Shown here: positions 1 through 18,463 of the stretch, in pieces
Layout of the letters: every line of letters starts with the position of its first letter
How positions within the stretch are numbered: the first letter of the stretch is position 1
IMG/VR virus record: IMGVR_UViG_2703718769_000006
DNA from: a virus
Lineage: Duplodnaviria > Heunggongvirae > Uroviricota > Caudoviricetes
Strand: one strand, 5' to 3'
Length of the DNA: 18,463 nt
The notes under the pieces: generated by a model
What the model was told of the DNA's origin: nothing
The model's database searches: none
Seen by the model: the letters and a program-made list of their open reading frames with translations, nothing else
Made by a program: the position numbers and the translations under genes

Positions 1-70
1 TCTCCAGGATTCCCGGGGCGGTTCACTCACCACTTGAAAGCGTGAGCTTAACTCATTCTAATTCAATTGC

Positions 71-1234
71 TTATGCTTTCTTTGCATCCTCAAAAACCTC
101 AGGGTGGGACAAATTTGGGACATCGTCACCCAATATGTCGTCAATTTTCCTCGCGTGCTCTGTCAAATGATTAGGTGCAAGGTGTGCGTACCTACGCACC
201 ATTTCGATAGACTCCCAGCCGCCCATTTCCTGAAGTACTGACAGCGGTACACCTGACTGAATTAACCAACTGGCCCAGGTATGGCGGAGGTCATGAAAAC
301 GGAAATTTTCAATTCCTGCCCGACGACATGCTGTTAACCACGATGTGTTATAGTCCAGGCGCATCTTTCTGATGCTTGGTGTCATTGTCCCGTCAGGCCT
401 TCTGGCAGCAGTGGTATAAACAAACACCCAGCGGTGATGTTTGCCTATTTGATCACGCAACACCTTGCAGGCAGTGTCATTCAGTGCGACCCCAATAGCG
501 CGGTTTGACTTACTGTCTTCAGGGTTTACCCAGGCAACACGTCGCTGCATATCGATTTGTTGCCACTCCAGATTAATAATGTTTGATCTCCTCAGGCCAG
601 TTGCCAGTGCAAATTTAACTACAGATTTCAGGGGATCAGAACATGCATCAATGAGTCTCCTGGCTTCTTCTTTTTCCAGCCATCTCACGCGTTTGTTTTT
701 TACGGCAGGTATTTTGATTACAGGTGCTTTTTCAAGCCATTTCCAGTCTCGCTCTGCGGCGCGCAGAATAGCCTTGATCATTGCCAGGTGTGTTGCTTTT
801 GTTTGCGTGCTCACCGATTTAGGTATATAGGCTGGTGGTTCTTTCCCTTTTCTTAATGCAGCCTCCACCTGCAACTTCCATCTCTCCTTTGTTTTTCGGT
901 TATACGCTTTGCTGATAACTGAGTAGATCATTGCCTCCGATATATCCTTAATCCTTATACCCTCGAAATGCTCAATCCAGAATGCGATTCTGGATTTATC
1001 GGAATCGATGGATTTCTTGTCGGCTTTTTCCTCAAGCCATCTCAGGCAGGCTTCTTCGAAAGTGACATCTGGCATATCCCCCAGTTTGTCTACTCGCCAG
1101 AGTTCTGCTTTTCGCTTGTCGTGCAACTCCTGAGCTTGCCGCTTGTCCTTTGTGCCAAGAGACTCCTTAATTCGCTTCCCGCCCGGGAGCGAGTACGAGG
1201 CGTACCATATTTCACCTCTGCGGAAGAGTGACAT
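71..1234 (-). CDS. int: Tyrosine-type phage integrase
   Basis: 387-aa ORF with C-terminal tyrosine recombinase motifs (…[41 protein letters not shown]…). Terminal gene, directly downstream of an excisionase-like ORF. Confidence 0.9.
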
Positions 1235-1461
1235 TTTCTTTCCTCTGTTATGCCATCACCCGCGCTCACCTGGACAGTATGCAGCGGTGAATGAAGTGCT
1301 GCAATGCAGGCTTGCCGGGTTGTGAGATAAGGTGATCTTTTACCGGAAGAATTTTTTCGTGTTGCCTGTAGTCGGCCCGTTCGTATCCAGTTAACAGCTG
1401 TTGGCCTTGATATCTTGAGAAACTGACAGGCCTCTTTGAGGGTGATACTGTGTGAATCCAT
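1090..1461 (-). CDS. xis: Excisionase-like DNA-binding protein (Xis/AlpA-type HTH)
   Basis: The ORF track lists 1090..1554; an internal Met at 1461 begins [31 protein letters not shown], a typical excisionase fold motif. The frame runs with no stop to 1090, overlapping int by about 145 nt. Start and true end are uncertain. Confidence 0.6.
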
Positions 1462-1470
1462 ATTTTTGCC

Positions 1471-1494
1471 ATTAAAAACCGCCCGAAGGCGGTT
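1471..1494 (-). terminator. Rho-independent terminator between the 83-aa gene and xis
   Basis: Minus-strand RNA reads AACCGCC-UUCG-GGCGGUU followed by UUUUAAU (7-bp GC-rich stem, 4-nt loop, U-run), directly after the stop of ORF 1496..1747. Confidence 0.6.
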
Positions 1495-1495
1495 G

Positions 1496-1747
1496 TCAGT
1501 TGATTGATGTACGTCGCATTTTTCGAAGGCTGGCAATATGCATTTCCTTCTCAATTTCCGCTTTAATCATGTGTAGTTCGTTGTGGTCGACTCGCTCAAA
1601 TTCTTCATTAAATGCACCAATTGAAGTGGCTCGGGTTCTGCCGTCGAGTCTTCGGTAGATCACCTGAGTAAGAGTTACCTTGCAGATTTCCACCGGATAG
1701 TTGTTGGCATCGACGAAAGACTGCCCGCGCTGGATCAGGACGAACAC
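1496..1747 (-). CDS. Hypothetical early protein (83 aa)
   Basis: ORF in the pL-operon orientation between exo and xis. No motif recognised. Confidence 0.45.
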   Translation of the reverse strand: MFVLIQRGQSFVDANNYPVEICKVTLTQVIYRRLDGRTRATSIGAFNEEFERVDHNELHMIKAEIEKEMHIASLRKMRRTSIN

Positions 1748-1968
1748 TGGTTATATTCCTGGTGTGCCATATCATAAACACGGCGTGCCGTGAGGTATGT
1801 TGTGGCTAACGTCGTCCGTATCCAGAAACATCCCCGGGTTGTGACGGTCATTTCCGGTACTTTGAACTTCAGTGCATCAACGATATGCTGGTGCTTTCGG
1901 CATTCGAATAGCGAACTGGTGATAACAACACTTGCTGCCGAACCATGACTTTCAAATGAAATATTCAT
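1735..1968 (-). CDS. Hypothetical early protein (about 77 aa)
   Basis: ORF 1735..1983; the Met at 1968 is preceded by GAGG with a 9-nt spacer. Sits immediately downstream of exo. Confidence 0.45.
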   Translation of the reverse strand: MNISFESHGSAASVVITSSLFECRKHQHIVDALKFKVPEMTVTTRGCFWIRTTLATTYLTARRVYDMAHQEYNQCSS

Positions 1969-1992
1969 ATATGAGAACCTCATTGTTACTGG

Positions 1993-2673
1993 CTATCGCC
2001 ATTGCTCCCCAAATACAAAACTAATTTCAGCCAGTGCTTCGTCCATTTTTTCGATGAATTCCGGCACCATCTCGTCAAAACCAGCCATGTATTTTTCATC
2101 CCGCTCGACCACGACATAATGCAGGCCTTCACGCTTCATGCGCGGGTCATAGTTGGCGAAGTACCAGGCATCTTTTCGAGTCACCCACATGCTGAATTGC
2201 ACCTGGGCCATGTAAGCTGATTTTATGGCCTCGAAACCACCGAGCCGGAATTTCATGAAATCCCGGGAGGTAAACGGACATTTCAGCTCAAGGCCGTTGC
2301 CGTCACTGCATAATCCATCCGGAGAGCAGGCGGTACGCATACTTTCGTCGCGATAGATGATCGGGGATTCAGTAATATTCACGCCGGAAGTAAACTCAAA
2401 CAGGGCTCTGGCGTCGTTCTCGTACTGTTTTCCCCATGCCAGGGCTTTGGCGTTAACTTCCGGGGCCACACCCGTGCAGACCTCAGCCAGCAGAGTGTGG
2501 AAGTAGGACATTTTCATGTCAGGCCATTTCTTTCCGGAGCGGGGTTTTGCTATCACGTTGTGAACTTCTGAAGCTGTGATGACCCCGAGCCGTAATTTTT
2601 GCCATGCATAATCTCCCTGCTCGACACCTCTCACGTCGATCCCGGTACGTTGTAGGATAATTTCTGGTGTCAT
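1993..2673 (-). CDS. exo: Lambda-type 5'-3' exonuclease (Red alpha)
   Basis: 226-aa product ([21 protein letters not shown]…GEQWR) is near-identical along its length to lambda Exo as I recall it. Start overlaps the bet stop. Confidence 0.95.
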
Positions 2674-3455
2674 GCTGCCACCTTATGCTCTGTGGCTTTC
2701 TGTTTAAGGAATCCAAGAGCCTTCTCTGCTTCGGCTTGGGACAGTTCTGACGACGCTCGAATGTTGCGGCGAAAAATCTGGGAACAGAGCGGCAACAGGT
2801 CGTCATCCCACGTTTTTTCCATGGAAGTAAGAAGGGCGTTAATTTCCGACATGGTTTCTTCGTTAACCGGGGTGATGTCGCGTTCCGGCTGACGTTCTGT
2901 AGTATATGCGGTATTTTCGACAATACGCTCGGCTTCATCCTTGTCATAGATGCCAGCAAATCCGAAGGCCAGGCGAGCACACTGAATCATGGCTTTGTGC
3001 CGTAACATCCGTTTGGGATGCGACTGCCACGGTCCGGTGATTTCTCTGCCTTCGCGGGTTTTGAATGGTGCGCGGCGACATTCATCCATCCACTCGGTAA
3101 CGCAGATCGGGTGATTGCGATCTTTGCGGTAAATCCGGCATGTACAGGACTCATTGTCCTGCTCAAAGTCCATGCCATCAAACTGCTGGTTTTCATTGAT
3201 AATGCGGGACCAGCCATCAACGCCAACCACCGGAACGATGCCGTTCTGCTTGTCAGGGAAGGCGTAAATTTCTTTCGTCCAGGGATTAAGGCCGTACTGG
3301 TTGGCGACGATCAACAATGCGATAAATTGCGCATCGCTGGCATCACCTTTAAATGCCGTCTGGCGAAGAGTGGTGATTAGTTCCTGTGGGTCGACAGAAT
3401 CCATGCCGACACGTTCAGCCAGCTTCCCTGCCAGCGTTGCGAGTGCTGTACTCAT
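2670..3455 (-). CDS. bet: Single-strand annealing recombinase Bet (Red beta)
   Basis: 261-aa product ([66 protein letters not shown]…) matches lambda Bet over its full length from memory. Confidence 0.95.
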
Positions 3456-3460
3456 CCGTT

Positions 3461-3757
3461 TTATACCTCTGAATCAATATTAATTTGGTGACGGGCGATG
3501 GTTTCAGCCATGTAGCGGATGTGTTCTGCCATGCGTTCCTGAAAATCGACATCGTCATCAAATGCACGGGAAATAGCTTTTTTGCTGGCCCCGTGACGTT
3601 GCAGATTATCGATGCATAGCGATTCAAACAGGTGTTGGGGCAGACCTTTTTCCAGGTCGTCTGCCAGCTCAGCTTCAGTTTCTTCACGGGCAATTTGCTG
3701 GTAGTGTCGTGCCCATGACTGCTCTTCAATGCGATCGGGGATAAGCCAGGCATTCAT
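3461..3757 (-). CDS. gam: RecBCD inhibitor Gam (short, 98-aa form)
   Basis: Product (…[48 protein letters not shown]…) matches lambda Gam. SD GGAGG lies 9 nt upstream; the ATG overlaps the TGA of the upstream ORF (ATGA). Confidence 0.9.
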
Positions 3758-5826
3758 GATTTATCACCTCCGAAATTTTCAAGCCTGTTGGCAATCATGA
3801 TGGCGATATCAGGGATTGCTGGCGCTGTGGCTATACATGCGGGGTTGGCGCACAAACCATAGACGGCGGCAATCACGAGCTGTCTTTTCCAGTCGAGAGT
3901 TACTGGCTCAGAATTGGCGTCATCGCCGGACGTATCACTGCCTGGCTCGTTCTGAACAACGGTTTCGCCCTCCTGAGCGGCATCAACAGAGTTTTCCTGA
4001 ATGATCTTCTCCTCAGTTTGTGCTGAGTCTTCTCCATCAGCGGCGTCATTTTCTCCAAAAGTTTCTGTGTAAGTGCTATCGCCCATTACCGCACTACAGT
4101 CAGGGCAGTTACCCCCGCCAGTCTGACCACAGACGCGGCAGTTTTTTTCCAGCTCCGGTTGCGCTACTGGGGCTGGCTGTTGCTCTTCTGGCCCGTTTTG
4201 TTGCGTATCCGGGCTGTTTTGTCCCGCTTCTGGGGCAATTTGTTCCACTTTGGACTGATTCTGGTCCTCAGTGTCGCGAGCCTGGATCCCCTTAATCCAC
4301 TTCGGGTCGGTTGGGGCGCTGATGCCTTCAACGAACTCCCCACGAGAGGCAGCCAGCAATTTGTCTGCATCGACAGGATTTTTGGGCGAAATGTTTTTCC
4401 TGGCTTCATGGAGTTCTGCTCTCAGTTCCTGGTATTTCGTTTCTACAGATGAGACATTTTCCAGTGATTGCGTGTCCGCATTATGTTTAACTGGAATTTC
4501 TTCCACTGACTCAGGCGCTGCCTGTTCATTAGACATTGCGTCCGATGTTTGCTGCTTTTCTTCATCGTCATGTATCTCTTCTGCTGTTCCGCGCTGCGGC
4601 ATTGGGGCTGATGAGCGACCGCAGGCGATTTCCACGATTTCCGGATCCGGGTTAGAGTGATCGGTTTCGGTCAACACTTTGTTGAGATATTCAGTCACGC
4701 GCGCCGGGATAGCCTCAATGCCGATTGGTGCTTCTTTCACTGAAGCCACCACAATGGCGCGGGAATAATCCAGCCCACCGGGCATGGCGATGAATTTGTC
4801 ACGGAAAACAGAAAAGGGCGGCTTATTCTCTGACACGATTTCTTCAACGCGTTTTGCGTGTGCTGGGTGCAGGTTATAAATATCCACATCCATTGAACGG
4901 GCCAGAACGCCAGTGGCAATGTCTCGCGCCAGTGATGCCTGATTGTGGGTAAAGCCTTCGCCACGATCGGTAAGATTTCCGCCGCCAGCGTTAGCACCGG
5001 AAGGCGTACGAGTGATGCCTGTAACATAATTTCCTTTCTGCCATTCTTTTGCCAGCAATCCCTGATCCACATAGTCTGTTTTCATCCAGGTGGAGATGAA
5101 CTTGTCGAATTCAGCCGGGCTGATGCGATGATTTGCAGAGTGGGGGAATGCTTTCCCTACAGATTCAGCTAGGCGACTAAGGTGATGGTTCGTCAGTTTA
5201 TCCAGTTCATGATGCGCGGCGCGCACAGCAGTAAGCAGGCTCTGAAGGTAACTGTCCTCTGTGTCCATCTCCATACGGATCACGTTATTGCGTTGTTCTG
5301 GTGTGGCATGATGCCGGTATTTTCCATCTTCATCTTTGCTGAATAAGAAGAGGTGAAGGAAGCGATGAGTAAGGCTCAGAGTGGCGACGGGAATTTCACA
5401 CTCAGAACAGTCATCGTCGCTGTCCGGGGATTCGCTTTTCTCCACATCATCCGGAATAGTTCCGTCCAGGTTATCGTTGTCATCGCCAGCAGTTGTGGCA
5501 TCTTCACCGTTGATGTTGTCATCGAAGGGGATAGCCATCATGGTGATGCCATCGTTACCGCCTTTTTCATAGCGGTTGCAGAATTCAGTATCAAACACGC
5601 CTTCCGGTGGAAGGTCATTCACGACGGGGAAATTTACGCGAACGGGTTTTTTGAAATCATCCTCGTCGTAGCCTGCATCGTCCATGGCTGCAATGCAGCG
5701 GGAAACTGCGACAGAAAGTTTTCTGGCCTCGGTCCAGAAAAAACCGCCTTTGATGTCAAGGCGTTTTCTGACTTTATCGTTTTTTGCTTCGCAGTGTAGT
5801 GCAAAAGTCTGTTTATCAGCACTCAT
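3754..5826 (-). CDS. Large acidic protein of unknown function (690 aa)
   Basis: Long uninterrupted ORF in the pL direction with a 4-nt ATGA overlap to gam. Contains long D/E/Q-rich low-complexity stretches, a CxxC-x8-CxxC motif ([16 protein letters not shown]) and a non-acidic central segment (…[42 protein letters not shown]…). No family recognised. Confidence 0.75.
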
Positions 5827-5900
5827 TGTATTTAAACCTCTGGCTGGATTAGAATTAGCGGCCCTTTGTCTGATTTCTCCGAATACGGTGACGCAGGGAG

Positions 5901-5937
5901 AAATCCGGTAGCCTGCGCTGCCGGATTTTTATTTCAG
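5901..5937 (+). terminator. Hairpin with U-run, oriented mainly for plus-strand transcription
   Basis: AAATCCGG-(12-nt loop)-CCGGATTT followed by TTTTATTTC on the plus strand. On the minus strand only UUUCUCC follows the stem. Lies between the 128-aa gene stop and the 690-aa gene start. Confidence 0.4.
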
Positions 5938-6320
5938 TGGAAGGTTGCCTGGTTTGCTGTTTTGTTAGTTGTTTTTTCCTTTTCGTGCTGGCATTCGGGG
6001 CAGTCGCACTCAGGATTTTCTCTTGCAAACTCAAGAGCCAGCGCCAGTTCATGGATTTGTTGTGCTTCAATGTTGCTTCTGACGACTTCACATGCGGCAT
6101 GAATATATGGGCTTGGTGTTTTGCCATTTAACCCACATGAAACCAAACGACTGTCTTTATATTCGTTATTTCCAACTTCTGTAAGCACTGAAAAAGAAAA
6201 TACAAAGTCGATTTTGTATTCTTTGCATATTTTACTGATGCGGTTTGCAATTTCATTAAGTTCATTTACTGCTGTCTTTTCGGTTTCAGAAAAGATTTGG
6301 TCAGGATTAAGTTCTTTCAC
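5934..6320 (-). CDS. Hypothetical protein (128 aa) with C-terminal Cys cluster
   Basis: ORF in an AT-rich segment; GTG start with AAAGGA 8 nt upstream; C-terminal CDCPEC motif. No family recognised. Confidence 0.5.
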   Translation of the reverse strand: MKELNPDQIFSETEKTAVNELNEIANRISKICKEYKIDFVFSFSVLTEVGNNEYKDSRLVSCGLNGKTPSPYIHAACEVVRSNIEAQQIHELALALEFARENPECDCPECQHEKEKTTNKTANQATFH

Positions 6321-6409
6321 TTTATATGTCCTTTTTTTAAGGCCTATGGTGCTGTTATATCTGGCATGAAACTGAATTGTCTGAATATCAAGTTGAGGGG
6401 TTAGAGTTC

Positions 6410-6670
6410 ATGTGCCATCTGGTCATTTTCGGCGCATTGCTTACTGCAATATTGCCGCTCTTCGGTTACGGGGATTGTGCCTTTCATAAAATGAAGATGA
6501 CTTTTAACGGATTTGGTTTGTTCGGTTTCCTTATTGCAGAGATGGTAGGCACATTTTATTTTTACATTTATCACCATGACTCCGCTTTTACAGGTAAACC
6601 ATCACGTCCGAGGAAGACTTTAATCATGCAATCGGTAATGCATGTTTTTGTCGTGAAGTTACGAATATAG
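6410..6670 (+). CDS. Putative small membrane protein with two hydrophobic helices
   Basis: ORF 6377..6670; an internal Met at 6410 ([20 protein letters not shown]…[21 protein letters not shown]) gives two hydrophobic segments. Plus strand, divergent from the 128-aa gene and overlapping the 3' end of the minus ORF 6571..6792. Confidence 0.3.
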
Positions 6671-6792
6671 AGTTTTCTCTTTTCAATATTGTTTGCTGAA
6701 GCGATATATGTCCGCCCTTCATGAAGAACATAATCGCCAGGTGTCACGCACTGACGTGGTATTTCATCAGTTCTGAAGTGATGAGCAATCAT
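6571..6792 (-). CDS. Hypothetical protein (about 73 aa)
   Basis: ORF 6571..6810; the Met at 6792 is preceded by GGAG with a 6-nt spacer. In the pL-operon orientation. Confidence 0.35.
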
Positions 6793-6965
6793 AATTATCT
6801 CCATTTTCACAAATGAACTTTGTTGATGCGGTGCCTGGTGCCTCCAGGTGACGTTAACCAGTTAACAATTAACGCCGGGTCAGGGGACGATGACTTTCCG
6901 TGACATCCTGTCGGTTTAACTGTTCCGCGTGCGCTGAGCCGCATTCACCGCATCACAAAATTCAC

Positions 6966-7011
6966 TTTAAAAAAGGGCGGATATCAGCCAGCAATTAAAC
7001 TGATATCCGCC
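6966..7011 (-). terminator. Strong rho-independent terminator, possibly the 3' end of a small RNA
   Basis: Perfect 12-bp inverted repeat GGCGGATATCAG…CTGATATCCGCC (6976-6987 / 7000-7011) followed on the minus strand by UUUUUU. Sits inside a 440-bp stretch with no minus-strand ORF (6811-7252). Confidence 0.55.
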
Positions 7012-7165
7012 AATGACTACACACAGCAATGTTGTTATTCACAACCGGAAGCGCACGGTCGAAGAAATCTAACGACAAGCCTTCAAAGGGAAAGAGTCTT
7101 CGCCGTGCGCTTTCGTGTTGCACCCTGGCTTTTCAGGGTAATATCTGTTCAGTAAACTGACAGTG

Positions 7166-7194
7166 CCGGATGCTCACCCGTGTCCGGCGCACGA
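7166..7194 (+). promoter_or_regulatory. Conserved leader element, copy A
   Basis: CCGGATGCTCACCCGTGTCCGGCGCACGA; 27 of 29 positions match the reverse complement of 15775-15803. It ends exactly 58 nt upstream of the ATG at 7253 and is followed by the hairpin CTCCAC-N7-GTGGAG. Confidence 0.5.
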
Positions 7195-7252
7195 ACTCCA
7201 CCTGACCCGTGGAGAACTCCTCAACTACAAACCCCGTAAGGAGAGTGAATTT

Positions 7253-7462
7253 ATGACACAAGAAGAAAAAGTGATGTTTCTGATGCGGCTGGCTGTCGAT
7301 ACCTACAACACACAATTCAGGGAGAAAGATATACCTCAAAAGGCAGTTCCTGCCGCGGTAGATAAGGGCGGTGCTATTGCCGTATTTTACGATGCATTTG
7401 AATCATTTTTTGATGAAAAACTCGATGCTGTTAGCGACTTCGGAACATCGAGTAATAAATAA
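7253..7462 (+). CDS. Small hypothetical protein A (69 aa), antisense to the pL operon
   Basis: Strong SD AAGGAGAG 7 nt before the ATG at 7253 (ORF track 7163..7462). Product MTQEEKVMFLMRLAVDTYNTQFREKD… Overlaps the 3' end of the convergent minus ORF by about 32 nt. Confidence 0.5.
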   Translation: MTQEEKVMFLMRLAVDTYNTQFREKDIPQKAVPAAVDKGGAIAVFYDAFESFFDEKLDAVSDFGTSSNK

Positions 7463-7790
7463 CGTTCATTACGGTTCTTAAACAACAATCAGTGGGCTTG
7501 ATGTTGTTCTTTTCAAGCTCACTTGCCATCACTTCCATTATTCTTGCGCTTACACGAATTATTTGGTGGCTGTAAGCGACGCAACTGTCGCTGATATTGC
7601 TGTTTATTTCTATTACTTCATTTTCACCATTAGCATCAACTTCGGATGCGCTGTTTTCATTATCCTGTTTCAGTGCTTTTTCTGCCATCTGGATGCGTGT
7701 CAGCGTTGCGGAATTTGGGCTAAGTCGATAAACCTGTTTGGCATCTTCCAGAAGCAGGGCGATAATGTGCTTCAGTTCTGTTTCGTTCAT
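7431..7790 (-). CDS. Hypothetical protein (about 119 aa)
   Basis: ORF 7431..7811; the Met at 7790 has GGAG 6 nt upstream. Lies 31 nt downstream of the 238-aa gene, suggesting an operon. Confidence 0.5.
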   Translation of the reverse strand: MNETELKHIIALLLEDAKQVYRLSPNSATLTRIQMAEKALKQDNENSASEVDANGENEVIEINSNISDSCVAYSHQIIRVSARIMEVMASELEKNNIKPTDCCLRTVMNVIYYSMFRSR

Positions 7791-7821
7791 AGTTAACTCC
7801 GGTAGTTGCAATTTATTAATA

Positions 7822-8535
7822 TCAGGCGGTCAGTTCTTTAAGCTTCTGAACAGCTTTATTCATTTCATCCATACAGTCGATGAATTCGTCCAGTTTAAGC
7901 TGCATTTTTCCGGCGGCCTGAAGAATTTCAAGTTTTAAGGGCGCAAGTTTTTTGTTGAATACATCATCTTCCTGGCGTTTTTTCTCCGCAATTTCGGCGG
8001 CTTTCAGCAATTCTTCCGCCTGCTTTCTGAGTATTTCTGGTGAAGGTGAAACTGCTTTTAGGTTATTCATTTCAGGTTCCTGTTGTTGCAGAATTAATTT
8101 GTTGCATTCTCTGCGTGAGCGTTTCATTGCAGATTCGCACTTCTTGCAATAAATGGCTCTCCCGTCACGTTTGCTGGCATCTGAATAAAAATCATCGACT
8201 GATTTTGTCTGCCCGCATCTGGTACATAATTTTGATTGAAGGTCCTTAATGATTGTGACGTTTCCTTCCCGCTTGGGATATCCATATTTTTTGTGGCGGA
8301 AAAAGGTTACTCCGTTACCAGAACCTTCTTTTCTGACCTTAAATACAATGATGCTTTCCCGTTTATCGATAAAATCTATGAGCTGGTTTCTCTCCTTTCC
8401 TGACAGTTCGGCAAATGTCTTAACTTTTTTAGTAACTTCCGTAAGGCGAACGCCGTCAGGCATTTTTTCAACGAAGTTTTTAATCTCTGCAAGCGGACGC
8501 CATAATTTTTGCGGCAAAACTGAAGGCGTGGTCAT
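7822..8535 (-). CDS. Hypothetical protein with Cys4 zinc-ribbon-like motif and C-terminal predicted coiled coil (237 aa)
   Basis: ATG at 8535 preceded by GAGGTG. Motif CTRCGQTK…x21…CKKCESAMKR; K/E-rich heptad-like C-terminus. No family recognised. Confidence 0.6.
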   Translation of the reverse strand: MTTPSVLPQKLWRPLAEIKNFVEKMPDGVRLTEVTKKVKTFAELSGKERNQLIDFIDKRESIIVFKVRKEGSGNGVTFFRHKKYGYPKREGNVTIIKDLQSKLCTRCGQTKSVDDFYSDASKRDGRAIYCKKCESAMKRSRRECNKLILQQQEPEMNNLKAVSPSPEILRKQAEELLKAAEIAEKKRQEDDVFNKKLAPLKLEILQAAGKMQLKLDEFIDCMDEMNKAVQKLKELTA

Positions 8536-8572
8536 CAATCACCTCGCTTTTTTTTACTGATTTGTTTATGCC

Positions 8573-8601
8573 AAAAATAAAGGCCACCATCAGGCAGCCT
8601 T
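8573..8601 (-). terminator. Terminator-like hairpin after the ral-like ORF (has U-runs on both strands)
   Basis: Minus-strand RNA AAGGCUGCC-UGAU-GGUGGCCUU followed by UAUUUUUGG. The plus strand also has GTTTTTCTGTTT after the stem. Confidence 0.45.
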
Positions 8602-8757
8602 GTTTTTCTGTTTGCTAAGTTCTCTGGCAATCATGGCCGTAGTTCGTATTGCCCACACCATTGATTTGTATCAATAGTCGTAGTCATCCGGATAGTCCTG
8701 GTATTGTTCCATCACATCCTGTGGATGCTCTTCGAACTCTTCAAATTCTTCTTCCAT
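8590..8757 (-). pseudogene. ral: Ral-like (restriction alleviation) reading frame interrupted by an in-frame TGA
   Basis: Minus-strand frame reads MEEEFEEFEEHPQDVMEQYQDYPDDYDY-stop-YKSMVWAIRTTAMIARELSKQKNKAA-stop. The C-terminal 19 residues closely match the lambda Ral C-terminus (…WAIRTTAMIARELGKQNNKAA) as recalled from memory. The TGA at 8671-8673 splits it into a 28-aa and a 23-aa piece. Confidence 0.4.
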
Positions 8758-8888
8758 ATCTCACTTCAAATAAGTGGTTTGCTGCCTAATTTTATTTTCT
8801 GGCGACCAACACAAGTCACACCCGTTTCACTGCGTGGCTTGCGGTAGTAAATTTTGTTAGTCCAAACAATAAAATCTACTGAAGTGGG

Positions 8889-9221
8889 TTATGACCATTT
8901 TTTATTTGGATTTCGTTGGTGAGCGTGGTTAACAACTCTGTGCATTATATCCTCATATTTTTCATCTTTAATTTTTTCAACATCTCGAGGAAATGGTGTT
9001 GCTAATGCTTTGTCAACTTTGTCCATTGGGTCTTCATTAATCTTATATTCCGGACCGTCATCTATAGCATTAAATCCAGGTGTTATACCGTTTTCTAATG
9101 CATATGCTATTCTCTTTTCCCAGCTCGCTATCCTCCTTCTGTCTCGAGATGTAAGGCTTCTATCAGATACTTTTCTGTTTTGTCCGCGATTAGGATTAAC
9201 ATAAATAGTCTTTTTCACCAT
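8889..9221 (-). CDS. Hypothetical basic protein (about 110 aa)
   Basis: ORF 8889..9242 with candidate starts at 9221, 9227 and 9242, all overlapping the 3' end of N (stop at 9196) in another frame. No family recognised. Confidence 0.4.
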   Translation of the reverse strand: MVKKTIYVNPNRGQNRKVSDRSLTSRDRRRIASWEKRIAYALENGITPGFNAIDDGPEYKINEDPMDKVDKALATPFPRDVEKIKDEKYEDIMHRVVNHAHQRNPNKKWS

Positions 9222-9534
9222 AAGCATACTCAATAAGTCCATACGGTGGTTTACTGTACAATTTTATTTTTTGAACTGCATGTATTTTGTTTCCTAATGG
9301 GTTTGAATCCTTGTAATAAGTACTTCTGTTTTTGCGCTCGACTTCTTCTGCCTTCTTGTTGCGAAGGCTGCCGAGTGATGCTGCTTTGTCTGCTCTGACG
9401 CAACCAGAGATCTTTAGCGCAATCTTCCGCGTCAGTCTTTCACTACTGCGCCGCTCTGCAATAAGTTCTTCCCTGCGAGCTTTATAGCGGCTTTTTGCCG
9501 TACCTTTGGATTCTTTCCAGATTATGGTTACCAT
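9196..9534 (-). CDS. N: N-like transcription antiterminator (phage-21 type)
   Basis: ATG at 9534 with AAGGAG 6 nt upstream. The N-terminus MVTIIWKESKGTAKSRYKARREELIAERR matches the phage 21 N arginine-rich motif as I recall it; the C-terminal region (…ERKNRSTYYKD…QKIK…) resembles lambda N. nutL lies upstream. Confidence 0.8.
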   Translation of the reverse strand: MVTIIWKESKGTAKSRYKARREELIAERRSSERLTRKIALKISGCVRADKAASLGSLRNKKAEEVERKNRSTYYKDSNPLGNKIHAVQKIKLYSKPPYGLIEYAYGEKDYLC

Positions 9535-9643
9535 GATGGTCTCCTTTAAGTGGCTTTGGTGTATGACGCGTCGAGGTGTTTTTCTTCTCGATCGCGGCCT
9601 TGCAACTGAAATTCGCGTCATCCCCAAAACCACTTAGATTTTG

Positions 9644-9684
9644 GTCTCAACGGTTAGGTTGAGAGTCCATCAATGTTAAAGAGC
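9644..9684 (-). promoter_or_regulatory. nutL (boxA and boxB)
   Basis: Minus strand reads GCTCTTTAACATTG (boxA-like, the same sequence as at nutR), then a hairpin CTCAAC-CTAACC-GTTGAG (boxB) upstream of N. Confidence 0.7.
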
Positions 9685-9733
9685 CTGCCAATCTGTTCCG
9701 TTTGGCTTCCAGCGTCCTGCTGTTGAATTGAAG

Positions 9734-9772
9734 ATAACCTAAGTTATCTGATTGTGCAATAACTATATTTAT
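9734..9772. promoter_or_regulatory. OL operator sites (pL region)
   Basis: ATAACCTAAGTTAT (9734-9747, perfect ATAAC-N4-GTTAT dyad) and ATAACTATATTTAT (9759-9772, one mismatch). Same half-site family as the cI-cro intergenic operators. Confidence 0.6.
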
Positions 9773-9867
9773 CATTTTATGGAAAGCGTTATAAATGGCT
9801 GATAACAAAAATATTTTATTTTTTGTGGTATCCGCGTGATATTTTCAAGGGGGAAAGGCTGATTGTT

Positions 9868-10089
9868 ATGGGTGATTGCATGTTAATCGAAGGGGAATTT
9901 GGTGTGTTGCACCAGCGGGTAGTCGAAATTCTAGGGGTGTCGTTGCTTGAGGTTATTGCTACTGGGGAAGCTATTTCAGCAGATGCTATTGCGGGAATGA
10001 TCCGAGTGCTTCACCATGATGAATTGGATGATCTCGCTGTGAAGTTAGCTATAGATGTGTTACTTCAGGATATGCGACTGTGTAATTAA
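9868..10089 (+). CDS. Small acidic hypothetical protein (73 aa) in the rex position, opposite strand to cI
   Basis: ORF 9823..10089; the Met at 9868 follows a purine-rich AAGGGGGAAAGG. Lies between OL and the cI 3' end, convergent with cI, and ends just before a bidirectional hairpin. Confidence 0.4.
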   Translation: MGDCMLIEGEFGVLHQRVVEILGVSLLEVIATGEAISADAIAGMIRVLHHDELDDLAVKLAIDVLLQDMRLCN

Positions 10090-10090
10090 G

Positions 10091-10117
10091 TAAATAAAAC
10101 CCGGCACTGGAGCCGGG
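10091..10117 (-). terminator. Terminator downstream of cI (bidirectional hairpin)
   Basis: CCCGGC-ACTGGA-GCCGGG stem-loop. On the minus strand it is followed by UUUUAUUUA; on the plus strand by a weaker GGAUUU. Confidence 0.55.
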
Positions 10118-10241
10118 GGATTTAGAAATGGCATTTTATGAATTGGCTACTTGGCGAATGGTTTACCATCGGTGGTATTGAGCACAATAAAAGGCCGTTC
10201 TTCGTGAGTGTTCTTATAGCAAAAGTTCAGTTGGAGTCTGA

Positions 10242-10949
10242 TTACCAGCTATGTGATGACCAGAACACTCGTCCTATGATTTTTACGTTTTTGTAGAATT
10301 CTTCTCTGTTCATTACTTCATCAGGATACTCTTCGCGGTTTATCGATCTGATAATTACCGATGTTGGTGTGGCTATTAGCGTTTTTACCCTTAACAAATC
10401 AGCTTGGCAAATTGCATATGTTTTACCATCCCTGATGCTCGTATCTTGCGTGTTTACCCCCACCACATCACCATCATGGAGTGTTGGCTCCATACTTTGC
10501 CCAACAACCCTGACCAACTTTGCCGCTTTTTCTGGAACTCCCATTTTTTTCAGGTAATAGCGCCTAAAAACTAGAGAGAATTCTGCGGACTCCTCCAATG
10601 CACAACTTCCTCCGCCAGCTGAAAGTGAAATATTTAGAAGGGGGAGCGCAACAAATTCGTCATTATCATTTTGATGATCATCCCAGGCGATAGCTTTTAA
10701 AGATGATTCCCGAGCATTAGATGGCTCTTCTGCGCTCTGTGGTCTCATTGACCCTATACCAGAGCTTAGCCACTCAGGGCGAACTCTTAACGCGTTGGCT
10801 AATTCGACCATTTTACGTGATCCGGTTGTTTTACCAGATGACATCTTTTGTATGGCTGGTTGTGATACCCCCACCATGTCTGCAAGTTGTGCTTGTGACA
10901 ACCCGGCTGAACTCATGGCGGCATTTAGTCTTTCTGCGAATGTTTTCAT
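10242..10949 (-). CDS. cI: CI-type prophage repressor (HTH plus S24 LexA-like autocleavage domain)
   Basis: 235-aa product with N-terminal HTH (LSQAQLADMVGVSQPAIQKM), an Ala-Gly cleavage region (SAGGG) and Ser/Lys dyad motifs (GQSMEP … KTLI). Divergent from cro with operators between them. Confidence 0.9.
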   Translation of the reverse strand: MKTFAERLNAAMSSAGLSQAQLADMVGVSQPAIQKMSSGKTTGSRKMVELANALRVRPEWLSSGIGSMRPQSAEEPSNARESSLKAIAWDDHQNDNDEFVALPLLNISLSAGGGSCALEESAEFSLVFRRYYLKKMGVPEKAAKLVRVVGQSMEPTLHDGDVVGVNTQDTSIRDGKTYAICQADLLRVKTLIATPTSVIIRSINREEYPDEVMNREEFYKNVKIIGRVFWSSHSW

Positions 10950-10955
10950 ACCTGT

Positions 10956-11034
10956 AATCTATAACCACGGTTATCAAAAGTAAAACAACAATTGTTATTG
11001 CTCTGTTGTATAACTCATGTTATTTTTGGTTATG
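10956..11034. promoter_or_regulatory. OR region: three operator dyads plus candidate pRM and pR
   Basis: Three sites of the form ATAAC-N4-GTTAT at 10961-10974 (ATAACCACGGTTAT), 10985-10998 (ACAACAATTGTTAT) and 11010-11023 (ATAACTCATGTTAT), centres about 24 bp apart. TAGATT on the minus strand (10956-10961) sits about 7 bp before the cI ATG, as for a leaderless pRM transcript. Confidence 0.7.
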
Positions 11035-11059
11035 CTTTATTTGCTGTAGAGGTATGCTC

Positions 11060-11284
11060 ATGAATTTAGTGATTCAGCGAGCCTTGAATATTGTTGGCAG
11101 TCAAAAACGACTTGCAGCTGATTGCGGCGTATCACAGCCCGCTGTTCATAAATGGTTGCGAGGCGGAAAAGTTTCTCCTGAAAAAGTTTTCGCTATCGTT
11201 AATGCCACCAATGGTCAGGTTAAGGCTTACGAAATTCGCCCGGACTTACCGCACCTGTTTCCTCATCCGAACCAGGCTGAATAA
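11060..11284 (+). CDS. cro: Cro-like small HTH regulator (74 aa)
   Basis: ORF 11006..11284; the ATG at 11060 has AGAGG 7 nt upstream. HTH segment QKRLAADCGVSQPAVHKWLRGG. Divergent from cI. Confidence 0.75.
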   Translation: MNLVIQRALNIVGSQKRLAADCGVSQPAVHKWLRGGKVSPEKVFAIVNATNGQVKAYEIRPDLPHLFPHPNQAE

Positions 11285-11291
11285 GTAACAC

Positions 11292-11333
11292 CGCTCTTTA
11301 ACATTGCTGGTCGTTCACCTCTAACAGGGTGAG
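11292..11333 (+). promoter_or_regulatory. nutR (boxA and boxB)
   Basis: CGCTCTTTAA (boxA-like) followed 12 nt later by the hairpin TCACC-TCTAACAG-GGTGA, between cro and cII. The boxB loop is CTAAC-rich like the nutL copy. Confidence 0.7.
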
Positions 11334-11399
11334 CAAACATCAGTGGCAAACCCATTGGGATTGCCGCTTAACCCCATATCAATATAGGAAAATTAACAA

Positions 11400-11696
11400 A
11401 TGTCACAAACAAGTTACAGCAAACTGTCGCAGCGCGATATCGATCGCGCTGAAACGGATTTACTTATCAACCTGTCAGTTCTGACGCAAAGGGGACTGGC
11501 GAAGATGATTGGCTGCCATGAATCGAAGGTCAGTCGTACCGACTGGCGATACATCGCGGCGATTTTATGTGCGTTCCAGATGGCATCTGATATCAGTCCG
11601 ATCAGCCGGGCTTTCCAGCATGCCATTCGCGTTCATGCAAATAAAAAACGTCCGGTTGGGGCCGGACGTTCTGAGCAAATCCTGATGAATATCTGA
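11400..11696 (+). CDS. cII: CII-like transcriptional activator
   Basis: 98-aa product; the C-terminus …NKKRPVGAGRSEQILMNI parallels lambda CII …NKKRPAATERSEQIQMEF. HTH in the middle; position after cro and nutR. Confidence 0.85.
   Translation: MSQTSYSKLSQRDIDRAETDLLINLSVLTQRGLAKMIGCHESKVSRTDWRYIAAILCAFQMASDISPISRAFQHAIRVHANKKRPVGAGRSEQILMNI
11641..11669 (-). terminator. oop-like antisense terminator within the cII 3' end
   Basis: Minus strand reads ACGTCCGG-CCCCAA-CCGGACGT followed by TTTTTTAT. Same position and orientation as the lambda oop terminator overlapping the cII C-terminus. Confidence 0.6.
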
Positions 11697-11760
11697 TATT
11701 CAGGCAGGGCATGGAGCAATACACGGGAATAATTCTGCCACATCTGGAAGAATTTCGCCA

Positions 11761-11916
11761 GCAACAACACCAACCGCAGCAGCCTGAAGCCGATTGGGTT
11801 AACCCGGAGATACCGGGACCGTCTGTGAAGATGTGCAGTCACACCAATGTGCAGTCACACCAACCGCAGCAGCCTGAAGCCGATTGGGTTAACCCGGGAG
11901 ATACCGGGACCGTCTG
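11761..11916. repeat. Two tandem copies of an approximately 60-bp repeat upstream of the O-like gene
   Basis: Copy A 11767-11826 and copy B 11857-11916: ACACCAACCGCAGCAGCCTGAAGCCGATTGGGTTAACCCGG(G)AGATACCGGGACCGTCTG. Each carries the dyads GGGTTAACCC and CCCGG-N5/6-CCGGG. The short tandem GTGCAGTCACACCAA occurs twice between them. Confidence 0.85.
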
Positions 11917-11949
11917 CGGTATGGAGTAAATCTTGTATGCGAGGGGACT

Positions 11950-13032
11950 ATGCGTAATTACGCAACAATTTCACCTCAGTTCTGGTTAGGCGATACAGGG
12001 CGAAAACTAAGGAAGTCTGGTCCGGAATGTATGGTAGTGGCGTTGTATATGATGACCTCGCCTCATTCCAATATGCTGGGCCTTTATTACCTGCCTGTTT
12101 TGTACATTGCTCACGAAACCGGACTTGATCCTGAAGGGGCTTCTAAGGGGCTTCAAATGGCTTGCGAGGCTGGTTTTTGCAGCTATGACCATGATTCTGA
12201 GGTTGTATGGGTGCATGAAATGGCAGCATGGCAGGTTGGTGAATCGCTGAAACCTGGCGATAACCGTTGTGCTGGGGTAAGAAATGAATATTCCGCGTTG
12301 CTGGAAAATCCTTTTTTATCATCATTTTATGATAGATATAAGGATGATTTCCACCTGGATGTCAGACGTGAATCATGTCGGAAAATTGAAGCCCCTTCAG
12401 AGCCCCTTTCAAGCCAAGAACAGGAACAGGAACAGGAACAGGAAAGAGATAAAACCCTTCTGGTCCATGGCGAAAAAATCGCCACGGACCCACTGGTGGA
12501 TTCTTGTCCCGTTCTGACTGAACGTCCAGGACCAGCTGGCATGACACCGGAAGCAGATTCCGGGCGTTGTGTGCAGCAGGTGCTGCTCGTCGAACCGGAG
12601 CAACAACACCAACCGCAGCAGCCTGAAGCCGATTCCGCGATGAGCGGGAAGCCGATTGGGTTAACCCGGGCGATGCCGGGACCGTCTGCGGGACGAGTTG
12701 ATTATCCTGACGTGTTCGAACGGGTCTGGCGTGAATATCCGCATCGGGCAGGGTCAAACCCGAAGAAATCCGCGTTCAATGCCTGGAGGGCCAGATTACG
12801 CGAAGGGGTGTCACCGGATGTCGTGCTGGATGGCGTGAGGCGTTACGCAAGATACCTGGAGGCTACCGGGAAAGCGGGAACTGAATTTGTTCAGCAGGCA
12901 TCGACGTTTTTTGGCCCGAACAGGAATTTCGAAAATCCGTGGTCGCTGCCGAAGGCTGGCGCAGTCAGCCTGCGTTGCGTGAATCACATTTCTGAACCGG
13001 ACACCGAAATTCCGCCGGGTTTCAGGGGGTAA
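11950..13032 (+). CDS. Replication initiator (O-like replisome organiser)
   Basis: 360-aa ORF directly upstream of a DnaC-like loader gene. Its central linker has low-complexity SQEQEQEQEQER and a third copy of the repeat. Function is assigned by position and architecture, not by a recognised motif. Confidence 0.65.
   Translation: MRNYATISPQFWLGDTGRKLRKSGPECMVVALYMMTSPHSNMLGLYYLPVLYIAHETGLDPEGASKGLQMACEAGFCSYDHDSEVVWVHEMAAWQVGESLKPGDNRCAGVRNEYSALLENPFLSSFYDRYKDDFHLDVRRESCRKIEAPSEPLSSQEQEQEQEQERDKTLLVHGEKIATDPLVDSCPVLTERPGPAGMTPEADSGRCVQQVLLVEPEQQHQPQQPEADSAMSGKPIGLTRAMPGPSAGRVDYPDVFERVWREYPHRAGSNPKKSAFNAWRARLREGVSPDVVLDGVRRYARYLEATGKAGTEFVQQASTFFGPNRNFENPWSLPKAGAVSLRCVNHISEPDTEIPPGFRG
12415..12444 (+). 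repeat. (CAGGAA)n hexanucleotide tandem repeat inside the O-like gene
   Basis: caagaa followed by four perfect caggaa units, encoding the EQ-repeat linker. Confidence 0.9.
12606..12691. repeat. Third, interrupted copy of the 60-bp repeat, inside the O-like coding sequence
   Basis: ACACCAACCGCAGCAGCCTGAAGCCGATT-[ccgcgatgagcgggaagccgatt]-GGGTTAACCCGGGCGATGCCGGGACCGTCTGCGG; the same unit as 11767-11826 with an internal duplication of GAAGCCGATT. Confidence 0.85.
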
Positions 13033-13038
13033 TCAGCC

Positions 13039-13779
13039 ATGAAAAACATTTCGACAGGAGGGATTCTTGAACGGGTGCGCCGTCTGGCACCACCGCACGT
13101 GGCAGCACCGTTCCGGACGACCGACGAATGGCGGGAATGGCAACTGGCTGAGGGCCGGAAGCGCAGCGAGGAAGTTAACCGCCAGAATCACCAGACGCGG
13201 GTTGAAAAAATCCTGAATCGTTCGGGCATCCAGCCGCTTCACAGGAAGTGCTCATTCGGGAACTACCGGGTGCAGAACGACGGTCAGCGCCATGCTCTGA
13301 GTCTGGCAAAATCCATCGCGGCAGAACTGCATACCGGCTGCACGAATTTCGTGTTCAGCGGTAAACCTGGCACCGGGAAAAATCACCTTGCAGCAGCGAT
13401 TGGCAACTGGCTGATGGCGAAGGGGAGAAGCGTGATTATCGTCACCGTGTCCGATGTCATGAGTGTGTTGCATGACGGCTACGACAACGGCAAGTCTGGT
13501 GAGAAATTTTTACAGGAACTTTGCGGGGTAGACCTTCTGGTCCTTGATGAAATTGGCATGCAGCGGGATACGCGCAACGAGCAGGTCATACTGAACCAGA
13601 TCGTCGACCGCAGAACGGCATCACTGCGCAGTGTCGGGATGCTGACGAACCTGAATCACGCAGCTATGAGCACACTCCTCGGCGAGCGGGTGATGGACCG
13701 TATGACCATGAACGGTGGTCGTTGGGTGAATTTTAACTGGGAGAGCTGGCGATCAAACGTTGGGCGTCAGGGTATGTGA
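13039..13779 (+). CDS. DnaC/IstB-like AAA+ helicase loader
   Basis: 246-aa product with Walker A (FSGKPGTGKNHLAAA) and Walker B (LLVLDEIG) motifs; follows the O-like gene by 7 nt. Confidence 0.85.
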   Translation: MKNISTGGILERVRRLAPPHVAAPFRTTDEWREWQLAEGRKRSEEVNRQNHQTRVEKILNRSGIQPLHRKCSFGNYRVQNDGQRHALSLAKSIAAELHTGCTNFVFSGKPGTGKNHLAAAIGNWLMAKGRSVIIVTVSDVMSVLHDGYDNGKSGEKFLQELCGVDLLVLDEIGMQRDTRNEQVILNQIVDRRTASLRSVGMLTNLNHAAMSTLLGERVMDRMTMNGGRWVNFNWESWRSNVGRQGM

Positions 13780-13804
13780 GAATTTTTGACGAGGTAAATT
13801 TTCG

Positions 13805-14575
13805 ATGGAAACCGTATTGCATGCACTGAAAGCGATGGGAAAAGCCAATTCTGTTGAACTGGCGGCGCGGCTTGATATCAGCCGTGAAGAAGTTCTCAAC
13901 GAACTGTGGGAACTCAAAAAAAATGGCGTTGTTGATAAAACGGGTCACACCTGGTTTCTGGCTGTCGAAGGTGAATCCGGGGTAACCGAAGGGCAGGCAC
14001 TACAACCTGAAGCGCCGGATGTGGTAACCGAAGAGGTCGCTCCAAAAGTTAGCGCTGACATGATGATTGAGTTTATCGCTCAGGAGGGGGCTAAAACCTG
14101 TGAAGAAATAGCGGGTAAGTTCGGCGTTACCACTCGTAAGGTTGCTTCCACGTTGGCGGTAGTAACAGCAACGGGGCGCCTGGTGCGCGTGTCTATCAAG
14201 GGAAAATTCCGTTATAAAGTGCCTGGCGTTGAAAACGGCGATTTGAGCGCGTCATCATCGCAGGATGAGAAATCACACCACGAAGCAGAAAACAGCGCGT
14301 CAGGCGGCGAACTGAATCGTTCTCCGTTGATGTCAGAGGGCACGGCAAAGGCCTGTACAGATGAGTTTATCCAGGATGTTCCGTCGTTCACCGAAAAATA
14401 TGCTGGTGCAGTGCCCCTTCCACCTCTACGGGCCGCCAGTCGTGAACTTCGTCGCGCCAAAAAACAGGTCCAGAAGTGGGAGCGTGTCTGTGCTGCACTA
14501 CGTGAGCTGAATAAACACCGGGAAATTGTCATGCAGATTACCGATTCATCCAGCAGTATTGCATCGGAAAAGTGA
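13805..14575 (+). CDS. Hypothetical protein with two predicted winged-helix-like segments (256 aa)
   Basis: Two segments resembling winged helix-turn-helix (…ANSVELAARLDISREEVLNELWELKKNGVV… and …AKTCEEIAGKFGVTTRKVASTLAVVTATGRLV…) and a basic C-terminus. Confidence 0.55.
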   Translation: METVLHALKAMGKANSVELAARLDISREEVLNELWELKKNGVVDKTGHTWFLAVEGESGVTEGQALQPEAPDVVTEEVAPKVSADMMIEFIAQEGAKTCEEIAGKFGVTTRKVASTLAVVTATGRLVRVSIKGKFRYKVPGVENGDLSASSSQDEKSHHEAENSASGGELNRSPLMSEGTAKACTDEFIQDVPSFTEKYAGAVPLPPLRAASRELRRAKKQVQKWERVCAALRELNKHREIVMQITDSSSSIASEK

Positions 14576-15033
14576 TAACTGGAGAGCTTATGGCAAAAGT
14601 ATTTACACCCGAAGAGCGGGAAAAAATTAAGGAGCAGATCGTTGAATTTGTGCGCCAGAGTGGACGTGAGACGTTACGGGCTCTGGAAGCTAAAACTGGT
14701 GCATCAAGGTATTACATAAACACTCTCGCCAGAGAACTGGTCGCAAGTGGTGATGTTTACAATTCAGGTTACGGATTATTCCCGTCTGAGCAGGCGCGTA
14801 AGGACTGGCAAAATGCCCGCAAAAAACTCTCGAGAGCAAAGGCAAAGAAACCGGTTGTCGTTGATCCCGGTCTTATCCGGGCATTACCCGATGGGGAAAT
14901 ACGGCGCTACGACAGACGCTACAACACAATTTGTCGCGAGTGCCGTAACAGTGAAGCAATGCAGCGTGTGCTGGCATTCTATAGACGTTGCGCACAGGCA
15001 AATAACAGTCTGCATAGCCGTGTATTGGCTTAA
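14572..15033 (+). CDS. Hypothetical protein with one winged-helix-like segment (153 aa)
   Basis: Overlaps the upstream stop (ATGA-type coupling). Segment …GRETLRALEAKTGASRYYINTLARELVASGDV… An alternative start is the Met at 14590. Confidence 0.5.
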   Translation: MITGELMAKVFTPEEREKIKEQIVEFVRQSGRETLRALEAKTGASRYYINTLARELVASGDVYNSGYGLFPSEQARKDWQNARKKLSRAKAKKPVVVDPGLIRALPDGEIRRYDRRYNTICRECRNSEAMQRVLAFYRRCAQANNSLHSRVLA

Positions 15034-15045
15034 CAGGAGCTAAAC

Positions 15046-15546
15046 ATGCATTTGAATAAAGAGCATCAATCCATGATGGGCAAGCGCCAGACAGAAGAGG
15101 CTGTTCGCGATCTGGAAAAACTACTTGGCTATCGTGAAACAAAACTGCTTTTCCTGGTTCCGGTTATTCGCCAGAAGGTTGAGGAAATTCTTGAAGAAAA
15201 TGGCATCCCGAAAGAATACATGACGGATGCCATGGAATATTCACTCGAACTGGTACGAATTACTCCTGATCTGACCTGGCTTGATGAGTATCAACAACAA
15301 TTTGAGAAAGGCGCAGAAACGTTACTTTCTGCTGCTGATAAAACAGAGCAGAAAACAGAACCATCGGTATTCTGGAATACCGTTGAGGCTATTGCCAGGA
15401 GCAAGATATTTGAGTTTAACAACATCAATCATTCCGGGAGAGACACTCATCAATCATCACATCTTGAGGGGGTGTCCATGCTTCTAGCTCTGTTGCGAGA
15501 GCAAGGCGAATGTCCTCAGTCGACATTGAACGACACTGAGCAATAG
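15046..15546 (+). CDS. Hypothetical protein (166 aa); 3' end uncertain
   Basis: ORF follows the previous gene by 12 nt. Its last 120 nt overlap the convergent 96-aa ORF, so one of the two C-termini may be wrong. Confidence 0.45.
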   Translation: MHLNKEHQSMMGKRQTEEAVRDLEKLLGYRETKLLFLVPVIRQKVEEILEENGIPKEYMTDAMEYSLELVRITPDLTWLDEYQQQFEKGAETLLSAADKTEQKTEPSVFWNTVEAIARSKIFEFNNINHSGRDTHQSSHLEGVSMLLALLREQGECPQSTLNDTEQ

Positions 15547-15715
15547 TCCATCCGTATTTTCCGGCAAGATAAAGATATATTGCGTCAAAGCCATAAATAG
15601 TCCTTGGATACCCCTCTTTAATAGCCAGAGAGTCCCCGAAGCATTCAAGAAAGTAATTTGAGCGGGCTGTTTCGTAATGAAAATTCCAGCGAGCCTGATT
15701 GAGTTTTTTGTCCAT
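15425..15715 (-). CDS. Small hypothetical protein B (96 aa), antisense to the pR operon
   Basis: ATG at 15715 preceded by GGAGGATAA. The conserved leader element lies exactly 58 nt upstream, as at gene A. Confidence 0.5.
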   Translation of the reverse strand: MDKKLNQARWNFHYETARSNYFLECFGDSLAIKEGYPRTIYGFDAIYLYLAGKYGWTIAQCRSMSTEDIRLALATELEAWTPPQDVMIDECLSRND

Positions 15716-15774
15716 TTATCCTCCATTGTTGCTCTGTTTTGAAAAATGGAGACCTTCACGCTGCAACGTGAGGT

Positions 15775-15803
15775 CGTGCGCCGGACACGGGTAAACATCC
15801 GGT
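15775..15803 (-). promoter_or_regulatory. Conserved leader element, copy B
   Basis: Minus strand reads CCGGATGTTTACCCGTGTCCGGCGCACGA (27 of 29 positions match 7166-7194), followed by the hairpin CCTCACG-N6-CGTGAAGG, then 58 nt to the ATG of protein B. Confidence 0.5.
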
Positions 15804-15848
15804 ATTCAAAATTTAATGTTAACGAATTTTTAATATTGAGGTTATGAC

Positions 15849-16106
15849 GTGAACAACAAAATCAATATTCCTCTCGAAATTAAAGAAATTAACGAAATCA
15901 TTGAGGTTACTGATCGCCCCGAGTTTACCCTCATGCACCGTTATGAAACGGGAACCGACGAGCAAAAATACATCATGGTTGCAGCATTGGCTGTGATGGC
16001 GATAGAAAGGGAGCGGAGGGAAAAGGACGTAATGGTTATTCCGGCGAGAAATGATTCACCGGATTTGAGATGGCAGGAGCCGGAGTGGGATGTGGCAATC
16101 CGGTGA
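15849..16106 (+). CDS. Hypothetical protein (85 aa), GTG start
   Basis: GTG at 15849 with TTGAGG 7 nt upstream and TAATAT (15831-15836) as a candidate -10. Divergent from protein B. Confidence 0.45.
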   Translation: MNNKINIPLEIKEINEIIEVTDRPEFTLMHRYETGTDEQKYIMVAALAVMAIERERREKDVMVIPARNDSPDLRWQEPEWDVAIR

Positions 16107-16156
16107 TTGATATTTCTCTGGGGTAAAGCGCCGCCAGAATGACGGCGCGGTGAATT

Positions 16157-16525
16157 TTACGCAGCTTTACCCAGCGTAAAATCAAAGTGGATGTCGTCAT
16201 ACGGAAAAGATGTTCCATTTTCTCCTTTTTCCAGGAGGCCGTTGCTAATCAGTGCGGTTACATCCGTGTGTACGGCTTTTACGTCACGCCCGACCAGAGC
16301 GGCAATCTCACGGATTGACAGTTCTCCGGCACCAGTCATCGCCATGAGTATGTCCATGCGCTTAGGGGTAAGCACTTTATGCATCATTTGCCAGTCTGGG
16401 AATGAAACGATGCTTTCGTTCTTTGACGTCATTCCTTCGGCAACCGCTTTAAAGGCAGACAACACATCTGCCGTGAAAGCATCCATTGATTCAATACGTA
16501 TTGTAACTGTTTTCATATCAGGCAC
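16157..16525 (-). CDS. Predicted HTH DNA-binding protein (122 aa), second gene of a two-gene operon
   Basis: Segment MDILMAMTGAGELSIREIAALVGRDVKAVHTDVTALISNGLLEK resembles a winged HTH. Its start overlaps the upstream ORF stop by 8 nt. Confidence 0.65.
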   Translation of the reverse strand: MPDMKTVTIRIESMDAFTADVLSAFKAVAEGMTSKNESIVSFPDWQMMHKVLTPKRMDILMAMTGAGELSIREIAALVGRDVKAVHTDVTALISNGLLEKGENGTSFPYDDIHFDFTLGKAA

Positions 16526-16805
16526 CTCTGCGAATGGATTCTACATCATGGAGGAAGTCAGCAATGAGTTGCTCGATGGAAACAAAGTGGGTACTGATTT
16601 CCTGAGCACCAATGTGTTTGTGGTCGCCTTTACCTCTTTCGTTGTCGTAGCGCATGACGCAAACACCATCAACAACGTAAGCCATGCTGTATTTGAAGTT
16701 ATGGCGGCTACCAAGAACGGCTGGAGCCACCTCCCAGATTTTAATCCTTATGTATTCGGATTCCCCAAGATGGCGAATGAACTCTTTATACAGTTTGGAT
16801 GGCAT
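16518..16805 (-). CDS. Small protein (95 aa), first gene of the operon; toxin-like partner candidate
   Basis: ATG at 16805 with GGAG 5 nt upstream; a sigma70-like promoter (TTGACA-17-TATCCT on the minus strand) lies immediately upstream. No catalytic motif recognised. Confidence 0.6.
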   Translation of the reverse strand: MPSKLYKEFIRHLGESEYIRIKIWEVAPAVLGSRHNFKYSMAYVVDGVCVMRYDNERGKGDHKHIGAQEISTHFVSIEQLIADFLHDVESIRRGA

Positions 16806-16823
16806 AAAAACTCCGTGTATTTA

Positions 16824-16893
16824 TGTTGTTAAGGATAACAACAGTGCATAGCGTTGTCAATTAATACAACATCAATGCTGAGTTGACGACAAC
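16824..16893. promoter_or_regulatory. Divergent promoter region with palindromic operators
   Basis: Two GTTGT-N8-ACAAC dyads: 16825-16842 (overlapping the -10 TATCCT of the minus promoter) and 16853-16870 (overlapping its -35 TTGACA, plus 16855-16860). A GTTG-ACGA-CAAC dyad (16882-16893) overlaps the -35 of a plus-strand promoter (TTGACG 16883-16888, TATATT 16907-16912). Confidence 0.6.
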
Positions 16894-16969
16894 ACTTATC
16901 CGGGATTATATTCTTCGCACGGTCGAGTTGGCCGTCGGGATTGGAACCCCGGATAGAGACCGCGACAAA

Positions 16970-16995
16970 CACACGCCGCGAGCGTGTTTTTTATT
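16970..16995 (+). terminator. Rho-independent terminator inside the leader upstream of the antirepressor gene
   Basis: ACACGC-CGCGA-GCGTGT followed by TTTTTTATT on the plus strand, about 75 nt downstream of the predicted plus-strand start site and 160 nt upstream of the ATG at 17154. Confidence 0.55.
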
Positions 16996-17153
16996 GTCGT
17001 ATGCACGCGCACATCTGAATTATGGTGGGGCGCATGGGGGAGCTGAAAAGCTCGCCGGTCGGTTTCCCGGTAGTTCCAACCCTGTGCGTCTCACCACCCG
17101 ATGATTGGAACCTTACGGTGGTGATAGTTTAGAAACCACTAGAGGGCGTCATT

Positions 17154-17819
17154 ATGACAACTCAAATCTCTGTTGAAACCATCTCCCCGATTACCCATAA
17201 CCAGATTCCTGTTATTACCACCGAGCTTTTGGCACAACTTTATGGCACCGAAACTAATAACATCAAAGTGAACTATACACGCAATGCCGAGCGTTTTGTT
17301 TGTGGGAAACACTACTTCAAATTGGAAGGGGCTGGATTGCGGGAATTTAAGAATAAGGTTACTCAAAGTAACTTAGTTGCACCGCGTACAAAGCACCTCA
17401 TCCTTTGGACAGAACGCGGGGCAGCCCGTCACGCAAAAATGCTCGAAACTGATCAGGCATGGGAAGTGTTCGAAAAACTGGAAGACTGCTATTTCAGCCA
17501 GGGAAAAACAACACAAACCGAACAGCAGCCGCAGATTCAGCCGCAATTCACAGCAGAAGACATCATCCTACTCTGCTACGTTCAACTCTGGATGGAAAAA
17601 GCACAACAACTCAGTAAGCAGCTATACCCCGTCATGAGAGAACTGAACTCTGATTACTACGGGAAACTGTTTGATCTGGCCTACGAGACTCGTCATATAA
17701 CCAACCGGACTCGCGACACATTGCTCCGCGAAGCAGCAAAACTTGATCCCGCCAACTATATGGTGCATAGGGCCAGAAGCATGCTGGCGCAACTACGGGC
17801 AAGACAATTTGAATTCTGA
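17154..17819 (+). CDS. Phage antirepressor-like protein (ORF6N/Bro-N-type N-terminal domain)
   Basis: N-terminal region …IPVITTELLAQLYGTETNNIKVNYTRNAERFVCGKHYFKLEGAGLREFKN…LILWTERGAARHAKMLETDQAWEVFEKLED is the characteristic ORF6N antirepressor domain pattern. SD AGAGGG 7 nt upstream. Confidence 0.8.
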   Translation: MTTQISVETISPITHNQIPVITTELLAQLYGTETNNIKVNYTRNAERFVCGKHYFKLEGAGLREFKNKVTQSNLVAPRTKHLILWTERGAARHAKMLETDQAWEVFEKLEDCYFSQGKTTQTEQQPQIQPQFTAEDIILLCYVQLWMEKAQQLSKQLYPVMRELNSDYYGKLFDLAYETRHITNRTRDTLLREAAKLDPANYMVHRARSMLAQLRARQFEF

Positions 17820-17873
17820 AACTAAAGGAGCTTCGGCTCCTTTTTTGTTGGGAAAATCCAATGAGAGGGAATA

Positions 17874-18284
17874 ATGAACCAGACTATCTTCCTCCGAAGT
17901 AAGCAGCAGCAACAATTCGCCATTAACGCCATCCTTGCAACAACTCTCGATAAAGACAAACCCGTTACGATCCGCATCACCGATTACAAGCGGAATCTCG
18001 ATCAAAATGCCAAATTTCACGCGATGGTCGCTGATATCTCCCGACAGGTTCAGTGGTGCGGCAGATGGCTAAAACCAGAACAGTGGAAAGTTTTGTTAAT
18101 CAGCGGTCATGCCGTGGCGACAAAACAGGAAGCTGATGTTTTGCCAGGTCTTGAAGGTGAATACGTCAATATCCGCGAAAGCAGTGCGCAGATGAGCGTG
18201 AAGCGTATGGCAAGCCTGATTGAGTACACAACTTCCTGGGCTGTGGAGCAGGGTGTCAGATTTACCGACAGGAGGTATGAATGA
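17874..18284 (+). CDS. ninB: NinB (Orf-family recombination protein)
   Basis: 136-aa product; …[39 protein letters not shown]… parallels lambda NinB (…RSLDQNRKLWACLGDVSRQVEWHGRWLDAESWK…) as recalled. Confidence 0.85.
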
Positions 18285-18460
18285 GACGACAGCGACGAAG
18301 CATTACCGATATAGTCTGTGAAAACTGCAATTACCTTCCAACGAAACGCTCCCGAAATAAACCCAGGCCAATCCCCAACGAATCTGATGTAAAAACCTTC
18401 AATTATACGTCTCACCTGTGGGATGTCCGGTGGCTCATGTCAACGACGGATGAAAAGTGA
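18281..18460 (+). CDS. ninD: NinD-like small zinc-binding protein (59 aa)
   Basis: Not in the ORF track (below 60 aa). ATG at 18281 overlaps the ninB stop (ATGA). Translation [52 protein letters not shown]… closely parallels lambda NinD as recalled. Confidence 0.7.
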
Positions 18461-18463
18461 TCC

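Follow-up and report, generated by a model that had tools for sequence, protein, structure and literature searches.

The question raised by this locus is why an early phage operon should be interrupted by a 440-nt interval that carries no gene on the transcribed strand. In the window, by which we mean the whole 18,463-nucleotide stretch of viral DNA that was analysed, the interval extends from 6811 to 7252. The original prediction was that it encodes a terminated or processed small RNA in an early-left operon, with a layout like that of DicF. This idea is supported by the alignment of the interval with the Qin locus and by the presence of the small RNA KilS at the orthologous position in the Rac prophage. 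The interpretation that we favour, with a probability of roughly three in four, is that the stretch is the Stx1c phage copy of the DicF/KilS intergenic cassette and that a small RNA produced from it by termination works in trans by means of the RprA/McaS seed.

Positions 6400-7700 of the window were found to be 100% identical to Escherichia phage phiSTEC1589-Stx1c (PQ600364), and judged from this identity the window is the Stx1c phage phiSTEC1589. The annotation of PQ600364, together with family scans, places the interval in the leftward early operon (pL), which is read from the minus strand. The genes come in the order cI, N, a 238-aa gene, a 119-aa gene (7790-7431), the gap, kil, a ydaE-like gene, and a 128-aa gene, followed by the gene for a RecE-family exonuclease VIII, gam, bet, and exo. 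The features discussed below are as follows.

7253-7462, plus strand: 69-aa gene, full-length match to phrog_2605 (E 1.5e-45), with an AAGGAG ribosome-binding site
7063-7252, minus strand: structured leader upstream of the small RNA, homologous to the Qin ydfC-dicF leader
6969-7062, minus strand: KilS-type small RNA gene of about 94 nt, by homology to K-12 KilS
7015-7031, minus strand: seed CAUUGCUGUGUGUAGUC, identical at 16/16 nt to the RprA 3' seed, with the core UGCUGUGUGUA common to McaS
6969-7011, minus strand: intrinsic terminator, 14 pairs (7 G-C), hairpin energy -23.3 kcal/mol
6811-6968, minus strand: conserved kil 5'UTR, from RNAalifold on 12 homologues and a sub-threshold STnc100 match
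6571-6792, minus strand: kil, phrog_294 'Kil protein for bacterial septation inhibition' (E 3e-35)

The first gene 3' of the terminator is kil, which starts 176 nt downstream of the U tract of the small RNA and encodes a KilR-type cell division inhibitor of 73 aa. It is syntenic with kilR-ydaE of Rac, and the ydaE-like and RecE-family exonuclease VIII genes come next, as they do in that prophage. The minus-strand gap actually reaches 7430. It had been described as free of minus-strand open reading frames, and this holds in the sense that matters, as only mechanical ones are present: 45 aa at 6807-6944, 42 aa at 6995-7123 (GTG start), and 68 aa at 7133-7339 (TTG start). The 45-aa frame, the sole one initiated by ATG, was considered as a coding sequence and rejected; its homologues have anywhere between 13 and 50 aa, and they part ways in sequence beyond residue 10. 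The plus strand holds a genuine 69-aa gene at 7253-7462 that had been missed. This gene is divergent from the small RNA, occupies the position of sieB in Rac, and shares its last 32 nt with the end of the 119-aa gene. It is annotated by RefSeq in strain NCCP 13905 and unannotated in PQ600364.

The identity of the small RNA gene was sought through homology. Of 5,426 complete E. coli genomes, 1,841 (about a third) contain a match that spans 80% or more of the 116-nt query, including K-12 at Rac, where the identity is 80.8% over query positions 20-116 (97 nt). At the matching position in the K-12 Rac prophage, directly upstream of kilR, RefSeq lists the noncoding RNA kilS (b4833), and the pairwise alignment with kilS spans from GTGCGC through the terminator and the 3' flank.

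When Rfam was searched at gathering thresholds, nothing was found in the gap region, and the only matches were isrK and C4 near 17 kb. The informative Rfam evidence came from a permissive, sub-threshold scan. On the minus strand, DicF (RF00039) matched 6975-7025 with 35.6 bits (gathering score 48, E 1e-05), RprA (RF00034) matched 6966-7078 with 33.5 bits (gathering score 70, E 0.079), and STnc100 (RF02076) matched 6778-6985 with 30.8 bits (gathering score 47, E 0.00015). A search of Rfam for DicF and other prophage small RNA families had been suggested as a check on the original prediction; it recovered the homology to DicF at an E value of 1e-05, with a score that stays under the gathering threshold. 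The KilS locus of K-12 gives the identical trio of sub-threshold matches, with a DicF score of 39.1 bits. Because of the homology, the position upstream of kil, and the shared trio of Rfam matches, the element in the window is, on sequence grounds, a KilS orthologue sitting in a DicF-type leader.

KilS was predicted from RIL-seq data and verified by northern blotting, being seen in the wild type and absent in an hfq mutant (Bar et al. 2021, PMC8175672). In K-12 it is a discrete, Hfq-dependent RNA of about 98 nt that builds up during stationary phase and is possibly transcribed from a start site of its own (PMC8175672). Its RIL-seq partner is yncL, and csgD is not among the targets given (PMC8175672).

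The terminator was originally described as a perfect 12-bp stem followed by U6 at 6966-7011. The terminator is real, with a stem of 14 pairs at 7011-6976 (GGCGGATATCAGTT..GGCTGATATCCGCC) that encloses an 8-nt loop; a single C and then T6/U6 at 6974-6969 follow, so that the U tract ends at 6969 rather than 6966. This hairpin would double as an Hfq-binding 3' module. The 94-nt RNA from 7062 to 6969, whose 5' end was placed by homology to K-12 KilS, folds to -35.5 kcal/mol against a shuffle mean of -21.5 (z = -4.49), an energy reached by 0 of 200 dinucleotide shuffles. It consists of a 5' stem region, a seed assigned as single-stranded, and the strong terminator hairpin with its U tail. When the full-length RNA is folded, however, part of the seed is paired, with an opening cost of 5.6 kcal/mol. 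Terminator hairpins were compared by individual folds, homologue by homologue, and a stable stem is kept through paired changes, reading GGCGGCAUCAG/CUGAUG(U)CCGCC in Rac and GGCGGUACCAG/CUGGUACCGCC in e14. A covariation count on these hairpins is impossible because indels scramble the alignment.

In the promoter scan, no sigma-70 promoter was predicted in front of the small RNA, and the only candidate found by eye is a weak TAGATT. The extended -10 of K-12 KilS (TGTTAAATT) reads CGTTAGATT in the window and is unconserved. Expression of the small RNA in the lysogen is uncertain because this element is changed and a sigma-70 site is not predicted.

From one end to the other, the minus strand of 6811-7252 could be aligned with the Qin intergenic region (ydfC-dicF-dicB) and also with phage Tritos, in which DicF is annotated. 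Homology to DicF, which could not be confirmed by eye when the prediction was made, is real, since the whole 440 bp aligns with the Qin locus. Outside of the replaced centre, the mean column identity with Qin and Tritos is 86%. Relative to Qin, conservation covers about 220 nt of the leader and, past the terminator, about 170 nt more. In the window, about 30 nt take the place of the central ~130 nt of Qin, in which a long hairpin and the DicF seed UUUCUGGUGACGUUUGG lie. The window cassette lies between small early genes and a division-inhibitor gene, as does that of DicF. The conserved 5'UTR that leads into kil is found before dicB, kil, or a third, unrelated gene in different phages.

The leader has 34 unique homologues in IMG/VR contigs. 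In the RNAalifold prediction it holds several conserved small hairpins and, at 7120-7100, the 5' strand of a long-range helix of ~20 bp; the 3' strand of this helix (7062-7042) is the 5' end of the small RNA. The window/Qin type (CGAAAGCGCA/UGCGCUUCCG) and the Rac type (CGAAGGCGCA/UGCGCCUCCG) are distinguished at one pair of the helix by an A-U to G-C replacement. Support for the helix is limited because it is almost invariant within the Qin-type set. The sequence CCCUGAAAAGCCAGGG (about 7137-7122) was considered as a boxB-like antitermination hairpin and was set aside; by eye, its stem and loop are unlike those of lambda boxB.

Downstream of the terminator, the kil 5'UTR is predicted to be closed by a 10-bp helix (6955-6946/6833-6824), and a GGAG Shine-Dalgarno sequence precedes the kil ATG at 6792. 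A dyad containing GTTAAC had been noted at 6857-6870 and is present. GTTAAC occurs twice, at 6866-6861 and 6858-6853, and a 10-bp hairpin (6876-6867/6859-6850, loop GUUAACU) carries the first copy in its loop and the second in its 3' arm; two pairs of this hairpin are changed on both sides in the Rac homologue. The CCTGG…CCAGG hairpin placed at about 6836-6850 was likewise located, as CCTGG-AGGCA-CCAGG at 6848-6834. Both of these hairpins are parts of the kil 5'UTR that lie 3' of the terminator and outside of the small RNA.

DicF biogenesis involves intrinsic termination, RNase E, and RNase III, with a 53-nt form arising by intrinsic termination and a 72-nt form by RNase III (PMC5069750). The sum of 53 nt, 5 U, and 14 nt puts the 3' end of the 72-nt form on the first base of the helix that closes the kil 5'UTR, and by analogy with Qin we infer that this helix may be an RNase III site.

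RprA is a core-genome small RNA of the Rcs regulon, and McaS (IsrA) is a small RNA that represses csgD. The seed AUUGCUGUGUGUAGUC of the window RNA, which includes a GUGUG stretch at 7024-7020, matches E. coli RprA without a difference over 16 consecutive nt. Good alignment with the Rfam RprA model is confined to the 3' seed region, and the full two-hairpin architecture of that model was not found in the window RNA. Nucleotides 32-65 of RprA pair with the rpoS leader at -127..-93, and the window RNA has no pairing there.

Targets were predicted for a few chosen mRNAs by using windowed duplexes with background and shuffle controls. RNAduplex run without constraints on whole RNAs produced overlong duplexes of no meaning and was dropped. 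In the predicted duplex with the csgD 5'UTR, the window seed forms 16 contiguous bp at -98..-83. The energy of the 26-nt window seed on csgD was determined to be -27.2 kcal/mol, which is below all 490 background K-12 segments (minimum -26.3) and below all 200 shuffles (mean -14.8, sd 2.8, minimum -23.7). The corresponding csgD energies for the RprA 3' half, McaS, and DicF are -24.6, -31.2, and -9.9 kcal/mol, respectively. Net of opening energies, the interaction of the window RNA with csgD amounts to about -16 kcal/mol, which is equal to that of RprA. On dgcM, 15 contiguous bp are predicted across the start codon (-2..+13), with an energy of -22.3 kcal/mol versus -16.9 for RprA. The dgcM and yncL energies are moderately unusual, at about the top 5-10% of background.

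Previously, RprA was reported to bind csgD on either side of the stem-loop SL1 (-83 to -28) and to bind ydaM/dgcM immediately 3' of the AUG; the second of these sites was confirmed by compensatory mutations (PMC4152358). The predicted window sites coincide with these published sites: that of csgD lies upstream of SL1, and that of ydaM/dgcM adjoins the AUG. Both yncL and csgD are among the RprA targets common to TRIC-seq and RIL-seq (10.1101/2025.09.11.675593). Because its target-recognition stretch is identical to that of RprA, the window RNA is expected to repress curli and biofilm regulators, and it probably switches off these regulators of the host.

The region is more than a chance occurrence, being conserved in more than 120 phage contigs, and 127 copies of the cassette, most from IMG/VR contigs and a few from individually fetched loci, were compared. 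The short KilS type accounts for 31 of the 127 copies and comprises about 13-14 sequence variants. Across these variants the seed core is nearly invariant and is joined to four different terminator hairpins, that of DicF included. Mix-and-match variants include a KilS seed joined to a DicF terminator and a DicF seed placed ahead of kil. The seed together with the GGCGG terminator also occurs on a second scaffold, in the K-12 prophage e14 and in many Enterobacterales, and close matches of the small RNA occur in Stx-converting phages. A pattern of 18 specified bases, for which about 70 chance matches were estimated over 596 Gb of contigs, gave 66 matches, and roughly half of these, which are GC-rich coding DNA of unrelated phyla, were discarded. 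A wider generalisation can be offered tentatively, at somewhat less than even odds: that KilS-type RNAs of lambdoid prophages, that of this Stx1c phage included, use the RprA/McaS seed to repress csgD and dgcM, and that the DicF/KilS/STnc100 cassette is modular, with the seeds of host small RNAs copied in either direction. As part of this tentative generalisation, recombination would independently swap the seeds, the terminators, and the downstream toxic genes.

The mechanism that we propose for the window builds on the homology, fold, seed conservation, and complementarity computed here, and it takes expression, Hfq binding, and regulation over from K-12 KilS and RprA. Transcription begun at pL, or at a weak promoter belonging to the small RNA itself, would stop at the terminator to give an Hfq-bound small RNA, the 5' end of which may be trimmed, as in DicF and RprA. 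Polymerase modified by N would read through into kil, and RNase III would probably then cut the helix just downstream of the terminator, as in Qin. The free small RNA would act in trans through the RprA/McaS seed, with repression of csgD and dgcM the most likely outcome, together with pairing to yncL. Action through the pairing of DicF with the ftsZ ribosome-binding site, or through the activation of rpoS by RprA, would not be expected.

It is conceivable that the hairpin is nothing other than a tL-type terminator, suppressible by N, which controls passage into kil and the recombination genes, the short RNA being an unstable by-product without function. The hairpin and U6 do make up a textbook intrinsic terminator between N and kil, a second terminator-like site is present at 8601-8580 on the minus strand, and the small RNA has no predicted sigma-70 promoter of its own. 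The K-12 orthologue is nevertheless a discrete, Hfq-dependent RNA with RIL-seq chimeras. The 16 nt on the 5' side of the hairpin are nearly invariant while the hairpins exchange; a bare terminator would need no such sequence. The seed is also found again on further scaffolds (e14, other Enterobacterales, RprA, and McaS). We therefore regard the terminator-only account as unlikely, and a gating role is in any case compatible with the explanation that we favour. An equally doubtful proposal is that the whole 440 nt is a processing and regulatory leader acting in cis on kil, with RNase III and RNase E sites and translational control, and that a role in trans is negligible. The conservation of the seed and its identity to RprA and McaS, and the Hfq dependence and yncL chimeras of K-12 KilS, would all be left unexplained by such a leader, even though it agrees with the two predicted long-range helices (7120-7100/7062-7042 and 6955-6946/6833-6824), the retention of the sequence before three unrelated downstream genes, and the RNase III processing documented in Qin. 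Roles in cis and in trans are mutually compatible.

A genuine DicF that represses the translation of ftsZ, and so blocks division together with Kil, is highly improbable. DicF pairs with the ribosome-binding site of ftsZ through a 3' loop containing ACUCC (PMC5069750). In our calculations, nt 24-53 of DicF pair with ftsZ at -29..+1 with an energy of -27.9 kcal/mol, and this duplex has no counterpart in the window RNA, in which the ACUCC loop was not found. The DicF 5' seed was also not found in the window RNA in the alignment with Qin. The best ftsZ site of the window RNA lies elsewhere, in a weak duplex with the 5'UTR at -55..-23 (-23.6 kcal/mol); this duplex, the homology of the Qin locus, the Rfam match, and the division inhibitor gene directly downstream, like dicB in Qin, are the points in favour of DicF. 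The window seed alone on ftsZ gave -17.4 kcal/mol, which is inside the background range. With its sub-threshold score and with both the DicF seed and the ftsZ-pairing loop missing, DicF proper was rejected as the identity of the RNA.

KilS and DicF are already known, and the RNA gene in the window belongs to a known family, which largely accounts for the original finding. Sharing of the RprA/McaS seed and exchange of seeds inside the cassette, both still predictions, are possibly new, because the literature searches gave no such link. The searches returned no paper linking KilS with RprA or with the Rac prophage (Faubladier and Bouche 1994, on dicF-like prophage sequences, lies outside of their scope), no title on DicF, RprA, prophages, and seeds that points to a shared seed, and nothing on prophage small RNAs for the seed sequence itself. 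A preprint surveying prophage Pas-sRNAs mentions STnc100; it concerns the late (Q/holin) region and does not include DicF, KilS, or RprA. A widespread prophage small RNA has exactly the seed by which RprA and McaS turn off csgD and dgcM in the host. Should the prediction for the seed prove correct, lysogeny or induction would have a direct input into the control of curli and biofilm in Shiga-toxin-producing strains, and this would be a clear case of seed exchange between phage and core-genome small RNAs. The mix-and-match variants make the logic of the seed testable by simple reporter assays.

Among the known systems with which the locus was compared, RprA shares with the window RNA, in addition to the identical seed, a looser similarity over roughly 35-40 nt (GUGAA.ACAAC..AUUGCUGUGUGUAGUC.UUG), the predicted csgD and dgcM sites, and the partner yncL. 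The two differ in that the window RNA lacks the 5' half of RprA, has another terminator, and lies at another genomic locus; it is in effect akin to the 3' half of RprA only. McaS has the core CUGCUGUGUGUA in common with the window RNA, the csgD site is identical, and the stretch GUCUGGCGGAUGUC is akin to GUC(AU)UGGCGGAUAUC. The 5' and 3' structures of McaS differ, however, and mcaS is chromosomal; as judged from the sequences, its likeness to the window RNA is a resemblance.

STnc100 bears on the downstream part of the cassette. The kil 5'UTR aligns with the leader and two hairpins of the STnc100 model, and in the CCNGG hairpin both bases of the middle pair depart from the family consensus CCGGG/CCCGG. 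The ribosome-binding site and open reading frame of kil replace the 3' seed and terminator of the model, whereas in e14 the model aligns end to end and the 3' end is an RprA-type seed with its terminator. With DicF the window shares a homologous cassette, a related terminator scaffold, a cell division inhibitor gene in the next position (dicB in Qin), and, probably, a biogenesis by termination and RNase processing. The long hairpin, taken as the RNase III substrate, and the seed segment of DicF are replaced in the window.

KilS of Rac (b4833) has the same position directly upstream of kil, about 81% identity, the identical 16-nt seed AUUGCUGUGUGUAGUC, a terminator of the GGCGG...CCGCC type with a U tail, and a common 3' flank (AAAGUGAAUUUUGUGAUG...). 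The upstream leader of the window is of the Qin/DicF type, whereas Rac has its own type; the first 6 nt are UCGACC versus GUGGGA, and the extended -10 of K-12 is not kept. The terminator stem is perfect in the window, where an inserted A pairs with the U that is bulged in Rac KilS and a C-G pair has become U-A, and its loop is 8 nt in length versus about 20 in Rac KilS. After the seed, the window has GUCAUUGG in place of the GUCCUGG of Rac KilS, and the match to dgcM is thereby longer.

The modules of the DicF/KilS intergenic cassette (leader, sRNA with its seed and terminator, kil 5'UTR and downstream gene) are found in mixed combinations. Further alternative seeds, of which CAACAACCCAUGUUGAUUACCUUUUGG and CCAUGUGUAGUCUUUGG are examples, precede the same kind of terminator in the following IMG/VR loci.

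Alternative seeds: L008, L067, L089, L112, L118, L119; L010, L033, L123; L096; L058; L028

The CCAUGUGUAGUCUUUGG variant of the cassette carries a DicF-type upstream hairpin together with a partial RprA-type seed, and the UUGAUUGGU of L058 may be shared with OmrA/B. In L100 and L122, the DicF terminator and loop are joined to a KilS-type seed. For the RNA of L122, prediction gives a duplex with the ribosome-binding site of ftsZ (-29.1 kcal/mol); this RNA also bears the same KilS-type seed that is predicted to pair with csgD. The DicF seed is combined with a downstream kil in L044 and L046, and a third downstream gene (MLNVAIENQNG...) follows the same leader in four loci (L010, L038, L058 and L068).

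Pairing with the ftsZ 5'UTR was also predicted for the sRNA of the window. The window-specific GUAGUCAUUG(G), at 7016-7026 on the minus strand, is complementary by prediction to CGAUGAUUAC in the ftsA-ftsZ spacer, at positions -46 to -35 of the K-12 ftsZ 5'UTR. The extended duplex was calculated at -23.6 kcal/mol, and the value for the window seed alone on this 5'UTR, -17.4 kcal/mol, lies inside the background range. The entry 'ftsA' is among the RprA targets common to TRIC-seq and RIL-seq, which does not imply that the site is the same.

The seed followed by a GGCGG terminator was found by a scan of genome_contigs in Citrobacter, Serratia, Superficieibacter, Scandinavium, Enterobacter, Mixta, Erwinia, Raoultella, Pseudocitrobacter, Klebsiella, Izhakiella and Pectobacterium. 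About half of the remaining matches from the same seed and terminator scan are chance matches in unrelated phyla.

Seed with GGCGG terminator: L135, L136, L138, L141, L143, L151, L159, L168, L170
Further loci of this kind: L175, L177, L178, L183, L186, L192, L193, L194

Several of these loci have a GGAGGCACC-type hairpin upstream that resembles the hairpin of STnc100. A second element with an RprA-type seed is located in the e14 prophage of K-12.

L197 5193-5414, minus strand: RprA-type-seed element, within the annotated 'ymfH' CDS

The RprA-type seed of this element is UAUGCUGUGUGUAGUC; downstream of it come a GGCGGUACCAG...CUGGUACCGCC terminator, then a U tract. The Rfam model of STnc100 aligned end to end at 29.2 bits, below the gathering score, and the DicF model gave 28.5 bits. 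Within the early-left operon, xisE/intE lie downstream of the element, and the ymfH reading frame that overlies the element may be spurious. With a match required to cover at least 80% of the query, it was found in 1,830 of the 5,426 E. coli genomes.

The window holds additional features around the sRNA and elsewhere.

7253-7462, plus strand: 69-aa gene; phrog_2605, full length, E 1.5e-45
8580-8601, minus strand: second terminator-like hairpin; 9 pairs, then TATTTTT
16919-16992, plus strand: isrK; Rfam 54.9 bits, above the gathering score
17018-17101, plus strand: C4 antisense RNA; Rfam 71 bits, above the gathering score

The 69-aa gene is preceded by an AAGGAG ribosome-binding site, is transcribed divergently from the sRNA on the opposite strand, and shares the last 32 nt of its 3' end with the 119-aa gene. 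It is annotated by RefSeq in strain NCCP 13905 and is absent from the annotation of PQ600364. The terminator-like hairpin may represent a terminator of the tL1 type; it is located close to the 3' end of N and precedes the 238-aa gene. The isrK and C4 matches adjoin each other.

Two names in PQ600364 require comment. The kil gene (6571-6810) was deposited as 'cell division protein FtsZ', a mis-annotation because Kil is an inhibitor of FtsZ. The ydaE-like gene (6401-6577) was deposited as 'Rtr1/RPAP2 family protein' on the basis of a marginal Pfam match (33.4 bits versus a cut-off of 33).

The 69-aa gene occupies the position that sieB has in Rac. In K-12, a distance of approximately 6 kb separates the mcaS gene, which adjoins dgcM, from the left end of this same prophage.

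L129 1159-1252, minus strand: mcaS of K-12

It is conceivable that McaS and KilS are of common origin: CUGCUGUGUGUA is common to the two RNAs, and GUCUGGCGGAUGUC of McaS is similar to GUC(AU)UGGCGGAUAUC.

Follow-up and report, generated by a model that had tools for sequence, protein, structure and literature searches.

A 29-nt element that occurs twice in the window (the whole stretch of 18,463 nucleotides that was analysed) is predicted from its sequence to be the first hairpin (HP1) of a conserved promoter-plus-leader unit of about 85 bases, which is apparently undescribed. This leader has one architecture and one strandedness, stands at a fixed position before small open reading frames (ORFs) and is widely distributed among prophages. 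We judge it probable, at roughly 0.65, that it heads an autonomous 'moron' unit, counter-oriented to the early operons, in which the mRNA would start at the foot of HP1 and the ribosome site would be masked by structure.

Setting and anatomy of the two leader copies

The window represents the early region of a lambdoid Stx-type prophage and shares 99.9% identity with Escherichia phage phiSTEC1589-Stx1c over the tested stretch. Its main features are the following:

71-1234, minus strand: integrase
Early-left side, leftward: exo, bet and gam together with a recE-like gene
6571-6810, leftward: Kil-like gene
6975-7025, minus strand: DicF/KilS-type sRNA (Rfam DicF, 35.6 bits, below the gathering score)
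7011-6976, minus strand: terminator of the DicF/KilS-type sRNA
Further right than the Kil-like gene: N and a cI-like repressor
Rightward: cro, cII, O, P and the nin region
7253-7462, plus strand: gene A, 69 aa, acidic (phrog_2605; RefSeq WP_000189936.1, hypothetical protein)
15425-15715, minus strand: gene B, 96 aa

The best alignment of the sRNA in the window is with KilS of Rac in K-12, DicF of Qin being less close, and the non-coding stretch between this sRNA and the element aligns with the ydfC-dicF spacer of K-12 Qin. The locus at 6966-7078 (minus strand) combines, as a mosaic, an upstream spacer of the Qin type with an sRNA of the KilS type, and the 5' part of the sRNA, AUUGCUGUGUGUAGUC, matches the RprA consensus over the equivalent segment of the Rfam alignment. 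Between the sRNA and the predicted promoter of the leader, at 7122-7139 (plus strand), stands a 7-bp hairpin, ACCCTGGCTTTTCAGGGT; it overlaps the possible -35 sequence and is also kept in the Qin spacer of K-12. Elsewhere in the window, isrK (54.9 bits) and a C4 antisense RNA (71 bits) stand in tandem at 16919-17101 (plus strand), directly before an antirepressor/Rha-like gene (ORF 17154-17819), a set that resembles the P1/P7-type c4-ant immunity module but is situated inside a lambdoid nin region. Direct repeats of 36-49 nt were found at 11760-11920 and 12599-12691, with identities of 89-100% in the 36-nt family and 63-92% in the 49-nt family, and a segment of the O-like replication gene has two further copies in a small ORF just upstream of it (11711-11929).

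The first-pass annotation had reported a 29-bp element with an inverted second copy, and this repeat was recovered: CCGGATGCTCACCCGTGTCCGGCGCACGA matches at 7166-7194 on the plus strand without mismatches (copy A) and recurs on the minus strand with two mismatches (27/29; copy B). The existence of copy B stands, but its earlier coordinates, 15775-15803, were one base off and should read 15774-15802. No match to the 29-mer occurred in 200 dinucleotide shuffles, and the repeat between the two copies runs on over 71 nt at lower identity. On the strand read in that annotation (hereafter the leader strand), the order of parts is a -10-like hexamer, HP1 within the element, an invariant linker, a second hairpin (HP2) and a third hairpin (HP3) pairing an anti-Shine-Dalgarno (anti-SD) with the Shine-Dalgarno (SD) sequence. 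The parts of the two copies are located as follows:

7130-7135, plus strand: possible -35 of copy A, TTTTCA, 17 nt upstream of the -10-like hexamer; a weak match that the consensus scan did not call, and a candidate only
7153-7158, plus strand: -10-like hexamer of copy A, TAAACT, ending 7 nt before CCGG
7165, plus strand: predicted start of copy A, a G placed from the -10 position and the fold, which would pair with C7188 at the HP1 foot
7166-7194, plus strand: 29-nt element of copy A, HP1 followed by the linker CGCACGA
7166-7187, plus strand: predicted HP1 of copy A, CCGGAUGC (7166-7173), loop UCACCC (7174-7179) and GUGUCCGG (7180-7187)
7196-7214, plus strand: predicted HP2 of copy A, CUCCAC-CUGACCC-GUGGAG
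7217-7243, plus strand: predicted HP3 of copy A, anti-SD CUCCU (7217-7221) with SD AGGAG (7239-7243)
15810-15815, minus strand: -10-like hexamer of copy B, TAAATT, ending 7 nt before CCGG
15803, minus strand: predicted start of copy B, an A, placed in the same way as in copy A
15774-15802, minus strand: 29-nt element of copy B, HP1 followed by the linker CGCACGA
15802-15781, minus strand: HP1 of copy B, CCGGAUGU/GUGUCCGG, loop UUACCC
15753-15773, minus strand: HP2 of copy B, CCUCACG-UUGCAG-CGUGAAGG, with one bulged A
15721-15751, minus strand: HP3 of copy B, anti-SD CUCCAUU (15751-15745) with AAUGGAG (15727-15721), which contains the SD

The spacing claimed earlier was exact in both places. 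The element ends 58 nt before the ATG of gene A (gap 7195-7252, ATG at 7253) and of gene B (gap 15773-15716, ATG at 15715), and the distance from the -10-like hexamer to the element is likewise the same in both, at 7 nt. Strong SD sites (AAGGAG in copy A, AATGGAGG in copy B) precede both start codons. As had also been observed, a second hairpin follows the element at the same offset but with another sequence (CTCCAC-N7-GTGGAG at 7196-7214; CCTCACG-N6-CGTGAAGG at 15773-15753), and the element itself folds as an 8-bp hairpin, CCGGAUGC/GUGUCCGG, in which the C-to-U change of copy B leaves a U·G wobble where copy A has C-G. Scored with a covariance model of the leader, the two copies gave 101.5 and 70 bits, and the next match in the window reached 7.6 bits.

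Distribution, variants and cargo of the leader

The proposal of a shared structured leader was borne out beyond the window: the order of element, hairpin and SD was found in many prophages before at least nine unrelated small ORF families (30-104 aa) that have no similarity to each other, at a fixed distance, the predicted start lying 82-88 nt from the ATG across the leader family. In the oriented alignments a CUCC motif stands between HP2 and the SD. An exact 17-mer from the element, used as a seed, retrieved more than 120 IMG/VR prophage contigs. When positions 7100-7470 were compared by Megablast with 5426 complete E. coli genomes, 1856 of these (about one third) matched, and in most of the matching genomes only the left 134-150 nt of the query aligned, the element included. 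The K-12 copy lies in the ydfC-dicF interval of Qin on the minus strand (NC_000913.3, 1,649,101-1,649,129) and has no ORF. A genome-wide scan with the 17-mer produced mostly chance matches in GC-rich genomes; these were removed by accepting only matches with the CCGGA arm. Genuine copies at the species level were present in E. albertii, Shigella flexneri, Edwardsiella ictaluri, E. anguillarum, Trabulsiella guamensis and Pluralibacter gergoviae. All genuine matches were in prophage early regions with the same leader downstream, and phage phiP27 carries a diverged leader copy. Retrieval that was independent of the element gave a consistent result: the element is present at all 37 loci collected with the gene A protein, among them those of homologues at 47-54% identity, which retain both ORF and leader, and a seed from the SD region without the element recovered loci with HP1 in nine of 12 cases, some with single substitutions.

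Most of the E. coli copies lack an ORF and are yet intact, and many of them are 'empty', the leader running directly into the ydfC 3' end as it does in K-12. Stx2 phages, among them P13374 and VT2phi_272, have a leader of the copy B type fused to a 5'-truncated gene B. Filled, empty (K-12 Qin) and truncated (P13374) forms constitute a presence/absence polymorphism at one site. The copy B cassette occupies two kinds of place: the nin region and, in truncated form, the early-left arm in Stx2 phages. The ORF-less loci sampled through YdfC were too alike to inform on selection for their maintenance. As to the objection that the element might have no fixed position relative to genes, the position is fixed in the ORF-bearing copies, but many copies are ORF-less or truncated, and homology breaks at the 5' edge.

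Two further loci deserve mention. A contig labelled Chryseobacterium sp. 18061 (CACSKA010000005.1) contains an enterobacterial-type prophage region with the leader, and its assembly is probably mislabelled or contaminated. In an IMG/VR contig, a gene B homologue at 53% identity is preceded by an anti-SD:SD hairpin (CCUCUU...AAGAGG) and no 29-mer; an AUGCU..ACCCGUG motif there recalls HP1 and could belong to a strongly diverged leader.

The cargo proteins belong to families of unknown function or gave only sub-threshold matches in Pfam, NCBIfam, PHROGs and PADLOC, and the public name of each is 'hypothetical protein'. The proteins of genes A and B have no detectable sequence similarity to each other, and gene B matched the ECs1072 phage-associated family weakly (26 bits, below the cut-off of 70). 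Neither has a hydrophobic stretch long enough for a membrane helix as read from sequence, and the other cargo proteins (30-104 aa) are mostly soluble by the same reading. Both small genes oppose the neighbouring early operons (gene A on the plus strand, gene B on the minus strand), as the first-pass annotation had stated, and the unit was always counter-oriented to its neighbours in the compared phages. Both ORFs converge on and overlap ORFs of the early operons; gene B and a convergent 166-aa ORF (15046-15546, plus strand, phrog_25397) overlap tail to tail over the final 40 codons of each (15425-15546), and this arrangement is also present in P13374, where gene B is truncated. At five loci (Edwardsiella, the Chryseobacterium-labelled contig and three IMG/VR contigs) the leader precedes a proline-rich ORF of 30-36 aa with the pattern M[LR]INQFG..PDGQVPYRP..PKP, and about 10-20 nt after its stop codon begins a conserved 156-aa ORF (phrog_6315) with two hydrophobic segments as read from sequence, each ORF having its own GAGG-type SD. 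The equivalent slot in Rac of K-12 is occupied by sieB, annotated as a superinfection-exclusion protein, on the strand opposite kilR and kilS.

On the leader strand, neither 7165-7252 nor 15712-15803 matched any Rfam 15 family with E-values of up to 5 allowed; nearby, Rfam matched only DicF, RprA and STnc100, all within 6778-7078 on the minus strand. A search of the literature for the element as a sequence string returned two irrelevant matches only, the literature that was searched does not describe the element, and a search on 'KilS' had no match. The sRNAs described by Tree (2014) are at the PR' moron site, which is different from the site of the element, and Balasubramanian (2016) treated the ydfC-dicF region of K-12 only as a long untranslated stretch. 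It appears that neither one conserved leader common to many unrelated prophage accessory ORFs nor its occurrence in K-12 has been described. The mechanism proposed below is itself ordinary, consisting of a promoter, a 5' hairpin and SD masking.

Strand, promoter and proposed mechanism

We favour a functional RNA on the leader strand rather than on the strand of the early operons, because the G·U pairs, the fold z-scores and a few compensatory changes all point in that direction. The leader strand folds better than chance (z-scores of -3.63 for copy A and -1.92 for copy B), while the opposite strand does not (-1.00 and -0.94). HP1 includes two constant G·U pairs, to which the C-to-U change of copy B adds a third wobble, and these three positions are A·C mismatches on the opposite strand. 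The HP2 variants of other leaders stay paired through U·G, G·U and U-A; every non-Watson-Crick pair of HP2 in the ORF-bearing leaders is G·U on the leader strand and A·C on the other, and C·A mismatches in HP2 are confined to ORF-less copies. In an alignment of 23 sequences, 92.9% of the cells were paired, compared with 37-46% when the partners were slid.

The anti-SD:SD pairing of HP3 was 100% paired over the 23 leaders and contains one covarying pair (57-79 in alignment A2), next to the SD, which is U-A in 15 sequences, A-U in eight and never unpaired. A pair between the HP1 loop and the spacer after the SD (11-87) is C-G in 14, U-A in eight and U·G in one, again with none unpaired. At the closing pair of HP2, C-G gives way to U-A in Edwardsiella, with U·G as the intermediate state. 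In phiP27, HP2 (CCACACG/CGUGUUGG) has a U:A swapped for A:U, and the HP1 loop and the spacer are compensated (UUAUCC:GGAUAA). A single deep divide separates two leader clades, and the covarying pairs largely differ along it; the independent compensatory events are therefore few, about 3-5, and the covariation is to be read as supportive but less than conclusive.

Between the HP1 loop and the 6 nt that follow the SD there is complementarity, in the combinations UCACCC/GGGUGA, UUACCC/GGGUAA and UUAUCC/GGAUAA. In most leader types the energy of this duplex is -7.6 to -12 kcal/mol; for the window copies it is -4.7 and -3.4 kcal/mol, values equalled by 19% and 16% of shuffles. A pseudoknot between the HP1 loop and the spacer, acting as a second lock on the ribosome site, is accordingly put forward as a hypothesis drawn from these complementarities, and masking of the SD by HP3 is the firmer of the two proposals. 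The linker is CGCACGA(A/C) in all members, and the 3' arm of HP1 together with the linker is almost invariant from E. coli to Edwardsiella, while the 5' arm and the loop vary. The near-invariance of GUGUCCGGCGCACGA exceeds structural need, although it is inflated in appearance since most instances were fetched with an exact 17-mer that lies inside it.

Upstream of the leader, homology breaks sharply at or just before CCGG, and the flanks are unrelated between contexts. A -10-like hexamer nevertheless occurs at -13 to -8 or -11 to -6 from CCGG in ten of 13 distinct unrelated upstream contexts, six of the ten having an extended -10 TGn (for example, TGaTAACAT, TGaTATCAT and TGgTATTAT). The hexamers of the window, TAAACT and TAAATT, are weak, and a consensus scan called no promoter at either. 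From the position of the hexamer, we infer a start at the purine just before CCGG, which would put HP1 at the extreme 5' end of the transcript. The tables of Romero (2014), SMRT-Cappable-seq and EDL933 contained no coordinates or sequence matching the leader, and no terminator-like site was found after gene A (7462) or gene B (15425). Consensus sequences for sigma-32, sigma-E and sigma-54 and the TTGC repeats of the cII type, compared by eye, fitted poorly and inconsistently between the copies.

Under the favoured mechanism, a sigma-70-type promoter, with an extended -10 in most non-E. coli contexts, would fire about 7 nt past the hexamer, and the transcript would begin at CCGG or one base before it (7165, plus strand; 15803, minus strand). 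Its first 23-24 nt would fold as HP1 and leave no single-stranded 5' tail; a hairpin without such a tail protects other mRNAs from 5'-end-dependent decay. The invariant CGCACGA would follow in single-stranded form, then HP2, and then HP3, in which CUCC(U/AU) could pair with the SD. As the HP1 loop, U[C/U]ACCC, is complementary to the 6-nt SD-AUG spacer in most members (weakly in the window copies), the ribosome site might be masked on either side, the anti-SD pairing on one and the HP1 loop on the other. The leader could thereby serve as a portable expression platform on which unrelated small ORFs are exchanged, with the junction between SD and start codon. We further infer that the repressed prophage would express the unit, that masking of the ribosome site would act as a translational brake, and that converging early transcription after induction would silence the unit.

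One rival to this reading is that the element acts on the other strand, within the pL and pR early transcripts, as a signal for processing or stability of the DicF/KilS precursor or as a nut/put-like or terminator-like site. Its inversion between the two arms would then follow from the divergence of the early operons, and both copies are indeed co-directional with their own early operon on that strand; an early transcript would reach the DicF/KilS-like sRNA about 140 nt after copy A, the K-12 copy lies in the ydfC-dicF untranslated region, and ORF-less copies are common and intact. We consider such an early-strand signal very unlikely, as that strand shows no excess of folding over shuffled sequences, it has A·C mismatches in place of the three upper pairs of HP1 and of the HP2 wobble variants, and the start-codon distance and the anti-SD:SD covariation would be meaningless there. 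There is also no DicF/KilS near copy B or near the copies of Edwardsiella, Pluralibacter and phiP27, no T-run for a terminator and no boxA consensus, and the N gene and nut are more than 1 kb off. The element could instead be a passive recombination linker at a module boundary, kept by repeated use in lambdoid crossovers and without a regulatory role. The sharp break of homology at or just before CCGG, the unrelated ORFs behind one leader, and the two locations of the copy B cassette (nin region; early-left arm in Stx2 phages, where it is truncated) agree with it; a linker, however, would not keep orientation, start-codon distance, wobbles on one strand, covarying pairs and a -10-like hexamer at a fixed offset, which makes it distinctly unlikely. 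Conservation of the leader more likely led to recombination there than resulted from it, and crossovers within it probably explain the swapping of cargo.

It is unlikely, if somewhat less so, that GTGTCCGGCGCACGA (+17 to +31) is chiefly a DNA operator or an RNA-binding site of a conserved host or phage protein, with the hairpin secondary. Conservation of the 3' arm and linker beyond the needs of pairing, next to a variable 5' arm and loop, and the inverted repeat CCGGA-N12-TCCGG within the element speak for a protein site, whereas the exact 17-mer seed exaggerates the invariance on which it draws. The analysis brought up no candidate binding protein, and a phage repressor is an unlikely binder, because the element is common to phages with different immunity regions. 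A protein site is in any case compatible with the leader model and does not exclude it. A dispersed host-type palindrome of the REP kind, or a chance repeat, with no specific role, is extremely improbable: the HP1 foot GCCGGATGC...TCCGGC presumably recalls the foot of E. coli REP palindromes, but there are only two copies in 18 kb and none in the shuffles, they lie in prophage early regions with the same leader downstream, the bases 5' of the element (ACAGTG and TGAATA) include no GTAG, and neither loop nor linker looks like REP. The duplex energy between the leaders and the adjacent DicF/KilS-like sRNA was no better than that with shuffles, and regulation by this sRNA was rejected on that ground. 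The intact, ORF-less majority of copies in E. coli is left unexplained by a pure mRNA-leader role. A more elaborate form of the moron reading, which we regard as rather unlikely, would have the leader, with its fixed promoter, act as a portable riboregulatory and recombination platform with a double lock (anti-SD and HP1-loop pseudoknot), behind which prophages of several enterobacterial genera would swap unrelated ORFs at a junction just ahead of the start codon, GUGUCCGGCGCACGA being a handle for a host or phage factor, or for processing, that unlocks translation on a trigger such as superinfection or induction.

If the moron reading is correct, a common unannotated element, present in about one third of complete E. 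coli genomes and covering part of the well-studied K-12 'long untranslated region' upstream of dicF, would have a name and a set of parts open to testing. Nine or more families of small prophage proteins, all uncharacterised, would form a co-regulated class, probably expressed in lysogens and possibly active in exclusion or in host modulation. Accessory-gene slots in lambdoid prophages could be located with the leader as a search handle, it could also be a compact model for masking of a ribosome site by a 5' hairpin loop, and antisense transcription from it could affect early-left genes (in K-12 Qin, ydfC and those upstream).

Comparison with known systems

Several known elements share part of this anatomy. 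REP and BIME sequences are dispersed extragenic palindromes of about 35-40 nt with a conserved 5' GTAG, usually at the 3' ends of operons; the element is instead a hairpin of about 22 nt plus a linker, and its genuine matches lie in prophage early regions only. With DicF/KilS loci it shares the place of copy A and of most E. coli copies, in a conserved non-coding stretch upstream of the sRNA, but the element is outside the sRNA and on the opposite strand, and it also occurs where the sRNA is absent (copy B, phiP27 and Edwardsiella). The nut sites of lambda and the put sites of HK022 are comparable in having two inverted copies, one for each early arm, and a short conserved single-stranded motif beside a varying hairpin. 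The boxA consensus is CGCTCTTA-like, and CGCACGA does not match it; moreover, the structure and wobble pairs of the leader are antisense to the early operons, the copies are 3-5 kb from pL and pR, and the hairpin is the same across phages with different N proteins and immunity regions. A nut/put reading on the early strand was rejected on the fold z-scores, the strandedness of the G·U pairs, and the SD and ATG downstream on the antisense strand.

Stabilising 5' stem-loops of the ompA type likewise place a hairpin at nucleotides 1-2 of the transcript, as the predicted start would do here, but the sequence of the leader hairpin and linker is far more conserved than such a stabiliser needs. The mRNAs of type I toxins (hok, tisB, zorO and dinQ) share with the leader units a structured leader in which the SD is paired with an upstream anti-SD, small ORFs, mobile contexts and possibly long-range pairing from the 5' end to the ribosome-binding site. 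The leader units differ in that their cargo is mostly soluble and of 63-104 aa rather than short and hydrophobic; no dedicated antisense sRNA gene was found for the leader, and the early operon transcript, antisense to it throughout, would be the only antisense RNA.

The unit also resembles morons, which are autonomous accessory transcription units in prophages in the concept of Juhala and Hendrix. The leader unit, too, is an extra gene between backbone genes with presence/absence polymorphism and a promoter-like sequence, counter-oriented to the early-left operon, and its slot is equivalent to that of sieB beside kilR and kilS in Rac of K-12, sieB itself lacking the element. It differs from morons in that no terminator was found and in that one leader is common to at least nine unrelated cargo ORFs and occupies two genome positions.

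Follow-up and report, generated by a model that had tools for sequence, protein, structure and literature searches.

Ral relieves restriction by type IA (EcoKI-type) enzymes and stimulates their modification activity (PMC12707154, PMC10695390), and for plating on hosts whose type I system is active it is a conditional requirement (PMC10695390). On the minus strand of an 18,463-nt stretch of viral DNA (IMGVR_UViG_2703718769_000006, hereafter the window) runs a reading frame which ends almost exactly as lambda Ral does. Upstream of this end the frame contains a TGA and, before it, 28 strongly acidic codons. A sequence-only reading, made without database searches, took the whole for a Ral-like frame with a diverged N-terminus, and considered an inactivated ral, a sequencing error, stop-codon readthrough or two separate micro-proteins. 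This raises the question whether the locus holds one unusual Ral protein, two small proteins or the remains of a gene. Here we report that it is a known gene pair, in which ral is a deletion pseudogene and orf28 is intact. We are highly confident that the locus represents the orf28-ral module in the leftward early (pL) operon of a lambdoid prophage, with ral inactivated.

Gene content and position of the locus

The window carries int-exo-bet-gam-RecE, ral with Nun/N, and the cI-cro-cII-replication region of a lambdoid prophage, and is 99.86% identical to one IMG/VR contig across 13.3 kb. The ral remnant lies in the early leftward operon with N/Nun on one side and the recombination genes on the other. 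Upstream of it are an N-like ORF (9196-9633) and a Nun-like ORF (8889-9242), and downstream RecE/gam/bet/exo-type ORFs. Both this place in the operon and the overlap of its start by orf28 are those of Ral. The features of the locus are collected in Table 1.

Table 1. Features of the orf28-ral locus in the window (positions counted from the first letter of the window).
Feature	Position	Strand	Description
orf28 Shine-Dalgarno-like sequence	8760..8767	minus	GAAGTGAG in the window; GAGGTGA in most relatives
orf28 homologue	8671..8757	minus	intact 28 codons and TGA (8673..8671); product MEEEFEEFEEHPQDVMEQYQDYPDDYDY
ral 5' remnant	8631..8687	minus	ATG 8687..8685; codons 1-13 lambda-like (K7T), tail YELRP, TGA 8633..8631
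23-codon ORF, apparently spurious	8590..8661	minus	MVWAIRTTAMIARELSKQKNKAA; ATG 8661..8659, stop 8592..8590; RefSeq WP_106425302.1
ral 3' remnant	8590..8655	minus	Ral codons 46-66 (WAIRTTAMIARELSKQKNKAA) and stop, out of frame with the ral start
Deletion junction	8648..8655	minus	single surviving repeat copy TGGGCAAT; breakpoint ambiguous within 8 nt
Terminator-like hairpin and T-run	8571..8601	minus	9-bp stem with 5 GC pairs, then TATTTTTGGC / TATTTTTGG

The acidic reading frame is orf28

The 28-codon piece is as extremely acidic and aromatic as had been noticed, with 13 acidic, no basic and 6 aromatic residues. Its interpretation as a diverged Ral N-terminus does not hold. The peptide is identical at 27 of 28 positions to the product of lambda orf28 (NP_040623, lambdap47; MEEEFEEFEEHPQDVMEQYQDYPYDYDY) and matches the profile of the orf28 family, phrog_16060, end to end (positions 1-28 of 28, E=4.7e-17). 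Like lambda orf28 it has 28 codons, a stop within the 5' end of ral and a Shine-Dalgarno sequence in the same position; unlike it, the window allele carries Y24D and reads GAAGTGA instead of GAGGTGA.

In the lambda annotation orf28 (34271..34357, complement) and ral (34087..34287, complement) overlap by 17 nt, and this overlap of the orf28 end with the ral start was found in lambda, in P22 and in every relative examined. The window has the same layout, with the orf28 stop 14-17 nt inside the ral coding start and in the -1 frame relative to ral. The TGA ahead of the Met is indeed there, separated from the ATG of the 23-codon ORF by three codons (YKS). It does not interrupt a Ral frame, being the native stop of orf28 in lambda, P22 and 117 of 117 loci bearing the ORF.

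Across these 117 loci the length is 28 codons in all but one, 97 products are identical to that of lambda, and the common variants are synonymous. In the part of orf28 outside the ral overlap, third codon positions hold 12 of 15 variant events (binomial P=2.9e-4). P22 (BK000583) carries an unannotated 28-codon ORF at 413..499 on the plus strand, which overlaps the P22 ral start by 17 nt and whose product is 100% identical to that of lambda orf28, despite an identity of only ~74% between the P22 and lambda Ral proteins. The 28 codons are also kept in BTP1 and UPF_BP1, and 7 of the 9 nucleotide differences between the lambda and BTP1 genes, counted by eye in the alignment, fall on position 3. 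Because of this third-position variation and the identical product in P22, orf28 is probably a real coding gene, that is, a genuine microprotein.

When the upstream 20-mers of the 117 loci were tabulated, a strong Shine-Dalgarno sequence, GAGGTGA, appeared in most alleles. The weakened GAAGTGA of the window is due to a G>A change at ral nt -77; in the loci examined this change was confined to deleted alleles, and Y24D to the deleted-ral lineage of the window. Together these two changes hint that constraint on orf28 may have relaxed after the death of ral. The frame is open in 31 of 31 readable deleted alleles, in one of them shortened to 26 codons. In P22 and in most prophages orf28 is unannotated.

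The ral gene is broken by a 103-nt deletion

The ral frame, +1 relative to orf28, opens inside the end of the acidic ORF and reads MTTTIDTNQWCGQ as does lambda Ral (NP_040622; MTTTIDKNQWCGQFKRCNGCKLQSECMVKPEEMFPVMEDGKYVDKWAIRTTAMIARELGKQNNKAA, N-terminus MTTTIDKNQWCGQFKRC), including Cys11. The earlier statement that the N-terminal Cys motif is missing is thus correct for the frame that had been followed and incorrect for the locus as a whole. From the ral ATG the window now encodes 18 residues, MTTTIDTNQWCGQYELRP, and then a stop.

Alignment of window positions 8560-8800 with lambda gives a single 103-nt gap in the window between near-identical flanks. At the two ends of this gap the lambda sequence has TGGACAAT (ral nt 33-40) and TGGGCAAT (ral nt 136-143), imperfect 8-nt direct repeats whose copies start 103 nt apart in intact ral. 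With the deletion, Ral residues 14-45 plus one base are lost, and the frame is shifted, since 103 = 34x3+1. The lambda and P22 Ral proteins both have four cysteines (C11, C17, C20 and C26 in lambda numbering). The window keeps C11 alone, in the 18-residue product. The Ral domain of ~66 residues is found on no single polypeptide; no ORF spans more than 21 of the 66 profile positions.

In its organization the remnant resembles lambda ral (PF11058, phrog_1055): it lies in the pL operon downstream of N/Nun, it has orf28 ahead with the 17-nt overlap and the same terminator-like hairpin behind, and its codons 1-13 and 46-66 are recognisably Ral. Unlike lambda ral, it misses 103 nt, its frame is broken and C17, C20 and C26 are gone, which makes it a pseudogene and not a functional member of the family. 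There is nothing unusual in this dead ral, which an internal deletion of 103 bases has broken. Of the possibilities put forward earlier, an inactivated ral was the right one, with the qualification that the lesion is the frameshifting deletion and not the TGA.

The hairpin, whose 5' arm is formed by the end of the ral coding sequence with its stop codon, is also conserved in lambda and other phages that bear ral. As a side observation, the terminator flank is shared with Stx phages (VT2-Sakai-type matches) that carry another gene in place of the orf28-ral module.

Appearance of a single split frame

The start of orf28 lies 70 nt before that of ral, and the stranded Ral codons lie at offset 102. 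As both 70 and the deletion length of 103 equal 1 modulo 3, Ral codons 46-66 land in the frame of orf28. The impression of one frame split by a TGA arises from these stranded codons standing, in the same frame, behind orf28's own stop.

The same arrangement is what could suggest programmed UGA readthrough or recoding, by which orf28 would be fused to the Ral C-terminus in an acidic-Ral chimera: after the deletion the two pieces share a frame with one TGA between them. This in-frame layout is a by-product of the deletion. In every intact relative the frame past the orf28 TGA is not the Ral frame, so that no continuation beyond the stop is conserved. Furthermore, stop codons accumulate in the downstream remnants, and an Rfam scan of window positions 7000-11500 returned nothing at E<=1. 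We give readthrough practically no credence.

The 23-codon ORF as a fragment of Ral

The C-terminal likeness to Ral, for which an alignment check had been proposed, lies far above chance. The 23-mer matches Pfam PF11058 (Ral) at positions 46-66 of 66 with E=3.4e-9 and 36.6 bits, and 19 of 21 residues agree with lambda Ral 46-66, the differences being G59S and N62K. The PF11058 gathering cut-off is 25 bits, which is here exceeded by a fragment, and the RefSeq product name 'antirestriction Ral family protein' follows from this score above the family threshold.

Could this ORF encode a functional mini-Ral, re-initiated after the orf28 stop and keeping the HsdM-contacting part? Its score and its PGAP name would fit, its ATG lies just 9 nt past the orf28 stop, and the deletion allele is fairly common and found in viable phages. 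Against these points, its match extends over only 21 of the 66 positions in the profile, and all four cysteines are gone from it. Its ATG-GTG is ral codons 9-11 read out of frame (caATGGTGtgg), and no Shine-Dalgarno sequence is visible upstream of the ATG. Moreover, the stranded frame decays across alleles. Among 32 deleted alleles it carries A52T, A55S, A55V, L58F, L58P, T50A+T51A, G59S+N62K and N63Y, as well as two independent nonsense changes, K60* and Q61*; alleles with the A-type junction (described below) have A47 changed to T. The version of the window itself, G59S/N62K, occurs within IMG/VR in deleted alleles only. Variants of the stranded codons that are unseen in the intact set comprise 12 nonsynonymous and 2 synonymous changes, a nonsynonymous count inflated by the intact baseline, for which the top 80 protein hits were taken, every one of them 100% identical to lambda Ral. 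Deposited phages, looked at without this bias, hold E. coli-type Ral with at least 95% identity in 55 records.

Nonsense and proline changes of this kind are hard to reconcile with a functional peptide. We therefore regard a mini-Ral as very improbable; to judge from its substitutions, the 23-codon 'Ral family protein' appears to be a decaying fragment. A stable WAIRTTAMIARE-containing peptide made from the window allele would run contrary to the pseudogene reading. As for the suggestion of two separate micro-proteins, it applies to orf28, which is separate and apparently under coding constraint, and fails for the 23-codon piece.

In most genomes the 72-nt remnant goes under the RefSeq/PGAP name 'antirestriction Ral family protein', as if it were intact (for instance WP_106425302.1, WP_353654437.1, WP_106425222.1). 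The equivalents of window positions 8590-8661 are 9014..9085 in L002 and 3014..3085 in L003, L004 and L005. The annotation of this one pseudogene is inconsistent, as PGAP calls it 'missing N-terminus' in FG31-1 and 'frameshifted' in EC291, which is correct. Propagation of the 23-residue fragment through RefSeq inflates counts of anti-restriction genes.

Distribution of the deleted allele

The deletion, in two junction variants, is present in at least 22 complete E. coli genomes, 26 IMG/VR contigs and 2 plaque-forming phages. A 46-nt junction probe, too short for intact alleles to seed, matched 16 of 5,426 complete E. coli genomes, 11 of them at 100%, and a probe for the A-type junction added at least 6 further genomes. 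These genome counts are lower bounds, as the 28-nt seed of megablast can miss deleted alleles. In IMG/VR, 12 contigs have the junction of the window, TGGGCAAT, and 14 the alternative (A-type) junction, TGGACAAT-ACGA. The two phages, found with a blastn probe among deposited phages, are ECP1, which was isolated on MG1655, and E212. Altogether the deletion occurs in at least five different prophage backbones. By comparison, the missing 103-nt segment is present in 793 complete E. coli genomes at 886 places, and a Ral protein scan of IMG/VR yielded 404 loci. Roughly 2-6% of ral loci carry the deletion.

A sequencing or assembly error, with an intact ral in the true sequence, had been among the original possibilities, and short indels are indeed common assembly artefacts. 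The present lesion is a clean loss of 103 nt at a direct repeat and not a homopolymer indel. Its 46-nt junction is identical in 11 complete genomes from different laboratories, with related junctions in 11 more, and the deletion recurs in the independently assembled IMG/VR contigs and in the two independently sequenced phage isolates. The deletion is a real allele, and the chance of an error here is negligible.

Origin of the deletion

The 103-nt loss may have arisen by slipped-strand mispairing or microhomology-mediated joining at the repeat. The left repeat copy is TGGACAAT in 80 of 81 intact alleles, and both junction types are to be expected from this common imperfect repeat. A premutation to a perfect repeat (synonymous GGA>GGG, giving TGGGCAAT on the left) was considered and found unnecessary, the A-type TGGACAAT junction being equally common among deleted alleles (14 contigs); few intact alleles (5 IMG/VR contigs) have TGGGCAAT as their left copy. 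Hairpin-assisted slippage was also rejected, since the DNA fold of the intact segment is no better than that of shuffles (z=0.47).

It is quite possible, though we lean slightly against it, that the deletion is a recurrent hotspot or a positively selected switch-off of ral in resident prophages, and not a single old allele spread by recombination. Recurrence would be compatible with the pseudogene explanation. It is favoured by the two junction variants, which the imperfect repeat would yield, and by the variety of prophage backbones; those backbones could equally stem from one origin through the free recombination of lambdoid modules, and the A/G difference of the junctions could be one point mutation. 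Deleted alleles are also polymorphic at sites that segregate among intact alleles, 12 nt to the left and 7 nt to the right of the junction repeat, with all four combinations present. This implies either several independent deletions or recombination very near the junction. An argument for recurrence from nearest neighbours proved invalid, because private mutations gained since the deletion give the same picture with one origin.

Certain backgrounds hold more than their share of deleted alleles, which suggests few origins. Other repeats in ral are equal or better, exact 7-mers among them, so that neither the quality of the repeat nor a hairpin would single out this site; an analogous 130-nt deletion between exact 7-mers, taken as a control, was absent from IMG/VR, which weakens the case for slippage and speaks for recurrence. 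A host-side benefit of loss is conceivable, as expression of Ral makes hosts more sensitive to phage (bioRxiv 10.1101/2023.04.06.535777).

The lambda-type and P22-type versions of ral are nearly the same as far as CAATGGTGT and once more from GTCGATAAATGGGCAAT onwards, and diverge in between (alignment columns ~147-240). The central part that diverges corresponds almost exactly to the 103 nt missing at the junction of the window (8648-8655). In P22-type alleles the left repeat (TAGTCGTT) is absent.

Consequences of the loss of Ral

A phage of this type would supply no active Ral, and de novo methylation by EcoKI-type (type IA) restriction-modification enzymes would not be stimulated. Progeny of the prophage, without the protection of Ral, should be more exposed to EcoKI-type restriction in a new host. 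The existence of the plaque-forming phages ECP1 and E212 indicates that loss of Ral is tolerated. The biological weight of the lesion is small: it leaves one prophage without Ral, as is the case in a few percent of ral-bearing lambdoid phages.

Two proteins considered as compensation for the loss were rejected. One is the product of a 238-aa ORF (7822-8538, minus strand; phrog_2539) directly downstream of the ral remnant. Its CxxC...CxxC zinc ribbon (aa ~100-163) matches PHROGs labelled Lar-like restriction alleviation, endonuclease VII and HNH. No Pfam family, that of Lar included, scored above threshold and no PDB relative was found for this ORF; the Lar-like match is that of a generic zinc ribbon, and the label looks generic rather than specific. 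The other is an 82-aa acidic protein of ECP1 (1761..2009), annotated 'antirestriction protein ral'. It belongs to phrog_14587 ('anti-restriction protein'), is unrelated to Ral (BLASTP E=16) and is absent from the window. The phrog_14587 protein adjoins both intact and deleted ral, and its label may be circular.

A possible role of orf28

From the N-antiterminated pL transcript, orf28 would still be translated, as an acidic peptide of 3.65 kDa. The gene is listed as hypothetical and non-essential in a CRISPRi screen of lambda (PMC10695390), it was deleted uncommented along with ral in strains of lambda (PMC2327257), Silas et al. did not include it in their test of 200 accessory genes (bioRxiv 10.1101/2023.04.06.535777), and a literature search by its identifiers led to gene tables only.

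With T7 Ocr and ArdA, which are linked to evasion of type I restriction, orf28 shares a strongly acidic character, residence on a mobile element and, in its case, an adjoining anti-restriction gene. Ocr and ArdA are well over 100 residues long, as compared to 28 for orf28. In searches against known DNA-mimic families the peptide hit no Pfam family at E<=0.01, no NCBIfam, and only phrog_16060 among the PHROGs. A tblastn search with the peptide gave no hits, probably owing to the low-complexity filter. The likeness to DNA mimics thus appears to be one of composition only. We think it unlikely, if worth pursuing, that orf28 is a translated 28-residue acidic-aromatic microprotein (net -13) which itself serves in anti-defence or host takeover and which selection maintains even where ral is dead. 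Such a role would be compatible with the third-position variation, with the identity of the lambda and P22 products against ~74% for Ral and with the open frame in deleted alleles; orf28 might then work together with Ral or enhance it, or imitate nucleic acid or the acidic tail of a protein. Tiny, extremely acidic and conserved at least as well as Ral, orf28 is the part of this locus with research value.

The orf28 pattern was also met in 24 species-representative assemblies of unrelated taxa (Shewanella, Pseudomonas, Nocardioides, Paenibacillus, Bradyrhizobium and others). Over the tested segment 21 of the 24 are 100% identical to lambda; several are contigs of ~48.4-48.5 kb, and several contig names give roughly 1x coverage. 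These 21 represent lambda control DNA or laboratory contamination, and a host range of orf28 drawn from species-representative genomes was dropped.

Further observations in the window

The Nun-like transcription termination factor (minus strand) belongs to phrog_5632 (E=2e-68) and has ~93% DNA identity to HK022 nun. The N-like antiterminator ORF (minus strand; phrog_271) lies directly upstream of it with a 47-nt overlap. The same N-like/Nun-like tandem is found in the Stx phage PA28, and RefSeq names both proteins 'hypothetical' or 'regulator'. In BLAST comparison with related loci, two segments of ~60 nt (11767-11825 and 11857-11916), which lie ~90 nt apart, cross-matched at 98%. They are located in or next to a small ORF (11711-11929) just upstream of a 360-aa replication-type ORF (11950-13032), and could form a repeat or iteron element.

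Follow-up and report, generated by a model that had tools for sequence, protein, structure and literature searches.

Tandem copies of initiator linker DNA upstream of the replication initiator gene of an Eru4-type prophage: most likely an ordinary unstable duplication

The spacer between cII and the replication initiator gene of the prophage studied here contains two tandem repeat units whose DNA is also found once in the linker-coding part of the initiator gene. The repeats most likely represent an ordinary unstable tandem duplication. We consider it likely that the upstream units are a lineage-specific, recombinationally unstable, VNTR-like copy of linker DNA, that they do not form a set of initiator-binding sites and that the reading frame running through them, ORF72, is no gene. 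The array looks like a recent by-product of recombination.

The repeat units and their genetic setting

The window, i.e. the whole stretch of 18,463 nucleotides that was analysed, was identified as an "Eru4"-type lambdoid prophage with 99% identity to the Shigella phages 75/02 Stx and POCJ13. Positions 11650-13050 were 99.0% identical to NC_029120 (75/02 Stx) over 100% of the length, and the segment from cII through the array and the initiator to the DnaC-like gene was 99% identical in both phages. The gene order cI-cro-cII-ORF-initiator-DnaC-like-DUF1627 is that of 75/02 Stx, the representative of Eru4 in the classification of Stx phage replication regions (Llarena/Lindback; PMC8951638), and assigns the prophage to this type. 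The Eru4 paper classifies genes only and discusses no replication origin; the words 'iteron' and 'repeat' are absent from its text. The prophage also encodes RecT and a YqaJ exonuclease. The features around the spacer are as follows.

11400-11696, + strand: cII gene (Pfam Phage_CII); this allele always co-occurs with the array
11711-11929, + strand: ORF72, a repeat-derived open reading frame annotated as hypothetical protein (PHROG 2751)
11760-11828, + strand: upstream repeat unit A, a copy of the linker DNA without the 23-nt piece; its second dyad is 1 nt short (CCCGG-N5-CCGGG)
11831-11862, + strand: two tandem copies of the 16-nt sub-repeat ATGTGCAGTCACACCA, forming the junction between the units
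11850-11919, + strand: upstream repeat unit B, proximal to the initiator gene, with 95% identity to the internal copy across 44 nt
11950-13032, + strand: replication initiator of 360 aa (PHROG 1701 'DnaD-like helicase loader'; NCBI 'DNA-binding protein'; no Pfam family)
12599-12691, + strand: internal full-length copy, encoding initiator residues 217-247 (EQQHQPQQPEADSAMSGKPIGLTRAMPGPSAG) and including the 23 nt (12635-12657)
13039-13779, + strand: DnaC-like helicase loader, the partner of the initiator (IstB_IS21 / PRK12377)

When the window was compared with itself, 11760-11795 upstream of the initiator gene and 12599-12634 inside it were identical at 36 of 36 positions. By our own arithmetic, an exact 36-mer repeat is expected by chance about 1e-13 times in 18.5 kb. 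The second upstream unit matched the internal copy at 89% (11850-11885 with 12599-12634) and 92% (11871-11919 with 12643-12691), and 11780-11828 of unit A corresponded to the 11871-11919 stretch with a 1-nt gap. The upstream copies are arranged head-to-tail with a period of 90 bp, including the two 16-nt sub-repeats. The repeat family described in the earlier note, with two tandem upstream units and one copy inside the initiator gene, is real, and its view that an internal segment of the initiator gene was duplicated into the cII-initiator spacer is supported, as the units are DNA-level duplicates of the linker segment.

The internal copy had been regarded as interrupted. Its 23 extra bases (12635-12657, equivalently 12625-12647) are flanked by two GAAGCCGATT direct repeats. 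The related locus L009 has three upstream units of 113 bp, each with the 23 nt, which means that it is the window's upstream copies that have been shortened and that nothing interrupts the internal copy. The nested dyads that had been reported were recovered in all three units. Each unit has one GGGTTAACCC, and these three are the only ones in the window, against an expected 0.37; CCCGG-N6-CCGGG is found at 11893-11908 and 12665-12680, and the N5 form at 11803-11817 in unit A.

The initiator gene had been called O-like. No Pfam match of any kind, Phage_rep_O included, was obtained at E <= 0.01, so that by Pfam the protein is no lambda O homologue, and Phage_rep_org_N was not matched either. 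The C-terminal part corresponds to phrog_3729 'replication initiation protein'. AlphaFold predicted a folded N-domain (residues 1-149), a disordered linker (residues 150-249, pLDDT below 50) and a folded C-domain (residues 250-335), and the internal copy falls within the linker. The model gave no significant match to the PDB with Foldseek (best E-value 0.05). The weak matches were winged-helix regulators and are only suggestive.

Distribution and instability of the upstream array

The array and its cII allele were found in 82 of 5426 E. coli genomes, always together. Prophages that were otherwise 95-100% identical in the flanks had one upstream copy (L006, L019, L027, L040 and L043), two copies (32 loci) or three copies (L007 and L009). 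By far the commonest state is two copies, which was also found in 4 of 4 sequenced free phages; this predominance could reflect shared ancestry or weak selection. The sub-repeat ATGTGCAGTCACACCA was present 1, 2 or 5 times in the strains (P0122 and P0124 among the variants), and the 23-nt indel varied between strains as well. The same 23/24-nt deletion, between GAAGCCGAT repeats, has arisen independently inside the initiator gene of L010. In E. coli SW071619, recombination has fused an upstream unit to the internal copy and the N-terminus of the initiator is lost; the gene is annotated as a pseudogene. Rare variants of the units alter the dyads (CCCAGG, ATAGCGGG and GGGTTATCCC).

Upstream similarity to the gene was absent in 52 loci whose initiator N-domain is 72-80% identical, and also in loci with the same linker joined to other N-domains. 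The copies are head-to-tail and polymorphic, and neither their frame nor their conservation extends beyond the lineage, which are the marks of a VNTR-like duplication. Within the lineage the units are well kept, and since the flanks are equally conserved (95-99%), this is uninformative. In other cII alleles the homology stops at the cII stop codon, and therefore linkage of the array to cII cannot be told apart from linkage to the initiator. No member of the lineage with zero copies was found, and we count this against the preferred explanation.

Concerted evolution of the upstream and internal copies was considered and rejected. It would fit L009, where GATGCC is present in all four copies and the proximal unit equals the internal copy across the second dyad, but five loci combine GAAGCC upstream with GATGCC inside. 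We therefore claim only occasional exchange between the copies.

For the preferred duplication, we propose that a single copying event placed about 100 bp of DNA from the linker-coding region (roughly 12599-12697) in the cII-initiator spacer. Slippage, unequal crossing-over or single-strand annealing between the repeats would later have added and removed copies and made them partly uniform, probably with the help of the RecT/YqaJ pair of the prophage. Rad52-like phage recombinases promote exchange between short, diverged homologies (PMC3945230). The main demonstrable effect is structural instability, with changes in the length of the spacer. The upstream array and the internal copy constitute direct repeats bracketing the N-domain of the initiator and the probable origin. 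With this cassette flanked by direct repeats, recombination can delete it and cripple the prophage. We regard it as highly improbable that array and internal copy are functional 'handles'. Such handles would either help phages with a common linker/C-terminal module to exchange or excise the module that sets origin specificity, or would bind some factor via the GGGTTAACCC or CCCGG-N6-CCGGG dyads, thereby linking the number of array units to the control of replication and the stability of the lysogen in Eru4-type Stx phages.

How the first copy came about could also be explained by an older initiator gene that lost its N-terminal part after a module exchange at the linker and left a leader and a linker fragment behind. 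The linker and C-domain module is joined to at least three unrelated N-domains, indicating that recombination at the linker is common, and the leader 11697-11759 is unique to this lineage. Against such a remnant, no longer protein with the leader peptide was found among 5.8 billion proteins, and the homology of the units ends at about GGGAYGA and does not reach the C-domain sequence. Relatives whose upstream copies belong to a longer, intact gene, the case named in the earlier note as speaking against its reading, were searched for and not found. We give the remnant a very slim chance. It concerns the origin of the first copy only and is compatible with the unstable duplication. The linker region (residues 150-249) varies in length; homologues from Klebsiella, Citrobacter and elsewhere lack it or have another sequence in its place.

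ORF72 exists as had been described and contains the peptide (Q)HQPQQPEAD, which also occurs in the linker of the initiator. Beyond this peptide the units are read in another frame, so that each unit agrees with the frame of the initiator over its first 11 residues only. The ORF starts with ATG, is annotated as a hypothetical protein in related phage records and RefSeq, forms PHROG 2751 and, as the 90-bp period is divisible by three, stays open whether one, two or three copies are present. It might accordingly be read as a real small protein of repeated linker peptide, e.g. a decoy for a partner of the initiator linker. Against this, all of its homologues are E. coli ORFs of small size (42-102 aa) that differ in frame and C-terminus, and none was found outside this E. 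coli lineage among 5.8 billion proteins. Variants of 46, 51, 58, 62, 76 and 88 aa end differently, and in the 113-bp-unit form of L009 a stop follows after 41 codons and the ORF is unannotated. The 5' end of ORF72 also overlaps the start and the expected promoter region of an oop-like antisense sRNA. A small protein is extremely improbable, and ORF72 is probably not a gene.

The position of the array between cII and the initiator gene, ending 30 nt before the ATG, would also suit a cis-regulatory spacer in the pR transcript. Its CCCGG-N6-CCGGG hairpins or its length would tune the initiator or the oop-like antisense promoter, with the polymorphic copy number as a rheostat, and folding predicted that each unit is able to form a 5-bp G+C hairpin. 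The RNA or DNA folding of 11697-11960 was no better than that of shuffled sequences (z = -0.42; -0.4 to -1.3 when single units are included), and a structured RNA was dropped from consideration. No promoter or terminator sites were detected by a scan of the array, and no match within it was obtained by an Rfam scan of 10900-13100. Hairpin-breaking variants occur, and the relatives lack the array. A regulatory role of this kind is unlikely. At the end of cII, sub-threshold Rfam matches (Hrs13, AgvB) corresponded to an oop-like antisense sRNA.

The array on its own is of little importance. As a hypervariable spacer, it burdens the annotation with a spurious hypothetical protein and a PHROG family; it can inactivate the replication gene of the prophage through deletion and could serve as a marker for strain typing.

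Short repeats inside the initiator gene

Two clusters of much shorter repeats were found in the part of the initiator gene that precedes the internal copy.

12134-12153, + strand: cluster 1 of the candidate iterons, a pair of AAGGGGCTT repeats with an 11-bp period (+185 and +196 in the gene)
12389-12408, - strand: cluster 2 of the candidate iterons, a pair of AAGGGGCT(T/C) repeats with an 11-bp period (+440 and +451 in the gene)

A survey of about 70 distinct type-1 genes and two genes of about 51% identity (L097 and L098) showed AAGGGGCTT at +185/+196 and +440/+451(/+462) without exception among these representatives of the N-domain type. Cluster 2 has the direct orientation in other clades. 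The repeats are translated as EGASKGL, RGFEGAFKGL or, when inverted, EAPSEPL, i.e. in several frames and on either strand. Tritos-type N-domains are accompanied by two clusters, 260 bp from each other, of GTCACG repeats with a 10-bp period. The P0119-type N-domain goes with AAGCCTT/AAGGCTT repeats of 12-bp period. Each motif is exclusive to its own N-domain type, and AAGGGGCTT is absent from the Tritos-type and P0119-type genes. The AAGGGGCTT repeats are short, clustered, linked to the N-domain and independent of frame and strand, as is expected of iterons.

Beyond cluster 2, at about 12414-12456, lies a (GAACAG)n run rich in A and poor in T. Between the clusters, the G+C content falls to 0.30 at 12290-12349. 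This AT-rich stretch was considered as an unwinding element and rejected, as it is weaker in relatives and encodes a conserved peptide. The (GAACAG)n run is more conserved than the AT-richness between the clusters.

The earlier note had interpreted the 60-bp units themselves as iterons, forming an extra or relocated origin or an array that titrates the initiator; handcuffing could likewise control replication. In line with this, there are three copies with nested dyads, one of which lies in the initiator linker, where ori-lambda sits in O (PMC7466680), and a zero-copy variant was not found. In addition, GAAGCCGATT resembles the inverted AAGGGGCTT motif, GAAGCCCCTT, at 8 of 10 positions, which by our estimate is within chance for a 1-kb gene, though the initiator may bind there weakly. 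Other observations speak against this reading. The upstream copies are confined to one narrow lineage and missing in the 52 loci with 72-80% N-domains. The internal copy is common to Tritos-type and P0119-type initiators with unrelated N-domains, and the GGGTTAACCC dyad is not kept in the Tritos type. Copy number is variable and the dyads are mutable. Known iterons are about 11-22 bp long and closely spaced, whereas the units measure 60-113 bp, with 1-3 upstream copies at a 90- or 113-bp period and the remaining copy about 750 bp off. The array is G+C-rich (0.55-0.58 across 11750-11930, and 0.62-0.65 across 12560-12680 around the internal copy), and the base-composition scan revealed no AT-rich, DUE-like tract adjoining it. 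Finally, a motif that covaries with the N-domain and is independent of frame and strand is located elsewhere in the gene. We consider it very improbable that the 60-bp units serve as iterons in any of these ways.

On sequence grounds, the AAGGGGCTT clusters are the better iteron candidate, and the true origin-binding repeats appear to be inside the gene, apart from the 60-bp unit. The origin probably comprises the two AAGGGGCTT clusters about 250 bp apart within the initiator gene, the second followed by the A-rich run. The comparison points to a shared layout of two N-domain-specific clusters of 10-12-bp repeats about 250 bp apart in at least three initiator types with the same linker/C-terminal module. 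In the literature on the motif, oriJ/Rac and POCJ13, no description of AAGGGGCTT-type repeats was found. A text search of the Eru classification papers PMC8044961 and PMC8951638 gave no origin or iterons for Stx-phage replication modules other than O/P. The more useful outcome for the array is negative: it should not be mistaken for the origin of the Eru4-type module, which is widespread in Stx1 and other lambdoid prophages. In its place, the comparison offers a concrete candidate origin in the two AAGGGGCTT clusters of the initiator gene.

Comparison with known systems

In lambda and the Stx phages 933W and P27, ori-lambda consists of iterons and an AT-rich tract in the middle of gene O. It sits at the junction of the DNA-binding N-domain and the linker; the N-domain binds the repeats, and an A/T-skewed tract comes next (PMC7466680). 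In the window, the (GAACAG)n run and the AAGGGGCTT clusters follow this pattern, and the internal 60-bp copy is also in the linker. The window differs in that its initiator has no Phage_rep_O domain and is paired with a DnaC-like protein and not with lambda P. Its candidate iterons form two clusters about 250 bp apart, whereas lambda has one block of 4-6. The lambda iteron is about 19 bp long; the 60-bp unit has three times this length, shows no covariation with the N-domain and has copies outside the gene in one lineage only.

Replisome-organizer initiators with origin repeats in their own gene are represented by G38P/oriL of the Bacillus phage SPP1, and such replication modules are reportedly reviewed by Weigel and Seitz (2006). 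The window shares with them a two-domain initiator, a helicase-loader partner and short direct repeats within the gene, and the PHROG of the initiator is named 'DnaD-like helicase loader'. Pfam gave no Phage_rep_org_N match for the window's initiator, and the relationship is architectural only.

The array itself resembles the VNTRs and segmental duplications of phages and bacteria that arise by slippage, unequal crossing-over and single-strand annealing. Like these, it is head-to-tail and polymorphic, with nested 16-nt sub-repeats, an indel between 10-bp direct repeats and deletions between dispersed copies, and it has neither a conserved ORF nor conservation outside the lineage. It differs from them in that it derives from within the essential replication gene next to it, and the array thereby yields direct repeats that flank the N-domain of the initiator and the probable origin.

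Gene content and repeats of the replication region

The early-right gene order of the window corresponds to the lambdoid organisation, with the following features.

10242-10949, minus strand: cI-like repressor
11006-11284: cro-like gene
11400-11696: cII (Pfam Phage_CII)
11711-11929, plus strand: ORF72, a repeat-derived frame of 72 codons
11950-13032, plus strand: initiator of 360 aa (PHROG 1701 'DnaD-like helicase loader'; NCBI name 'DNA-binding protein'; no Pfam family assigned)
13039-13779: DnaC-like loader
after the loader: DUF1627 protein

Recombination genes of the prophage lie at 1993-3455 and 3754-5826, both on the minus strand; the products include a YqaJ-type exonuclease, the annealing protein RecT and a 690-aa protein with an N-terminal match to Exonuc_VIII (RecE-like).

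The region 11650-13050 was 99.0-99.6% identical to the Shigella phages 75/02 Stx and POCJ13 and the Escherichia phages phiSTEC1589-Stx1c and PhiR5_2. Among Stx phages such a replication module is named Eru4, and 75/02 Stx is its representative phage (PMC8951638). In a text search of the defining paper the words 'iteron' and 'repeat' were not found, nor was any treatment of a replication origin. Many E. coli genomes, some of them O104:H4 genomes of the outbreak lineage, carry a prophage in which the 253-bp spacer between cII and the initiator gene (11697-11949) is 100% identical. Since the Stx2a phage of the O104:H4 outbreak strain was reported as an Eru1 type without cII (PMC8044961), this match is probably another, non-Stx2a prophage of those strains or a related Stx1 phage.

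The repeat search of the window showed that the repeat family described in the earlier note is real and far beyond chance. The upstream units A (11760-11828) and B (11850-11919) match the internal copy at 12599-12691, with 11760-11795 identical to 12599-12634 and 11871-11919 92% identical to 12643-12691. The proposed duplication of an internal initiator segment into the spacer holds. The upstream units are arranged head-to-tail with a 90-bp period, a 16-nt sub-repeat occurs twice at their junction (11831-11862) and the first copy is accompanied by a 30-nt junction filler. The internal copy is longer by 23 bases, flanked by two GAAGCCGATT repeats. Both claimed dyads were found: GGGTTAACCC is restricted to the three units within the window, and CCCGG-N5/6-CCGGG is present in each unit. 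The two-unit array is identical in the four sequenced phages apart from one substitution, which in 75/02 Stx disrupts the second dyad.

ORF72 was rejected as a conserved gene. A set of 5.8 billion proteins contained only ten homologues, all of them short E. coli ORFs (42-102 aa) that end in several different C-termini, and in strain 23CRST047 the frame ends after 41 codons with no CDS annotated. On the minus strand, 11641-11713 gave sub-threshold Rfam matches to Hrs13 (E = 2e-4) and AgvB, an oop-like antisense sRNA that overlaps the 3' end of cII and the first ORF72 codons and whose intrinsic terminator, a clear one, lies at 11645-11672. From this position, the promoter of the sRNA should sit under the 5' part of ORF72.

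The linker and the instability of the array

In an AlphaFold model of the initiator, based on 26 homologues, the N-domain (aa 1-149) and the C-domain (aa 250-335) are folded, and the pLDDT of the intervening stretch (aa 150-249) is <50. The part encoded by the internal copy, aa 217-247, lies within this low-confidence stretch, which varies in length across the alignment and is missing in homologues from Klebsiella, Citrobacter and Raoultella. Linker and C-domain together make up a module of about 82% DNA identity that is common to initiators with unrelated N-domains, namely those of phage Tritos and others ('phage replisome organizer') and the P0119 type, which adjoins YdaS/YdaT. Compared with the Tritos linker, the window has a compensated frameshift, with one base lost and one gained about 45 nt further on, that converts EADRVVPENTGQPVG to KPIGLTRAMPGPSAG (window 12635-12700, locus L005 2585-2650). 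This explains that GAAGCCGATT is read in two frames, and a DNA-level function is not needed. By these comparisons the linker peptide is clearly only weakly constrained. The KPIGLTRAMPGPSAG version was also found in the P0119-type initiator despite its different N-domain, implying an exchange of linker/C-terminal modules among the initiator types.

The distribution of the upstream copies was followed in 83 loci with the same N-terminal domain. In all 52 loci with 71-80% identical N-domains the upstream regions were unrelated to that of the window, and the upstream DNA had no similarity to the gene. The cII allele of the window occurred in 82 of 5426 E. coli genomes, each time with the array, and with other cII alleles the homology ends exactly at the cII stop codon. 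The absence from the 52 loci and the confinement to these 82 genomes indicate that the upstream copies arose recently in a single lineage and do not characterise the replication module as such.

Within this lineage the copy number varies: the loci collected for comparison had one (n=5), two (n=32) or three copies (n=2). One unit was found in E. coli G1/2 and several IMG/VR contigs and three in strain TOE17, and 23CRST047 has three 113-bp units that keep the 23 nt, in a spacer of about 80% identity. The ORF72 variants in protein databases added further forms, with the 16-nt sub-repeat present once or five times and the 23 nt present or absent. The internal copy had been regarded as interrupted; as upstream units with the 23 nt exist, these bases are ancestral and the upstream units of the window are deleted versions. 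In another phage type (L010) the gene itself has independently undergone the same 23/24-nt deletion.

The one-unit form consists of the left end of unit A and the right end of unit B and would be the expected product of unequal crossing-over in a two-unit array. In E. coli SW071619 (locus 1801-2274) the N-terminal half of the initiator and both candidate iteron clusters have been deleted by recombination of an upstream unit with the internal copy. A pseudogene is left, and the case shows that the dispersed repeats serve as a recombination substrate. Short diverged homologies are recombined by Rad52-like phage recombinases (PMC3945230). The 23CRST047 locus suggests exchange between upstream and internal sequences, which might be frequent, but five loci argue against continuous homogenisation. 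No zero-copy member of the array lineage was found, so the presence of at least one upstream copy may be of some benefit.

The proposal that the 60-bp unit is an iteron or origin was not borne out. Its length exceeds that of an iteron, its DNA is G+C-rich and lacks an unwinding tract, its folding is not unusual and its dyads tolerate mutations; the unit follows the linker module and not the DNA-binding domain, and is confined to one lineage with a drifting copy number. For these reasons we consider it likely that the array is an ordinary tandem duplication that is not stable. The effect that can be seen is instability of the replication region itself.

Candidate iterons inside the initiator gene

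Another candidate was found by a repeat search in the relatives and from the inverted repeat I1 of the window. It consists of two clusters about 250 bp apart.

12134-12153, plus strand: candidate iteron cluster 1, two AAGGGGCTT repeats with an 11-bp period (gene positions +185 and +196)
12389-12408, minus strand in the window: candidate iteron cluster 2, two AAGGGGCTT repeats with an 11-bp period (gene positions +440 and +451)

Both clusters were present in every distinct gene examined of the window's N-domain type, about 70 and two homologues of about 51% identity (L097, L098). For the clusters of this and the other N-domain types, the loci considered beside the window are L045, L011, L097, L098, L005, L010 and L094. 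Cluster 2 has two or three units. Most clades have it in direct orientation, but in the window clade and in L097/L098 it is inverted. Its translation reads EGASKGL, RGFEGAFKGL or ERGFKGASEGL and, in the inverted form, EAPSEPL. Its retention across strand and reading frame is explained only by a constraint at the DNA level. In G1/2 (L006, locus 1664-2757) an extra 11-bp AAGCCCCTC/T unit gives three units instead of two in cluster 2, and the initiator gene is frameshifted. Truncated initiator ORFs also occur in several IMG/VR contigs (L031, L034 and L043, with ORFs of 188-192 aa).

AAGGGGCTT is absent from the Tritos-type gene, where GTCACG repeats of 10-bp period form two clusters separated by 260 bp. 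In the P0119-type gene the repeats are AAGCCTT/AAGGCTT, with a 12-bp period and likewise in two clusters at a distance of about 260 bp, and each of the three repeats is exclusive to its own N-domain type. Directly after the second cluster, all three types have an A-rich, T-poor low-complexity run. In the window this is (GAACAG)n at 12414-12456, which encodes (QE)n and is nearly T-free, with an AT skew of +0.5 to +0.6 at 12380-12469. Phages that are 99% identical differ in this run by one or two units (alignment A2, columns 36-65). By comparison with lambda, its A-rich and nearly T-free composition suggests a possible unwinding element.

Taken together, the AAGGGGCTT clusters are probably the origin of the Eru4-type replication module, and their repeats are better iteron candidates than the 60-bp unit. 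No description of this two-cluster layout was found in the literature searched. In ori-lambda, iterons and an AT-rich tract occupy the central part of O, in association with the N-terminal DNA-binding domain (PMC7466680). The layout of the candidate in-gene clusters and the A-rich run of the window follows the same logic.

Follow-up and report, generated by a model that had tools for sequence, protein, structure and literature searches.

We analysed an 18,463-nt stretch of Caudoviricetes DNA (IMG/VR record IMGVR_UViG_2703718769_000006; hereafter the window), which is almost identical to Escherichia phage phiSTEC1589-Stx1c (PQ600364) except in the immunity region and is lambdoid in its gene layout. 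The minus strand carries int, exo/bet/gam and a RecE-like gene, then a dicB-like gene, a DicF-like sRNA, N and cI. The plus strand carries cro/cII, O, a DnaC-like P, a YdaW-like gene and a DUF977/Ren-like gene before reaching the region that concerns us here, beyond which lie a TumE/HVO_A0114 toxin-antitoxin pair (minus strand), isrK and C4 RNAs, an antirepressor and NinB. Some details of these surroundings may be recorded in their own right. The DicF-like sRNA has a terminator stem and T-run and scores only 35.6 bits (gathering threshold 48), and the dicB-like ORF downstream of it (6571–6810) is named "cell division protein FtsZ" in PQ600364, apparently a mis-annotation. The isrK (54.9 bits) and C4 antisense RNA (71 bits) matches at 16919–17101 (plus strand) both exceed the Rfam gathering threshold and sit directly 5' of the antirepressor gene (17154–17819); a match to the c4-a1b1 target site at 16906–16955 is weak. 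Direct repeats of 36–49 nt (AGCAACAACACCAACCGCAGCAGCCTGAAGCCGATTGGGTTAACCCGGG...) at 11760–11919 and 12599–12691 are common to the O-like gene and a 72-aa ORF upstream of it, and may be iteron-like or a partial duplication.

A repeat finder returned one long inverted pair, which joins 7150–7220 to 15748–15818 (71 nt, 72% complementary, 8527 nt apart). It contains a 29-nt core, CCGGATGYTYACCCGTGTCCGGCGCACGA, that occurs exactly twice in the window, without mismatch, at 7166–7194 (plus) and 15774–15802 (minus); no match appeared in 200 shuffled sequences and none is expected by chance. The well-matched stretch between the two copies, A and B, is only ~45 nt, and in both the start codon of a small ORF lies 87 nt past the first C of the core. 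N, cI, cro, cII, O and P are all bracketed by the two copies, in agreement with the initial annotation, which had described inverted copies flanking the whole immunity-replication module. The features of the two loci are as follows.

6975–7025, minus: DicF-like sRNA with terminator, on the strand opposite to the element and its usual upstream neighbour
7153–7158, plus: putative −10-like hexamer TAAACT of copy A
7164–7252, plus: copy A of the leader (covariance model, 92.5 bits)
7165–7188 and 7195–7213, plus: hairpins 1 and 2 of copy A, followed on the same strand by an anti-Shine-Dalgarno (anti-SD) segment CUCCU paired with the Shine-Dalgarno sequence (SD) AAGGAG
7253–7462, plus: gene A, 69 aa (phrog_2605), overlapping the convergent ORF at 7431–7790 (minus) by 32 nt
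15034–15865: variable slot between the DUF977/Ren-like gene and the 85-aa gene, holding ORF166 and the gene-B cassette
15046–15546, plus: ORF166, a 166-aa chimera; residues 3–90 match a domain that stops there in phi367, residues 94–166 are antisense of the gene-B cassette
15425–15715, minus: gene B, a 96-aa uncharacterised all-helical protein (homologues and AF2 model), with its ATG at 15713–15715
15716–15802, minus: copy B of the leader (covariance model, 51.9 bits, E 3.9e-13)
15720–15727, minus: SD of copy B, AAUGGAGG
15745–15752, minus: anti-SD of copy B, UCUCCAUU
15751–15775, minus: hairpin 2 of copy B, GACCUCACGU/GCGUG-A-AGGUC
15781–15802, minus: hairpin 1 of copy B, CCGGAUG/UGUCCGG, with tandem U-G/G-U pairs
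15810–15815, minus: putative −10-like hexamer TAAATT of copy B, ending 7 nt upstream of the core
15849–16106, plus: 85-aa backbone gene (phrog_8371), GTG start behind GAGG

These coordinates largely bear out the gene-level description given initially: the overlap of gene A with its convergent neighbour is the 32 nt expected, that of gene B with the 3' end of ORF166 measures 122 nt (15425–15546, both stop codons counted), and the divergent 85-aa ORF with a GTG at 15849 is present. The start of gene A needs correction, its ATG lying at 7253 and not 7254.

Structure of the element

The element had been suggested to precede gene B as a leader, and its spacing bears this out. The ORFs found downstream of it are 69–96 aa long and fall into at least nine unrelated families, genes A and B included, yet all of them start 81–87 nt after the first C of the core. 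Four of these families form PHROGs of their own, of unknown function; neither gene B nor the other cassette ORFs matched Pfam or PADLOC (anti-phage defence), the only matches being to function-unknown PHROGs. A type I toxin-antitoxin identity was rejected because the cassette ORFs encode soluble helical proteins rather than short hydrophobic peptides.

Folding distinguishes the two strands. At copy A the gene-bearing strand folds far better than shuffled sequences (z −3.9), an excess missing from the opposite strand (z −0.2); the difference is weaker at copy B (z −1.6 versus −1.0). When RNAalifold was applied to nine ORF-bearing leaders it returned three helices: hairpin 1 (GCCGGAUGC/GUGUCCGGC), hairpin 2 (CUCCAC/GUGGAG) and a pairing of CUCCU with the AGGAG of the SD. 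The tandem U-G/G-U pairs of hairpin 1, a helix fixed by the search pattern used to collect the loci, are invariant and become C-A/A-C mismatches on the other strand, and all four one-sided helix substitutions keep wobble pairing on the leader strand. In copy B both hairpin 2 and the anti-SD/SD pair have a different sequence, with pairing retained at the same positions. Among 43 unique sequences from the DicF side, the arms of hairpin 2 show 0.5–0.67 variants per position versus 3.57 in its loop. Within the aligned family, whose sequences are ~96% identical, no two-sided compensatory change was seen at any base pair, and two singleton variants disrupt hairpin 2 on the leader strand and form wobble pairs on the opposite one.

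The −10-like hexamer varies little, with 0.33 variants per position in TAAACT versus 2.47 in the 17-nt spacer (same 43 sequences). The corresponding position reads TAAATT at copy B and TAAGCT in P13374 and phi367, and the sequence farther upstream is unrelated. A consensus scan detected no sigma-70 promoter at copy A or copy B, and no −35 is conserved across upstream contexts. Scans for intrinsic terminators flagged none at either copy, where hairpins 1 and 2 lack a U-tract, and no terminator-like site 3' of gene B. A cmscan of the whole window (E ≤ 1) matched no Rfam family at 7150–7253 or 15716–15818, its only hits being C4, isrK, DicF, STnc100 and c4-a1b1.

Taken together, the anatomy and distribution of the element give good support to its reading as a leader. 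Since two-sided changes are absent, hairpin 1 is fixed by the search, two singletons break hairpin 2, and the promoter and terminator scans were negative, we infer its transcription rather than observe it.

Other identities fared less well. A nut/put-type antitermination RNA was rejected, the folding strand being antisense to early transcription; its position also speaks against it, kilobases away from cI/cro (~4.8 kb for copy B) and downstream of N. A tiny ORF across the core on the early-sense strand was rejected because its frame is not the same in copies A and B. Pairing of either leader with the local sRNAs (DicF-like, isrK, C4) was no better than with shuffled sequences (z −0.9 to +0.7).

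A separate observation concerns a palindrome, ACCCTGGCTTTTCAGGGT, at 7122–7139, which overlaps the putative −35 of copy A. In relatives its arms change from CCCTGA/TCAGGG to CTCTGA/TCAGAG, a compensatory change, and a T-G wobble occurs on the plus strand. Its minus-strand reading, CCCUGAAAAG, is reminiscent of lambda boxB.

Gene B, ORF166 and the 85-aa gene

An exhaustive phmmer search recovered gene-B homologues from 133 representative clusters (E ≤ 1e-3), mostly ~90–105 aa long and aligned over nearly the full length; a word-indexed search returned no more than six E. coli clusters, nearly identical and in part frameshifted, and frameshifts affect several gene-B sequences in public assemblies. 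Alignment of 60 members yields the signature YxLExFGDxLA...G.EAI..YL..KH.W.P..VR.MS..DL...L.EEM..W..P., and its nearly invariant positions include W56, L73 and E76, within the ORF166 overlap. The AF2 model has a pLDDT of 94.3, and neither Pfam nor PDB gave a match. In a Stenotrophomonas prophage, a homologue lies opposite the early-left genes and next to an S24 repressor. The full gene-B cassette occurs in 11 of 5426 E. coli genomes, and gene B is not annotated in any GenBank or RefSeq record examined. Judged by this conservation, gene B is a genuine, so far unannotated protein gene, whose translation is for now a prediction.

ORF166 is of composite origin. Its residues 3–90 share 68% identity with residues 90–183 of a phi367 ORF of 187 aa, whose end follows four residues after the matching segment, and its residues 94–150 share 88% identity with the C-terminus of P13374 ORF16, a protein unrelated to it over the N-terminal 74 residues. 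Among the tblastn matches listed, the whole 166 aa was found only in the source phage, and nearly all of the other 61 phage records match residues 79/94–166 only. In these tail-matching phages gene B lacks its N-terminal half, hairpin 2 is cut, and the ORF166-like tail lies opposite the gene-B remnant. Relatives with a truncated gene and no overlap, named initially as telling against the pairing of the two genes, were thus found in part: gene B is N-terminally deleted in P13374-type phages.

We counted substitutions in the block shared with these relatives. The ORF166 frame has 5–8 synonymous versus 10–21 non-synonymous changes, one of which is a stop in P13374, and the remnant gene-B frame has 2–6 versus 8–11; both frames are therefore near neutral in the lineage of the window and the P13374-type phages. 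We found no sign of a functional antiparallel pair, as the ORF166 tail is not under purifying selection; the gene-B frame is conserved at the level of the family. Moreover, an overlap of 11–122 nt with the convergent neighbour is seen for each of the nine cassette ORFs examined, and antisense read-on is therefore general. The initial proposal of a specific overlapping gene pair does not survive these results: the overlap is a by-product of cassette insertion and not a designed arrangement, and comparison with relatives indicates that the last ~72 codons of ORF166 (nt ~15324–15546) are part of the cassette and not of the gene.

Similar proteins occur elsewhere. P13374 ORF16 (locus L002, 2780–3175) and phrog_1363-type "hypothetical proteins" in ~60 other Stx phages among the matches listed end in ~57 residues antisense to a truncated gene-B remnant, and these annotations probably over-extend the real gene.

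The 85-aa gene, initially taken as a divergent partner of the element, is found without it in POCJ13, 75/02 Stx and PhiR5_2. In POCJ13 and PhiR5_2, homology to the window sets in at ~15866 (codon 6 of this gene), so that its first six codons and SD belong to the replaced segment. In both phages the slot at 15034–15865 holds a 224-aa minus-strand gene instead. On the other side, a TumE toxin (16518–16805) and its HVO_A0114-family DNA-binding partner (16157–16525, minus) form a toxin-antitoxin pair antisense to the PR operon; POCJ13 and PhiR5_2 have HigB/HigA there (16157–16805), which makes this a second variable antisense slot beside that of gene B. The 85-aa gene is a backbone gene between two variable, antisense-oriented slots and no partner of the element.

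Distribution and junctions of the element

A pattern scan of IMG/VR gave at least 120 loci with the element. It is carried by E. coli/Shigella prophages and, by BLAST against phages, by lambdoid and Stx phages of the same two hosts, usually once per genome. When one genome per species was scanned, the main-class hairpin 2 and anti-SD were found outside E. coli/Shigella only in one probably contaminated MAG; with the element so confined, covariation cannot be compared across genera. The MAG contig in question ("Collinsella sp.", JAIIUG010000151.1, 2.5 kb; our locus L129) gave the top score of the E. coli-derived model, at 364–427, most likely through bin contamination. A covariance-model search of 53 loci (605 kb) found no diverged or second copies beyond those already known.

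The conserved block extends from ~17 nt upstream of CCGG to the anti-SD segment at ~+50 to +60. From there two continuations are seen: CUCAGGAGGGUGAA-AUG and an ORF, or, immediately, the 3' end of the convergent gene (the "empty" form). Among the loci listed, 72 of 121 are empty, having neither SD nor ORF after the element, and ~40% have both. As the core is still conserved in empty loci, it may have a function beyond that of a leader. In most loci the element has dicF within ~150–350 nt. E. coli K-12 carries the empty form in its Qin prophage, between ydfC and dicF and on the strand opposite to dicF (locus L124, 2569–2632, minus). Copy B lies apart from dicF, as do the P13374-type copies, and what the core accompanies is the downstream ORF, not dicF (copy B, P13374, phi367); cassettes do, as had been suggested for comparison, travel with the element.

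The stretch from ydfC to dicF has been described as a long untranslated region of the dicBF operon, and an antisense element is absent from these descriptions (PMC5069750, PMC9438474). In a 2023 paper on dicBF regulation, "ydfC", "terminator" and "Rho" do not occur and "antisense" occurs in the reference list only. A catalogue of K-12 small-RNA sequencing has no entry at or near the Qin copy (PMC3175480), and a full-text literature search for the core sequence gave no match.

At two loci, L014 (upstream of 857) and L039 (upstream of 5389), a co-directional ORF, zinc-ribbon-like in L014, replaces dicF upstream of the element. These contexts are rarer and their −10-like hexamer is degraded (TTAAAG); the leader may there be transcribed by read-through.

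Both edges of the element are mosaic junctions, with about five unrelated contexts upstream and more than ten downstream. The flanks combine freely: one upstream class (U2) is seen next to five different downstream classes, and three upstream classes share the empty downstream class (D2). Phages phi367 and P13374 have their upstream flank in common and diverge from the loop of hairpin 1 onward, which places a breakpoint inside the core. The gene-B block lies in the left arm in ~60 Stx phages among the matches listed and in the right arm here, in each case against early transcription. The initial annotation had raised the alternative that the two inverted copies are recombination or module-exchange sites and had pointed to module junctions in related prophages as the place to look. 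The junctions are indeed there, at both edges; the inverted pair is another matter. PhiR5_2 has copy A (95.5% identity) and lacks copy B, phage records with the element usually carry it in one place (BLAST), and the 53 loci held no second copies. The pair is therefore specific to this phage lineage and, with a single copy in most relatives, not a conserved architecture, so that the module-junction idea is right for the element as a class and not for the pair in this window.

A proposed leader for interchangeable cassettes and its alternatives

We propose that the element is the 5' leader, probably with a promoter, of interchangeable prophage accessory-gene cassettes that always face early (PL or PR) transcription, and we consider this account probable. 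Transcription would start ~1–7 nt before CCGG, downstream of the conserved TAAAYT hexamer, so that the RNA would open with a G-C- and G-U-rich stem-loop. Structures of this type at the 5' end protect E. coli mRNAs from decay, and hairpin 1 may have such a stabilising role. A second stem-loop would be followed by a CUCC(U/A)U segment pairing with the SD or start region, which could control translation, and then by the start codon 81–87 nt from the core; copy B would in this way front gene B and copy A the unrelated gene A. The early ORF coming from the other side would run on into the antisense of the cassette, giving ORF166 its 72-codon passenger tail, and the overlaps of 11–122 nt would arise because cassette and early gene converge without a spacer. 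Finally, the nearly invariant core of ~45–65 nt could double as a homology patch for the exchange of flanks, which would account for the different positions of gene-B cassettes, left-arm in some phages and right-arm in this one.

Three rival readings were weighed. The prevalence of empty loci, K-12 Qin included, with the core kept at high identity, would fit a stand-alone cis-antisense RNA, the ORFs being optional passengers. Such an RNA would act on the 3' end of ydfC and the DicF precursor in the left arm, and on ORF166 and replication-side genes in the right arm, modulating early or dicBF expression through RNA duplexes or transcriptional interference; that the element always faces the early transcript, that every cassette overlaps the convergent gene and that dicF is close by in most loci all suit this idea. 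We nevertheless regard it as unlikely, because no terminator follows the core in empty forms, or gene B, the K-12 catalogue has no sRNA at the Qin copy, neither copy B nor the P13374-type copies have dicF nearby, and a conserved SD and fixed ATG distance before nine ORF families favour an mRNA leader. If instead the opposite strand were the functional one, the element would belong to early transcripts, for example as a processing, pause or termination structure in the ydfC 3'UTR upstream of DicF, and the antisense ORFs would be coincidental. In most loci the reverse complement does lie within the ydfC–dicF untranslated region, which is known to be processed (PMC5069750, PMC9438474), and the two singleton hairpin-2 variants are wobble-compatible on that strand only. 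That strand, however, folds no better than shuffled sequences at either copy, turns the tandem U-G/G-U pairs of hairpin 1 into mismatches and does not carry the conserved SD and ATG, and the core moves with its downstream ORF to sites without dicF; we find this quite improbable.

The mosaic edges, the combinatorial flanks, the breakpoint within the core and the two locations of the gene-B cassette would also be expected of a pure recombination linker, kept as a homology patch or specific site with no role in expression, whose inverted copies could invert or swap the immunity-replication block. To this we give little credence: most relatives have a single copy (PhiR5_2 has copy A only), the copies in the window share only ~45 well-matched nt, no recombinase is associated with the element, and conserved helix arms around a variable loop, together with the fixed SD and ATG distance, point to a role in expression. 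A bolder reading is that the two-hairpin core of ~64 nt is an undescribed structured RNA module with its own function, and that new prophage genes have time and again taken it over for their expression. The function of the core may then be, for example, that of a cis-antisense regulator of dicBF or early transcripts, or of a platform for host-factor binding; we think this a rather doubtful extension.

The proposed cassettes and their leader recall several known systems. Morons, a concept due to Hendrix and Juhala, are extra genes with their own promoter and terminator inserted between lambdoid backbone genes. Like them, cassette ORFs occupy a given backbone slot in some relatives only, others having nothing or a different gene there: the slot at 15034–15865 differs in POCJ13 and PhiR5_2, and at least nine alternative ORFs, or nothing, follow the leader. 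Morons are also transcribed independently of the phage operons, as the cassettes would be, here against them, and their functions are unknown or lysogen-related. Unlike morons, many unrelated cassettes have one nearly identical leader in common, set at a constant interval from the start codon; the scans revealed neither a canonical promoter nor a terminator, and the cassettes always overlap a convergent backbone gene. Cis-antisense RNAs of the lambda OOP and anti-Q type are non-coding and have terminators. They resemble the putative transcript of the element in being short, convergent with an early operon and overlapping the 3' end of an early gene, and differ from it in that the element has an SD and ORF at ~40% of the loci listed and no terminator was found.

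PeSL (promoter-early stem-loop) cassettes of lytic T4-type phages have strong sigma-70 promoters and terminator stem-loops in many copies per genome; the motifs flank ORFan genes in hyperplastic regions, where recombination between PeSLs shuffles modules (PMC2839356, PMC4122927). The element, too, has interchangeable ORFs behind it and a junction at each edge. However, consensus scans did not find at the element the strong early sigma-70 promoter and terminator stem-loop that define PeSLs: it has only a weak promoter-like hexamer, stem-loops without a U-tract and a leader that would occlude the SD, and it occurs in one or two copies in temperate lambdoid prophages. The untranslated region of the Qin dicBF operon is the exact site of the commonest (empty) form in K-12. 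Its described features, DicF and processing by RNase E and RNase III, belong to the strand opposite to the element (PMC5069750, PMC9438474), and copy B and the P13374-type copies have no linkage to dicF.

If the leader account is correct, one short sequence marks a hot spot of experimentation with new small genes in E. coli, Shigella and Stx prophages, the genes all facing lytic transcription. Searching for it would be an easy way to locate accessory genes that annotation has missed; gene B and several other cassette ORFs are absent from the GenBank and RefSeq records examined. It would also correct mis-annotated chimeric ORFs, namely ORF166 and the ORF16/phrog_1363 proteins in ~60 Stx phages among the matches listed. 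Convergent transcription combined with an occluded ribosome-binding site would make a testable candidate for the shut-off of lysogen-specific genes in lytic growth. In K-12, a conserved and so far unstudied element lies opposite the ydfC–dicF untranslated region, and if the core has an RNA function of its own, the empty Qin copy would be an unannotated regulatory RNA gene in the best-studied bacterium.

Follow-up and report, generated by a model that had tools for sequence, protein, structure and literature searches.

The TumE-TumA toxin-antitoxin superfamily was defined by Durairaj et al. (Nature 2023; PMC10584680). DUF6516 proteins were described there as having an alpha+beta fold, in which seven antiparallel strands are set against two helices, with no match in the PDB, and their genes were found in two-gene operons with diverse partners (PMC10584680). 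All six gammaproteobacterial TumE proteins tested were toxic in E. coli and were fully neutralised by their cognate TumA; TumE of Allochromatium tepidum lowered 35S-Met incorporation, metabolic labelling having been applied to this TumE only, and RNase activity was proposed, not demonstrated (PMC10584680). In the tested cluster, which includes a RelB-like type of partner, the DUF6516 gene predominantly follows the partner gene; the validated pairs belong to subcluster 1a (PMC10584680). From the lengths of the synthetic DNAs in the supplement of that paper, we estimated the validated TumE proteins at ~116-137 aa and their antitoxins at ~76-109 aa. The literature searched on DUF6516, HVO_A0114 and TumE-TumA yielded no follow-up experimental work.

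Here we describe a gene pair in an 18,463-nt stretch of viral DNA (IMGVR_UViG_2703718769_000006; "the window" is this whole stretch). Most probably these genes form a type II toxin-antitoxin operon that represses itself and belongs to the TumE-TumA family, and an Stx1c prophage carries them as an exchangeable cassette. A first-pass annotation had likened these two genes to a toxin-antitoxin or abortive-infection cassette, and this likeness is supported by the Pfam families PF20126 and PF25212 and by the RefSeq names of the products. The TumE-TumA family has been known since 2023 and the exact proteins of the window are already named in RefSeq; therefore, no new category is opened. What is added is modest: an operator layout, a candidate specificity residue, probable leaderless transcripts and a swap site in Stx phages.

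The tumE-tumA gene pair

The two genes, designated tumE and tumA, are as follows.

16518-16805, minus strand: tumE, putative toxin of 95 aa (ATG 16805-16803; stop codon TGA 16520-16518)
16157-16516, minus strand: tumA, putative antitoxin and autorepressor of 119 aa (ATG 16516-16514; stop codon TAA 16159-16157)

Two co-directional minus-strand open reading frames had been proposed at 16518-16805 and 16157-16525, with an 8-nt overlap and a second product of 122 aa. Both frames were found, the second beginning at 16516, but the overlap and the length of the second product did not hold. The 122-aa reading rests on a GTG codon at 16525, which was rejected as a start because it lies inside the Shine-Dalgarno sequence GAGGTG, and because homologues from 78 loci align from the ATG-encoded methionine at 16516 (MKTVT...), a start that is identical in RefSeq. 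TumA is thus assigned 119 aa, and a single nucleotide lies between the tumE stop codon and the tumA start codon. The Shine-Dalgarno sequence of tumE is GGAG at 16814-16811, and that of tumA sits within the last codons of tumE; because of this position and the 1-nt distance between stop and start, tumA translation is predicted to be coupled to that of tumE.

The product of the first gene matches Pfam PF20126 (TumE, formerly DUF6516) with an E value of 2e-14 and 53.7 bits, against a gathering cut-off of 23.4. The match spans profile positions 6-81 of 81, so that the domain is complete relative to the Pfam model, and PF20126 is present in 120 of 120 TumE homologues among the matches listed. The same protein is RefSeq WP_001141115.1, named "toxin-antitoxin system TumE family protein" by PGAP; in PHROG it belongs to phrog_16135, a family without an assigned function, and no NCBIfam model matched it. 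The AF2 model (pLDDT 94.5) has six strands and one C-terminal helix, and a sequence search of all PDB chains returned nothing, the best E value of 7.4 being noise. The TumE alignment contains invariant H35, K38 and Y39 and the invariant block Y53-D-N-E-x-G-K-G-D-H62, followed by a nearly invariant K63 and an invariant H64. The earlier statement that the first gene has no recognisable motif was therefore wrong, given the Pfam TumE domain with its invariant YDNExGKGDH(K)H block. Judged from the strand register of the model, D54, E56, H62, H64 and Y39 would share one face of the sheet, and this cluster is a candidate catalytic or metal site.

The product of the second gene matches Pfam PF25212 (HVO_A0114), a winged-helix DNA-binding family, with an E value of 1e-24, and gives weaker matches below cut-off to MarR, ArsR and HTH_20 profiles. 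It corresponds to RefSeq WP_000860148.1 (119 aa; PGAP name "HVO_A0114 family putative DNA-binding protein") and, like TumE, to a PHROG family without an assigned function. The AF2 model of TumA (pLDDT 78.5) consists of an N-terminal beta-alpha-beta region and a winged helix, with a predicted recognition helix at residues 79-91. The beta-alpha-beta unit occupies the N-terminal 40 residues, is modelled with lower confidence and may be the toxin-binding part of the protein; the C-terminal two-thirds match the fold of a generic winged helix. Comparison of TumA with all PDB chains by sequence gave sub-threshold ArsR matches only, and a Foldseek search of the PDB gave generic winged-helix regulators only, with E values no better than 2.5e-3. 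Many NCBI records call the 113-119-aa winged-helix homologues of TumA (P0121-P0184) "glycosyl transferase family 1", which is evidently a propagated annotation error.

A scan with the TumE alignment of one genome per bacterial species gave at least 593 loci, of which the 80 closest were analysed. These best 80 of at least 593 loci came from Alpha-, Beta-, Gamma- and Deltaproteobacteria, Holophagales, Nitrospirota and other groups. A TumA homologue lies directly downstream of tumE on the same strand in 78 of the 80, and the remaining two end at a contig edge, so that pairing was found in 78 of 78 informative loci, with distances between the genes of mostly -4, -20 or +1 nt. Pairing and the toxin-first order therefore define the tumE-tumA branch. 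TumE was also found on 71 plasmids, mostly from Acetobacter, Rhizobium and Burkholderiaceae, and in one of 50,697 phage records. Of the 5426 complete E. coli genomes, 21 have the cassette, which is chromosomal in each case, and the two E. coli lineages of the cassette that were examined both lie within prophage-like regions.

Promoter, operators and operator specificity

The control region upstream of tumE contains the following elements.

16832-16860, minus strand: tumEA promoter (-35 TTGACA at 16860-16855; 17-nt spacer; extended -10 TGtTATCCT at 16840-16832)
16825-16842, palindromic: proximal operator GTTGTTAAGGATAACAAC, spanning the -10 hexamer and the predicted start site
16853-16870, palindromic: distal operator GTTGTCAATTAATACAAC, covering the -35

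The first-pass annotation had placed a TTGACA-17-TATCCT promoter here with GTTGT-N8-ACAAC dyads over the -10 and the -35, and both elements were recovered: the promoter at 16860..16832 with a TG extension, and the dyads as two perfect palindromes at 16825-16842 and 16853-16870. In the promoter scan, 10 of 12 positions matched the consensus, and transcription was predicted to start near 16825, giving a leader of ~20 nt. The promoter-proximal arm of the distal operator overlaps the -35 on the coding strand (TTGACAAC), and the centres of the two operators are 28 bp apart. No further perfect GTTGT-N8-ACAAC exists in the 18.5-kb window, for which 0.02 occurrences are expected from shuffled sequences.

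Conservation of this layout was examined by scanning the operator core as GTTG-N10-CAAC across 81 loci. We found 100 occurrences in the 8.1 kb upstream of tumE, compared with 14 in the other 378 kb of these loci. The core is present upstream of tumE in 58 of the 81 loci, and in 40 of them there are at least two copies; paired operators are spaced by 28 bp in 38 loci, the window included, and by 29 bp in 11. The consensus of the operator-promoter region is TGTTGga.t.aTTGACAACAc.......TGTTGttAT..tcTcCAAC, in which the distal dyad holds the -35 TTGACA and the spacer of the proximal dyad holds the -10. In 38 related loci the -35 and -10 are placed relative to the dyads just as in the window. A 77%-identical E. 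coli cassette (L002), which lies in a different prophage slot adjoining ash and Rha genes, keeps both dyads and their spacing, whereas the dyad spacers and flanks have diverged. Six loci (L022, L036, L052, L054, L058 and L063) may have a shorter core spacing of about N9, as seen by eye in L022 only.

The annotation of L002 deserves a separate remark. PGAP gives an "ash family protein" coding sequence at 3155-4276 (plus strand) against tumE at 2903-3190 (minus strand), and the 5' end of the former covers the tumE start and the entire tumEA promoter/operator region. Either the start of the ash coding sequence is over-extended or two divergent units overlap there.

In most non-enterobacterial relatives (L013-L084), the ATG of tumE directly abuts the proximal operator arm (CAAC followed immediately by ATG), and the -10 lies only ~7-12 nt upstream of the ATG. 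From this geometry it follows that most relatives of tumEA probably produce leaderless tumE mRNAs. The enterobacterial versions, including that of the window, have a leader of about 20 nt with the GGAG Shine-Dalgarno sequence.

Half-sites and protein vary together. In ten loci (L009, L013, L037, L039, L042, L049, L053, L057, L067 and L080), GATG...CATC half-sites replace GTTG...CAAC. All ten have F or M at residue 79 of TumA, which lies in the motif R-D-V-K-A-V-H, and this residue is V or I in 59 of 59 loci with GTTG-class operators, the latter comprising 58 GTTG-only loci (window included) and one mixed locus with GCTG and GTTG. In the AlphaFold model, the predicted recognition helix begins with residue 79. 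Because the sequences are related, the 69/69 co-variation overstates the independent evidence; about three independent switches are supported, at least three being needed on the neighbour-joining tree of TumA, and one M79 group shares 77-78% identity with a V79 neighbour. Residue 79 is thus a candidate single-residue determinant of operator specificity.

Taken together, the conserved number, spacing and position of the operators and the co-variation of their half-sites strongly support autorepression through the dyads, and the computational evidence is strong that TumA would bind them and repress its own promoter. Autorepression by the encoded HTH protein, as first suggested from the dyads, is in keeping with this comparison of operator conservation and residue 79 co-variation. 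At the sequence level the locus has the arrangement of a type II toxin-antitoxin operon, with palindromic operators overlapping the operon's own promoter.

The prophage slot and alternative readings

Escherichia phage phiSTEC1589-Stx1c and prophages in nine complete E. coli genomes match the window at 99.9% identity; in these genomes the prophage adjoins a truncated ynfG at the integration site and carries stx1c. Judged by sequence identity, the window is Stx1c-converting lambdoid prophage sequence. Positions 1-16000 represent the early left arm and the immunity/replication region of the Stx1c prophage, in the order integrase (71-1234, minus strand) beside the truncated ynfG, Exo/Bet/Gam and a 690-aa RecE-family gene, kil, an S24-peptidase CI-like repressor, a cII-family regulator gene, a replication initiator and a DnaC-like loader. 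The features around tumEA are listed below.

~16152-16881: exchangeable accessory cassette, delimited by homology breakpoints against related Stx phages
16128-16148: GC-rich hairpin of ~8 bp, read directly from the sequence, with TTTA next on the minus strand
16883-16912, plus strand: divergent promoter TTGACG-18-TATATT, from the promoter scan
16919-16992, plus strand: isrK-like Hfq-binding sRNA (RF01394) with its own terminator at 16971-16987
17018-17101, plus strand: C4 antisense RNA (RF01695), downstream of the isrK-like sRNA
17154-17819, plus strand: ORF6N/P22_AR_C antirepressor gene, the last part of the divergent module

The left breakpoint of the cassette is at 16151/16152, as defined by Shigella phage POCJ13, which is 98% identical over 15865-16151 and divergent beyond; the right breakpoint is at 16881/16882, as defined by Stx2a phages, which are 94.6% identical from 16882 onwards. 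The gene context confirmed the earlier placement of the cassette between the replication genes and the nin region. In the same slot and on the same strand, POCJ13 (L085 3958-4519) carries a Gp49/HigB-like toxin gene (PF05973) followed by an HTH_3 antitoxin gene; in VT2phi_272 (L003 2191-2448), the gene next to the same divergent promoter encodes a ParD-like antitoxin. On this sequence comparison, toxin-antitoxin cassettes replace one another in the interval from the replication-region genes to the isrK promoter; such a swap site agrees with the function assigned to tumEA. The hairpin at 16128-16148 lies 9 nt past the tumA stop codon, within the flank shared with POCJ13 and between tumA and a convergent gene (15849-16106, plus strand). 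It is possibly a weak or bidirectional terminator; the terminator scan did not call it, and a good T-run is absent.

The divergent module at 16883-17819 (plus strand) lies outside the cassette, and its promoter drives the isrK sRNA, the C4 RNA and the antirepressor gene; it is 94.6% identical in many Stx2a phages that do not carry tumEA. This isrK-C4-antirepressor module is an immunity/antirepressor switch resembling the immI region of phage P1. It also resembles the Gifsy-1 IsrK locus (PMC4825925). The first-pass annotation had noted a divergent promoter carrying a related dyad. The promoter was found, as TTGACG-18-TATATT at 16883-16912, and the dyad proved to be a GTTG-N4-CAAC element, GTTGACGACAAC, at 16882-16893. 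GTTGACGACAAC was rejected as a third TumA operator, its spacing being N4, not N10, and the element being unchanged in the Stx2a phage VT2phi_272, which has no tumEA.

The position and distribution of the cassette bear on what the operon is for. The pair could be a dedicated abortive-infection or superinfection-exclusion module and not an addiction module, a reading that is compatible with the toxin-antitoxin mechanism and that we consider possible but on balance unlikely. It would suit a slot where related Stx phages have toxin-antitoxin cassettes of other kinds, a constitutive-type promoter of the cassette's own that points away from phage early transcription, and the rare and patchy occurrence in E. 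coli (21/5426), which is typical of defence cargo. However, TumE matches no family in PADLOC-DB v2, from which the TumE/TumA pair is also absent and in which TumA finds only weak wHTH matches to Csa3/CasR/CARF regulator domains; no defence report on TumE/DUF6516 was found in the literature searched; and large plasmids of alpha- and betaproteobacteria commonly carry the family, which plasmid maintenance would explain equally well.

A different role was also considered, namely a non-toxic regulatory pair in which TumA is a phage transcription factor and TumE a co-regulator or modulator of promoters such as that of isrK-C4-antirepressor. That the branch is shorter than the validated toxins and has the reversed gene order would agree with such a role, as would the GTTG...CAAC-like element that lies just 12 bp away from the distal operator, at the -35 of isrK. 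This element, however, is spaced by N4 instead of N10 and is also kept by phages that have no tumEA, the window holds no further perfect operator, and operator-like sites elsewhere around the loci are at background (the 14 in 378 kb). Moreover, the pair occurs with its own operators on plasmids and chromosomes of unrelated bacteria with no phage genes around, and the TumE domain is complete over Pfam positions 6-81 of 81. We therefore regard a purely regulatory pair as improbable. That the reading frames, promoter and dyads came together by chance, or are the functionless remains of a decayed locus, is refuted by the conservation data, with both frames intact and paired in 78/78 informative loci across phyla, two perfect dyads against 0.02 expected, co-variation between operator and recognition helix, and protein models that are confident (TumE) or moderately confident (TumA).

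Proposed mechanism and comparison with known systems

As an autorepressed toxin-antitoxin operon, tumEA would function as follows. The sigma-70 promoter would transcribe a bicistronic tumE-tumA mRNA, and TumA, probably as a dimer, would bind the two 18-bp palindromes over the -35 and over the -10 and start site, thereby repressing its own operon. TumA would also neutralise TumE by direct binding. When TumA is depleted, which may be triggered by loss of the prophage, by transcription shut-off or by an infecting phage, free TumE would be toxic and, by analogy with the tested relatives, would block protein synthesis. The resulting growth arrest may stabilise the prophage, abort the infection, or both.

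We tentatively propose that a short TumE with a downstream winged-helix TumA constitutes a distinct branch of the superfamily, set apart by three features. The first may be a deeply conserved and self-contained control region, in which the -35 and -10 lie within two palindromes spaced by 28 bp, the mRNA appears to be leaderless in most members, and residue 79 (V/I versus F/M) appears to set T-versus-A operator specificity. The second may be the invariant cluster H35, K38, Y39, D54, E56, D61, H62 and H64, as a new catalytic or metal site. The third may be the use of interchangeable cassettes in Stx phages, back-to-back with the isrK-C4-antirepressor switch, for prophage retention or phage exclusion. 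The analysis places a TumE-TumA module in a Shiga-toxin-converting phage, in a slot where related Stx phages have HigBA-like or ParD-like genes, and bears on the stability of prophages and the exclusion of phages in STEC. The operator model (sequence, spacing, promoter overlap and candidate specificity residue) is absent from the original description of the superfamily, and it makes TumA-DNA recognition directly testable.

With the TumE-TumA superfamily, the locus shares the TumE/DUF6516 domain, a tight two-gene operon and a small DNA-binding partner; the predicted fold, a compact antiparallel sheet packed on helix without a PDB relative, may be shared as well. Compared with validated TumE, the toxin of the window is shorter (95 aa), with six strands and one helix instead of seven strands and two helices. 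The bicistronic pair is conserved, but its order is reversed relative to the predominant order of the defining paper: here the toxin gene comes first, whereas the partner is predominantly upstream in the validated pairs. The partner is, by computation, a predicted DNA-binding winged helix with co-varying operators; it is a 119-aa protein of the HVO_A0114 family, in contrast to validated antitoxins of ~76-109 aa.

TumA resembles ArsR/MarR repressors in its winged helix and in its proposed binding as a dimer to palindromes in its own promoter. It differs from them in that its matches to their profiles fall below the family cut-offs and it has its own Pfam family, HVO_A0114, and in having an extra N-terminal beta-alpha-beta unit, an obligate toxin partner and no evident ligand or metal site. 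The operon as a whole differs from HigB-HigA in its components, TumE being outside the RelE/ParE superfamily and TumA being a winged helix and not a Cro/C1-type HTH_3 protein. Nevertheless, tumEA is organised like HigB-HigA and Gp49-HTH_3 systems, with the toxin gene first, the HTH antitoxin gene second and autoregulation via promoter palindromes, and the Gp49-HTH_3 cassette of POCJ13 occupies the same prophage slot and strand as tumEA.

Follow-up and report, generated by a model that had tools for sequence, protein, structure and literature searches.

A prophage can be switched on by an antirepressor even though its repressor is not cleaved, and the induction of Stx phages entails production of toxin. 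In 1990, Citron & Schuster reportedly described the immI operon of phages P1 and P7, in which the c4 antisense RNA stands together with the sites a1/b1 and a2/b2 and with the genes icd and ant. Our comparison with P1 uses the GenBank annotation (NC_005856) and secondary sources, and RNase P processing of the P1/P7 C4 RNA is cited in PMC2190699. In P1-type systems the C4 RNA released in this way measures about 77 nt.

The Salmonella prophage Gifsy-1 carries the small RNA IsrK in front of its antirepressor gene anrP. The isrK promoter has been demonstrated to be functional, and translation of anrP rises 139-fold when IsrK is provided in trans, an activation that is lost in the a1 mutants G28A or G31A (PMC4825925). 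Hfq binding by isrK and trans-activation of antirepressor translation are known for Gifsy-1 only, where IsrK is followed downstream by STnc1160, a stable processed RNA (PMC4825925) that is expressed along with IsrK in lysogens under all conditions tested (PMC7067206).

Results

The window analysed here, i.e., the whole stretch of 18,463 nt, derives from a lambdoid prophage whose type is that of Stx-converting phages, and the region under study (16883-17153) lies between the replication genes and ninB, directly before an antirepressor gene. Judged by homology, this ant leader is an unannotated copy of the known P1 c4 / Gifsy-1 IsrK-type RNA module, in which we observe the identity and folds of two RNAs and a three-way complementarity with covariation. 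Many records of Stx1- and Stx2-converting phages contain the module, and of the complete E. coli genomes, which number 5,426, about 12% have close copies of the leader, with up to four per genome; the module is unannotated under the match in RefSeq E. coli genomes, among the matches listed, and likewise in the closest phage record. In an Rfam scan of the window only isrK and C4 reached their gathering scores.

The predicted σ70 promoter of the module is located on the plus strand at 16883-16912 (-35 TTGACG at 16883-88, an 18-nt spacer and -10 TATATT at 16907-12), matched the consensus at 10 of 12 positions in the promoter scan and sets the predicted +1 at A16919. Both hexamers (TTGAC…TATATT/TATAGT) are kept throughout the related loci, among them P1 with its annotated P1c4 promoter and Gifsy-1 with the promoter region 5' of isrK, and the DNA 5' of the -35 is unrelated from locus to locus. 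At the promoter, a P1 Oc4-like operator was absent and no repressor site was identified, the spacer being conserved across lambdoid loci.

Exactly at the predicted +1 begins the match to the Rfam isrK model RF01394, which covers the full-length model (1-77) at 16919-16992 and exceeds the gathering score of 50 by a narrow margin (54.9 bits). The IsrK-type small RNA (16919-16995, plus strand), the counterpart of c4-a1b1 plus terminator, is predicted to fold into hairpin 1 (16920-16934) and hairpin 2 (16936-16951), followed by a single-stranded b1 site and the terminator. The isrK layout is found here, with its own promoter, two 5' hairpins, a Rho-independent terminator and the position 5' of an AnrP-type antirepressor gene. 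Taken alone, IsrK is no more stable than its shuffles (z = -0.55). The Rfam model c4-a1b1 (RF03163) stayed below its gathering score here (23.5 bits vs 46.7, E = 6.7e-4, at 16906-16955 in a 351-nt search) because IsrK hairpin 1 is atypical; the same model overlaps the isrK matches in five to six related loci (L086, L091, L096, L101, L122, L123) and also matches phage P1.

The IsrK intrinsic terminator (16971-16993, plus strand), which is equivalent to the 3' hairpin in Rfam's model of isrK, consists of a stem-loop at 16971-16987 with 6 pairs, 4 of them G-C, and a loop of 5, followed by the U tract TTTTTTATT. Its hairpin energy of -7.1 kcal/mol improves to -12.1 when an outer helix is included, in which CGACAA (16963-68) and UUGUCG (16995-17000) bracket the terminator. 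An earlier note on this DNA, made from the sequence alone, had proposed a σ70-like promoter at 16883-16912, an intrinsic terminator near 16995, an RNA of about 75 nt 5' of ant and an antirepressor ATG about 160 nt beyond the terminator, and these proposals are borne out: the distance is 159 nt by count, and the RNA would double as the 5' portion of a leader made by read-through, as it does at the homologous isrK locus of Gifsy-1 (PMC4825925). Between 15000 and 18463, the numbers of promoter-like sites (6 found vs 5.1 expected) and terminator-like sites (4 vs 3.8) were not above shuffles and were therefore not taken as evidence, and motif counting was rejected as well, since TTGGAAC occurs 3 times in the whole window against 3.56 expected. 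It is homology and covariation, not counts, by which we consider the promoter, terminator and motif features real.

The second RNA, C4 (17018-17101), begins 25 nt 3' of the IsrK terminator on the same plus strand, in tandem with isrK, and comprises a long stem P1 enclosing the hairpins P2 and P3 and a single-stranded junction. With the Rfam C4 model RF01695 it scored 71 bits (gathering score 45), its minimum free energy of -44.9 kcal/mol (z = -5.02) was reached by none of 200 shuffles, and the minimum-energy fold is identical in shape to that of phage P1 C4. Across 40 leaders the C4 helices are 98.5-99.9% paired, with compensatory changes in 10 of the 17 pairs of stem P1 and in all 5 pairs of stem P2. 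These counts were derived from a MAFFT full-leader alignment, which served the C4 helices only; it was not used for the a-site pair counts because in one class it displaced a2 by one column and because it misplaced the class with a one-base insertion, and IsrK hairpin 1 and the terminator look poorly paired in the MAFFT-based count because the structure string came from the atypical row of the window.

Alignment to phage P1 C4 predicts a mature C4 of 75 nt (17024-17098, plus strand), whose 5' context, AAUUAU/GGUGGGGCG (the slash marking the 5' end), is identical to that of the annotated P1 C4. A tRNA/tmRNA scan of the window returned no match, and the tRNA-like stem of C4 is therefore not a tRNA gene. 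One match to the sR58 snoRNA at 17097-17118 was rejected as chance (18 bits vs 55).

The regulated gene, ant (17154-17819, plus strand), would encode an antirepressor of 221 aa with the Pfam domains ORF6N and P22_AR_C, which matches PHROG 377 'anti-repressor Ant' with E = 7.9e-79 and is 65% identical to Gifsy-1 AnrP over 144 aa. Its putative Shine-Dalgarno sequence, GAGGG (17142-17146), was read from the sequence 7 nt before the ATG at 17154. The gap from C4 to this ATG is only 52 nt and contains no icd-like ORF. A predicted intrinsic terminator after ant (17824-17843, plus strand; an 8-pair stem, then TTTGTT) marks the 3' end of the module.

TTGGAAC is found at 16941-16947 and 17105-17111 on the plus strand and at 17073-17079 on the minus strand, and each copy coincides with a recognition site. 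Site a1 (UUGGAAC, 16941-16947) occupies the 8-nt loop of IsrK hairpin 2, corresponds in position and role to the annotated a1 of phage P1 and is complementary to a' (duplex -8.5 kcal/mol). The a' site itself (GUUCCAA, 17073-17079, the inverted TTGGAAC) lies in the single-stranded junction of C4, and the a2 target (UUGGAAC, 17105-17111), at the same position as the annotated a2 of P1, lies 7 nt past the predicted 3' end of C4 and forms a 7-bp duplex with a' (-8.5 kcal/mol). A second set of sites accompanies the first. In the predicted fold, b' is the loop UCGGUUUC of C4 hairpin P3 (17059-17066), with which b1 (GAGACCG, 16956-16962) pairs over 7 bp including one G·U (-8.8 kcal/mol) and the b2 target (GAAACC, 17132-17137) over 6 bp (-7.3 kcal/mol); all these sites are on the plus strand. 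In other loci b1 is found at the same offset of about +42 and changes along with b'. The b2 target stops 4 nt short of the ant Shine-Dalgarno sequence; in other leaders it abuts or overlaps that sequence, e.g., GUACGGAG and GAAAAAGGA, whereas here it pairs over only 6 bp and, unlike several relatives, does not overlap the Shine-Dalgarno sequence itself. Unconstrained duplex prediction of the whole C4 against IsrK and the leader gave long and uninformative duplexes, and probes restricted to the loop and junction were used instead.

Covariation was analysed in a sample of 41 related leaders, including P1, APSE-3 and Gifsy-1, among which 12 a' variants and 17 b' variants are combined in 23 ways, so that the a and b sites appear to reassort independently. 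The longest Watson-Crick run averaged 6.5-7.0 nt for cognate sites compared to 3.7-4.0 nt for non-cognate ones, and for each of the four site pairs none of 5000 permutations was as good as the observed assignment. Using flank-anchored 7-mers, all 91 cells (100%) showed pairing for a1:a' and a':a2, compared to 13-43% in slid controls, and at 6 of the 7 pairs both partners had changed; flank anchoring replaced extraction of a1 by fold, which failed for the UUGGCGU class because the site there extends hairpin 2. One leader class carries a one-base insertion in all three a sites. By this covariation the TTGGAAC copies are an antisense/target triplet of base-pairing sites and not an operator. The earlier note was right about three copies, which would be functional elements at the RNA level, and misplaced the inverted one by a single nucleotide (17074-17080); it saw a repeated site rather than a triplet because the C4 RNA was overlooked.

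The same assignment can be made in Gifsy-1, as the coordinates of the LT2 record map exactly onto the published numbering and each of the published compensatory pairs G28-C162 and G31-C159 has its G in a1 (26-32) and its C in a' (158-164) (PMC4825925). The Salmonella locus L092 was also considered as Gifsy-1 and rejected, its numbering not fitting PMC4825925.

Discussion

We consider it highly likely that 16883-17153 is an RNA control module of the P1-c4 type that precedes an antirepressor gene and is built as in Gifsy-1 (isrK-STnc1160/orf45-anrP), and we infer that C4 is processed, that it blocks translation, that IsrK titrates it and that a repressor is the target of Ant. One promoter, with its +1 near 16919, would give two products. 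Most transcripts would end at the terminator and yield an IsrK-like RNA of about 75 nt that displays a1 in a hairpin loop and b1 just 3' of it, and the read-through transcripts would hold C4 (17018-17101) together with the ant mRNA. C4 is probably excised, as is done by RNase P in P1, where the cleavage-site context is identical. Its a' (junction) and b' (loop) would pair with a2 (17105-11) and b2 (17132-37), and because b2 ends 4 nt before the ant Shine-Dalgarno sequence, this pairing should exclude ribosomes and keep Ant off in the lysogen. In IsrK, a1/b1 would mimic a2/b2; since they would bind the same C4 surfaces, a high ratio of IsrK to C4 should free ant translation, as IsrK in trans does for Gifsy-1 anrP.

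A pure decoy role of a1/b1 does not account for the Gifsy-1 cis mutants, for which it predicts a decrease and a rise was reported. As G28A and G31A in cis raise basal expression, the upstream sites probably act in cis too. Compatible with the c4-type module, a further layer resembling satellite phage P4 can be proposed tentatively, in which C4 would bind nascent a1/b1 and raise termination at the IsrK terminator, placing ant under both attenuation and translational control, with free IsrK feeding back by sequestering C4. In the description of P4 given in PMC4825925, the CI RNA brings about premature termination via an upstream seqA and a downstream seqC, and the Gifsy-1 authors themselves draw the analogy, calling IsrK a structural homologue of SeqA (PMC4825925). 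The layer would also fit the basal expression in Gifsy-1 (4, rising to 93 and 218 in the cis a1 mutants; 484 and 926 in the a' mutants; 224 and 327 in the doubles), the 8-fold increase of a Gifsy-1 transcriptional fusion by IsrK in trans (PMC4825925), and the position of b1 only 8 nt before the terminator stem. However, folding revealed no alternative antiterminator structure that C4 binding could resolve, constitutive STnc1160 in Gifsy-1 left the toxicity of IsrK unrelieved and even more pronounced (PMC4825925), and the layer amounts to a re-reading of published Gifsy-1 data.

More speculative, and doubtful as a whole, is a three-site circuit in which C4 would attenuate via a1/b1, as in P4, and block translation via a2/b2, as in P1, IsrK would be a sponge, the Gifsy-1 'orf45' would be C4, and prophages of the same specificity would cross-regulate their antirepressors. 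Given that the a and b sites reassort and that about 12% of genomes hold copies, up to four each, such prophages could repress or release each other's antirepressors in trans. If true, this would be a network of RNA-level immunity and cross-induction among Stx and other lambdoid prophages, independent of the SOS response.

The published Gifsy-1 model as written is an unlikely description of this locus. It holds that the read-through transcript takes an inactive fold, with the middle of IsrK paired to the 3' part of the orf45 uORF, that IsrK in trans opens the ribosome site of the uORF, and that ant is translated only by coupling, with no antisense repressor at a2/b2. The locus is indeed homologous to isrK-orf45-anrP, conservation includes a pair of AUGs at 17022 and 17034, spaced by 12 nt, and genetics and toeprinting back the role of the uORF in Gifsy-1 (PMC4825925). 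Yet the Gifsy-1 orf45 stop overlaps the anrP AUG (AUGA), whereas the positional counterpart here, a 36-codon ORF over C4 (17022-17132, plus strand), ends 22 nt 5' of the ant ATG. Across the 41 leaders the length of this ORF is anywhere between 8 and 76 aa and its stop falls between -107 and +97, counted from the ant ATG, and coupling therefore cannot be general. Its AUG is common to all leaders because it falls within the C4 P1 stem and the predicted cleavage site, and the ORF is probably not a conserved coding feature. Moreover, the sequence of the 'ORF' is Rfam C4 RNA with strong structural covariation, and the model leaves the conserved, covarying a2/b2 beside the ant Shine-Dalgarno sequence unexplained.

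A simple terminated leader or attenuator, in which TTGGAAC would be a protein-binding or unspecified motif and the 122-aa HTH protein or CI (10242-10949) would repress the plus promoter in a P22 sar/ant-like arrangement, is very improbable. The promoter and terminator are real, the divergent promoters stand back to back, 22 bp apart, and the half-site-like GACAACACT (16888-96) in the spacer of the isrK promoter resembles the GTTGT/ACAAC palindromes of the neighbouring promoter. Against this, the motif copies covary as base-pairing partners, one of them inside a structured RNA, and GACAACA is found in isrK promoters with entirely different upstream neighbours. The earlier note's operator repression from a divergent HTH module was not supported, as Pfam identifies the 95-aa and 122-aa products as a TumE toxin and its HVO_A0114-type HTH partner, i.e., a TumE/TumA-like toxin-antitoxin pair that, judged by homology, stands outside the RNA module. 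Other phages are homologous to the RNA module from the -35 hexamer onward, a single one of 243 phage records reaches the toxin-antitoxin side, and the pair is missing from nearly all homologous loci; its promoter carries its own pair of 19-nt palindromes. PADLOC returned only weak generic HTH/CARF-associated or candidate-family matches for Ant and the toxin-antitoxin proteins, which were set aside. The likeness to P22 sar/ant stands as far as a small RNA and an antirepressor are involved and fails in that the regulator here is on the same strand with two short dispersed sites, as in P1 c4; the promoter scan found no minus-strand promoter near the ant start, nor any such site within 16860-18402.

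That ORF 16883-17104 (73 aa) or ORF 17022-17132 (36 aa) codes for a small functional protein, the RNA structures being incidental, is extremely improbable: open frames exist and an SPA-tagged orf45 product is given as detectable for Gifsy-1 in the methods list of PMC4825925, but Pfam gives no match, the 73-aa frame opens within the -35 hexamer, before the point where transcription starts, and spans promoter, terminator and two structured RNAs, homologues differ by one-base indels in the corresponding span, ORF lengths vary and conservation tracks base pairs rather than codons, all of which agrees with the earlier view that ORF 16883-17104 is not coding.

The kind of system is already known, and the gain lies in annotation and reinterpretation rather than in a new principle. 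Our analysis links the P1 c4 and Salmonella IsrK literatures, still separate, in that the validated IsrK pairs prove to be a1:a' pairs of a c4 system, and once the module is recognised, Ant expression in Stx phages can be traced to a concrete candidate RNA switch that is open to testing.

Compared with P1 immI, the order on one strand (promoter, a1, b1, C4, a2, b2, ribosome site) and the spacing are the same, as are the C4 fold, whose junction bears a' and whose P3 loop bears b', the location of a2 a few nt past the 3' end of C4 and of b2 at the ribosome site, and the regulation of an antirepressor gene. Specificity likewise resides in short variable sites, the basis of P1/P7 heteroimmunity. 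In contrast, P1 has icd, whose translation is linked to that of ant, between c4 and ant, with b2 overlapping the icd Shine-Dalgarno sequence, whereas here b2 lies directly before that of ant; P1 has a C1 operator on the promoter and two promoters, compared to one promoter and no recognisable operator; its antirepressor is Ant1/2 rather than of the ORF6N/P22_AR_C type; and P1 is a plasmid prophage, this one lambdoid.

With Gifsy-1 the locus shares the promoter, IsrK and its terminator, the downstream structured RNA, a homologous Ant/AnrP and equal spacing. It differs in specificity (a = UUGGCGU and b = AUCACCG in Gifsy-1, with the C4 specificity a'/b' = ACGCCAA/UCGGUGAU, versus UUGGAAC and GAAACC here), in the uORF stop, which overlaps the anrP AUG there and lies 22 nt upstream here, in the atypical IsrK hairpin 1, and in its setting before ninB instead of just downstream of the antQ antiterminator gene. 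The published Gifsy-1 model (Hershko-Shalev et al. 2016, PMC4825925) is without C4 or a2/b2.

In satellite phage P4, as described in PMC4825925, a processed leader small RNA similarly pairs with sites upstream and downstream of itself in the same transcript, there for premature termination of replication genes and not for antirepressor control. P22 sar is a loose analogy only: it too is a small RNA that blocks translation of the antirepressor mRNA at the ribosome site (PMC12197685), but it is read off the other strand, over the start of ant, with full complementarity, unlike the co-directional, structured RNA with two sites of 6-7 nt found here. The APSE phages of Hamiltonella belong to another host clade, have a downstream gene of the Bro-N class and show about 70% identity limited to 160 nt, yet they carry the same tandem isrK-C4 with annotated a'/b' regions (LR794150; PMC7313666), and their sites (a = UUCGCAU, b = CUAAACAGG) fit the covariation table.

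An isrK homologue and a C4 antisense RNA upstream of ant

Searching the 18.5-kb window against all Rfam families gave exactly two matches at or above the gathering score, both on the plus strand and in tandem: isrK (RF01394) at 16919-16992, with 54.9 bits against a gathering score of 50, and the C4 antisense RNA (RF01695) at 17018-17101, with 71 bits against 45. An earlier note, made from the sequence alone, had proposed a terminated leader or small RNA of about 75 nt upstream of the antirepressor gene ant (17154-17819, plus strand). Its promoter, TTGACG-18-TATATT, is present at 16883-16912, and its terminator consists of a stem-loop at 16971-16987 followed by TTTTTTATT; since the isrK match starts at the +1 predicted from this promoter and ends within the terminator, the proposed RNA is an IsrK homologue. 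The numbers of promoter-like sites (6 found, 5.1 by chance), terminator-like sites (4 and 3.8) and copies of the 7-mer TTGGAAC (3 and 3.56) are not above chance, so that the case must rest on other evidence. A promoter scan found no opposite-strand promoter near the ant start.

The C4 RNA adopts the canonical fold, a long stem around two hairpins and an 8-nt single-stranded junction, and its folding energy of -44.9 kcal/mol (z = -5.02) was reached by none of 200 shuffles. The c4-a1b1 family (RF03163) scores only 23.5 bits in the window because hairpin 1 of IsrK is unusual. An outer helix, CGACAA/UUGUCG (16963-16968 with 16995-17000), possible only in read-through transcripts, encloses the IsrK terminator, whose energy is -12.1 kcal/mol with it and -7.1 kcal/mol without; by eye, this helix differs on both sides in other leaders, e.g., CGATATG/CATATCG in one of the fetched loci (L073). 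Furthermore, complementarity exists between the untranscribed promoter spacer TATCCGGG (16897-16904) and CCCGGATA (16949-16956), the 3' strand of IsrK hairpin 2. Such complementarity forms runs of 8-12 nt in many loci, covaries in P1 (TTCAGGCT/AGCCTGAA) and agrees with a "third stem" that Weinberg et al. 2010 left unexplained; the pairing could form only in transcripts arriving from upstream.

Two sets of recognition sites

In P1-style naming, a1 and b1 are sites on IsrK, a' and b' on the C4 RNA, and a2 and b2 in the ant leader. The TTGGAAC motif, previously noticed as a repeat, is one of two recognition triplets (a and b). Its plus-strand copies at 16941 and 17105 were confirmed, as was the inverted copy, which had been placed one base off and lies at 17073-17079 (minus strand), within the C4 junction (AGUUCCAA, 17072-17079, containing a'), and is therefore the exposed junction of the antisense RNA. 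Site a1 (UUGGAAC, 16941-16947) occupies the 8-nt loop of IsrK hairpin 2, and b1 (GAGACCG, 16956-16962) is single-stranded 3' of this hairpin. In the ant leader, a2 (UUGGAAC) lies at 17105-17111, while b2 (GAAACC, 17132-17137) ends 4 nt before the ant Shine-Dalgarno sequence (GAGGG, 17142-17146); b' is the loop of the second C4 hairpin (UCGGUUUC, 17059-17066). Short-probe duplex energies are -8.5 kcal/mol for a' with either a1 or a2, -8.8 kcal/mol for b':b1 and -7.3 kcal/mol for b':b2. The b' loop (GGUUUC, 17059-17066) also pairs with the a sites (GGAACC; 16943-16948 and 17107-17112) at -6.2 and -6.5 kcal/mol, so that the two recognition elements are not fully orthogonal in the specificity class of the window.

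Covariation across related leaders

Relatives of the Ant protein led to 80 viral and 40 genomic loci, and in about 70 of the 80 viral loci ant is preceded by the isrK-C4 pair with unchanged spacing. By Rfam, the pair occurs in Salmonella, Citrobacter, Trabulsiella, Leminorella, Izhakiella, Mixta, Limnobaculum, Erwinia, E. coli and Shigella. Our covariation set of 41 distinct leaders, with P1, APSE-3 and Gifsy-1 added, contains 12 junctions (a') and 17 loops (b') in 23 combinations. Within every class, a1 and a2 are complementary to the junction, and b1 and b2 to the loop, of the same leader, and the sites lie at constant offsets (a1 at about +26, b1 at about +42, a2 at about -48 and b2 mostly at -16 to -24 from the ATG). 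In one class each of the three a sites is longer by one inserted base, UUAGGAAC / GUUCCUAA / UUAGGAAC. The longest complementary run averages 6.5-7.0 nt for cognate and 3.7-4.0 nt for non-cognate sites, a cognate value reached in 0 of 5000 permutations, with the related leader sequences not being independent of each other. When 7-mers were taken by flanking anchors, not by complementarity, a1:a' and a':a2 were paired in 100% of 91 cells (slid controls, 13-43%), and six of seven pairs were altered on both sides. The C4 helices are 98.5-99.9% paired, with 10 of 17 pairs in stem P1 and 5 of 5 in stem P2 being compensatory. Moreover, a and b sites reassort, UUGGAAC being seen with five different b loops; shared ancestry alone cannot explain 12 and 17 specificity classes with reassortment. 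One hybrid leader (L022, IMG/VR contig 2630968933_000007, 960-1203) looks like a recombinant between specificities: a1, a' and a2 agree, as do b1 and b' (UCAACC and UUGGUUGAU), whereas b2 is of the GAAACC class and no longer matches b', pairing over only 5 nt.

Further arrangements were seen among the fetched loci. Mixta mediterraneensis (L091) has two complete isrK/c4-a1b1 plus C4 modules 1 kb apart (951-1151 and 1955-2156), and in Salmonella enterica strain s1 the Ant homologue is directly followed by a sok antitoxin RNA of the hok/sok family (L092, 1870-2020; 104.8 bits). In Serratia, Pectobacterium, Brenneria, Arsenophonus, Accumulibacter and others (L085, L088, L093, L095, L097, L100, L103, L110-L112, L116, L121), sRNA-Xcc1 (RF02221, 87-nt model) takes the place of C4, about 40-130 nt upstream of ORF6N-type Ant homologues; the Rfam search of the fetched loci reported no isrK upstream of these, and the arrangement may be a sister system.

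Genomic setting and distribution

The window comes from a lambdoid prophage, of which it represents the early region, with integrase, YqaJ/RecT recombination genes, a CI-type repressor (10242-10949, minus strand), replication genes and NinB. Positions 16800-17200 are 100% identical to Escherichia phage phiSTEC1589-Stx1c, whose record leaves the leader without annotation and labels ant "antirepressor protein". In this closest phage record a rha gene lies between ant and ninB (L002, 4021-4975), whereas in the window ninB directly follows ant (17820-17873), making it a different mosaic. Divergent from the RNA module, and outside it, are genes for a TumE-family toxin (95 aa) and an HVO_A0114-type winged-HTH protein (122 aa) (16157-16805, minus strand), a probable toxin-antitoxin pair inserted beside the module. 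Its promoter is overlapped by two 19-nt palindromes, GTTGT-N9-ACAAC, at a spacing of 28 bp (16825-16871), which probably serve the pair as operators. Similarity between the RNA module and other phages starts at the -35 hexamer; further upstream, the loci are unrelated in sequence.

The module occurs in 243 phage records, mostly of Stx-converting phages, and in 669 of 5,426 complete E. coli genomes, with no annotated feature beneath it among the 15 E. coli genome matches listed. Both families are already curated in Rfam, Rfam-based annotation of EDL933 has isrK (twice) and C4, and in APSE genomes the pair is annotated together with a'/b' (LR794150; PMC7313666); the window locus is a so far unannotated instance.

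Proposed mechanism

The best-supported reading of the module is P1-type: C4, released from read-through transcripts, would repress ant by pairing with a2/b2 and keeping ribosomes off, and IsrK would bear mimic sites for the same C4 surfaces. The earlier proposal of layered control over ant may thereby be right in spirit, although the layers would be RNA-RNA interactions. In Gifsy-1, a1 mutations in cis raise basal expression (PMC4825925), which a1/b1 acting purely as decoys would not account for. A possible second, P4-like action of C4, in which binding to a1/b1 would favour termination at the IsrK terminator, would fit these numbers. The uORF-coupling step of the Gifsy-1 model is unlikely as a general mechanism, given that the ORF starting in the C4 stem varies from 8 to 76 aa among leaders, has stops scattered between -107 and +97 of the ant ATG and, in the window, comprises 36 codons ending 22 nt upstream of that ATG.

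Comparison with P1 and Gifsy-1

The P1 record (NC_005856) has the order promoters, a1, b1, C4 (77 nt), a2, b2, icd and ant, with a2 4 nt 3' of C4 and b2 overlapping the icd ribosome site; in the P1 sequence, the C4 junction pairs with the "a" sites (TTGACAG), and the hairpin loop pairs with the "b" sites (GTTAGTG). The window sites share this layout. The cleavage context AAUUAU|GGUGGGGCG, processed in P1 by RNase P (PMC2190699), is also identical, which predicts a mature C4 at 17024-17098.

The c4-a1b1 family derives from Weinberg et al. 2010, who found a1 in the second of two hairpins and referred back to the proposal that a1/b1 compete with a2/b2 for C4. Its match lies inside the isrK match in five related loci, so that isrK is c4-a1b1 plus a terminator. 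In Gifsy-1, anrP, encoding the counterpart of Ant (65% identical to the window Ant over 144 aa), is driven by the isrK promoter and in the default state is not translated; supplying IsrK in trans increases translation 139-fold, and IsrK with a1 mutations is inactive (Hershko-Shalev et al. 2016, PMC4825925). Lysogens express IsrK and STnc1160 in all conditions tested (PMC7067206). Every coordinate given in that 2016 study is recovered from the LT2 Gifsy-1 record (AUGs 107 and 119; G28, G31, C159, C162, G173, C175 and C18; orf45 of 45 aa). The numbering of the study places a1, UUGGCGU, at 26-32 and a', ACGCCAA, at 158-164, and the compensatory pairs G28-C162 and G31-C159 are therefore two a1:a' base pairs. 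The "orf45/STnc1160" region of that study is the C4 RNA. A 2025 review still gives IsrK and c4 as unrelated RNAs (PMC12197685); apart from annotation, our analysis adds one point only, in stating explicitly that IsrK/orf45 and c4 a1b1/C4/a2b2 are equivalent systems.
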